Part shown: positions 1 through 15,525 of the stretch, piece after piece
How the letters are laid out: every line of letters starts with the position of its first letter
How positions within the stretch are numbered: position 1 is the stretch's first letter
Source: a virus
DNA: 15,525 bases
Virus genome (UHGV): UHGV-0084806
Reading direction: 5' to 3' (one strand)
Translations under genes and position numbers: made by a program
Notes under the pieces: generated by a model
What the model saw: the letters and a program-made list of their open reading frames with translations, nothing else
What the model was told of the DNA's origin: nothing
Databases searched by the model: none

Positions 1-88
1 GACCTTAATTGTCTTTTTAAATAAAAATTAAACAAAAATTATATCCCACCACTAAGGTTTATAAAAGCATACGTTAGCAGGTGTCACC

Positions 89-1615
89 ATGAAAAAAGCC
101 ATAGCATATATGCGATTTTCATCACCAGGTCAGATGTCTGGCGACTCATTAAACCGACAGAGAAGACTTATTGCTGAATGGTTAAAGGTAAATAGTGATT
201 ATTATCTTGATACCATAACATATGAAGATTTAGGATTAAGTGCATTCAAAGGAAAGCATGCACAATCAGGAGCTTTTTCGGAATTTTTAGATGCTATAGA
301 GCATGGTTATATATTGCCAGGAACTACATTGTTAGTTGAAAGTCTGGACAGACTTTCAAGAGAAAAAGTCGGTGAAGCGATTGAACGTCTGAAATTGATT
401 TTGAATCACGGTATTGATGTTATAACTCTTTGCGACAATACAGTCTATAATATTGACTCTTTGAATGAGCCATATTCATTAATAAAAGCCATACTTATAG
501 CACAAAGGGCAAATGAAGAAAGCGAGATAAAGTCAAGTCGGGTTAAATTATCATGGAAGAAAAAACGGCAGGATGCACTGGAATCAGGTACGATTATGAC
601 GGCGTCTTGTCCGAGATGGCTCTCCTTAGATGACAAAAGAACGGCTTTTGTTCCAGACCCCGACAGGGTGAAAACTATTGAGCTAATTTTTAAACTCAGG
701 ATGGAAAGGCGCTCATTGAATGCAATAGCCAAGTATTTAAATGATCATGCTGTAAAGAATTTCTCAGGAAAAGAAAGTGCATGGGGACCTTCTGTAATTG
801 AAAAATTATTAGCGAATAAAGCTCTGATAGGTATATGCGTACCTTCATATCGTGCAAGAGGTAAAGGAATAAGTGAAATCGCTGGCTATTATCCCAGAGT
901 CATATCAGATGATTTGTTTTACGCTGTACAGGAAATTCGGTTGGCACCTTTTGGTATTAGCAATAGTAGCAAAAATCCTATGTTGATAAATCTACTTCGA
1001 ACAGTTATGAAGTGCGAGGCTTGTGGTAATACCATGATTGTTCATGCGGTATCTGGAAGTTTGCATGGCTATTATGTTTGTCCGATGAGAAGACTGCATC
1101 GATGTGACAGGCCATCAATAAAGAGAGATTTGGTTGATTATAATATCATTAATGAGTTGCTTTTTAATTGTAGTAAAATCCAACCAGTTGAAAACAAGAA
1201 AGATGCTAATGAAACTTTAGAGTTGAAAATTATTGAGCTCCAGATGAAAATTAATAATTTAATTGCTGCATTATCTGTTGCGCCTGAAGTTACCGCTATA
1301 GCAGAAAAAATCAGAGTATTAGATAAGGAATTACGAAGGGCTTCTGTATCATTAAAAACTTTGAAGAGTAAAGCGGTGAGTTCACTTGGTGATTTTCATG
1401 CTATTGACTTAACCAGTAAAAATGGGCGAGAGCTATGTCGTACACTTGCCTATAAAACATTCGAAAAAATCATAATCAATACAGATAATAAAACCTGTGA
1501 TATCTATTTTATGAATGGCATTGTTTTTAAACACTATCCTTTAATGAAAACAATATCCGCCCAGCAGGCGATAAGTACTCTCAAATATATGGTTGATGGT
1601 GAGGTTTATTTTTGA
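89..1615 (+). CDS. Large serine recombinase (resolvase/invertase-type N-terminal catalytic domain with large C-terminal extension); resembles the 508-aa DLP12 YbcK-type recombinase
   Basis: 508-aa ORF. N-terminus AIAYMRFSSPGQ carries the serine-recombinase catalytic Ser motif; a Cys-rich segment (CEACGNT...YYVCPMRRLHRCD) fits a zinc ribbon; the C-terminus looks coiled-coil. AGGTG Shine-Dalgarno about 8 nt upstream. Visibly AT-rich compared with the morphogenesis genes. Confidence 0.8.
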   Translation: MKKAIAYMRFSSPGQMSGDSLNRQRRLIAEWLKVNSDYYLDTITYEDLGLSAFKGKHAQSGAFSEFLDAIEHGYILPGTTLLVESLDRLSREKVGEAIERLKLILNHGIDVITLCDNTVYNIDSLNEPYSLIKAILIAQRANEESEIKSSRVKLSWKKKRQDALESGTIMTASCPRWLSLDDKRTAFVPDPDRVKTIELIFKLRMERRSLNAIAKYLNDHAVKNFSGKESAWGPSVIEKLLANKALIGICVPSYRARGKGISEIAGYYPRVISDDLFYAVQEIRLAPFGISNSSKNPMLINLLRTVMKCEACGNTMIVHAVSGSLHGYYVCPMRRLHRCDRPSIKRDLVDYNIINELLFNCSKIQPVENKKDANETLELKIIELQMKINNLIAALSVAPEVTAIAEKIRVLDKELRRASVSLKTLKSKAVSSLGDFHAIDLTSKNGRELCRTLAYKTFEKIIINTDNKTCDIYFMNGIVFKHYPLMKTISAQQAISTLKYMVDGEVYF

Positions 1616-1726
1616 GTAATAATCACTTTTTCAACCGTGCTATAGTAAGAAAGTTAGGTAAGTACAATAAAATTATCTATCCTGAACGAAGCGTCCTGAG
1701 CTATGGTTTTACTATAGAGACTGCCA

Positions 1727-2050
1727 ATGGATGCTGGCGTTCTCGTTCTAGCAGTTCAACAATACCCAATCACAAAACAATTCACTGATAACGAACTTTG
1801 CACACTCGCCTGGTTATGGCGAGCAGGGAATGTGATGTTAATTACCTACCAGAACGTTACTCCTCTTCTTCAGGTTGCGGAGCATCGTGAAGCTGGTCGC
1901 TTCACTTCTATCGAGCAAGAATATCCCCAGATACTCAATAAGGCACAGGCAATCCTTGCCAGAGAAACGGCACATGTAAAATTCCGGCCGTGGCAGGATG
2001 ATAAGTGGAGTCGAGTTTTGCCGCATTTACGTTCGGATCGATTACAGTAG
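1727..2050 (+). CDS. Hypothetical protein (orphan, 107 aa), possibly a gene remnant
   Basis: Protein-like translation with no motif I recognise. An in-frame TAG at 1715-1717 prevents upstream extension; weak ribosome-binding site. The antisense ORFs overlapping it look like low-complexity junk. Confidence 0.35.
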   Translation: MDAGVLVLAVQQYPITKQFTDNELCTLAWLWRAGNVMLITYQNVTPLLQVAEHREAGRFTSIEQEYPQILNKAQAILARETAHVKFRPWQDDKWSRVLPHLRSDRLQ

Positions 2051-2113
2051 ATTCCAATTAACAATGAGAAACACATAGCCACCCCGTGGTATTGAAACCA
2101 TATAATGTTGGAT

Positions 2114-2143
2114 TTGAAAACAGATCTTTTTCCATGTATTAAT
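2114..2143 (+). promoter_or_regulatory. Candidate sigma70 promoter (TTGAAA, 17-nt spacer, TATTAA with adjacent TG)
   Basis: -35-like TTGAAA at 2114-2119 and -10-like TATTAA at 2137-2142, with TG at 2135-2136. Predicted start site near 2150, reading into the ORF-free island and the ORF at 2512. Confidence 0.3.
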
Positions 2144-2149
2144 AACTAC

Positions 2150-2511
2150 ATCCCCGCGAGTGATTCAAAAAGGAGGGCCCAATTTTGTCCGAGTTTTTGT
2201 ATTCCCCCGCATGCCGCTGCGGAGCACTACATCTGAGTGTCTGACTAGGGGATAAAATTAGACTGGATAGTGAGAAGAAAGTGGCGTGCTAGGCTGTGCC
2301 GAGTGCTACCAGTACACCCTGGGGGTGTGCAGCTTTCGCCGAGACTGTAGTGGGTATCGGTTAATGCACGAAAAACCGAGAGGTCAGACAACCAATTTGC
2401 CGTAGGATTGTTTCCGGTGCGATACCGGTGTACTAACTGAAAGCAATGCGAAAAAGCATAAACTCGGTCCTTCAGTCGCCCTACACACTATTTACTAAGA
2501 AGGGCTAAAGC
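2150..2511 (+). other. ORF-free island; candidate structured non-coding RNA or long 5' leader of the downstream 118-aa ORF
   Basis: The six-frame track has no ORF of 60 aa or more on either strand across about 2083-2511. The island is visibly more GC-rich than the AT-rich ORFs on either side. Several short inverted repeats are visible, e.g. GGTATCG at 2354-2360 pairing with CGATACC at 2421-2427, ACACCC/GGGTGT at about 2314-2328, and CCGAG/CTCGG motifs. Confidence 0.3.
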
Positions 2512-2868
2512 ATGGATACAATTATCACATGGATGGGAGATCGTCTGTTGGGGTGGATAACAAACAAATCCGATCTGCGGCAGAGGGCAATCACTGGATT
2601 AACTCCTGCGATTTATTCAACAATTTTATATACTGAAAAATTAAAACGTGGTGAGCCTAATAACCCAAACGAAGAAGAAAAACTTTATAGGCTTTGGTAT
2701 GAAGCGTCTTCCCAAGTCGTAGACTTTGATCGAGAGCTGGCTAAAAGATGTTTAGATAAATCAGAATATTGGCTTCATTCTGAATTATATAGCCCTGAGA
2801 AAGTTGGAGAGCTAAACATTTCTTTGGTTGGTATGAAGGCAACGCTTGAAGGAATAAAGCACAATTAA
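2512..2868 (+). CDS. Hypothetical protein (orphan, 118 aa, AT-rich)
   Basis: ATG at 2512 preceded by AAGAAGGG (Shine-Dalgarno-like) 6-13 nt upstream. Coherent translation rich in charged residues. No recognisable domain. Confidence 0.55.
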   Translation: MDTIITWMGDRLLGWITNKSDLRQRAITGLTPAIYSTILYTEKLKRGEPNNPNEEEKLYRLWYEASSQVVDFDRELAKRCLDKSEYWLHSELYSPEKVGELNISLVGMKATLEGIKHN

Positions 2869-3055
2869 AACCTTTGATTTGCGATAATCAACTCGCCATA
2901 ATCATGTCATCGGAGCCTGAACAACTCCGGTGACTTCTGCGCTAAACGGGGACGTTTATGCGCACACACAATCCAAACTCTCTTCTCCCTCCACAGATGC
3001 AGAAATGCACCTGCGATATATTGTATCCAGCGTTTGACCTCTGCGGAGGTGAAGC

Positions 3056-3511
3056 GTGAATCTCCCACAAGATGGCATCAAATTACATCGCGGTAACTTC
3101 ACCGCTATCGGTCGGCAGATCCAGCCTTATCTGGAGGAGGGCAAATGCTTTCGCATGGTGCTTAAACCGTGGCGTGAGAAACGCAGTCTTTCCCAGAATG
3201 CACTCAGCCACATGTGGTACAGCGAAATCAGTGAATACCTCATCAGCAGGGGTAAAACGTTCGCTACTCCAGCTTGGGTAAAAGATGCTCTCAAACACAC
3301 ATATCTCGGTTATGAAACCAAAGACCTGGTTGATGTCGTAACCGGTGATATCACCACTATCCAGTCGTTACGCCATACCTCCGATCTTGATACCGGAGAG
3401 ATGTATGTCTTCCTGTGTAAGGTTGAAGCCTGGGCGGTGAATATTGGCTGCCACCTGACTATTCCGCAGAGCTGCGAGTTCCAGCTGCTCCGCGACAAGC
3501 AGGAGGCGTAA
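3056..3511 (+). CDS. ybcN: YbcN-like nin-region protein (DUF1367 family)
   Basis: 151-aa translation ([30 protein letters not shown]...) matches the DLP12 YbcN protein as I remember it. GTG start at 3056 with GGAGGTG Shine-Dalgarno. Stop overlaps the ninE start (TAATG). Confidence 0.8.
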
Positions 3512-3681
3512 TGGCTACACCGCTTATTCGTGTCATGAACGGACACATCTACAGAGTACCAGATCGTCGTAAGCGTAAACCGGAGCTGAAGCCTTCCGAA
3601 ATACCAACACTGCTCGGATATACCGCCAGCCTGGTTGATAAAAAATGGTTGCGACTGGCAGCAAGGAGGAATCATGGCTGA
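3511..3681 (+). CDS. ninE: NinE-like small protein (56 aa)
   Basis: Absent from the ORF track (below its size cutoff). Hand translation from ATG 3511 gives [56 protein letters not shown] with stop at 3679-3681. Sits between ybcN and ybcO as in DLP12/lambdoid nin regions and overlaps both neighbours. Confidence 0.7.
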   Translation: MATPLIRVMNGHIYRVPDRRKRKPELKPSEIPTLLGYTASLVDKKWLRLAARRNHG

Positions 3682-3964
3682 TTTGAGAAAAGCAGCGCGT
3701 AGTCGGGAATGCCAGGTAAGAATCCCTGGCGTATGTAATGGCAACCCTGAAACGTCTGTACTGGCACATATCCGGCTGACTGGATTGTGCGGCACCGGTA
3801 CCAAACCGCCAGACCTGATTGCCACCATTGCATGTTCTGCCTGCCACGACGAAATCGACCGCCGCACACATTTTGTCGATGCTGCATATGCAAAAGAATG
3901 CGCGCTGGAAGGTATGGCGAGAACACAGGTTATCTGGCTGAAAGAGGGGGTTATTAAGGCGTGA
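3674..3964 (+). CDS. ybcO: YbcO-like protein (DUF1364, putative nuclease, Cys-rich)
   Basis: The track ORF starts at 3635, but the likely start is ATG 3674 ([28 protein letters not shown]...), giving the 96-aa YbcO-like product. Cys-rich metal-binding pattern. Overlaps the rusA start. Confidence 0.8.
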
Positions 3965-4323
3965 ATACCTACAGCATCACATTACCCTGGCCTCCGAGCA
4001 ATAATCGCTATTACCGCCATAATCGCGGGCGCACGCACGTCAGCGCAGAGGGACAGGCATACCGCGATAACGTCGCCCGAATCATTAAAAACGCAATGCT
4101 GGATATCGGCCTGGCTATGCCTGTGAAAATCCGCATTGAGTGCCACATGCCGGATCGCCGTCGCCGTGACCTGGATAATCTGCAAAAAGCCGCTTTTGAC
4201 GCACTCACTAAAGCAGGTTTCTGGCTGGATGATGCTCAGGTCGTTGATTACCGCGTTGTGAAGATGCCTGTTACCAAAGGTGGGAGGCTGGAACTGACCA
4301 TCACCGAAATGGGGAATGAATGA
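3961..4323 (+). CDS. rusA: RusA Holliday junction resolvase
   Basis: 120-aa translation ([45 protein letters not shown]...) matches RusA as I remember it. GTG start overlapping the ybcO stop. Confidence 0.9.
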
Positions 4324-4460
4324 TGTTTGAGTTTTATATGGCAGAACGTCTTCGCCACCGCTGGGGGCGTCTGCGCTTATATCGTTTCCCCGGTTCTGTT
4401 TTGACCGATTACCGAATACTGAAGAATTACGCCAAAACCCTGACAGGAGCAGGAGTATGA
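4320..4460 (+). CDS. ylcG: YlcG-like small protein (46 aa)
   Basis: Absent from the ORF track. Hand translation from ATG 4320 (overlapping the rusA stop, ATGA) gives [46 protein letters not shown] with stop at 4458-4460. Position after rusA matches DLP12. Confidence 0.55.
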
Positions 4461-4545
4461 AGTCAGAGATAACAATCAACTAATACTGTTTCGTTGATTT
4501 TTGCTTGTAATTGGCGTTCTGGTCTGATTTTTGTGGAGTAAGTTG

Positions 4546-4929
4546 ATGCGTGATATTCAGATGGTTCTTGAGCGTTGGGGAGCGTGGGCGGCTAATAATC
4601 ATGAAGATGTGACCTGGTCGTCCATTGCCGCCGGTTTTAAGGGATTAATTACTTCAAAAGTAAAATCTCGCCCGCAATGTTGTGACGATGACGCGATGAT
4701 CATTTGCGGGTGCATGGCCCGTCTGAAAAAGAACAACAGCGATTTGCACGATTTATTAGTAGATTATTATGTAGTCGGTATGACATTCATGTCACTGGCA
4801 GGTAAGCATTGCTGCTCTGATGGTTATATCGGGAAAAGGTTACAGAAGGCTGAGGGCATAATTGAAGGGATGTTAATGGCATTAGATATCCGGTTAGAGA
4901 TGGATATCGTTGTTAATAACTCTAATTAA
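4546..4929 (+). CDS. quuD: Late-gene antiterminator Q (QuuD-like)
   Basis: The track ORF starts at TTG 4531; the likely start is ATG 4546 ([24 protein letters not shown]...), 127 aa. Cys-rich zinc-binding segment ([16 protein letters not shown]). Position between the nin genes and the porin/lysis genes is typical for Q. Confidence 0.8.
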
Positions 4930-4954
4930 TACGCCAATTATTTACTAAAAGTTA

Positions 4955-5125
4955 TTAAAAATGGGGCGTTGAAACGCCCCCAAAAATAAAGGGTAATATA
5001 TAACAGAAGGTTTGTATAGTTAGAAGCAAGGTTGTGCTTCTAAAGGAAGTGGCTTGAGGGAGCCACTTATATGTTGGGGAGGCAAAGCCTCCCACAACAT
5101 ATCTTTTAGTAATCAAATTAGAACT
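4955..5125 (-). ncRNA. Candidate IpeX-like sRNA / 3' end of the porin transcript, ending at an intrinsic terminator
   Basis: Immediately downstream of the porin stop (5118) on the minus strand there are three hairpins: GGGAGGC-AAA-GCCTCCC (5076-5093), AAGTGGCT...AGCCACTT (about 5048-5069), and GGGGCGTT-GA-AACGCCCC (4962-4979). The last is followed on the minus strand by ATTTTTAATAAC, a U-rich tail. From memory, the DLP12 sRNA IpeX lies at the 3' side of nmpC; exact limits are uncertain. Confidence 0.4.
4962..4979 (-). terminator. Intrinsic terminator hairpin (8-bp GC-rich stem, U-tract on minus strand)
   Basis: GGGGCGTT/AACGCCCC stem with a 2-nt loop; the U-rich run lies on the minus-strand side (reverse complement of 4950-4961). 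Oriented to terminate the porin/IpeX-like transcript. Confidence 0.5.
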
Positions 5126-6200
5126 GGTAAACCATACCTACAGCAACGATATCATCGGTAGCAACGCCAGATGCTTTCGTGAAATCGCTCTTATCAATCA
5201 GGTTGATTTTGTAGTCAACAAAAGTGGACATATTTTTGTTGAAGTAATAGGTTGCACCTACATCAACATATTCAACCAGGTCCTGATCACCCCAAACACC
5301 CAAGTCTTTTCCTTTAGAATGCAGGTAAGCAACGGATGGACGCAGGCCGAAGTCGAACTGATATTGTGCAACAGCTTCGAAGTTTTGTGCTTTGTTGGCA
5401 ATATGGTTATTACCAAAAACAGTCATGTTCTGGGTTTCAGAATAGGTGGTGGCCAGATAGATGTTGTTCGCATCATATTTCAGACCAGCTGCCCATACTT
5501 CAGCATTTTGACCAGAAGCATTCAGACCGTTGTTACCGTAGATAACCTGATTATTAGTGCGATCAGATTTAGCATAGGTTGCACCCACGCCGAATCCTTC
5601 ATACTCATAAGTAGTTGAGAAACCGAAACCATCGCCATTAGCTTCAGTTACTTCATTTCGGTCATTTTTGCCCTGATACTGAGCTGCAAAGTTCAGGCCA
5701 TCAACCAGACCAAAGAAGTCGTTGTTACGATAAGTTGCAACACCTGTGGTGCGACCAGTCATGAATACATCTGTTTGGGTCCAGGTATCGCCACCGAATT
5801 CTGGCAGAACGTCAGTCCACGCACCGATGTCGTATGCTACACCGTAGTTACGGCCGTAATCGATTGAGCCGTAGTCACCGAATTTCAGGCCTGCAAATGC
5901 AAGACGGGTTTTGTCTTTGGAGGAACCTTGAGATTCAGCGCGGTTGCCTTTGAATTCATATTCCCACTGACCGAAACCAGTCAGTTGATCGTTGATTTGG
6001 GTTTCACCTTTGAAGCCAAGACGGGCATAAGTAGTATCACCATCATCTGCATCATTAGAGGAGAAGTAGTGCTTAGCATTAACTTTCCCGTACAGATCCA
6101 GCTTGTTACTGTCTTTATTATAAATTTCAGCTGCCTGAGCAGACATCGCCATCAGTACTGATGCAGCTACAGCAGAAATTGCCACTGTTAATTTTTTCAT
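5118..6200 (-). CDS. nmpC: Outer membrane porin, OmpC/OmpF/NmpC family (prophage moron)
   Basis: 360-aa ORF with a signal peptide ([30 protein letters not shown]), the porin-family signature, and a C-terminal ...VGMVYQF ending in Phe, typical of beta-barrel proteins. Encoded antisense between Q and the lysis genes, as nmpC is in DLP12. Confidence 0.9.
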
Positions 6201-6788
6201 CGTGAGCCCTTTTTTTTGAACTATTATTAAAAAATGATGTCACTGCGCGATAAATATTCATCTAATCAATGTGATTATTTCAAGATGTAAGTTTTAGTTT
6301 CTCATTTAATTTGTGAAGTAGATCTCTATTTTTATCTGAACTTTTTCTATCGAAACCTATTTATGGCTCTTATTTGAACAAAAATAAACCTATTAGCTAA
6401 TTTATATTAATGGCTGTTATTTATGGGGGTTCTATAATTCGGCAGTTTAATTTAAATCAACTAAAAATAACGTCTGAAATTATTTATTGGTTATTTGTTG
6501 AGGTTTTCTTATGTATTTGTGGTGGAGTTTTGAACACTCGGTAGCATTCTCATAAATATCATTCAGTGGTTTACGTACGTAAAAAATTGGTTATGCTGTT
6601 AAGAGTGGTTACTTCGTCACACAGCTTAAACCCGCCGTCGAGCTGGTTTTTCCATTTTTTGAGTCTCGATATTAGCTGATAACTCAATACCTGAGTTATT
6701 CACTGACTCCGAGTCTGTTACGTTTCTGCTTTTTTGCGATACGTTGTATTCCCTCAATTTACACCCGCTTTGTCTGCGAGGTGGGGTT
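6201..6788. promoter_or_regulatory. AT-rich intergenic region: porin promoter (minus strand) and upstream region of the lysis cassette (plus strand)
   Basis: About 590 bp with no ORF, very AT-rich with many A/T tracts. Lies 5' of both the divergent porin gene and the holin gene. Confidence 0.35.
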
Positions 6789-7004
6789 ATGAAATCCATG
6801 GATAAGTTAACAACGGGTGTCGCCTATGGCACCTCAGCAGGTAGTGCCGGTTACTGGTTTTTACAGCTGCTCGATAAAGTCACGCCCTCACAGTGGGCAG
6901 CAATAGGTGTGCTGGGTAGCCTGGTATTTGGCCTGCTGACGTACCTGACAAACCTTTATTTCAAGATTAAAGAAGATAAGCGCAAGGCTGCGAGAGGTGA
7001 ATAA
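6789..7004 (+). CDS. essD: Holin, phage-21 S21-type (pinholin-like), dual-start motif
   Basis: The track ORF starts at 6744; the likely start is ATG 6789 ([26 protein letters not shown]...), with a second Met at codon 4, the classic holin/antiholin dual start. Two hydrophobic segments and a charged C-terminus ([13 protein letters not shown]). Stop overlaps the endolysin start (TAATG). Confidence 0.85.
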
Positions 7005-7501
7005 TGCCTCCATCATTACGAAAAGCCGTTGCTGCTGCTATTGGTGGCGGAGCAATTGCTATAGCATCAGTGTTAATCACTGGCCCAAGTGGTAACGATG
7101 GTCTGGAAGGTGTCAGCTACATACCATACAAAGATATTGTTGGTGTATGGACTGTATGTCACGGGCATACAGGAAAAGACATCATGCTCGGTAAAACGTA
7201 TACCAAAGCAGAATGCAAAGCCCTCCTGAATAAAGACCTTGCCACGGTCGCCAGACAAATTAACCCGTACATAAAAGTTGATATACCGGAAACAACGCGC
7301 GGCGCTCTTTACTTGTTCGTTTACAACGTGGGCGCTGGCAATTTCAGAACATCGACGCTTCTTCGCAAAATAAACCAGGGCGATATCAAAGGCGCATGTG
7401 ATCAGCTACGTCGCTGGACATATGCTGGCGGTAAGCAATGGAAAGGTCTCATGACTCGTCGTGAGATTGAGCGTGAAATCTGTTTGTGGGGTCAGCAATG
7501 A
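7004..7501 (+). CDS. rrrD: SAR endolysin (lysozyme, R21/RrrD-like) with N-terminal signal-arrest-release domain
   Basis: 165 aa. The N-terminus is Gly/Ala-rich and weakly hydrophobic ([20 protein letters not shown]), typical of a SAR domain; the rest resembles a T4-lysozyme-type muramidase. Stop overlaps the Rz start. Confidence 0.85.
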
Positions 7502-7959
7502 ACAGAGTAACCGCGATTATCTCCGCTCTGGTTATCTGCATCATCGTTTGCCTGTCATGGGCTGTTAATCATTACCGTGATAACGCCATTACCTACAAAG
7601 CCCAGCGCGACAAAAATGCCAGAGAACTGAAGCTGGCGAACGCGGCAATTACTGACATGCAGATGCGTCAGCGTGATGTTGCTGCGCTCGATGCAAAATA
7701 CACGAAGGAGTTAGCTGATGCGAAAGCTGAAAATGATGCTCTGCGTGATGATGTTGCCGCTGGTCGTCGTCGGTTGCACATCAAAGCAGTCTGTCAGTCA
7801 GTGCGTGAAGCCACCACCGCCTCCGGCGTGGATAATGCAGCCTCCCCCCGACTGGCAGACACCGCTGAACGGGATTATTTCACCCTCAGAGAGAGGCTGA
7901 TCACTATGCAAAAACAACTGGAAGGAACCCAGAAGTATATTAATGAGCAGTGCAGATAG
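7498..7959 (+). CDS. rzpD: Rz i-spanin
   Basis: Likely start ATG 7498 ([22 protein letters not shown]...): N-terminal transmembrane segment followed by a coiled-coil periplasmic domain. Follows the endolysin, as in lambda. Confidence 0.85.
7718..7900 (+). CDS. rzoD: Rz1 o-spanin (outer-membrane lipoprotein), embedded in the +1 frame of Rz
   Basis: 60-aa ORF wholly inside Rz. Lipobox LVVVGC followed by a proline-rich stretch ([15 protein letters not shown]), matching lambda Rz1 as I remember it. Confidence 0.8.
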
Positions 7960-7990
7960 AGCTGCCCATATCGATGGGCAACTCATGCAA

Positions 7991-8284
7991 TTATTGTGAG
8001 CAATACACACGCGCTTCCAGCGGAGTATAAATGCCTAAAGTAATAAAACCGAGAAATCCATTTACGAATGTTTGCTGGGTTTCTGTTTTAACAACATTTT
8101 CTGCGCCGCCACAAATTTTGGCTGCATCAACAGTTTTCTCCTGTCCAATTCCCGAAACGAAGAAGTGATGGGTGATGGTTTCCTTTGGTGTTACTGCTGT
8201 CGGTTTGTTTCCAACAGTAAACGTCTGTTGAGCACATCCTGTAATAAGCATTGCCAGAGCGGCAGAAAACAACATTTTTTTCAT
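7991..8284 (-). CDS. bor: Bor lipoprotein (serum-resistance lysogenic-conversion protein)
   Basis: The track ORF is 113 aa; the likely start is the internal Met giving a 97-aa product (MKKMLFSAALAMLITGCAQQTFTV...) with lipobox LITGC. Closely matches lambda Bor from memory. Confidence 0.85.
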   Translation of the reverse strand: MKKMLFSAALAMLITGCAQQTFTVGNKPTAVTPKETITHHFFVSGIGQEKTVDAAKICGGAENVVKTETQQTFVNGFLGFITLGIYTPLEARVYCSQ

Positions 8285-8646
8285 CTTATTATCCTGCATT
8301 GTTAAAAACGGCAGAATCCTATGTGACAACAATTAAACGATAGTTAAATGGATTGATGAAAATTAAAACTATATAGGTGTACGCTCAGACTATTGGAGGA
8401 AGTTGGGGACACTCAGAATCCTGTGGAATGAAATAAACCGGTCTATCCGTCTATTACCCTTTTAGCTGCGCTGTATCGTCGCCGTATTCCCGCATTAACC
8501 ATGACCGTAGCCCGACGGGGAATTCCTTCTGCGTGAGTGTGCGGGAATAATCAAAAACGATGCACACCGGGTTTTACTGTGCTGACAGACGCAGGGTTAC
8601 CCTCATAGTCGCTTTTCCGGTGCGATGGTGGAAGAAACCGGGATGT

Positions 8647-8841
8647 TCATCCATCATCACTTTGGATTGATGTATATGCTCTCTTTTCTGACGTTAGTCT
8701 CCGACGGCAGGCTTCAATGACCCAGGCTGAGAAATTCCCAGACCCTTTTTGCTCAAGAGCGATGTTAATTTGTTCAATCATTTGGTTAGGAAAGCGGATG
8801 TTGCGGGTTGTTGTTCTGCGGGTTCTGTTCTTCGTTGACAT
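8647..8841 (-). CDS. Small DUF3950/YlcI-like protein (64 aa)
   Basis: 64-aa ORF (MSTKNRTRRTTTRNIRFPNQMIEQINIALEQKGSGNFSAWVIEACRRRL...). The basic N-terminus and C-terminal region suggest a small DNA-binding protein. Position between bor and cos matches ylcI in DLP12 (from memory). Confidence 0.5.
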   Translation of the reverse strand: MSTKNRTRRTTTRNIRFPNQMIEQINIALEQKGSGNFSAWVIEACRRRLTSEKRAYTSIQSDDG

Positions 8842-8999
8842 GAGGTTGCCCCGTATTCAGTGTCGCTGATTTGTATTGTCTGAAGTTGTTTTTACGTTAA
8901 GTTGATGCAGATCAATTAATACGATACCTGCGTCATAATTGATTATTTGACGTGGTTTGATGGCGTAGATGCACGTTGTGACATGTAGATGATAATTAT

Positions 9000-9190
9000 T
9001 ATCATTTTTCGGGTCCTTTCCGGCGATCCGACAGGTTACGGGGCGGCGACCTCGCGGGTTTTCGCTATTTATGAAAATTTTCCGGTTTAAGGCGTTTCCG
9101 TTCTTCTTCGTCATAACTTAATGTTTTTATTTAAAATACCCTCTGAAAAGAAAGGAAGCGACAGGTGCTGAAAGCGAGCTTTTTGGCCTC
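9000..9190 (+). other. cos site (cosQ-cosN-cosB); the 12-nt cohesive end GGGCGGCGACCT is at 9041-9052
   Basis: The sequence ...CGACAGGTTACG|GGGCGGCGACCTCGCGGGTTTTCGCTATTTATGAAAATTTTCCGGTTTAAGGCG... matches the lambda right-end/left-end junction as I remember it, followed by the nu1 start. This is the expected internal position of cos in an integrated lambdoid prophage. Confidence 0.8.
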
Positions 9191-9229
9191 TGTCGTTTCC
9201 TTTCTCTGTTTTTGTCCGTGGAATGAACA

Positions 9230-9411
9230 ATGGAAGTCAACAAAAAGCAGCTGGCTGACATTTTCGGTGCGAGTATCCGTACCATTCAGAACTGGCAGGA
9301 ACAGGGAATGCCCGTTCTGCGAGGCGGTGGCAAGGGTAATGAGGTGCTTTATGACTCTGCCGCCGTCATAAAATGGTATGCCGAAAGGGATGCTGAAATT
9401 GAGAACGAAAA
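9230..9411 (+). pseudogene. nu1: Terminase small subunit nu1, N-terminal 60 codons only (truncated by an internal deletion)
   Basis: MEVNKKQLADIFGASIRTIQNWQEQGMPVLRGGGKGNEVLYDSAAVIKWYAERDAEIENE matches the lambda Nu1 N-terminus (the DNA-binding wHTH domain). After GAGAACGAAAA (9401-9411) the sequence switches to gene-C-derived DNA; the reading frame runs on out of frame to a stop at 9514. Confidence 0.8.
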
Positions 9412-9611
9412 CCCGCCAGATGTTTGCGCAGAAGGTGTCGGCATATACCGGCCTGTCCGTGCAGGCTGTGCTGGATACCGAGGCTGCAGTGTACAGCGGT
9501 CAGGAGGCCATTGATGCCGGACTGGCTGATGAACTTGTCAACAGCACCGATGCGATCACCGTCATGCGTGATGCACTGGATGCACGTAAATCCCGACTCT
9601 CAGGAGGGCGA
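9412..9611 (+). pseudogene. Remnant of the 3' end of head gene C (protease/scaffold fusion), lacking start and catalytic region
   Basis: In the nu3 frame, ...QMFAQKVSAYTGLSVQAVLDTEAAVYSGQEAIDAGLADELVNSTDAITVMRDALDARKSRLSGGR matches the C-terminal part of lambda gpC just upstream of the nested nu3 start. No upstream C sequence is present. Confidence 0.7.
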
Positions 9612-10007
9612 ATGACCAAAGAGACTCAATCAACAACTGTTTCAGCCACTGCTTCGCAGGCTGACGTTACTGACGTGGTGCCAGCGACGGAGGGCGAAAA
9701 CGCCAGCGCGGCGCAGCCGGACGTGAACGCGCAGATCACCGCAGCGGTTGCGGCAGAAAACAGCCGCATTATGGGGATCCTCAACTGTGAGGAGGCTCAC
9801 GGACGCGAAGAACAGGCCCGCGTGCTGGCAGAAACTCCAGGTATGACCGTGGAAACGGCCCGCCGCATTCTGGCCGCAGCACCACAGAGTGCACAGGCGC
9901 GCAGTGACACTGCGCTGGATCGTCTGATGCAGGGTGCACCGGCACCGCTGGCTGCAGGTAACCCGGCATCTGATGCCGTTAACGATTTGCTGAACACACC
10001 AGTGTAA
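9612..10007 (+). CDS. nu3: Nu3 capsid scaffolding protein
   Basis: ATG 9612 preceded by GGAGGG. The 131-aa product (MTKETQSTTVSATASQADVTDVVPATEGENASAAQPDVNAQI...NDLLNTPV) matches lambda Nu3 from memory. Confidence 0.8.
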   Translation: MTKETQSTTVSATASQADVTDVVPATEGENASAAQPDVNAQITAAVAAENSRIMGILNCEEAHGREEQARVLAETPGMTVETARRILAAAPQSAQARSDTALDRLMQGAPAPLAAGNPASDAVNDLLNTPV

Positions 10008-10016
10008 GGGATGTTT

Positions 10017-10349
10017 ATGACGAGCAAAGAAACCTTTACCCATTACCAGCCGCTGGGCAACAGTGACCCGGCTCATACCGCAACCGCGCCCGGCGGATTG
10101 AGTGCGAAAGCGCCTGCAATGACCCCGCTGATGCTGGACACCTCCACCCGTAAGCTGGTTGCGTGGGATGGCACCACCGACGGTGCTGCTGTTGGCATTC
10201 TTGCGGTTGCTGCTGACCAGACCAGCACCACGCTGACGTTCTACAAGTCCGGCACGTTCCGTTATGAGGATGTGCTCTGGCCGGAGGCTGCCAGCGACGA
10301 GACGAAAAAACGGACCGCGTTTGCCGGAACGGCAATCAGCATCGTTTAA
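10017..10349 (+). CDS. D: Head decoration protein D
   Basis: Start at ATG 10017 ([41 protein letters not shown]...), 110 aa, near-identical to lambda gpD from memory. The track start at 10011 adds two codons. Confidence 0.9.
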
Positions 10350-10370
10350 CCTTACCCTTCATCACTAAAG

Positions 10371-10391
10371 GCCGCCTGTGCGGCTTTTTTT
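10371..10391 (+). other. Stem-loop with U-tract in the D-E intergenic region (terminator-like or mRNA-stabilising hairpin)
   Basis: GCCGC-CTGT-GCGGC followed by TTTTTTT, with flanking AAAG/CTTT extending the stem. Lies inside the late operon between D and E. Confidence 0.4.
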
Positions 10392-10404
10392 ACGGGATTT
10401 TTTT

Positions 10405-11430
10405 ATGTCGATGTACACAACCGCCCAGCTGCTGGCGGCAAATGAGCAGAAATTTAAGTTTGATCCGCTGTTTCTGCGTCTCTTTTTCCGTGAGAGCTAT
10501 CCCTTCACCACGGAGAAAGTCTATCTCTCACAAATTCCGGGACTGGTAAACATGGCGCTGTACGTTTCGCCGATTGTTTCCGGTGAGGTTATCCGTTCCC
10601 GTGGCGGATCCACCTCTGAATTTACGCCGGGATATGTCAAGCCGAAGCATGAGGTGAATCCGCAGATGACCCTGCGTCGCCTGCCGGATGAAGATCCGCA
10701 GAATCTGGCGGACCCGGCTTACCGCCGCCGTCGCATCATCATGCAGAACATGCGTGACGAAGAGCTGGCCATTGCCCAGGTCGAAGAGATGCAGGCAGTT
10801 TCTGCCGTGCTTAAGGGCAAATACACCATGACCGGTGAAGCCTTCGATCCGGTTGAGGTGGATATGGGCCGCAGTGCGGCGAATAACATCACGCAGTCCG
10901 GCGGCACGGAGTGGAGCAAGCGTGACAAGTCCACGTATGACCCGACCGACGATATCGAAGCCTACGCGCTGAACGCCAGCGGTGTGGTGAATATCATCGT
11001 GTTTGATCCGAAAGGCTGGGCGCTGTTCCGTTCCTTCAAGGCCGTCAAGGAGAAGCTGGATACCCGTCGCGGCTCTAATTCCGAGCTGGAGACAGCGGTG
11101 AAAGACCTGGGCGAAGCGGTGTCCTACAAGGGGATGTATGGCGATATGGCGATCGTCGTGTATTCCGGACAGTATGTGGAAAACGACGTCAAAAAGAACT
11201 TCCTGCCGGACAACACGATGGTGCTGGGGAACACTCAGGCACGCGGTCTGCGCACCTATGGCTGCATTCAGGATGCGGACGCACAGCGCGAAGGCATTAA
11301 CGCCTCTGCCCGCTACCCGAAAAACTGGGTGACCACTGGCGATCCGGCGCGTGAGTTCACCATGATTCAGTCAGCACCGCTGATGCTGCTGGCTGACCCT
11401 GATGCGTTCGTGTCCGTACAACTGGCGTAA
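10405..11430 (+). CDS. E: Major capsid protein E
   Basis: Start at ATG 10405 (MSMYTTAQLLAANEQKFKFDPLFLRLFFRESYPFTTEKVYL...), 341 aa, near-identical to lambda gpE from memory. Confidence 0.95.
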   Translation: MSMYTTAQLLAANEQKFKFDPLFLRLFFRESYPFTTEKVYLSQIPGLVNMALYVSPIVSGEVIRSRGGSTSEFTPGYVKPKHEVNPQMTLRRLPDEDPQNLADPAYRRRRIIMQNMRDEELAIAQVEEMQAVSAVLKGKYTMTGEAFDPVEVDMGRSAANNITQSGGTEWSKRDKSTYDPTDDIEAYALNASGVVNIIVFDPKGWALFRSFKAVKEKLDTRRGSNSELETAVKDLGEAVSYKGMYGDMAIVVYSGQYVENDVKKNFLPDNTMVLGNTQARGLRTYGCIQDADAQREGINASARYPKNWVTTGDPAREFTMIQSAPLMLLADPDAFVSVQLA

Positions 11431-11434
11431 TCGT

Positions 11435-11448
11435 GGCCCTTCGGGGCC
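11435..11448 (+). other. Stem-loop with UUCG-type tetraloop in the E-FI intergenic region
   Basis: GGCCC-TTCG-GGGCC followed by a T-rich run (ATTTTCTCTCTG), immediately after the E stop. Confidence 0.4.
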
Positions 11449-11471
11449 ATTTTCTCTCTGTGGATGAGTCC

Positions 11472-11870
11472 ATGACGAAAGATGAACTGATTGCCCGTCT
11501 CCGCTCGTTGGGTGAGCAACTGAACCGTGATGTCAGCCTGACGGGGACGAAAGAAGAACTGGCGCTCCGTGTGGCAGAGCTGGAAGAAGAGCTTGATGAC
11601 ACGGATGACACTGCCGGTCAGGACACCCCTCTCAGCCCGGAAAATGTGCTGACCGGGCATGAAAATGAGGCTGTATCAGCGCAGCCGGATACCATGATTC
11701 AGGATGCGGCTGATCTGGTCACCGTTGTGGCACTGGTGACGCTGCATACTGATGCACTTCACGCCACGCGGGATGAACCTGTGGCATTTGTGATGCAGGG
11801 AACGGCGTTCCGTGTCTCTGCCGGTGTGGCAGCTGAAATGACAGAACGTGGCCTGGCCAGAATGCAATAA
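11472..11870 (+). CDS. FI: DNA packaging protein FI
   Basis: Start at ATG 11472 (MTKDELIARLRSLGEQLNRDVSLTGTKEELALRVAELEEELDD...), 132 aa, matches lambda gpFI from memory. The track ORF starts at an upstream GTG (11433). Confidence 0.85.
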   Translation: MTKDELIARLRSLGEQLNRDVSLTGTKEELALRVAELEEELDDTDDTAGQDTPLSPENVLTGHENEAVSAQPDTMIQDAADLVTVVALVTLHTDALHATRDEPVAFVMQGTAFRVSAGVAAEMTERGLARMQ

Positions 11871-11881
11871 CGGGAGGCGCT

Positions 11882-12235
11882 GTGGCTGATTTCGATAACC
11901 TGTTCGATGCTGCCATTGCCCGCGCCGATGAAACGATACGCGGGTACATGGGAACATCAGCCACCATGACATCCGGTGAGCAGTCCGGTGCGGTGATACG
12001 TGGTGTTTTTGATGACCCTGAAAATATCAGCTATGCCGGACAGGGCGTGCGCGTTGAAGGCTCCAGCCCGTCCCTGTTTGTCCGGACTGATGATGTGCGG
12101 CAGCTGCGGCGTGGAGACACGCTGACCATCGGTGAGGAAAACTTCTGGGTAGATCGGGTTACGCCGGATGATGGCGGAAGCTGTCATCTCTGGCTTGGGC
12201 GGGGGGTACCGCCTGCCGTTAACCGTCGCCGCTGA
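11882..12235 (+). CDS. FII: Head-tail connector protein FII
   Basis: 117 aa (MADFDNLFDAAIARADETIRGYMGTSATMTSGEQSGAVIRGVFDDPENISYAGQGV...), matches lambda gpFII from memory. Confidence 0.9.
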   Translation: MADFDNLFDAAIARADETIRGYMGTSATMTSGEQSGAVIRGVFDDPENISYAGQGVRVEGSSPSLFVRTDDVRQLRRGDTLTIGEENFWVDRVTPDDGGSCHLWLGRGVPPAVNRRR

Positions 12236-12246
12236 AAGGGGGATGT

Positions 12247-12825
12247 ATGGCCATAAAAGGTCTTGAGCAGGCCGTTGAAAACCTCAGCCGTATCAGCAAA
12301 ACGGCGGTGCCTGGTGCCGCCGCAATGGCCATTAACCGCGTTGCTTCATCCGCGATATCGCAGTCGGCGTCACAGGTTGCCCGTGAGACAAAGGTACGCC
12401 GGAAACTGGTAAAGGAAAGGGCCAGGCTGAAAAGGGCCACGGTCAAAAATCCGCAGGCCAGAATCAGGGTTAACCGGGGGGATTTGCCCGTAATCAAGCT
12501 GGGTAACGCGCGGATTGTCCTGTCCCGACGCAGGCGTCGTAAAAAGGGGCAGCGTTCAGCCCTGAAAGGTGGCGGCAGCGTGCTTGTGGTGGGAAACCGT
12601 CGTATTCCCGGCGCGTTTATTCAGCAACTGAAAAATGGCCGGTGGCATGTCATGCAGCGTGTGGCCGGGAAAAACCGTTACCCCATTGATGTGGTGAAAA
12701 TCCCGATGGCGGTGCCGCTTACCACGGCGTTTAAACAGAATATTGAACGGATACGGCGTGAACGTCTTCCGAAAGAGCTGGGCTATGCGCTGCAGCATCA
12801 ACTGAGAATGGTAATAAAGCGATGA
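12247..12825 (+). CDS. Z: Tail completion protein Z
   Basis: 192 aa (MAIKGLEQAVENLSRISKTAVPGAAAMAINRVASSAISQSASQVARETK...), matches lambda gpZ. Stop overlaps the U start (ATGA). Confidence 0.9.
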   Translation: MAIKGLEQAVENLSRISKTAVPGAAAMAINRVASSAISQSASQVARETKVRRKLVKERARLKRATVKNPQARIRVNRGDLPVIKLGNARIVLSRRRRRKKGQRSALKGGGSVLVVGNRRIPGAFIQQLKNGRWHVMQRVAGKNRYPIDVVKIPMAVPLTTAFKQNIERIRRERLPKELGYALQHQLRMVIKR

Positions 12826-13217
12826 AACATACTGAACTCCGTGCAGCCGTACTGGATGCACTGGAGAAGCATGACACCGGGGCGACGCTTTTTGATGGTC
12901 GCCCCGCTGTTTTTGATGAGGCGGATTTTCCGGCAATTGCCGTTTATCTCATCGGCGCTGAATACACGGGCGAAGAGCTGGACAGTGATACCTGGCAGGC
13001 GGAGCTGCATATTGAAGTTTTCCTGCCTGCTCAGGTGCCGGATTCAGAGCTGGATTCGTGGATGGAGTCCCGGATTTATCCGGTGATGAGCGATATCCCG
13101 GCACTGTCAGATTTGATCACCAGTATGGTGGCCAGTGGCTATGACTACCGGCGCGACGATGATGCGGGCCTGTGGAGTTCAGCCGATCTGACTTATGTCA
13201 TTACCTATGAAATGTGA
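12822..13217 (+). CDS. U: Tail terminator protein U
   Basis: 131 aa ([54 protein letters not shown]...), matches lambda gpU. Confidence 0.9.
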
Positions 13218-13224
13218 GGACGAT

Positions 13225-13965
13225 ATGCCTGTACCAAATCCAGTAATGCCGGTGAAAGGGGCCGGGACCACACTGTGGGTTTATAAGGGGAGCGGTGACC
13301 CTTATGCGAACCCGCTTTCAGACGTTGACTGGTCGCGTCTGGCAAAAGTTAAAGACCTGACGCCCGGCGAACTGACCGCTGAGTCCTATGACGACAGCTA
13401 TCTCGATGATGAAGATGCAGACTGGACTGCGACCGGGCAGGGGCAGAAATCTGCCGGAGATACCAGCTTCACGCTGGCTTGGATGCCCGGAGAGCAGGGG
13501 CAGCAGGCGCTGCTGGCGTGGTTTAATGAAGGTGATACCCGTGCCTATAAAATCCGCTTCCCGAACGGCACGGTCGATGTGTTCCGCGGCTGGGTCAGCA
13601 GTATCGGTAAGGCGGTGACGGCGAAGGAAGTGATCACCCGCACGGTGAAAGTCACCAACGTGGGACGCCCGTCGATGGCAGAAGATCGCAGCACGGTAAC
13701 AGCGGCAACCGGCATGACCGTGACGCCTGCCAGCACTTCGGTGGTGAAAGGGCGGAGCATCACGCTGACCGTGGCATTCCAGCCGGAAGGCGCAACCGAC
13801 AAGAGCTTCCGTGCGGTGTCTTCGGATAAAACAAAAGCCACCGTGTCGGTCAGTGGTATGACCATCACCGTGAACGGCGTTGCTGCAGGCAAGGTCAACA
13901 TTCCGGTTGTATCTGGTAATGGTGAGTTTGCTGCGGTTGCAGAAATCACCGTCACCGCCAGTTAA
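13225..13965 (+). CDS. V: Major tail tube protein V (with C-terminal Ig-like domain)
   Basis: Start at ATG 13225 with GAGGA Shine-Dalgarno ([45 protein letters not shown]...), 246 aa, matches lambda gpV. The track ORF starts upstream at 13195, inside U. Confidence 0.9.
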
Positions 13966-13980
13966 TCCGGAGAGTCAGCG

Positions 13981-14403
13981 ATGTTCCTGAAAACAGAATC
14001 ATTTGAACATAACGGTGTGACCGTCACGCTTTCTGAACTGTCAGCCCTGCAGCGTATTGAGCATCTCGCCCTGATGAAACGGCAGGCAGAACAGGCGGAG
14101 TCAGACAGCAACCGGAAGTTTACTGTGGAAGACGCCATCAGAACCGGCGCGTTTCTGGTGGCGATGTCCCTGTGGCATAACCATCCGCAGAAGACGCAGA
14201 TGCCGTCCATGAATGAAGCCGTTAAACAGATTGAGCAGGAAGTGCTTACCACCTGGCCCACAGAGGCAATTTCTCATGCTGAAAACGTGGTGTACCGGCT
14301 GTCCGGTATGTCTGAGTTTGTGGTGAATGATGCTCCTGAACAGGCAGAGGACGCCGGGCCTGCAGAGCCTGTTTCTGCGGGAAAGTGTTCGACGGTGAGC
14401 TGA
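13981..14403 (+). CDS. G: Tail assembly chaperone G
   Basis: 140 aa (MFLKTESFEHNGVTVTLSELSALQRIEHLALMKRQAEQAESDSNRKFTVEDAIRTGAF...), matches lambda gpG. Confidence 0.9.
   Translation: MFLKTESFEHNGVTVTLSELSALQRIEHLALMKRQAEQAESDSNRKFTVEDAIRTGAFLVAMSLWHNHPQKTQMPSMNEAVKQIEQEVLTTWPTEAISHAENVVYRLSGMSEFVVNDAPEQAEDAGPAEPVSAGKCSTVS
14379..14385 (+). other. Programmed -1 ribosomal frameshift slippery heptamer G_GGA_AAG (G to G-T fusion)
   Basis: GGGAAAG at 14379-14385 lies in the G frame as G.GGA.AAG, 6 codons before the G stop. The T frame (ORF 14385-14819) is the -1 frame relative to G. Same arrangement as the lambda G/GT frameshift. Confidence 0.75.
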
Positions 14404-14819
14404 GTTTTGCCCTGAAACTGGCGCGTGAGATGGGGCGACCCGACTGGCGCGCCATGCTTGCCGGGATGTCATCCACGGAGTATGCCGACTGGCACCGCTT
14501 TTACAGTACCCATTATTTTCATGATGTTCTGCTGGATATGCACTTTTCCGGGCTGACGTACACCGTGCTCAGCCTGTTTTTCAGCGATCCGGATATGCAT
14601 CCGCTGGATTTCAGTCTGCTGAACCGGCGCGAGGCTGACGAAGAGCCTGAAGATGATGTGCTGATGCAGAAAGCGGCAGGGCTTGCCGGAGGTGTCCGCT
14701 TTGGCCCGGACGGGAATGAAGTTATCCCTACTTCCCCGGATGTGGCGGACATGACGGAGGATGACGTAATGCTGATGACAGTATCAGAAGGGATCGCAGG
14801 AGGAGTCCGGTATGGCTGA
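14385..14819 (+). CDS. T: Tail assembly protein T (made as a G-T fusion by -1 frameshifting; not independently initiated)
   Basis: -1 frame relative to G. Translation (...LSFALKLAREMGRPDWRAMLAGMSSTEYADWHRFYSTHYFHDVLLDMHFSGL...) matches lambda gpT. No independent start is expected; the fusion would span 13981-14819. Confidence 0.8.
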   Translation: MFDGELSFALKLAREMGRPDWRAMLAGMSSTEYADWHRFYSTHYFHDVLLDMHFSGLTYTVLSLFFSDPDMHPLDFSLLNRREADEEPEDDVLMQKAAGLAGGVRFGPDGNEVIPTSPDVADMTEDDVMLMTVSEGIAGGVRYG

Positions 14820-15525
14820 ACCGGTAGGCGATCTGGTCGTTGATTTAAGTCTGGATGCGGCCAGATTTGACGAGCAGATGGCCAGAGTCAGGCGTCATTT
14901 TTCCGGTACGGAAAGTGATGCGAAAAAAACAGCGGCAGTCGTTGAACAGTCGCTGAGCCGACAGGCACTGGCTGCACAGAAAGCGGGGATTTCCGTCGGG
15001 CAGTATAAAGCCGCCATGCGTATGCTGCCTGCGCAGTTCACTGACGTGGCCACGCAGCTTGCAGGCGGGCAAAGTCCGTGGCTGATCCTGCTGCAACAGG
15101 GTGGTCAGGTTAAGGACTCCTTCGGCGGGATGATCCCCATGTTCAGGGGGCTTGCCGGTGCGATCACCCTGCCGATGGTCGGGGTCACCTCGCTGGCGGT
15201 GGCGACAGGTGCGCTGGTGTACGCCTGGTACCAGGGAGATTCCACGCTTTCAGCGTTTAATAAAACCCTGGTTCTTTCCGGTAATCAGTCCGGACTGACT
15301 GCCGATCGTATGCTGACTCTCTCAAGAGCCGGGCAGGCAGCAGGGCTGACGTTTAACCAGGCGAGAGAGTCACTGGCAGCCCTGGTGAATGCCGGTGTGC
15401 GTGGTGGTGAACAGTTTGATGCCATCAACCAGAGTGTCGCGCGTTTTGCGTCTGCATCCGGTGTGGAGGTGGATAAAGTCGCTGAAGCCTTCGGGAAGCT
15501 GACCACTGACCCGACGTCGGGACTG
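14812..15525 (+). CDS. H: Tail tape measure protein H, N-terminal 238 codons (runs off the end of the window)
   Basis: ATG 14812 preceded by GGAGGAG; overlaps the T stop. Hand translation (MAEPVGDLVVDLSLDAARFDEQMARVRRHFSGTESDAKKTAAVVEQSLSRQALAAQKAGISVGQYKAAMRMLPAQFTDVATQLAGG...) matches the lambda gpH N-terminus from memory. Not in the ORF track because there is no stop within the window. Confidence 0.85.
   Translation, partial: MAEPVGDLVVDLSLDAARFDEQMARVRRHFSGTESDAKKTAAVVEQSLSRQALAAQKAGISVGQYKAAMRMLPAQFTDVATQLAGGQSPWLILLQQGGQVKDSFGGMIPMFRGLAGAITLPMVGVTSLAVATGALVYAWYQGDSTLSAFNKTLVLSGNQSGLTADRMLTLSRAGQAAGLTFNQARESLAALVNAGVRGGEQFDAINQSVARFASASGVEVDKVAEAFGKLTTDPTSGL

Follow-up and report, generated by a model that had tools for sequence, protein, structure and literature searches.

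A probable structured noncoding RNA gene in an exchangeable cargo slot of DLP12-like prophages

The window, which here means the whole analysed stretch of 15,525 nucleotides, is a DLP12-like lambdoid prophage of E. coli. Two ORFs of 107 and 118 aa (ORF1 and ORF2; Table 1) lie between ybcK and ybcN, as an earlier sequence-only reading of the same DNA had reported. That reading also described an ORF-free island of roughly 430 bp between them, and the gap (2051-2511) is indeed devoid of any ORF of 60 aa or more, although its size is 461 bp. The contrast that it drew between AT-rich ORFs and a GC-rich core holds for ORF2 (35-39% GC) but not for ORF1 (46-50%), which resembles the core (49-53%); the GC content of ybcK is 33-36%. 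In K-12, the slot is occupied by ybcL and ybcM, and positions 1616-2872 take their place in the window. However, ylcH, which had been counted among the replaced genes, is retained. Because the sequence at 2873-3055 is retained and approximately 91% identical to that of K-12, we place the boundary of the variable block on this side at approximately 2872. Partial matches in approximately 2900 E. coli genomes begin in this right flank, at query position 1254-1258.

Table 1. Features of the cargo slot and its flanks, in window coordinates.
Feature	Position	Strand	Description	Basis
ybcK	89..1615	+	serine-recombinase family; left conserved flank, outside the cargo	ORF list; RefSeq annotation of collinear records
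ORF1	1727..2050	+	107 aa, stand-alone P22_AR_C	Pfam, PHROG
Promoter-like site	2114..2143	+		inferred from the upstream sequences of 27 distinct copies
Conserved structured noncoding RNA	2150..2481	+	~332 nt, 18 predicted helices	nhmmer, RNAalifold
RNA 5′ domain	2150-2253	+	nearly invariant	
RNA 3′ domain, closing helix	2261-2266 with 2472-2477	+		
Covarying helices	2270-2274/2365-2369; 2277-2282/2332-2337; 2283-2288/2304-2310; 2338-2346/2353-2361; 2408-2418/2424-2433	+		RNAalifold
ORF2	2512..2868	+	118 aa, orphan helical protein (phrog_12412); begins 30 nt past the RNA	
Right conserved flank	2873..3055	+	~91% identical to K-12 DLP12; holds ylcH and overlaps the start of ybcN	
ylcH	2958-3059	+	33 aa, annotated ORF within the right flank	
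ybcN	3056..3511	+	ninB family, first gene of the nin region; flank	

Comparison of the locus across genomes bears out the proposal of a variable slot with a strain-specific replacement: the exact block occurs in 95 of 5426 complete E. coli genomes and in the phages Turner and IdasGreatGrand. In E. coli EC-10 (L004), the occupant is the abortive-infection gene BstA (PADLOC BstA, E 4e-121; PHROG 6287, E 2e-136), which is located in exactly the same slot, between a P22_AR_C ORF and ylcH-ybcN. The expectation that slots of this type carry anti-phage cargo is thereby confirmed for the position. The evidence of the present analysis does not support a defence system in the copy of the window, and the BstA family models (PADLOC, PHROG) matched neither ORF1 nor ORF2.

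Both ORFs had been regarded as unrecognisable, and this judgement stands only for ORF2. According to Pfam, ORF1 matches PF10548 (E 1.1e-15) over profile positions 3-73 of 73, which is a full P22_AR_C domain. Moreover, ORF1 matches phrog_7640 over its full length (E 9e-73), and this family is itself 107 aa long. Alignments with the Ant PHROGs (213-319 aa) cover only their C-terminal ends (245-318/319, 116-207/213 and 193-284/288), and the N-terminal Ant/BRO-type domain of such proteins of approximately 210-320 aa is absent from ORF1. Because ORF1 is common to the BstA variant of EC-10, we assign it to the flank and not to the cargo. The block is a mosaic in which two shared flanks, ORF1 on the left and ylcH-ybcN on the right, enclose approximately 820 bp of cargo (~2051-2872), and the slot is a genuine cargo-exchange site of DLP12-like and lambdoid prophages. 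An undescribed system had been predicted for this place. Something undescribed is present, but the unit is a conserved, independently bounded structured RNA within the core described as noncoding and not the two ORFs.

Full-length copies of the RNA element were found by nhmmer at 94 loci, which include 33 unique sequences with 78-100% identity. The carriers are phages, prophages and metagenome loci, with E. coli, Klebsiella, Enterobacter and Obesumbacterium among the hosts; examples are the E. coli strains E7476, NCTC9966 and EC93 and Klebsiella lysogens of the Kp4856-1 type. Similarity between independent lineages ends approximately 60-70 nt upstream of ATCCCC and directly past CAGTCGCC; these edges are sharp and independent of lineage, and nucleotide conservation between them is far above that of the neighbours. 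Within the Enterobacterales, the element moves as a unit among distinct lambdoid backbones and spans at least four genera. Its position is constant, with replication genes on one side and nin genes on the other, and its orientation is always that of the downstream genes. The genes on its 3′ side differ by lineage and comprise homologues of ORF2, unrelated ORFs of 183, 178 and 93 aa, or the nin genes directly. The copy of HE302-type E. coli is 97.7% identical over window positions 2040-2520, a stretch that includes the RNA and its flanks. In the BstA variant, nhmmer found no copy of the RNA. The family is narrow, with identities of at least 78% and few clades.

Two signatures of the RNA were searched against 185,579 species-representative genomes. 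The first returned no match, and the approximately ten matches of the second (L076-L085) were set aside because they are at chance level and come from unrelated phyla; because the element is absent from these genomes, we regard it as sporadic. An IMG/VR match (L073) and a further match (L057) were likewise rejected as chance matches, and the plasmid collection contained no match. No Rfam 15 family matched on either strand by cmscan, at E≤1 over positions 1500-3200 or at E≤10 over positions 2140-2515, and ARAGORN found no tRNA or tmRNA. The signature strings were not found in the searchable literature, and svsR, the Pas sRNAs and the UG27 ncRNA arrays that are described there are different elements.

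The stretch shows no protein-coding constraint. Variable columns are distributed over the three codon phases as 47/42/47, and no frame shows periodicity. Synonymous changes make up a fraction of 0.26-0.33 in each of the six frames, and every frame of the plus strand contains stops. Long open frames on the minus strand of some copies (95-179 codons) have no coding signal and were rejected as genes. A mini-ORF of 19 codons (TTG at 2185-2187, stop at 2242-2244) follows AAGGAGG, a perfect Shine-Dalgarno motif. It was also rejected as a gene, given that its substitutions are mostly non-synonymous and that one lineage, HE302, carries a premature stop (TGC TGA).

The compensatory changes expected of a structured RNA are present above the level of the controls. 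The consensus fold from RNAalifold has 92 pairs, 20 of which have changes on both sides, and single pairs reach up to five pair types. In this fold, 98.0% of the alignment cells pair, compared with 33-46% after the partners are displaced by 1-3 columns. Covariation scores 0.245 in the observed alignment and 0.133 in shuffled alignments, and none of the 500 shuffles reached the observed value, although kinship among the copies inflates this control. Because G-U cells far exceed A-C cells (179 vs. 2), the fold is assigned to the plus strand, on which 98.0% of the cells are paired, compared with 86.7% on the minus strand. The stability of the single sequence is ordinary, with non-significant values on both strands (element, z = -0.8; whole gap, z = -0.4); the element would have been missed by thermodynamics alone. 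Furthermore, the minimum free energy structure of the single sequence is unlike the consensus fold. The 5′ domain and several helices of the 3′ domain are invariant, so covariation speaks neither for nor against them, and the narrowness of the family makes the number of independent compensatory events modest. Positions 2239-2245 and 2383-2389 are complementary and likewise invariant.

Hexamers similar to those of sigma-70 promoters are conserved upstream of the RNA, and the spacer sequence of 17-18 nt between them varies. In the window, the -35 box is TTGAAA (2114-2119), and a spacer of 18 nt separates it from a -10-like ATTAAT (2138-2143), which may also be read as TATTAA (2137-2142). In other lineages, TTGAAT or TTGTAT is followed after 17 nt by TTTAAT or TTAAAT. 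The first paired base of the RNA lies 7 nt past the -10 box, and these conserved boxes suggest that transcription would start at approximately 2150. In every lineage, the -10-like box carries T where A is usual at -11, and a consensus sigma-70 scan did not call the site. At the other end, an intrinsic terminator follows the RNA in most lineages, the Klebsiella type among them, after 7-16 non-conserved nucleotides beyond the last helix, and transcription would end there in these lineages. One such terminator (L053, 9451-9468) was called by the scan 4 nt past the RNA end. Terminators at the same place differ in sequence (CCGCC/GGCGG vs. GCCACC/GGTGG), and several lineages have none. The copy of the window has no terminator between the RNA and ORF2; therefore, in this lineage the RNA would form the 5′ part of a transcript into ORF2, and ORF2 is probably co-transcribed with it.

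Searches of Pfam, NCBIfam and PADLOC returned no match for ORF2, and a sequence-profile search of the PDB indicated no function. Its AF2 model (pLDDT 79) is a bundle of four helices without a significant fold match by Foldseek in the PDB (best E 0.3) or BFVD (best E 0.2). ORF2 has 21 close homologue clusters. A profile that was run against 1.8 billion representatives returned an unannotated family of helical proteins of approximately 120-135 aa, together with one fusion protein (P0073) that joins a remote ORF2-like domain to TIR. Homologues with 69-79% amino acid identity adjoin the RNA in E. coli, Obesumbacterium and Enterobacter at a distance of approximately 30-34 nt, with no terminator between. 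However, ORF2 is absent from approximately half of the RNA lineages. In the HE302/204446 lineage, which is found in dozens of E. coli genomes, ORF2 has decayed through a 134-bp deletion and frameshifts, whereas the RNA remains at least 96% identical. Relatives of ORF2 with identities of 51% or less occur beside holE-like genes near integrases and without the RNA. We conclude that ORF2 is an optional passenger.

We consider an independently transcribed structured RNA that is carried as prophage cargo to be the most likely identity of the element. The best explanation of the observations as a whole, which we regard as probable, is an RNA gene on the plus strand that is transcribed from its own promoter, folds and travels as prophage cargo. 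A cargo module headed by such a gene might be termed an "RNA moron". In the mechanism that we propose tentatively, the RNA would be made from the resident prophage and would act in trans as a folded molecule, probably bound to protein or serving as a decoy and not as a short base-pairing sRNA, and ORF2 would be dispensable for its action. We suggest a folded, trans-acting molecule because long invariant stretches occupy junctions and loops whereas the helices are free to covary, a pattern characteristic of RNAs that function through their three-dimensional shape. Complementarity to sequences in the window is at the level of chance (12 nt with ybcN at 3355-3366 and 11 nt in ylcH at 3032-3042) and is not kept where the RNA or ninB differ; these pairings were rejected as targets. 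A CsrB-like sponge was also rejected, as the five GGA motifs in 332 nt are roughly the number expected by chance. A bolder proposal, which we put forward only tentatively and think unlikely, is that the RNA represents a new class of large structured RNA and is itself the cargo, as an RNA-only or RNP effector. Such an effector might be a decoy or sensor against superinfecting phages, or it might reprogram a host protein, and it would head a defence-gene exchange slot in the lambda-like phages of the best-studied bacterium.

The same arrangement may be read as a cis-acting leader, namely a riboswitch-like element, an attenuator or a processive antiterminator, that gates the expression of the downstream cargo or nin genes by setting the passage of polymerase past the terminator or the translation of ORF2. 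The order of promoter, structured RNA, intrinsic terminator and ORF with a ribosome binding site is the classic terminator-based layout, the RNA is always oriented as the downstream genes are, and one conserved leader before varied genes is usual for riboswitches. In addition, pairing of GCCCU (2476-2480) with AGGGC (2500-2504) could hide the Shine-Dalgarno region of ORF2. Nevertheless, we hold this reading to be rather unlikely. Between the last conserved helix and the terminator lie 7-16 non-conserved nucleotides; the terminator varies in sequence with lineage and is absent in several, so it is not interlocked with the fold in the manner of an expression platform. Neither a platform that overlaps the fold nor a functional relationship among the downstream genes, as expected of a riboswitch, was found: these genes share no common function or family, and in one lineage the nin genes follow directly. 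With 332 nt and 18 helices, the element is also much larger than typical leaders. An antiterminator would call for a boxA/boxB pair, but the loop of the sole boxB-like hairpin (2446-2459) is 6 nt long and no boxA lies upstream, and the nut-like reading of the RNA was ruled out for this reason. A partnership of RNA and protein, in which the RNA is the antitoxin or regulator of an ORF2 effector, as in type III toxin-antitoxin systems, or forms an RNP with it, possibly for phage exclusion, appears improbable. The adjacency of the RNA and ORF2 is kept in at least three genera despite the divergence of ORF2 to 69-79% identity, the same slot holds a bona fide defence gene in other strains, and the fusion to TIR would suit an effector. 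These points are countered by the lineages that lack ORF2, by its inactivation beside a nearly unchanged RNA, by its more distant relatives that occur without the RNA, by the lack of tandem repeats in the RNA, and by the absence of any nuclease or toxin signature in ORF2 from Pfam, PADLOC, NCBIfam and the fold searches.

Readings in which the element is not an RNA gene fare worse. Conservation at the DNA level, through a folded single-stranded site, a site of recombination or an array bound by protein, is a very improbable explanation, as is a recently spread stretch of decaying coding sequence, even though the family is young and narrow, the single-sequence stability is unremarkable, the promoter is non-canonical, some copies have long open frames on the minus strand, and a folded single-stranded site on the plus strand is compatible with the sequence. 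Against this, no frame has a synonymous excess or three-base periodicity, 20 pairs are kept by compensatory changes, the asymmetry of G-U over A-C indicates that one specific strand folds, and a promoter-like site and a terminator bracket the element in matching orientation. The least credible reading is an mRNA that serves the 19-codon ORF, for example a type I toxin or a leader peptide. In its favour, the AAGGAGG motif lies 8 nt before the TTG, and most copies keep the ORF open. However, most of its substitutions change the amino acid and fall outside third positions, a stop arises prematurely in the HE302 lineage, and all covarying helices and most of the 332 nt lie outside it. The peptide of this mini-ORF, the only recurrent one, is not hydrophobic as would be expected in a hok/sok-like system, and no Sok family matched in Rfam.

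Among known systems, the lambda 6S RNA and StxS of Stx phages (PR'-tR') are short promoter-to-terminator transcripts of lambdoid phages (PMC7547250). They resemble the independently transcribed RNA proposed here in that promoter, RNA and intrinsic terminator form a unit in a lambdoid prophage with the orientation of the downstream genes, and units of this type can be made in a lysogen and can act in trans. However, they are located directly after the Q gene as by-products of Q-regulated late transcription, whereas the RNA of the window lies upstream of Q; they are approximately 70-200 nt long with a simple structure, compared with approximately 332 nt and 18 helices; and the window RNA, with which they share no common sequence, is an accessory module found in only approximately 3% of E. 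coli genomes. The large orphan structured RNAs GOLLD and ROOL, which are often prophage-borne (Rfam; cryo-EM in 10.1101/2024.12.08.627333), are likewise multi-helix phage-borne molecules with invariant junctions, covarying helices and no obligatory adjacent protein partner. They are much longer (approximately 580-800 nt vs. 332 nt) and occur in Lactobacillales or in lake and rumen samples instead of Enterobacterales; the window RNA has no sequence or structure match to them by Rfam cmscan and is not associated with tRNA clusters.

The type III systems ToxIN, CptIN and TenpIN share the order of promoter, noncoding RNA, terminator and small protein gene and are also mobile anti-phage elements. 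Their antitoxin RNAs are tandem repeats cut by the toxin, whereas positions 1600-3100 contain no TRF array at a score of 30 or more and a repeat search returned only short two-copy chance matches; moreover, the proteins on the 3′ side of the window RNA are unrelated to ToxN/AbiQ and vary by lineage. No reverse-transcriptase gene, as expected of a retron or DRT system, occurs in the window or in the flanks of the other lineages. The nut site of lambda (boxA/boxB) and the put site of HK022 are RNA sites of approximately 15-75 nt that are transcribed in cis just after PL and PR. They are also structured RNAs of the early-right operon, and the window hairpin AUGC-GAAAAA-GCAU is superficially similar to boxB. 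However, this hairpin lacks boxA and has a loop of 6 nt instead of 5, and the RNA has its own promoter-like site and belongs to an accessory module. The prophage abortive-infection locus BstA (PMC8585504) shares the slot in EC-10, but it encodes a protein of 309 aa to which nothing in the window is similar.

Large and intricate bacterial RNAs are rare, and most of the known classes proved to be ribozymes, riboswitches or RNP scaffolds. An unannotated large RNA in prophages of E. coli and Klebsiella would be testable in the easiest genetic systems. Its place at the entrance of a slot that also bears BstA makes it a candidate for RNA-based conflict between phages or between phage and host; if it is only regulatory, it would be a previously undescribed element that controls lambdoid accessory genes in cis or in trans. 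For annotators, the RNA is a reason against ORF calls in this stretch and a conserved anchor for locating lambdoid cargo slots. The PGAP annotation is blank over the RNA, and one phage record has two tiny "hypothetical" CDS there.

Gene order and annotation identify the window as a DLP12-like prophage of the lambdoid type from E. coli, in which ybcK is followed by a block (1616-3055) and then by ybcN/ninB, ninE, ybcO, rusA, ylcG, quuD, a porin gene on the minus strand, lysis genes and head genes. According to megablast, the whole block is present in only 95 of 5426 complete E. coli genomes, which agrees with the sequence-only reading of it as strain-specific; in approximately 2850 further E. 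coli genomes, including K-12, the matches are confined to query positions ~1254-1440 (window 2873-3055). Because the K-12 slot contains ybcL, ybcM, a 33-aa ylcH ORF and ybcN, only ybcL and ybcM have been replaced in the window, and ylcH, which had also been counted as lost, is retained. The two ORFs lie where they had been placed, and the gap between them is free of ORFs of 60 aa or more, but it measures 461 bp rather than ~430 bp. The proposed pattern of AT-rich ORFs around a GC-rich core applies to ORF2 (35-39% GC), the only AT-rich segment of the three, whereas ORF1 (46-50%) resembles the core (49-53%).

The modules of the slot were delimited from three kinds of partial match. E. coli EC-10 has ybcK, ORF1 and the ylcH flank in common with the window, and between its P22_AR_C ORF and ylcH-ybcN, in the slot occupied by window 2051-2872, it carries a gene (L004 3634-4563) for a 309-aa BstA protein (PHROG 6287, E 2e-136; PADLOC BstA, E 4e-121). 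BstA is a characterised prophage abortive-infection protein (PMC8585504), and the earlier expectation of anti-phage cargo is thus correct for the slot as such. HE302 and its relatives have window 1962-3055 in common, and upstream of it ren and a TagO-like gene replace emrE-ylcJ-ybcK-ORF1. Matches of these two types delimit the exchangeable cargo of the window to ~2051-2872, and we consider ORF1 to be part of the flank, outside this cargo. Moreover, ORF1 had been taken for unrecognisable but represents a full-length P22_AR_C domain of Pfam (E 1e-15). It aligns solely with the C-terminal ends of Ant PHROG families of 213-319 aa, its own family (PHROG 7640) has a length of 107 aa, and it is widespread across E. 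coli prophages, including those of O157. We regard it as a stand-alone antirepressor C-terminal-domain protein.

The gap between the ORFs contains an element of ~332 nt, and the evidence establishes it as conserved, bounded, noncoding, structured in a strand-specific manner and mobile as a unit among lambdoid phages. In a sensitive BLAST search of phage genomes with window 2040-2880, two E. coli phages carried an identical block, and two Klebsiella phages matched ~2124-2478 only (78% identity). A match to ~2150-2467 (83% identity) was located in an E. coli prophage in which the neighbouring genes are quite different. In the alignment, similarity is lost cleanly on both sides of the element, and long invariant blocks are separated by variable stretches in which hairpin potential is kept. 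Three different invariant signatures each retrieved essentially the same set of ~60 IMG/VR contigs, a metagenome scan yielded 26 more loci, and copies in Obesumbacterium and Enterobacter were reached via the loci of ORF2 homologues. Full-length copies were identified by nhmmer at 94 loci, one per locus, and represent 33 distinct sequences that are 78-100% identical to the window. Of the 5426 complete E. coli genomes, 159 carry the element, which was absent from the plasmids searched and from 185,579 species-representative genomes. The family is narrow, and independent compensatory events are limited in number.

The consensus fold obtained with RNAalifold from 17 sequences, no two of which were more than 98.5% identical, comprises 18 helices with a total of 92 pairs; at 20 of these pairs, both bases have changed without loss of pairing. 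Paired cells amount to 98.0%, compared with 33-46% after all 3′ partners are shifted by 1-3 columns; doubly changed cells number 106, compared with 39 in shuffles; and the covariation score of 0.245 (0.133 for shuffles) was reached by none of 500 shuffles. No variation occurs in the 5′ domain (2150-2253) or in several of the 3′ helices, and covariation speaks neither for nor against these parts. G-U cells far outnumber A-C cells (179 vs. 2), which indicates that the fold works on the plus strand and not on the complement (98.0% vs. 86.7% pairing). The single-sequence thermodynamics are unremarkable (z -0.8). The invariant GUCUGAC of the 5′ domain (2239-2245) exactly complements the invariant GUCAGAC of a 3′-domain hairpin loop (2383-2389); this may represent a long-range or tertiary pairing. 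In 332 nt, chance would also be expected to yield a 7-mer match of this type, and the pairing is beyond the reach of covariation because both sides are invariant. Two further complementarities were observed, namely 11 nt (one G-U) between ylcH 3032-3042, shortly before the start of ybcN, and conserved RNA 2379-2389, and 12 nt between ybcN 3355-3366 and conserved RNA 2261-2272. Matches of this type are no more numerous than expected by chance, and the Klebsiella phage ninB does not preserve the ybcN site.

Features of the window
Feature	Position	Strand	Basis or remark
ybcK	89-1615		
ORF1	1727-2050	+	107 aa
-35-like box	2114-2119	+	upstream sequence comparison
-10-like box	2138-2143	+	upstream sequence comparison
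First helix base	2150	+	upstream sequence comparison
RNA element	2150-2481	+	
Best-supported helix	2270-2274/2365-2369	+	covariation
Best-supported helix	2277-2282/2332-2337	+	covariation
Best-supported helix	2283-2288/2304-2310	+	covariation
Best-supported helix	2338-2346/2353-2361	+	up to five pair types per position
Best-supported helix	2408-2418/2424-2433	+	covariation
ORF2	2512-2868	+	118 aa
ylcH	2958-3059		
ybcN/ninB	3056-3511		
ompC/nmpC-type porin gene	5118-6200	-	intact
iss/bor lipoprotein gene	7991-8284	-	

Variable alignment columns are spread over the codon phases as 47/42/47, and of the single-base codon differences, a fraction of 0.26-0.33 is synonymous, whichever of the six frames is read; on these grounds, we consider the element to be noncoding. 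A 19-codon ORF behind a perfect AAGGAGG was rejected as a candidate on the basis of its non-synonymous changes and a premature TGA in the HE302 lineage. The record of phage Turner (L007) lists two small hypothetical CDS, 4066-4197 and 4247-4366 (window 2105-2236 and 2286-2405), inside or overlapping the element, and as no coding signal is present, both were probably annotated in error.

In all lineages but one recombinant, the 60 nt upstream of the element contain TTGAAA, TTGAAT or TTGTAT, an unconserved spacer of 17-18 nt, and ATTAAT, TTTAAT or TTAAAT, with the first base of the first helix 6-7 nt past the -10-like box. Position -11 of this box is not the canonical A, and the site was not called by the consensus promoter scan; a promoter of the element is therefore plausible but unproven. 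A conserved block, CCATATGTTGTATAGTTGAA (window ~2095-2119), lies just upstream of the -35 box, which it overlaps, and is clearer in four other loci (L026, L054, L060 and L091). In some lineages, the block forms a partial palindrome, and it is a possible operator or activator site. In most lineages, a GC hairpin and a T-run follow 7-16 nt past the last helix, with the sequence CCGCC-N4-GGCGG-T7-8 in several variants and GCCACC-GAAA-GGTGG-T6 in another, and a terminator scan calls one in locus L053. The lineage of the window and three others have no terminator, and the ORF2 homologue begins ~30-34 nt past the element.

The gene 3′ of the element differs by lineage and encodes 183 aa in the Klebsiella phages and elsewhere 178-191 aa with an N-terminal hydrophobic segment or 93 aa, or the nin genes follow directly; the non-nin proteins of these other lineages matched no known family. 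The element is thus a self-contained module that heads a variable region. In the HE302/204446 lineage of E. coli, ORF2 has been inactivated by frameshifting small 5′ indels and a 134-bp deletion bracketed precisely by two exact 11-nt copies of TTGGTATGAAG in direct orientation (2694-2704 and 2828-2838). The RNA is intact upstream of this decayed gene, and in the HE302 copy, window 2040-2520, the RNA with its flanks, is 97.7% identical. Furthermore, ORF2 relatives of 51% identity or less adjoin holE-like genes near prophage integrases and have no RNA upstream. Judged from these arrangements, ORF2 is an optional neighbour of the RNA and no obligatory partner.

ORF2 belongs to phrog_12412, which has no assigned function, and matched nothing in Pfam, NCBIfam or PADLOC. 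Its close relatives form only 21 clusters, in Enterobacterales. AlphaFold predicts a four-helix bundle (pLDDT 79), for which neither PDB nor BFVD gave a significant fold match, and the PDB holds no sequence relative. A profile search of 1.8 billion representatives recovered 351 remote relatives, most of them of 120-135 aa and without annotation. One of these, P0073 (309 aa), carries a C-terminal TIR domain (TIR_2, E 4e-18) in addition to its helical domain resembling ORF2 (residues 15-107), and we take this fusion as the sole functional hint for the family. Among the other 19 scanned proteins, mostly fusions, 18 had nothing above the Pfam cut-offs, and the exception, P0116, had a match below Pfam's curated cut-off.

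We favour an RNA that acts independently, as an "RNA moron", and that would be transcribed from its own promoter, with transcription predicted to end right after the fold in most lineages. According to the main rival explanation, the element is a cis-acting leader of the gene that follows. However, the fold and the terminator are not interlocked, the terminator varies or is missing, and the downstream genes are unrelated, all of which argue for the independent RNA. Because the junctions and loops of this RNA are invariant while its stems covary, its function may depend on shape, as in an RNP or a decoy, rather than on seed pairing.

The element matches no Rfam family. The closest RNAs by architecture are lambda 6S and StxS, which are promoter-terminator RNAs of lambdoid prophages, and the closest by type are the large orphan prophage-borne RNAs GOLLD and ROOL, but the element is a member of neither group. 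The element lacks the features that define type III and type I TA loci, retron/DRT ncRNAs and riboswitch leaders, and the prophage sRNAs svsR, Pas and StxS are different elements. Its signature strings were absent from the searchable literature, the coverage of which is incomplete, and no description of the element was found there.

Elsewhere in the prophage, ~4.77 kb are missing at window ~9410 relative to strain KK05-19 (L119 9409-14175), comprising most of nohD, the large terminase subunit, head-tail joining and portal genes and the 5′ part of the S49 protease gene. Because of this loss of the terminase/portal region, the prophage should be unable to package DNA. In E. coli E7476 (L001 10950-13565), the IS66-family element ISCro1 lies between ylcG and quuD, and the corresponding junction of the window (4460-4531) is uninterrupted. 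The iss/bor lipoprotein gene is also present, and the porin gene between quuD and the lysis genes is intact, whereas the K-12 DLP12 copy is broken by IS5.

What the first reader, a model, noticed from the sequence alone, without database searches (positions are those of the whole stretch)
2086..2511. ORF-free island of about 430 bp with promoter-like element and inverted repeats: candidate structured RNA or long leader
No ORF of 60 aa or more exists on any of the six frames here, although the island is more GC-rich than its neighbours. A sigma70-like element (TTGAAA, 17 nt, TATTAA; 2114-2142) would start a transcript near 2150, about 360 nt upstream of the next start codon. Several inverted repeats are visible (GGTATCG 2354-2360 with CGATACC 2421-2427; ACACCC/GGGTGT around 2314-2328). 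This could be a cis-regulatory leader, a trans-acting sRNA, an RNA partner of the adjacent small protein, or a decayed pseudogene.
Basis: partly seen in the sequence, partly recalled or inferred. Interest (0 to 1): 0.6.

Follow-up and report, generated by a model that had tools for sequence, protein, structure and literature searches.

The report
New structured RNA gene in prophages
The gene-free island encodes a previously undescribed, intricately folded RNA of about 330 bases that lambda-like prophages of E. coli, Klebsiella and relatives carry as a self-contained unit; what it does is unknown, but it can be tested directly in E. coli.

Summary
Window 2150-2480 (+ strand) is one copy of a sharply bounded element of about 331 nt. 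It occurs in 159 of 5426 complete E. coli genomes, where it is never annotated. It also occurs in Klebsiella phages and in Enterobacter and Obesumbacterium prophages, with identity down to about 73%. No Rfam family matches.

A hand-built model of 18 helices (98 pairs) is 96% paired across 21 sequences, against 35-44% for shifted controls. Thirty pairs change on both sides. The model includes a 6-bp loop-loop kissing contact and an 8-bp pseudoknot, and neither ever breaks in 38 distinct sequences. Variable sites show no codon periodicity, and no protein remnant was found.

In most relatives an intrinsic terminator follows. In this window the terminator is missing, so the RNA runs into a 118-aa ORF as a 362-nt leader.

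The genes on both sides differ among relatives, and homologues of the downstream proteins occur without the RNA. The RNA is therefore an autonomous module, not a gene-specific leader or protein partner.

Function is unknown. My best guess is a fold-dependent, trans-acting RNA in prophage-host or phage-phage conflict. An embedded ribosome-binding site and mini-ORF overlap key helices.

The parts
2114..2119 (+). -35-like hexamer TTGAAA of the RNA's own promoter
   Evidence: Present in the sequence. A TTGAAA/TTGAAT, TTGTAT or TTGATA hexamer sits at the same offset from the core in 31 of 32 distinct upstream sequences, although the spacer varies. Not called by the strict scan. Promoter activity is inferred.
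2137..2142 (+). -10-like hexamer TATTAA (17-nt spacer); inferred start of transcription at about 2149-2150
   Evidence: Homologues carry TTTAAT or TTAAAT at the same place. Conservation of the element starts at 2150.
2150..2480 (+). Conserved core of the structured RNA (about 331 nt); a new family with no Rfam match
   Evidence: The BLAST and nhmmer borders are the same in about 100 loci. Rfam gives nothing at the gathering scores or at E<=10. The region is unannotated in 159 RefSeq genomes.
2150..2253 (+). 5' domain. Helix 2150-2155:2248-2253. Inner helix 2156-2158:2208-2210. Hairpin holding the ribosome-binding site, 2166-2171:2194-2199 and 2175-2178:2187-2190. Hairpin I, 2216-2223:2232-2238.
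   Evidence: The outer helix is invariant, with a single C-G to U-A change in L159. This is the least certain part of the model.
2170..2176 (+). Shine-Dalgarno sequence AAGGAGG, 8 nt upstream of a TTG codon
   Evidence: GGAGG is kept in nearly all aligned sequences; only L159, the most divergent copy, reads GGTGG. Its spacing to TTG varies from 4 to 8 nt. Translation is inferred, not shown.
2185..2244 (+). Mini-ORF (TTG start, 19 codons, MSEFLYSPACRCGALHLSV). It overlaps hairpin I, the kissing-loop strand and the pseudoknot strand.
   Evidence: The first 10 codons are conserved. The rest changes radically, and the ORF length is 19, 12 or 11 aa in different copies. Variation is not concentrated at third codon positions, so the peptide itself is probably not the selected product.
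2225..2230 (+). Loop of hairpin I (CACUAC): 5' partner of the 6-bp loop-loop kissing interaction
   Evidence: Pairs with 2347-2352. All six pairs are standard pairs in 21 of 21 and 38 of 38 sequences. Three pairs covary, and one of them takes three pair types (AU, CG, UA). Also listed as I12.
2347..2352 (+). Loop of hairpin II (GUAGUG): 3' partner of the kissing interaction
2239..2246 (+). 5' strand of the 8-bp pseudoknot helix (GUCUGACU)
   Evidence: Pairs with 2382-2389. Paired in 100% of cells, with three covarying pairs, including two double changes in the divergent copy L075. Also listed as I9.
2382..2389 (+). 3' strand of the pseudoknot helix (GGUCAGAC)
2261..2477 (+). 3' domain, closed by helix 2261-2266:2472-2477. 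Three-way junction: 2277-2282:2332-2337, 2283-2288:2304-2310, 2292-2294:2298-2300 and 2312-2319:2323-2330. Hairpin II: 2338-2346:2353-2361. Helix 2375-2380:2463-2468. Helix 2397-2400:2443-2446. Hairpin 2411-2418:2424-2431 with a loop of GNRA type. Hairpin 2447-2449:2456-2458.
   Evidence: Most of these helices have pairs that change on both sides.
2512..2868 (+). 118-aa accessory ORF. In this window no terminator separates it from the RNA, so it is presumably co-transcribed. It is not a constant partner of the RNA.
   Evidence: It matches PHROG 12412, of unknown function, and has no Pfam or PADLOC hit. It is truncated to 66 aa in L037-type E. coli copies whose RNA is intact. A 51%-identical homologue has no RNA upstream.

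Best explanation
The island is a gene for a non-coding RNA of about 330 nt with an elaborate fold, and it belongs to a family that has not been described.

Shown:
- It is conserved with sharp borders across prophages of Enterobacterales, while the genes on both sides are swapped.
- It folds on the + strand into at least 18 helices in two domains. The domains are locked together by a 6-bp kissing-loop contact and an 8-bp pseudoknot.
- Promoter-like hexamers are position-conserved just upstream.
- Most relatives have an intrinsic terminator right after the last helix.

Inferred:
- It is transcribed from about 2150 as an independent "RNA moron" of lambda-like prophages. A moron is an accessory unit with its own promoter and terminator.
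- In this E. coli lineage the terminator has been lost, so the same RNA doubles as a 362-nt leader of a 118-aa accessory gene.

Most likely mechanism (inference, low certainty): it acts through its three-dimensional shape, in trans. It would bind, sequester or scaffold a host or phage protein, or catalyse a reaction, in the lysogen or early in phage growth. This would serve prophage-host or phage-phage conflict, rather than antisense pairing or control of one particular gene.

A conserved Shine-Dalgarno sequence and mini-ORF lie in the 5' domain. Ribosomes reading the mini-ORF would melt hairpin I, the kissing loop and, in the 19-codon copies including this window, the pseudoknot. Translation and the compact fold are therefore probably mutually exclusive, which could gate the RNA's activity or its stability.
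For: - Conservation and borders: 159 E. coli genomes, two Klebsiella phages and about 95 viral or metagenomic contigs all begin at 2150 and end at about 2480.
- Strand and structure: many G-U pairs occur on the + strand only. The 98-pair model is 96.3% paired, against 35-44% for slid partners. It has 30 pairs with changes on both sides against 4-9, a covariation score of 0.277 against about 0.06, and is reached by 0 of 500 shuffles.
- The kissing loop and the pseudoknot form standard pairs at every position in 38 distinct sequences.
- Non-coding: no codon periodicity and no protein-family hits.
- Promoter hexamers are conserved in position in 31 of 32 distinct upstream sequences.
- A terminator is present in the classes with other downstream genes.
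- Autonomy: there are at least six unrelated downstream genes, or NinB or DUF1367 directly. Upstream genes vary. About 50%-identical homologues of the 176-aa and 118-aa proteins lack the RNA. The 118-aa gene is internally deleted in a subset of copies whose RNA is intact.
- Novelty: no Rfam match in the window or in divergent copies, no annotation in RefSeq, and nothing found in the literature searches.
Against: - No expression data: the transcript, its ends and its abundance are inferred from sequence alone.
- The -10 element is imperfect and fails a strict consensus scan.
- Single-sequence folding energy is no better than that of shuffled sequence (z -0.59).
- The 5' domain helices are mostly invariant, so they are weakly tested.
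- The trans-acting, fold-dependent mechanism is argued from autonomy and structural complexity only. No partner, target or activity is known.
- Every copy is followed by a same-strand gene with no room for its own promoter, which also fits a cis role.
- The family is narrow (Enterobacterales only), so part of the conservation reflects recent common descent.
Confidence: 0.6

Rival explanations
1. A cis-acting leader or antitoxin-like module. The RNA would exist to control an interchangeable downstream accessory gene that may be toxic. It would do so either by limiting read-through at its terminator, as in type III toxin-antitoxin and abiF-type loci, or by gating translation.
For: - The order promoter, RNA, terminator, protein gene occurs with only 20-50 nt between the terminator and the next start codon, so the gene depends on read-through.
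- In this window the RNA is directly fused to the 118-aa ORF.
- In the phage collection these proteins occur in phages that also carry the RNA; the sole exception is one 25.5%-identical hit to the 118-aa protein, E = 4e-4.
Against: - The same RNA precedes at least six unrelated proteins. In L042 and L067 it precedes only ordinary nin-region genes, NinB and DUF1367.
- About 50%-identical homologues of the 176-aa and 118-aa proteins sit in the same prophage region with no RNA.
- The terminator stems differ between copies, and no alternative pairing between them and the core was seen on inspection of the sequences.
- There are no tandem repeats.
- The 118-aa gene is decayed in some copies where the RNA is intact.
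- None of the cargo proteins hits PADLOC or Pfam.
Confidence: 0.2
2. A processive antitermination RNA. Like the put RNAs of phage HK022 or the EAR RNA of Bacillus, the nascent RNA would act in cis on the polymerase that made it, letting it read through the terminator that follows and on into the nin and Q region.
For: Its position in the early-right operon of a lambda-like phage, promoter-proximal and directly followed by a terminator and then nin genes and Q, fits this role. The comparison with put and EAR rests on established knowledge and was not tested here.
Against: - No similarity to any antitermination RNA family in Rfam.
- At 330 nt with two domains, it is far larger and more complex than put, which has two stem-loops of about 70 nt in all.
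- The E. coli lineage has lost the terminator but kept the whole RNA.
- Constitutive read-through into Q would be harmful to a lysogen (inference).
Confidence: 0.07
3. An mRNA for a small peptide. This would be a dual-function RNA, or a type I toxin mRNA of the hok kind, whose fold serves only to control translation of the mini-ORF.
For: - There is a strong, conserved Shine-Dalgarno sequence at a workable distance from a TTG start in almost every copy (L159 reads GGTGG), and the first 10 codons are conserved.
- A possible long-range 5'-3' helix, 2189-2199 with 2457-2467, could lock the start region in the way the fold-back element of hok mRNA does.
Against: - The peptide is not hydrophobic. 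Its C-terminal half changes radically, and its length is 19, 12 or 11 aa.
- Changes in the first 10 codons are at first codon positions, not at wobble positions (by inspection).
- About 240 nt of covarying structure lie downstream of the stop codon.
- The long-range helix has a mismatch in the L067, L066 and L136 lineage and only one compensated change.
Confidence: 0.06
4. Not an RNA at all: a decayed protein gene, or a DNA-level site such as a recombination or replication site that happens to be conserved.
For: The neighbouring ORF 1727-2050 is a remnant of an antirepressor gene (P22AR C-terminal domain), and a serine recombinase gene lies upstream.
Against: - No codon periodicity and no Pfam or PHROG signal in any frame.
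- Compensatory changes and strand-specific G-U pairs.
- A position-conserved promoter and a terminator flank the element.
- In other hosts the element occurs without the recombinase or the remnant.
Confidence: 0.02

Closest known systems
Large "ornate" bacterial RNAs of unknown function that are often carried by prophages (GOLLD, ROOL)
   Same: It is an independently transcribed, multi-helix, pseudoknotted RNA carried on prophages, with no constant protein partner and no known function. It works like these only in the sense of being a fold-dependent RNA. This comparison rests on established knowledge and on PMC12286853.
   Different: There is no sequence or structure match (Rfam). It is about 330 nt rather than about 600-800 nt. 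It is confined to lambda-like prophages of Enterobacterales. It contains a ribosome-binding site and a mini-ORF. Self-assembly into multimers was not tested.
Type III toxin-antitoxin RNAs (ToxI/ToxN) and the abiF-motif RNA upstream of AbiF genes
   Same: The gene order is promoter, structured RNA, intrinsic terminator, protein gene dependent on read-through. One cargo protein is HEPN-like. An RNA-based AbiF system on a phage is described in PMC12373285.
   Different: There are no tandem repeats. The downstream protein is interchangeable or absent. Homologues of the proteins occur without the RNA. No ToxN or Abi family hit was found.
Processive antitermination RNAs (HK022 putL and putR; EAR)
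   Same: It is a structured RNA in a phage early operon, close to a promoter and directly upstream of a terminator.
   Different: It is much larger and has two domains. There is no family match. It has its own promoter. One lineage has lost the terminator but kept the RNA.
Highly folded toxin mRNAs of type I toxin-antitoxin systems (hok/sok)
   Same: It is an RNA of about 350 nt with a small ORF behind a partly occluded ribosome-binding site. A candidate 5'-3' long-range helix is present.
   Different: The peptide is neither hydrophobic nor conserved in length. No antisense RNA gene is evident. Most of the conserved structure lies downstream of the ORF.
Prophage-encoded small regulatory RNAs (DicF, IsrK, AgvB/AsxR, svsR)
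   Same: They are RNA genes expressed from lambda-like prophages that alter host or phage physiology (PMC5069750, PMC4104026, PMC12803456).
   Different: Those RNAs are 50-100 nt and act through short single-stranded seed regions. This RNA is 330 nt and almost wholly base-paired, with tertiary contacts. svsR is an unrelated 77-nt RNA next to cI.

Membership tests
Any Rfam 15 family (4227 covariance models) | Match at or above the family's gathering score | tested here: not met
   No hit in the whole window at the gathering scores. Only two chance-level snoRNA hits (E about 8.5) in 1600-3100 at E<=10, and neither lies in the island. No hit on the RNA in five divergent homologous loci.
tRNA / tmRNA | tRNA-like domain, with a tag reading frame for tmRNA | tested here: not met
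   ARAGORN finds no gene in the window. The 5' and 3' ends do not pair with each other in the model.
Type III toxin-antitoxin (ToxIN-like) | Antitoxin RNA made of tandem direct repeats | tested here: not met
   Tandem Repeats Finder finds nothing in 2050-2900. Only short two-copy direct repeats are present.
Type III toxin-antitoxin (ToxIN-like) | Terminator between the RNA and the toxin gene | tested here: inconclusive
   Present in relatives carrying the 178-aa and 176-aa genes. Absent in this window and in all copies carrying the 118-aa gene.
Type III toxin-antitoxin (ToxIN-like) | Cognate endoribonuclease toxin always linked to the RNA | tested here: not met
   At least six unrelated downstream genes, or none. 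No Pfam or PADLOC hit. Homologues of the proteins occur without the RNA.
Type I toxin-antitoxin (hok/sok-like) | Conserved small hydrophobic toxin ORF | tested here: not met
   The mini-ORF peptide MSEFLYSPACRCGALHLSV is not hydrophobic. Its C-terminus and its length vary.
Type I toxin-antitoxin (hok/sok-like) | Overlapping antisense RNA gene | not tested
   No search for an antisense promoter and terminator was made beyond the general scan, which shows none in the island.
Riboswitch or attenuator leader | The sensor domain shares nucleotides with an expression platform (alternative pairing with the terminator or the ribosome-binding site), and a consistent class of regulated genes follows | tested here: not met
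   Terminator sequences differ among copies without matching changes in the core. Downstream genes are unrelated. Ligand binding cannot be tested with these tools.
Retron or defence reverse-transcriptase ncRNA | Adjacent reverse transcriptase gene | tested here: not met
   The RefSeq annotation of the identical region lists no reverse transcriptase within 4 kb on either side. Neighbours in other loci are replication, nin and hypothetical genes.
Processive antitermination RNA (put, EAR) | The nascent RNA makes RNA polymerase resistant to downstream terminators | not testable with these tools
   Only the position is compatible. There is no family match.
Protein-coding gene or pseudogene | Three-base periodicity of substitutions, or similarity to a protein family | tested here: not met
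   The 180 variable columns split 60/57/63 by phase (p=0.86). Six-frame fragments show nothing meaningful in Pfam (a single E = 0.17 hit, below the family's cut-off) or in PHROGs.
Independently transcribed prophage accessory unit ("moron") | Own promoter and own terminator, inserted between conserved phage genes, with patchy distribution | tested here: met
   Promoter hexamers are conserved in position. A terminator is present in most lineages. The unit is present in 159 of 5426 E. coli genomes and in 4 of 50,697 phage records. Promoter and terminator activity are inferred from sequence.

The most novel reading that the evidence does not exclude
The RNA is a new functional class of large bacterial RNA. 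It could be a ribozyme, the core of a ribonucleoprotein, or an RNA-only sensor. In the sensor reading, the compact two-domain fold forms only when ribosomes stop reading the embedded mini-ORF. This would couple the cell's translation state, for instance during shut-off by phage infection, to an output such as sequestering a protein or allowing read-through into interchangeable effector genes: a membrane protein, a HEPN-like protein and others. That would make it an abortive-infection or exclusion module with an RNA sensor and swappable effectors.
Probability: 0.15. Interest if true: 0.9.

Novelty: new variant of a known kind. Interest (0 to 1): 0.7.

Why it matters
Large RNAs with pseudoknots and loop-loop contacts are rare in bacteria. 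Those that have been solved turned out to be ribozymes, ribonucleoprotein cores or guide RNAs. An undescribed one sitting in prophages of E. coli and Klebsiella is therefore worth attention: these are the best-studied and most tractable hosts, and isolated phages carrying the RNA are at hand (Turner, IdasGreatGrand, Kp4856-1).

The covarying kissing loop and pseudoknot give ready-made pairs of disruptive and compensatory mutants. Its position in the accessory-gene hotspot of lambda-like prophages, next to interchangeable cargo genes, suggests a role in prophage-host or phage-phage conflict. RNA-only players in such conflicts are still few.

It also shows that a well-supported RNA family can be missing from Rfam-based genome annotation in 159 complete E. 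coli genomes.

Tried and rejected
- Rfam at the gathering scores and at E<=10, on the window and on divergent copies: nothing. ARAGORN: nothing.
- Single-sequence folding of either strand: not significant.
- The RNAalifold nested consensus was partly wrong. It missed the kissing loop and the pseudoknot, which an all-against-all scan of column pairs revealed.
- Searches for distant relatives with five degenerate DNA patterns in viral contigs, one in species-representative genomes and two in metagenomes gave only Enterobacterales copies plus random hits.
- A 43-nt match on Alteromonas plasmids covers only the hairpin that holds the ribosome-binding site.
- Obligate protein partner: rejected for the 176-aa and 118-aa proteins.
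- The minus-strand 32-aa hydrophobic ORF is interrupted in three lineages, including this window, so it was rejected.
- A resemblance to boxB or nut sites in the GAAAAA hairpin was considered and rejected by eye. The loop is not conserved: it reads GAAUAC or GAAAAC in other copies.
- svsR, a published sRNA of a lambda-like prophage, is an unrelated 77-nt RNA next to cI.
- No covariance model was built.
Full report
**Context.** The window is a lambda-like prophage of E. coli, of the DLP12 type. The RefSeq annotation of an identical stretch reads: replication genes, emrE, the serine recombinase ybcK (window 89-1615), a remnant of an antirepressor gene (P22AR C-terminal domain, 1727-2050), nothing for 461 bp, a 118-aa hypothetical protein (2512-2868), then ybcN/ninB, ninE, ybcO, rusA and Q. 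The finding is the unannotated 461 bp.

**Check of the observation.**
- No ORF of 60 aa or more lies between 2083 and 2511.
- GC reaches 0.50-0.53 at 2200-2500, against 0.33-0.46 on either side.
- The hexamers TTGAAA (2114-2119) and TATTAA (2137-2142) are there with a 17-nt spacer. A strict consensus scan does not list them.
- The ACACCC/GGGTGT repeat is real.
- The GGTATCG/CGATACC repeat is at 2353-2359 / 2420-2426, one base off the coordinates given.

**A sharply bounded, mobile element.** The island matches 159 of 5426 complete E. coli genomes at 83-100% identity, and nothing is annotated under the match in any of them. In the phage collection it is in only four records: Escherichia phages Turner and IdasGreatGrand, and Klebsiella phages Kp4856-1 and Kp4862-1.

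Against the Klebsiella copy the similarity (79%) starts exactly at window 2150 and stops at about 2480, and both flanks are unrelated. Pattern scans of viral contigs, species-representative genomes and metagenomes, checked afterwards with BLAST and nhmmer, gave about 100 loci and 38 distinct sequences with the same borders. Identity goes down to 73%, plus one more divergent copy in Escherichia sp. ESNIH1.

Named hosts are Escherichia, Klebsiella, Enterobacter pasteurii, E. bugandensis and Obesumbacterium proteus. No relative outside the Enterobacterales was found. The other pattern hits were random.

**It is an RNA, on the + strand, and not a decayed gene.**
- The 180 variable columns fall 60/57/63 on the three phases (p=0.86).
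- Six-frame fragments of the island match nothing meaningful in Pfam (one E = 0.17 hit, below the family's cut-off) or in PHROGs.
- Many conserved pairs are G-U, or alternate between G-C and G-U, which works only on the + strand.
- Rfam 15 has no match at the gathering scores, and no match in the island even at E<=10, in the window or in five divergent loci. ARAGORN finds no tRNA or tmRNA.

**Structure.** Folding one sequence alone is uninformative (z -0.59). RNAalifold gave a partial nested model with 15 compensated pairs.

An exhaustive scan of column pairs then showed that the two best-supported helices are long-range and cross the nested model.
- The loop of hairpin I (2225-2230, CACUAC) pairs with the loop of hairpin II (2347-2352, GUAGUG). 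This is a 6-bp kissing contact in which one position takes three pair types in equal numbers: AU, CG and UA.
- 2239-2246 (GUCUGACU) pairs with 2382-2389 (GGUCAGAC). This is an 8-bp pseudoknot, with two double changes in the divergent ESNIH1 copy and one in another clade.

The assembled model has 18 helices and 98 pairs. On 21 sequences it compares with the controls as follows.

| Measure | Model | Slid partners |
|---|---|---|
| Cells forming a standard pair | 96.3% | 35-44% |
| Pairs with a change on both sides | 30 | 4-9 |
| Covariation score | 0.277 | about 0.06 |

None of 500 shuffles reached the observed values for the paired fraction, the two counts of changes on both sides or the covariation score; 23 of 500 reached the count of further pair types. 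In 38 distinct sequences both tertiary helices form standard pairs at every position.

The fold has two domains.
- The 5' domain (2150-2253) is closed by 2150-2155:2248-2253.
- The 3' domain (2261-2477) is closed by 2261-2266:2472-2477. It contains a three-way junction, hairpin II and further helices.

The 5' domain is mostly invariant, so it is the least tested part. One divergent copy has a C-G to U-A change in its closing helix.

**Transcription signals.** In 31 of 32 distinct upstream sequences a TTGAAA/TTGAAT, TTGTAT or TTGATA hexamer, a 17-nt spacer of free sequence and a TTTAAT/TTAAAT/TATTAA hexamer lie at a fixed distance from the first conserved base.

In the lineages with other downstream genes, a GC-rich hairpin and a run of T follow within about 10 nt of the last helix. 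The stems differ between lineages, and on inspection no alternative pairing between them and the core was seen. They look like plain terminators rather than a switch.

The lineage of this window lacks the terminator, as do the relatives L020, L032, L136 and L139. Here the RNA runs straight into the 118-aa ORF, which has its own ribosome-binding site. No terminator-like site occurs before 2998. In this window the RNA is therefore also a 362-nt leader.

**An embedded ribosome-binding site and mini-ORF.** AAGGAGG (2170-2176) precedes a TTG codon (2185) that opens a 19-codon frame ending at 2244.
- GGAGG and TTG are kept in almost every copy, although the spacing between them varies from 4 to 8 nt; the most divergent copy, L159, reads GGTGG.
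- The first ten codons are conserved, but their few changes are at first codon positions.
- The rest of the peptide changes radically, and the frame is 19, 12 or 11 codons long in different copies.

The peptide is therefore unlikely to be the selected product. Ribosome loading may be.

The frame runs through hairpin I and the kissing-loop strand. In the 19-codon copies, including this window, it also runs through the pseudoknot strand. Translation and the compact fold should therefore exclude each other (inference).

The start region (2189-2199) could alternatively pair with 2457-2467 (I3). This helix competes with the helix 2375-2380:2463-2468 and has one compensated change and one uncompensated lineage. 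A conformational switch is possible but unproven.

**Is there a partner gene?** Across 93 loci the gene immediately downstream varies.

| Downstream gene | Loci | Terminator after the RNA |
|---|---|---|
| 118-aa protein | 61 | no |
| 178-aa protein with hydrophobic segments at both ends | 10 | yes |
| 176-aa protein with an invariant R-x4-H motif | 10 | yes |
| 95-aa protein | 3 | no (degenerate remnant) |
| 177-aa protein | 1 | no |
| 69-aa protein | 1 | yes |
| DUF1367 (ordinary nin-region gene) | 1 | yes |
| NinB (ordinary nin-region gene) | 1 | yes |

- Upstream genes vary as well.
- None of the cargo proteins hits Pfam or PADLOC.
- In the phage collection the 176-aa and 118-aa proteins occur in phages that also carry the RNA; the one exception is a 25.5%-identical hit to the 118-aa protein, E = 4e-4.
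- In the large protein collection, however, their roughly 50%-identical homologues sit in the same prophage region with no RNA upstream.
- In a sizeable group of E. coli copies the 118-aa gene has an internal deletion leaving 66 aa, while the RNA is intact.
- The model of the 118-aa protein was too poor to use.

I conclude that the RNA is an autonomous module and that the genes behind it are interchangeable cargo. They depend on read-through, because there is no room for a promoter of their own.

**How it most likely works.** Shown: a conserved, autonomous, + strand RNA with a two-domain pseudoknotted fold, flanked by promoter-like and terminator elements. Inferred: it is expressed as an accessory unit of the prophage.

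An RNA of this size and tertiary complexity, with almost no long single-stranded conserved stretch, is more likely to act through its shape than by antisense pairing. It could bind or sequester a protein, scaffold a complex, or catalyse a reaction. Its place in the accessory-gene hotspot of lambda-like prophages points to prophage-host or phage-phage conflict. This step is a judgement, not a result.

The main rival is a cis role: control of the toxic or accessory gene that follows, as in type III toxin-antitoxin or abiF-type loci. It is weakened by the interchangeable or absent cargo, the missing repeats and the protein homologues that lack the RNA. Antitermination in cis (like put or EAR), a peptide-coding mRNA, and a pseudogene or DNA site are less likely, for the reasons given under the rival explanations.

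**Comparison with what is known.** I found no description of this RNA.
- It is not in Rfam and not in the RefSeq annotation.
- It is not in the papers retrieved on structured-RNA discovery or on prophage RNAs.
- The recently published prophage sRNA svsR is an unrelated 77-nt RNA next to cI.
- The literature library is limited to open-access papers and preprints, so an earlier mention elsewhere cannot be excluded.

In kind it is closest to the large ornate prophage-associated RNAs (GOLLD, ROOL), but it is not a member of those families. Its gene order resembles type III toxin-antitoxin loci, but it fails their defining features.

**Verdict.** The element is real, it is an RNA gene, and it is a new family. 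Its function is open. I rate it as a new variant of a known kind, namely a prophage-borne, independently transcribed structured RNA. Interest is 0.7. There is a minority chance that it represents a new functional class.

Noticed in passing
L004 4001-4045 (Alteromonas mediterranea plasmid pAMDE1; also three sister plasmids): A 43-nt stretch is 86% identical to the hairpin of the RNA that holds the ribosome-binding site (window 2161-2203). It has the same AAAGGAGGGCC..ATTTTG.CC.AGTTTTTG layout and opens a 12-codon mini-ORF (MTKFLNYTRHPE). It lies in an unannotated gap next to a tyrosine recombinase gene. The rest of the RNA is not recognisable there, so this sub-motif may be a module in its own right.
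   Followed up: partly
window 2095-2113; clearer in L032, L047 and L053 just upstream of the -35 hexamer: Many homologues have an inverted repeat, AACCATA-N5-TATGGTT, that abuts or overlaps the -35 hexamer of the RNA's promoter. This could be an operator for an unknown regulator. It is degenerate in the E. coli lineage and absent in the Klebsiella lineage.
   Followed up: partly
L037 about 600-990, compared with window 2512-2868: In a large group of E. coli copies the 118-aa gene carries an internal deletion that truncates it to 66 aa. The RNA just upstream stays 99% identical and full length.
   Followed up: yes
A2 alignment columns 216-314, minus strand (window about 2363-2460): A 32-aa hydrophobic ORF (MLFRIAFGWLAGI...) lies on the opposite strand in most copies outside E. 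coli. It is cut by a stop codon in this window and in two other lineages, so it is probably fortuitous.
   Followed up: yes
[not shown]
   Followed up: partly
window 1727-2050: The ORF just upstream of the island is only the C-terminal domain of a P22-type antirepressor (Rha/Ant family). Full-length Rha genes are annotated under the matches to this query in related phages. This is a gene remnant left by rearrangement at this hotspot.
   Followed up: partly
window 2189-2199 and 2457-2467: An 11-nt long-range complementarity (10 of 11 pairs) links the start of the mini-ORF to the 3' part of the RNA. It competes with two helices of the main model. The divergent ESNIH1 copy changes position 2465 in a way that keeps both alternatives possible, while the L067, L066 and L136 lineage has a mismatch. 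This could be a conformational switch.
   Followed up: partly
L176, downstream of the RNA (starts about 50 nt after the core): A single metagenomic copy carries yet another cargo gene, a 177-aa protein starting MKNIIIDSNAWNFLFD. The N-terminus recalls PIN-domain nucleases, but there is no Pfam hit.
   Followed up: partly

Follow-up and report, generated by a model that had tools for sequence, protein, structure and literature searches.

Organization of the locus

The window analysed here, a stretch of 15,525 nucleotides from the virus genome UHGV-0084806, is a lambda-like E. coli prophage of the DLP12 type. From left to right, ybcK is followed by an antirepressor fragment, about 460 nt without an annotated gene, the open reading frame under study (positions 2512-2868, hereafter the ORF) and ybcN/ninB. 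Beyond these lie ninE, ybcO, rusA, a Q-type antiterminator, an ompC-like porin gene and the lysis and head genes. The large serine recombinase of DLP12-type prophages is encoded by ybcK (89..1615, + strand; 36% GC), identified by the Pfam domains Resolvase, Recombinase and Zn_ribbon_recom and by RefSeq. The P22-type antirepressor fragment (1727..2050, + strand) encodes 107 aa and retains the C-terminal domain only (Pfam P22_AR_C, E = 1.1e-15; PHROG Ant families; RefSeq). It is probably a recombination scar marking the cassette's left boundary. On its right, the variable slot is bounded by the NinB-type gene ybcN (3056..3511, + strand; RefSeq), the first conserved gene of the nin region, which also follows the slot in related loci. 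Promoter and terminator scans of the spacer between the ORF and ybcN/ninB (2869..3055, + strand) detected a promoter-like site (2874-2902) and a weak hairpin resembling a terminator (2998-3015); RefSeq places a 33-aa hypothetical ORF in this spacer. PADLOC 2.0 gave no match for the ORF, the antirepressor fragment or ybcK.

The whole cassette is 99.6-99.9% identical in two isolated, complete temperate coliphages, Turner and IdasGreatGrand. The cassette thus belongs to working phages and not only to a decayed prophage, and these two carriers make clean deletions and plating tests feasible.

The ORF is a genuine gene

The ORF (2512..2868, + strand) comprises 118 codons, from an ATG at 2512 to a TAA ending at 2868, as given by the open reading frame list and its translation, and corresponds to the RefSeq hypothetical protein WP_000379700.1. 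The initial annotation, which had placed an AT-rich gene for a 118-aa protein here, was right on both counts: the GC content of the ORF is 38.1% (GC3 31.9%), compared with 46.2% for the upstream island (2051-2511), 49.9% for the conserved RNA core within it and 48.8% for the whole window. A Shine-Dalgarno-like sequence, AAGAAGGG, is located at 2497..2504 (+ strand), 7 nt before the ATG. The ribosome-binding site previously called good is therefore present, but with a duplex energy of -5.6 kcal/mol with the anti-Shine-Dalgarno sequence it is merely moderate, or acceptable. In homologues from other lineages, weaker ACGG or ATGG motifs replace AAGAAGGG at the equivalent place.

Ten full-length homologues, all of 118 aa and 51-99% identical, were collected from Obesumbacterium, Enterobacter and metagenomes. 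Their C-terminal half is almost invariant (AKRCLDKSEYWLNS...LNISL..M.A.LE..KH). Pairwise codon comparison of 18 distinct alleles gave dN/dS values of 0.06-0.30 at dS values of 0.8 to >2. The ORF is a genuine gene under purifying selection. That it should be a spurious or decaying frame without function is scarcely credible: truncation to 59-66 codons in many E. coli prophages and the lack of a family name might suggest it, but these dN/dS values at saturated synonymous sites effectively refute it, and the length of 118 aa kept across genera, the 351 family representatives described below and the confident structure prediction also argue against it.

The product is predicted to be a soluble, cytoplasmic, mildly acidic and all-helical protein folding as a four-helix bundle. 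Its net charge, from residue counts, is about -2, and inspection of the sequence reveals no signal peptide or membrane segment. The 118-aa protein matches no family in Pfam-A, NCBIfam or PADLOC, which bears out the earlier remark that no domain could be recognised in it, and no catalytic motif was found by any library searched. The sole named match is PHROG 12412 (E = 4.9e-71, residues 1-118 aligned to profile positions 1-118). This family consists of phage proteins of equal size and has no function assigned in PHROG, so that membership names the protein without explaining it. Among related PHROGs, 8527 is a 66-aa truncated form and 28881 is distant.

AlphaFold2 was used to predict the structure of the ORF protein. 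The model is an up-down four-helix bundle (helices 2-45, 52-69, 74-88 and 95-117; mean pLDDT 80, pTM 0.70). Fold searches against the PDB and BFVD returned nothing specific, and a profile search of PDB sequences with the ORF family gave nothing below E = 0.3. The structure prediction and fold search proposed in the initial annotation thus yielded a fold, but a generic bundle without a specific structural match, which carries little functional information.

A conserved structured RNA precedes the ORF

The conserved core of the upstream island (2139..2483, + strand) shares 78-83% identity with intergenic sequences of phages from Klebsiella, Enterobacter, Obesumbacterium and metagenomes. Alignment, covariation and G-U pairs identify it as a structured RNA of about 330 nt, with helices spanning 2150-2477 and two domains at approximately 2150-2253 and 2261-2477. 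In total 100 loci were collected, including those from pattern scans of IMG/VR and metagenomes, and 36 distinct full-length sequences were aligned. The consensus fold of the two domains contains 94 base pairs in 18 helices. Standard pairs occupy 97.7% of the alignment cells, against 35-46% when the 3′ partners are slid by 1-3 columns. With the same shifts, the number of pairs changed on both sides falls from 17 to 1-6, and the covariation score from 0.206 to 0.04-0.05. Up to five pair types are observed at some pairs (column 209 with 218). From its many G-U pairs, the RNA is read from the + strand, like the ORF. Moreover, the RNA diverges far less than the synonymous sites of the ORF: between loci L054 and L063, where the ORF has a dS of 0.83, the RNA core is still 94.8% identical. 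The stability of the single sequence is unremarkable (z = -0.70), and the claim for an RNA is therefore founded on covariation and conservation only.

The RNA was searched for in several collections. Rfam 15 gave no match at the gathering threshold for the window or seven related loci, and up to E = 10 only two chance snoRNA matches appeared, both outside the island. Of 5,426 complete E. coli genomes, 159 (about 3%) contain the RNA, none with an annotation for it. A two-block island pattern that matches all collected RNA loci had no match among GTDB species representatives. The literature on the accession, on the carrier phages and on RNAs of the nin region or ybcK contained nothing relevant. 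About 10,000 candidate structured RNAs have been catalogued from IMG/VR (PMC10690425). We rate this RNA as a more novel and more surprising object than the ORF itself.

Other explanations of the island were rejected. A hidden small protein is not encoded: the 61-codon frame of the Klebsiella type is interrupted in the window by a TAG at codon 4 (GTG TCT GAC TAG), and the other frames of the island are not conserved. In type III toxin-antitoxin systems the toxin gene is preceded by direct repeats in tandem, each about 34-36 nt long. No tandem repeat was detected in 1900-3100 (minimum score 30), and the island is a single non-repetitive fold. The RNA also differs from the prophage small RNA svsR, which is 77 nt long and located at the 3′ end of cI (PMC12803456).

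The 5′ flank of the RNA (2095..2138, + strand) is AT-rich and, in flank alignments, semi-conserved, with a CCATAT..GTTGAA-type motif and a TATAAT at 2101-2106. On this sequence evidence it is a candidate promoter region. A scan for the sigma-70 consensus detected no promoter between 2051 and 2511, this flank included; our scans for promoters and terminators are crude, and the RNA itself may contain a promoter.

The ORF occupies an exchange slot behind the RNA

In the window, 34 nt separate the last RNA helix from the ATG (2478..2511, + strand), as defined by the RNA fold and the ORF start; other lineages carry an intrinsic terminator at the equivalent place. The ORF begins approximately 34 nt past the last RNA helix in each lineage with a close homologue, and the RNA is directly upstream of every close homologue (69-100% identity; five lineages besides E. 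coli). Among complete E. coli genomes, the ORF or a fragment of it is found in 158 and the RNA in 159. Within the clade of the window, RNA and ORF identities co-vary across loci (r = 0.97), which indicates that the two have been inherited together in this clade. The contrast in GC content, read in the initial annotation as a sign of separate acquisition, is weak evidence, since base pairing in the structured RNA may account for much of the GC content of the island.

The dependence is one-directional. Close homologues of the ORF always occur with the island, as the proposed co-occurrence had it, but the island does not need the ORF. In about 60 of the 158 E. coli genomes (some 40%) only 59-66 codons of the ORF remain, at about 92% identity, while the RNA of the same genomes is still 98-99% identical. 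The ORF is thus dispensable in lysogens. Furthermore, related phages either leave the slot behind the RNA empty or fill it with other, unrelated genes, of which there are at least four. One occupant is a 183-aa protein with an RHNLLH motif (PHROG 27260). Another arrangement has a 95-aa protein (PHROG 23640) followed by a 162-aa protein. A third is a protein of 178 aa (191 aa in the gene call, which uses an upstream start) whose two ends each carry a hydrophobic segment; judging from their sequence, these segments are probably membrane-spanning. In locus L067 the slot is empty; a gene that by its sequence seems to be a nin gene of the DUF1367 type comes next, starting 120 nt further on. The alternative slot genes have no match in Pfam or PADLOC, and PHROG assigns them to families of unknown function only. 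They were also considered as distant relatives of the ORF and rejected (hhalign probability at most 0.2%).

The description of the ORF as prophage cargo holds: its slot is swapped, homologues exist elsewhere without the island, and truncated copies occur. The ORF is an exchangeable accessory gene of lambda-like phages, which in this lineage stands at the start of the nin region.

The 3′ end of the RNA differs between lineages. Where the slot holds the 183-aa gene, the 178-aa gene or nothing, a canonical intrinsic terminator lies within 5-10 nt after the RNA (L067, 2162-2187; L075, 9451-9468; Klebsiella type, AAACCGCCTACCGGCGGTTTTTTTT). No terminator lies between RNA and ORF in the window or in any lineage with the 118-aa ORF. 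We infer a discrete gene for the RNA, whose terminator the ORF has replaced in the lineage of the window. Since the RNA terminator is missing where the ORF is present, the ORF would be read as a 3′ extension of the RNA transcript. The ORF also points in the same direction as the early-right genes, and the scans revealed neither a promoter nor a terminator belonging to it. Together with the absence of the RNA terminator, this points to early lytic transcription of the ORF along with the early-right genes.

A widespread helical domain family

The initial annotation had called the protein an orphan. This is refuted by a profile search of 1.84 billion cluster representatives, which gave 351 matches at E ≤ 1e-3, 24 of them at E ≤ 1e-10. 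The profile was built from the ten homologues, so that the window protein, as founding query, is a member by construction. Matches extend over about 100 residues and share the conserved residues at 21-32% identity. In an alignment of 41 members, A33, T37, Y40, W62, K83 and W87 are invariant and E55, A65, A77, C80 and I103 nearly so; the shared motif is L..LW..A....D..LA.RC..K..YW. By sequence, the ORF protein thus belongs to a widespread, unnamed helical domain family of about 110 residues.

Most members are stand-alone proteins of 118-135 aa, and fusions are a minority. The stand-alone members are mostly metagenomic. In about 12 longer proteins the domain constitutes the N-terminal part. It precedes a TIR domain in P0073 (Pfam TIR_2, E = 3.8e-18) and a region matching the N-terminus of the PADLOC candidate PDC-S60 in P0054 and P0062. 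Multi-pass membrane segments follow the domain in P0080, P0153, P0117, P0168, P0067, P0075, P0116 and P0118. The C-terminal half of P0161 is weakly alpha/beta-hydrolase-like (Pfam Hydrolase_4, E ~0.01), and the region N-terminal to the domain in P0115 reads, from its sequence, as similar to that half. None of the fusion proteins is listed in PADLOC through this domain.

The genomic contexts of the fusion proteins were read for one TIR fusion and one membrane fusion only. The TIR fusion P0073 adjoins a GmrSD restriction gene. The membrane fusion follows a gene for an XRE-type HTH protein and is near an ArdC anti-restriction gene. Of the other members, a stand-alone one lies 18 nt downstream of a gene for a 495-aa TIR_2 protein, another is within a HigB/M78/transposase island, and one is at an unremarkable chromosomal site. 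As far as gene content can indicate, the contexts of the family fit conflict systems.

A second genomic home is found in the early-left operon. The homologues P0016 and P0015 (51% identity) and P0022 (42% identity) are located there without the structured RNA. For these genes the start codon overlaps the stop codon of a theta-like (HolE-like) gene, and xis/int come next. Both the early-left and the early-right operons of lambda-like phages are expected to be transcribed early in lytic growth, and the early-left operon to be silent in the lysogen. In neither home does the ORF family show a detectable promoter-gene-terminator layout of its own.

Discussion

That the ORF encodes a hypothetical protein is already known from RefSeq and PHROGs. 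New here is that its family is broad and includes effector fusions, that the protein has two conserved genomic homes and that it is linked to an RNA gene. The ORF protein appears to act without catalysis, by binding, in phage-host conflict. Tentatively, we favour a role in counter-defence or host modulation. The phage protein would be made early in lytic growth, would be non-enzymatic and would work through protein-protein contacts, as a decoy for, or a regulator of, the N-terminal module with which such an effector senses or assembles. It would not be a toxin that protects the lysogen. Counter-defence is favoured by the positions in early operons, by the missing effector half and by the decay of the ORF in resident prophages.

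An anti-phage defence role, implied in the initial annotation, found no direct support, as PADLOC has no match and the ORF has no promoter or terminator of its own. A defence or superinfection-exclusion moron of the prophage, expressed in the lysogen from the promoter of the RNA and acting alone or with a host effector, is the main rival, somewhat less likely than counter-defence. The ORF is indeed AT-rich relative to its surroundings, and it lies in a variable slot whose other occupants include the protein that is hydrophobic at both ends and the 183-aa RHNLLH protein. Elsewhere the domain of its family is joined to TIR and membrane modules of the kind common in abortive-infection proteins, and the RNA terminator of other lineages resembles the 3′ half of a moron unit, of which the promoter was not detected. 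Composition, slot and fused domains fit defence as well as counter-defence, and an AT-rich gene in a variable slot is equally expected of a moron expressed in the lysogen. However, the ORF protein has no effector domain, PADLOC gave no match and no promoter or terminator flanks the gene. In addition, the distant homologues stand beside xis/int in the early-left operon, expected to be silent in the lysogen, and the ORF decays in about 40% of its E. coli carriers, where the RNA is kept.

The close association with the RNA could also mean that the ORF protein is a partner of the RNA, which it would bind, stabilise, process or regulate, or that the RNA is a cis-acting leader gating translation. 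The constant distance of 34 nt in every lineage with a close homologue, the co-variation of the two identities and the loss of the RNA terminator exactly where the ORF is present all agree with this, and in the window a GCCCU...AGGGC pairing could mask the ribosome-binding site. We nevertheless consider it quite unlikely: the RNA stays whole where the ORF is truncated and where the downstream gene is unrelated or absent; the RNA is missing next to homologues of 42-51% identity; RNA-binding proteins seldom have a net charge of about -2; other lineages do not conserve the masking hairpin; and simple linkage also explains the co-variation. Less likely still is a replication-linked accessory factor that modulates the host replisome together with a phage-encoded homologue of the DNA polymerase III subunit theta (HolE). 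The overlap of the start codon with the stop of the DNA_pol3_theta-like gene in two separate clades (P0016, 51%; P0022, 42%) suggests such a link, but no theta-like gene is near the ORF in the clade of the window, and nothing connects the TIR, membrane or hydrolase fusions, or their contexts, with replication.

A broader reading, which we regard as improbable, joins the RNA and the gene behind it in a new phage module. The structured RNA, ended by its terminator and located at the start of the nin region, would be a platform for swapped small conflict proteins and would represent a new class of large phage riboregulator. In the lineage of the window, with its terminator replaced, it would act as a leader that gates a free copy of a sensor or assembly domain known otherwise from TIR and membrane effectors, and the protein would be an immune decoy of a new class or a sponge for a ligand bound by its conserved residues T37, Y40, E55, K83 and C80.

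Taken alone, the ORF encodes an uncharacterised phage accessory protein; the family, the slot and the carrier phages make a bench test worthwhile. Members of the family are fused or adjacent to TIR, membrane and hydrolase-like modules, and the binding partner of the free phage copy could reveal how unstudied single-gene immune proteins are switched on or off. The ORF also shows where genes are exchanged behind an RNA of about 330 nt, strongly conserved and supported by covariation, that is named in no database searched.

Comparison with known systems

The four-helix bundle fold of the ORF protein is common to HPt and CheA P1 domains. However, sequence identity to these domains is 7-13%, and no histidine is found among the invariant or nearly invariant columns of the ORF family. 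De novo designed bundles score nearly as high against the ORF protein, so the resemblance to HPt and CheA P1 is one of general topology. At the profile level, the protein is homologous to the N-terminal modules of the TIR and membrane effectors, which occur in conflict contexts. Those effectors have an effector half, whereas the phage protein is the domain alone.

Ocr, Tad1/Tad2 and Acb2 are small, acidic, non-enzymatic early proteins which neutralise host immunity by mimicry or sequestration. No sequence or fold relation between them and the ORF protein was found in the PDB and BFVD searches, and the analogy concerns the mode of action favoured here, by which the ORF protein would work. Like the large phage-associated RNAs GOLLD and ROOL and the lambdoid small RNAs STnc100 and svsR, the island encodes a conserved structured RNA of temperate phages, here several hundred nt in length. 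The Rfam models of GOLLD, ROOL and STnc100 do not match it, and its hosts are Enterobacterales (E. coli, Klebsiella, Enterobacter and Obesumbacterium).

The ORF resembles the accessory slot genes of lambda-like phages, such as morons and the non-essential genes of the nin region and early-left operon, in being small, AT-rich, non-essential and swapped among phages at a fixed position flanked by conserved genes. A classical moron differs in GC content from its flanks and brings its own promoter and terminator. The ORF shows the difference in GC content (38.1% against 48.8% for the window), but a promoter and terminator of its own were not found in our crude scans, the weak hairpin at 2998-3015 lying downstream. 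Instead, and in this it differs from the classical moron, the ORF replaces the terminator of an RNA gene.

A conserved structured RNA precedes the ORF

The ORF (2512-2868, plus strand) lies directly behind a conserved structured RNA of ~330 nt that has strong covariation support. This RNA occupies positions 2139-2483 of the plus strand, with its helices between 2150 and 2477. Rfam holds no family for it. Among 5,426 complete genomes of E. coli, 159 carry the RNA, always unannotated; it also occurs in phages of Klebsiella, Enterobacter and Obesumbacterium. In other lineages it is closed by its own intrinsic terminator. In one E. coli prophage (L045, ~3380-3400), from about column 330 of the alignment onward, unrelated sequence stands in place of the RNA's 3′ end; this junction may be an insertion or a recombination breakpoint within the RNA.

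Two heptamers inside the RNA, GUCUGAC (2239-2245) and GUCAGAC (2384-2390), are perfect complements, and both are unchanged in 36 of 36 RNA sequences. If paired, they could link the two domains of the RNA through a long-range helix or a pseudoknot. Since both heptamers are invariant throughout the set, this pairing lies beyond the reach of a covariation test.

A semi-conserved AT-rich motif of the CCATAT..TGTATAGTTGAA type is found at 2095-2138, 30-60 nt 5′ of the RNA core, and includes a TATAAT at 2101-2106. An equivalent motif flanks the RNA in four related loci (L054, L063, L067 and L002). It may be the promoter of the RNA; a consensus scan calls no promoter at 2095-2138, and the −35/−10 spacing is non-canonical.

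The gene slot behind the RNA

Genes unrelated to the ORF fill the slot after the RNA in other phages. At L002 (4416-4967) the slot holds a gene for a 183-aa protein with an RHNLLH motif (Rx4H, HEPN-like), and at L027 a gene pair encoding 95 and 162 aa (6280-6567 and 6745-7233). The protein encoded at L075 (~9460-10035) is 178 aa long (191 aa as called) and carries a hydrophobic segment at both ends; these segments probably span the membrane. None of these alternative slot genes has a match in Pfam or PADLOC.

A HolE-like gene, for a protein resembling the theta subunit of DNA polymerase III, is translationally coupled to more distant homologues of the ORF (42-51% identity) through an overlap of the ATGA type. 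These pairs lie in the early-left operon, near xis/int (L060, 55-656; L109-L111, 3735-4363), and the coupling is found in two clades.

Genomic surroundings and related loci

Farther downstream in the window, a very AT-rich segment (6150-6600, 28-29% GC) has the lysis genes on one side and, on the other, an ompC-like porin gene on the minus strand (5118-6200). Rfam gives zero matches anywhere in the window. In related phages, matches to STnc100 and isrJ lie farther downstream in the loci (L002, 8010-8205; L027, 11456-11659; L052, 8437-8512).

A 107-aa ORF at 1727-2050 consists of the C-terminal domain alone of a P22-type antirepressor (P22_AR_C), and is probably a remnant of the recombination that placed the cassette in the window. 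At the corresponding position, the DLP12 prophage of K-12 presumably carries ybcL-ybcM.

What the first reader, a model, noticed from the sequence alone, without database searches (positions are those of the whole stretch)
9000..10007. Intact cos beside a deletion fusing nu1 codon 60 to the 3' end of gene C: terminase, portal and protease are lost
The sequence matches the lambda cos junction and the first 60 codons of nu1. At 9411/9412 it jumps to the C-terminal end of gene C, so the rest of nu1 and genes A, W, B and most of C are missing. In lambda that interval is about 4.7 kb (from memory). The prophage therefore cannot package DNA or mature capsids, yet nu3, D, E, FI, FII and the tail genes remain intact. 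The surviving cos means that a co-resident lambdoid helper could in principle package this element, like a cosmid. The Nu1 fragment keeps its DNA-binding domain but not its terminase-interacting region, so it might bind cosB and interfere with a superinfecting phage's terminase.
Basis: partly seen in the sequence, partly recalled or inferred. Interest (0 to 1): 0.6.

Follow-up and report, generated by a model that had tools for sequence, protein, structure and literature searches.

The report
Packaging-gene deletion in a lambda-like prophage
A lambda-like prophage of gut E. coli has lost 4.8 kb carrying its DNA-packaging, portal and capsid-protease genes through a clean deletion beside a near-normal cos site; this is real, but it is an ordinary step in prophage decay.

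Summary
Window 9041-9411 equals lambda 1-372 (cos plus nu1 codons 1-60). Window 9410-15525 equals lambda 5140-11255. The join has 2 bp of microhomology (AA), and 4,769 bp are missing: the rest of nu1, A, W, B and C codons 1-241. Seven independent metagenome assemblies carry the same junction, so it is not an assembly artefact. None of 5,426 complete E. coli genomes has it, although 533 carry the intact counterpart.

Two corrections apply. The join is out of frame, so Nu1 residues 1-60 gain a 34-residue nonsense tail. It also lies inside nu3, which loses its start codon and first three codons, so nu3 is not intact.

cosQ, cosN, R3, I1 and R1 are identical to lambda. R2 has one substitution, which three complete genomes with intact terminase genes also carry.

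At least six other independent nu1/A-to-C deletions exist in complete E. coli genomes, so this is routine prophage decay.

The cosmid-like and Nu1-decoy ideas are untested. The first needs excision and replication. The second faces weak binding by the isolated domain.

The window is a metagenome contig, and its linkage to the intact tail genes beyond about 12.4 kb is doubtful.

The parts
8630..9040 (+). Right end of the lambda-like genome (equivalent to lambda 48092-48502), including ylcI (8647-8841, minus strand) and cosQ
   Evidence: 96.1% identical to the lambda right end; alignment
9011..9017 (+). cosQ (GGGTCCT, equivalent to lambda 48473-48479)
   Evidence: Identical to lambda in the alignments. 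The cosQ coordinates come from my own knowledge. Its role in termination is stated in PMC9026076.
9039..9054 (+). cosN: the 12-nt cohesive-end sequence GGGCGGCGACCT (9041-9052) plus 2 flanking bp on each side
   Evidence: Identical to lambda, to phages PhiR11_1 and Turner, and to the KK05-19 prophage
9090..9205 (+). cosB: R3 (9090-9105), the IHF site I1, R2 (9148-9163, inverted; one A-to-G substitution at 9158, lambda 118) and R1 (9190-9205)
   Evidence: R3, I1 and R1 are identical to lambda. The 1-nt deletion relative to lambda between R2 and R1 is shared by the viable phages PhiR11_1 and Turner. The R2 variant is shared by three complete genomes with intact terminase genes.
9230..9409 (+). 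nu1 codons 1-60: the winged-helix DNA-binding domain of the small terminase subunit
   Evidence: 100% identical to lambda Nu1 1-60. Matches PDB 1J9I, 7LW0 and 6HN7_B and Pfam Phage_Nu1 at profile positions 1-61 of 164.
9410..9411 (+). Deletion junction: 2-nt microhomology AA shared by nu1 (lambda 371-372) and C (lambda 5140-5141)
   Evidence: The exact 36-nt junction string is present in L004 to L010.
9230..9514 (+). Out-of-frame fusion ORF: Nu1 residues 1-60 plus 34 nonsense residues (94 aa)
   Evidence: The exact protein occurs only in metagenome and Logan assemblies.
9412..10007 (+). 3' remnant of C (codons 242-439), which equals nu3 codons 4-201. The native nu3 ATG and upstream region are deleted. 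The nearest in-frame ATGs are at 9378, 9390 and 9420, and none has a well-placed Shine-Dalgarno sequence.
   Evidence: Only the last 58 of 154 Pfam S49 profile positions remain. The Shine-Dalgarno assessment is by direct reading of the sequence.
10017..12235 (+). D, E, FI and FII, all full length. This is part of the 6273-12334 core that is 100% identical in contig L005.
12247..15525 (+). Z, U, V, G, T and the 5' part of H, full length in this contig. Their physical linkage to the junction is uncertain.
   Evidence: One search shows full lengths. Searches show a haplotype switch somewhere in 12209-12467, that the other contigs continue into a Z'-'L fusion at 12334, and that the V allele is unique to this contig.

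Best explanation
This is a recent, spontaneous deletion in a lambda-like prophage of the family that occupies the DLP12 locus of E. coli. The deletion is 4,769 bp and was formed by illegitimate recombination at 2 bp of microhomology. It joins nu1 codon 60 or 61 to C codon 241 or 242, out of frame. It removes the TerL-binding part of Nu1, the large terminase subunit A, W, the portal B, the protease domain of C, and the start of the scaffold gene nu3. The element can therefore neither cut or package DNA nor build a portal-containing prohead by itself. It is a defective prophage on its way to becoming a remnant. cos, nu1' and the downstream genes survive because the deletion did not reach them and too little time has passed for them to decay. 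Nothing suggests they survive because they do something new. What is shown: the breakpoints, the gene content, the recurrence of the junction in independent samples, and further decay in sister copies. What is inferred: loss of function, recency and the absence of selection.
For: An intact counterpart is present in 533 complete E. coli genomes, for example KK05-19 and E7476, which carry nohD-A-W-portal-S49 between the same flanks. Both arms are essentially identical to intact prophages. Window 1-9411 differs from E7476 at 2 positions. Window 9410-12466 differs from WP5-S17-ESBL-11 at none. The deletion is therefore very young. The same junction occurs in seven assemblies. In L005, L006 and L009 the element has decayed further, with a second deletion fusing Z codon about 30 to L and with the Q-to-nmpC region lost. 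At least six other independent deletions run from nu1 or A into C in complete E. coli genomes. Their lambda coordinates are 1856|5140, 280|5256, 299|4882, 955|5267, 2178|5284 and 697|4878. The few variants of the 94-aa ORF carry amino-acid changes: K48R, A67T and E24K. E24 is a DNA-contacting residue. That gives no sign of purifying selection.
Against: None of 5,426 complete genomes carries this junction, yet it recurs in several gut metagenomes. It therefore marks a lineage that persists. Persistence is compatible with neutrality but does not prove it. The C-side endpoint (lambda 5140) is identical to that of an independent A-C deletion found in 10 genomes. That hints at a hot spot, or at selection on what is kept.
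Confidence: 0.85

Rival explanations
1. The junction belongs to a much more degraded remnant, the L005 type. That remnant runs emrE-ybcL-ybcM | essD-rrrD-rzpD-bor-cos-nu1'-'C-D-E-FI-FII-Z'-'L-K-I. On this view the 15.5-kb window is a metagenome chimera that stitched the shared 6273-12334 core to flanks from other lambdoid prophages in the sample. The intact Q region and the tail genes Z to H would then not belong to the same element.
For: The window is a metaSPAdes-style contig from ENA ERZ772898. L005 is 100% identical to the window over 6273-12334 and diverges on both sides. L005, L006 and L009 continue from 12334 into L, and L007 stops exactly at 12334, which is a graph branch. L005's L-K-I region is 99.96% identical to the WP5 prophage. 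The window is WP5-identical only up to 12466 and then changes haplotype. The switch interval 12209-12467 contains the L005 junction. The window's V protein allele is found in no other contig of a collection of 153 billion gene positions. Beyond 13.6 kb the window tiles only in short pieces on the panel of relatives.
Against: The left arm 1-9411 is a natural contiguous haplotype, differing at 2 positions from the E7476 prophage. The window stays WP5-identical for 132 nt past the L005 junction, as expected if it were the undeleted precursor. The stretch 12209-12466 is conserved in all lambdoids examined, so the switch point is poorly resolved. The reference panel for the tiling was small. The look-up lists the identical contig for 2 samples.
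Confidence: 0.4
2. The element is a helper-dependent mobile element. Its retained cos lets the terminase and proheads of a co-resident or superinfecting lambda-like phage package it, as with a cosmid or a complemented defective prophage.
For: cosQ, cosN, R3, I1 and R1 are identical to lambda. Plasmids that carry a cloned lambda cos are transferred by induced lambda or phi80 lysogens (PMC6739421). Defective lambdoid prophages of O157 Sakai are induced, packaged and sometimes transferred through interactions between prophages (PMC2669165). Relatives such as E7476 carry repressor and replication genes upstream. 4,170 of 5,426 E. coli genomes hold at least one lambda-like nu1/C region, so potential helpers are common.
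Against: Lambda packaging ends only at a second, downstream cos (PMC9026076). A single chromosomal cos is therefore not enough: the element must excise and replicate, and the genes for that lie outside the window. The L005-type copies have fliE directly upstream of emrE and no replication or integrase genes in view. R2 carries a substitution at a position equivalent to a TerS-contacted base of R3. No isolated phage among the top matches has it. There is no evidence that cos is retained by selection.
Confidence: 0.1
3. The 94-aa Nu1' protein acts as an anti-phage decoy. It would either occupy cosB or form dead-end heterodimers with the small terminase subunit of an incoming lambda-like phage. 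In effect this resembles Rpp of cos-type PICIs.
For: Residues 1-60 are identical to lambda Nu1. They include the recognition helix 17-24, the wing 31-39 and all listed DBD dimer-interface residues: I11, F12, G13, S43, A44, I47 and A51. The oligomerisation and TerL-binding regions are absent. Rpp shows that a wHTH protein pairing with the TerS DBD can block lambda packaging (PMC6739421).
Against: Lambda TerS shows low-affinity, non-specific DNA binding in vitro, and the DBD homodimer is predicted to be weak, about 3e-5 M (PMC6739421). The fragment lacks the extra contacts that make Rpp win. Helix alpha-3 (residues 43-65) is cut at residue 60 and followed by N-P-P and a nonsense tail. The tail is modelled as low-confidence or disordered, although the single-sequence model is poor overall (pLDDT 50). 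The gene lies in the late operon, which is presumably silent in a repressed prophage (inference). Variants include E24K in a DNA-contacting residue. The ORF is a by-product of a frameshifting deletion.
Confidence: 0.04
4. The junction is an assembly or sequencing artefact.
For: The window is a short-read metagenome contig. The junction was found neither in complete genomes nor in GTDB representative genomes.
Against: Seven contigs from different samples and assemblers (SPAdes, MEGAHIT k119 and k127, JGI, Logan) carry the identical junction. A 2-nt overlap cannot create a de Bruijn mis-join.
Confidence: 0.01

Closest known systems
Cryptic lambdoid prophages of E. coli K-12 (DLP12, Qin) with cos and a nu1 homologue (nohD/nohA)
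   Same: The gene neighbourhood is the same as DLP12: ybcK, ybcN, ninE, ybcO, rusA, quuD, the nmpC-type porin, essD, rrrD, rzpD, bor/iss, ylcI, cos and nohD. It is a defective prophage that keeps cos and the start of the late operon.
   Different: From my own knowledge, K-12 DLP12 keeps a full-length nohD and has lost everything from A to the tail fibres. Here nu1 is cut at codon 60, and the head genes D to FII (and, in this contig, the tail genes) are still present. The breakpoint pair 372|5140 was not found in any of 5,426 complete genomes.
Other nu1/A-to-C deletions in E. coli lambdoid remnants (HL15-type Qin remnant, UR21/11-869, EC130, VE-V10-F, S1-CAM-01-C, BS74R-D)
   Same: The same block (terminase, W, portal, protease) is removed by short-microhomology deletions. 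The HL15 type has the identical C-side endpoint, lambda 5140.
   Different: The left endpoints differ (lambda 1856, 280, 299, 955, 2178, 697). In BS74R-D the fusion is in frame (452 aa). These are independent events. For example, HL15's C remnant differs from the window by about 4 SNPs in 298 bp (98.7%), whereas the intact WP5 C gene is identical to the window over its retained C remnant.
Defective prophage pool of E. coli O157 Sakai (Asadulghani et al. 2009, PMC2669165)
   Same: These are lambdoid prophages with lesions in morphogenetic genes that may still be mobilised with help from co-resident prophages.
   Different: Mobilisation was shown experimentally there. Nothing comparable is known for this element, and its excision and replication genes are not in view.
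cos-type phage-inducible chromosomal islands (EcCICFT073) and their Rpp protein (PMC6739421, PMC9026076)
   Same: They also have a cos site packaged by the terminase of a lambda-like helper, and a small wHTH protein that pairs with the TerS DBD.
   Different: PICIs have their own cosB, integrase, replication module and Rpp, and they lack capsid and tail genes. This element has phage cosB, capsid genes and no Rpp. Nu1' is a truncated TerS, not an Rpp homologue.
Cosmids and cos plasmids
   Same: They carry cosQ-cosN-cosB plus the 5' end of nu1 without terminase genes.
   Different: A cosmid replicates autonomously and is packaged from concatemers that hold two cos sites. This cos is a single chromosomal copy inside a prophage of natural sequence. 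The late-gene arm from C onwards is 96.8% identical to lambda, and the cos-nu1' stretch is 99.5% identical. The flanks are natural E. coli prophage haplotypes, so it is not a laboratory construct.

Membership tests
Lambda-like (Lambdavirus-type) prophage of the DLP12-locus family | Collinear late region (lysis genes, cos, nu1 ... head and tail genes) with high nucleotide identity to lambda | tested here: met
   Searches give 96 to 99.5% identity to lambda on both sides of the junction. One search finds all retained proteins at full length and 90 to 99% identical.
Lambda-like (Lambdavirus-type) prophage of the DLP12-locus family | DLP12-type early and accessory genes (ybcK, ybcN, ninE, ybcO, rusA, quuD, nmpC-type porin, essD, rrrD, rzpD, bor/iss, ylcI) | tested here: met
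   Pfam content of the contig. RefSeq annotation of the near-identical prophages in KK05-19 and E7476.
Complete, self-sufficient lambda-type prophage | Genes for both terminase subunits, the portal and the prohead protease | tested here: not met
   There are no tblastn hits for A, W or B. Nu1 is present only for residues 1-60 and C only for residues 242-439.
Functional lambda cos site | cosQ, cosN and the cosB subsites R3-I1-R2-R1 in lambda order and spacing | tested here: met
   All subsites are present. R2 has one substitution (window 9158). The 1-nt R2-R1 spacing difference from lambda is shared by the viable phages PhiR11_1 and Turner.
Functional lambda cos site | Cleavage and packaging by lambda-specificity terminase | not testable with these tools
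   This needs an in vivo or in vitro packaging assay. The R2 variant is seen only in prophages (E7476, PEC1011, TW14425), not in the closest isolated phages.
cos-type PICI (phage satellite) | No capsid or tail genes, its own integrase, regulator and replication module, and an Rpp-type redirecting protein with a non-phage cosB | tested here: not met
   The contig encodes D, E, FI, FII and tail proteins, carries phage-type cosB and has no Rpp-like gene.
Rpp-like TerS-hijacking protein | A wHTH DBD that mimics the TerS DBD plus a C-terminal dimerisation domain that stabilises the heterocomplex | tested here: not met
   Nu1' is the TerS DBD itself. What follows it is a 34-aa out-of-frame tail with no family match and a low-confidence model.
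Small terminase DNA-binding domain (Nu1 N-terminal wHTH) | Recognition helix 17-24, wing 31-39 and dimer-interface residues in alpha-1 and alpha-3 | tested here: met
   60 of 60 residues are identical to lambda. The feature positions are from PMC9026076 and PMC6739421. Folding of the truncated, tailed protein was not established.

The most novel reading that the evidence does not exclude
The nu1'-cos module is kept because it is useful. The 94-aa Nu1 DNA-binding fragment would poison or mislead the small terminase of incoming lambda-specificity phages, giving a TerS-derived, Rpp-like defence. The adjacent cos would let the remnant hitch-hike in helper capsids. Recurrent deletions ending at the same C position (lambda 5140) would then reflect selection or a hot spot that repeatedly creates such modules.
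Probability: 0.04. Interest if true: 0.55.

Novelty: new member of a known kind. Interest (0 to 1): 0.15.

Why it matters
As it stands the finding matters little. It documents one more way in which a lambda-like prophage is disabled, by loss of the terminase, portal and protease block. It also gives a precise, very young breakpoint pair that marks a gut E. coli lineage not represented among complete genomes.

It is mildly useful in three ways. It illustrates that deletions from nu1 or A into C recur in E. coli prophage remnants. It shows two independent events sharing one endpoint. And it is a warning that short-read metagenome contigs through lambdoid prophages can be patchworks.

It would matter more only if the retained cos or the Nu1 fragment were shown to act on other phages.

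Tried and rejected
1. Assembly artefact at the junction. Rejected: the junction is identical in seven assemblies.
2. Laboratory construct or cosmid. Rejected: the sequence is a natural haplotype, identical to the prophages of E7476 and WP5-S17-ESBL-11 on either side, and the breakpoints show no obvious link to restriction sites.
3. A host other than E. coli. I considered Shigella because no complete E. coli genome has the junction. The fli genes on L005 are 100% identical to several complete E. coli genomes, so the host is E. coli in the broad sense. Shigella could not be excluded with these collections.
4. Exact-pattern scans of the GTDB representatives and of the JGI metagenome collection found nothing. 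The second scan also missed the JGI contig L005, so it is not exhaustive.
6. The single-sequence AlphaFold model of the 94-aa ORF was poor (pLDDT 50). I used it only for the order of secondary-structure elements.
7. The promoter and terminator scan of 8200-10100 gave nothing above chance.
8. A hairpin upstream of the shared C endpoint is modest (z = -1.9) and does not explain a hot spot.
9. Derivation of the window junction from the HL15-type junction by a second deletion. I considered this and rejected it, because the window's C remnant is identical to an intact WP5 C gene and differs from HL15's.
10. Tiling the window on a panel of relatives to detect assembly chimerism was inconclusive, because the panel was small.
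Full report
**What the window is.** The window is an entire metagenome contig, ENA ERZ772898 NODE_1423_length_15525. Its gene content is that of a lambda-like prophage of the kind found at the DLP12 locus of E. coli. In order it carries ybcK recombinase, ybcN, ninE, ybcO, rusA, ylcG, quuD, an nmpC/ompC-type porin, essD, rrrD, rzpD, bor/iss and ylcI. Then come cos, a truncated nu1, the 3' end of C, and D, E, FI, FII, Z, U, V, G, T and the start of H. 533 of 5,426 complete E. coli genomes hold a place covering at least 80% of the window. In the best of these the same flanks enclose about 4.77 kb more, annotated nohD, terminase large subunit, head-tail joining protein, portal and S49 peptidase.

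**The observation.** blastn against lambda J02459 gives window 9041-9411 = lambda 1-372 (99.5%) and window 9410-15525 = lambda 5140-11255 (96.8%). Window 8630-9040 matches the lambda right end. The two matches overlap by 2 nt (AA). The alignments with lambda and with the intact KK05-19 prophage show no inserted bases. The missing stretch is lambda 373-5141, 4,769 bp. tblastn with the lambda proteins finds Nu1 1-61, C 242-439 and full-length D to G. It finds nothing for A, W or B in the window or in the sister contigs L005 and L006.

**Corrections to the description.** 4,769 is not a multiple of 3, so no Nu1-C fusion protein is made. The nu1 frame runs on for 34 nonsense codons to a stop at 9512-9514, giving a 94-aa product. 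The junction also lies inside nu3. Lambda nu3 starts at 5132 within C, and the retained sequence starts at 5140-5142. The nu3 ATG, its first three codons and everything upstream are gone. An open frame of 209 codons (9378-10007) starts in the +1 frame of nu1. The in-frame ATGs at 9378, 9390 and 9420 have no well-placed Shine-Dalgarno sequence (read directly). Production of scaffold protein is therefore doubtful. Only the last 58 of 154 positions of the S49 peptidase profile remain.

**cos.** cosQ (9011-9017), cosN (9039-9054), R3 (9090-9105), the I1 region and R1 (9190-9205) are identical to lambda. There are two differences from lambda in cosB. The first is a 1-nt deletion between R2 and R1. 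The isolated phages PhiR11_1 and Turner and the intact KK05-19 prophage share it, so it is a harmless polymorphism. The second is A-to-G at window 9158 (lambda 118) in R2, at the position equivalent to R3 bp 55. That position lies within the stretch of R3 that contacts TerS (PMC9026076). This variant is not specific to the deletion lineage. Window 5000-9411 is 100.0% identical in three complete genomes that have intact nohD-A-W-portal-C (E7476, PEC1011, TW14425). According to Murialdo and Feiss, R3 is the critical element. A transition in a conserved base pair is most severe in R3, less so in R2 or R1, and phage N15, which has only R3, shares lambda's packaging specificity. So 'intact cos' is a fair description at the sequence level, but function is untested.

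**Is the junction real, and how common is it?** The exact 209-aa ORF, whose first 11 codons come from nu1 out of frame, was found on six more contigs. They come from JGI, ENA and Logan samples built with different assemblers. All six contain the 36-nt junction string. L006 and L009 begin exactly 55 nt before the junction, as expected for a k=55 graph break at a repeat boundary. A variant of the 94-aa ORF is on five further Logan contigs. The junction is absent from all 5,426 complete E. coli genomes. 4,170 of them match the flanking pieces, but none matches contiguously. It is also absent from the GTDB representative genomes. A scan of the JGI metagenome collection found nothing either, but it also missed L005, so it is not exhaustive. 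The fusion proteins are absent from NCBI protein sets. That is expected, because annotation pipelines would call them pseudogenes (my inference). The fli genes on L005 are 100% identical to complete E. coli genomes, so the host is E. coli.

**Age and origin.** Window 1-9411 differs from the E7476 prophage at 2 positions, leaving aside an ISCro1 insertion in E7476. Window 9410-12466 differs from the prophage of WP5-S17-ESBL-11 at none. Both of those prophages have the full nu1-to-C block. Each side of the junction is thus indistinguishable from an intact prophage. The deletion is therefore very recent. Its parent was a mosaic of these two haplotypes, or the event joined two prophages.

**Context: routine decay.** Complete genomes contain at least six other, independent deletions running from nu1 or A into C. 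In lambda coordinates they are:
- 1856|5140 in the HL15-type Qin remnant, found in 10 genomes
- 280|5256 in UR21/11-869
- 299|4882 in EC130
- 955|5267 in VE-V10-F
- 710|1875 plus 2178|5284 in S1-CAM-01-C
- 697|4878 in BS74R-D, in frame

Each has 2 to 11 nt of overlap. The sister contigs L005, L006 and L009 carry the same nu1-C junction plus a second deletion that fuses Z codon about 30 to L. L005 has also lost the Q-to-porin region. This is the stepwise erosion expected of a defective prophage. From my own knowledge, Bobay et al. 2014 (PNAS) describe this pattern in general. That paper is not in the searchable library.

**A caveat on the contig.** L005 is 100% identical to the window from 6273 to 12334 and unrelated or diverged outside that core. 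To the right, L005's L-K-I region is 99.96% WP5-like, whereas the window leaves the WP5 haplotype at 12467. Typical haplotypes are uninformative between 12209 and 12466. The window's haplotype switch therefore falls in a 260-nt interval that contains the L005 junction at 12334. L007 ends exactly there. The window's V protein allele occurs in no other contig of the large gene-position index, while its Z and U alleles are common. These facts fit a graph mis-join at the Z branch point. They also fit a natural recombinant. I put about 40% on the window being chimeric beyond the shared core. If it is, 'tail genes intact' and the presence of Q and the porin do not apply to the element that carries the junction.

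**The functional ideas: helper packaging.** Helper packaging has precedent. cos plasmids are transferred by induced lambda and phi80 lysogens (PMC6739421). Defective lambdoid prophages of O157 Sakai are packaged and sometimes transferred (PMC2669165). But lambda packaging terminates only at a second downstream cos (PMC9026076). The element would therefore have to excise and replicate, and those genes are outside the window. They are not seen on the 17.2 kb of L005 that was fetched.

**The functional ideas: Nu1 decoy.** Nu1 1-60 is identical to lambda. It contains the recognition helix, the wing and all listed DBD dimer-interface residues. However, lambda TerS binds DNA weakly and non-specifically in vitro, and the DBD homodimer is predicted to be weak. 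Helix alpha-3 is truncated and followed by Asn-Pro-Pro and a nonsense tail. Variants include E24K at a DNA-contacting residue. The ORF sits in the late operon. Both ideas remain possible but unsupported.

**Verdict.** The feature is a new instance of a well-known kind, a deletion-inactivated lambdoid prophage, and its interest is low.

Noticed in passing
window 9410-9411; L014 (E. coli HL15, NZ_CP079770.1) 2508-2509: An independent deletion in a Qin-type remnant joins terminase A (lambda 1856) to C at exactly the same C-side position (lambda 5140, AA microhomology) as the window's nu1-C deletion. It is present in 10 of 5,426 complete genomes. Two other events end at lambda 4878 and 4882. This may be a deletion hot spot near the nu3 start, or it may be coincidence, because my search favoured endpoints near 5140.
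   Followed up: partly
L005 12870-13646 (the same in L006 and L009); corresponds to window 12334: Sister contigs carry a second deletion that fuses Z codon about 30 to the minor tail gene L, giving a 258-aa ORF. It removes U, V, G, T, H and M. This junction too is absent from complete E. coli genomes.
   Followed up: partly
window 12209-12467 and 13225-13965: The window changes haplotype within 12209-12467. It is identical to WP5-S17-ESBL-11 before that interval and not after it. Its V protein allele is found on no other contig of the 153-billion-gene index. This may be metagenome assembly chimerism.
   Followed up: partly
L005 3934-4914: In L005 the flagellar gene fliE lies 334 bp from the DLP12 gene emrE, followed by ybcL and ybcM. 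No complete E. coli genome has this adjacency. It is either a chromosomal rearrangement in this lineage or another chimeric contig.
   Followed up: partly
L006 8074-10004 (minus strand): Downstream of the degraded remnant lies a gene pair: an AAA_15/SMC_N-type ATPase (395 aa) and a protein with a faint HNH hit (248 aa). The arrangement recalls Septu-type defence systems. This flank has no contiguous match in complete E. coli genomes.
   Followed up: no
window about 4504-4511 (between ylcG and quuD); L013 8859-11474: The otherwise near-identical prophage of E. coli E7476 has an ISCro1 (IS66-family) insertion at this point, which the window lacks.
   Followed up: no
window 5118-6200 (minus strand) and 7991-8284 (minus strand): The prophage carries an intact nmpC/ompC-type porin gene between Q and the lysis genes, and a bor/iss serum-survival lipoprotein gene. 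Both are typical lysogenic-conversion cargo of this prophage family.
   Followed up: no
L019 (E. coli BS74R-D, NZ_CP063332.1) 1581-2939: An in-frame nu1-C fusion (lambda 697|4878) is annotated there as a 452-aa 'terminase small subunit'. Its position at 4878 suggests a nearly full-length Nu1 joined to about two thirds of the C protease-scaffold protein.
   Followed up: no
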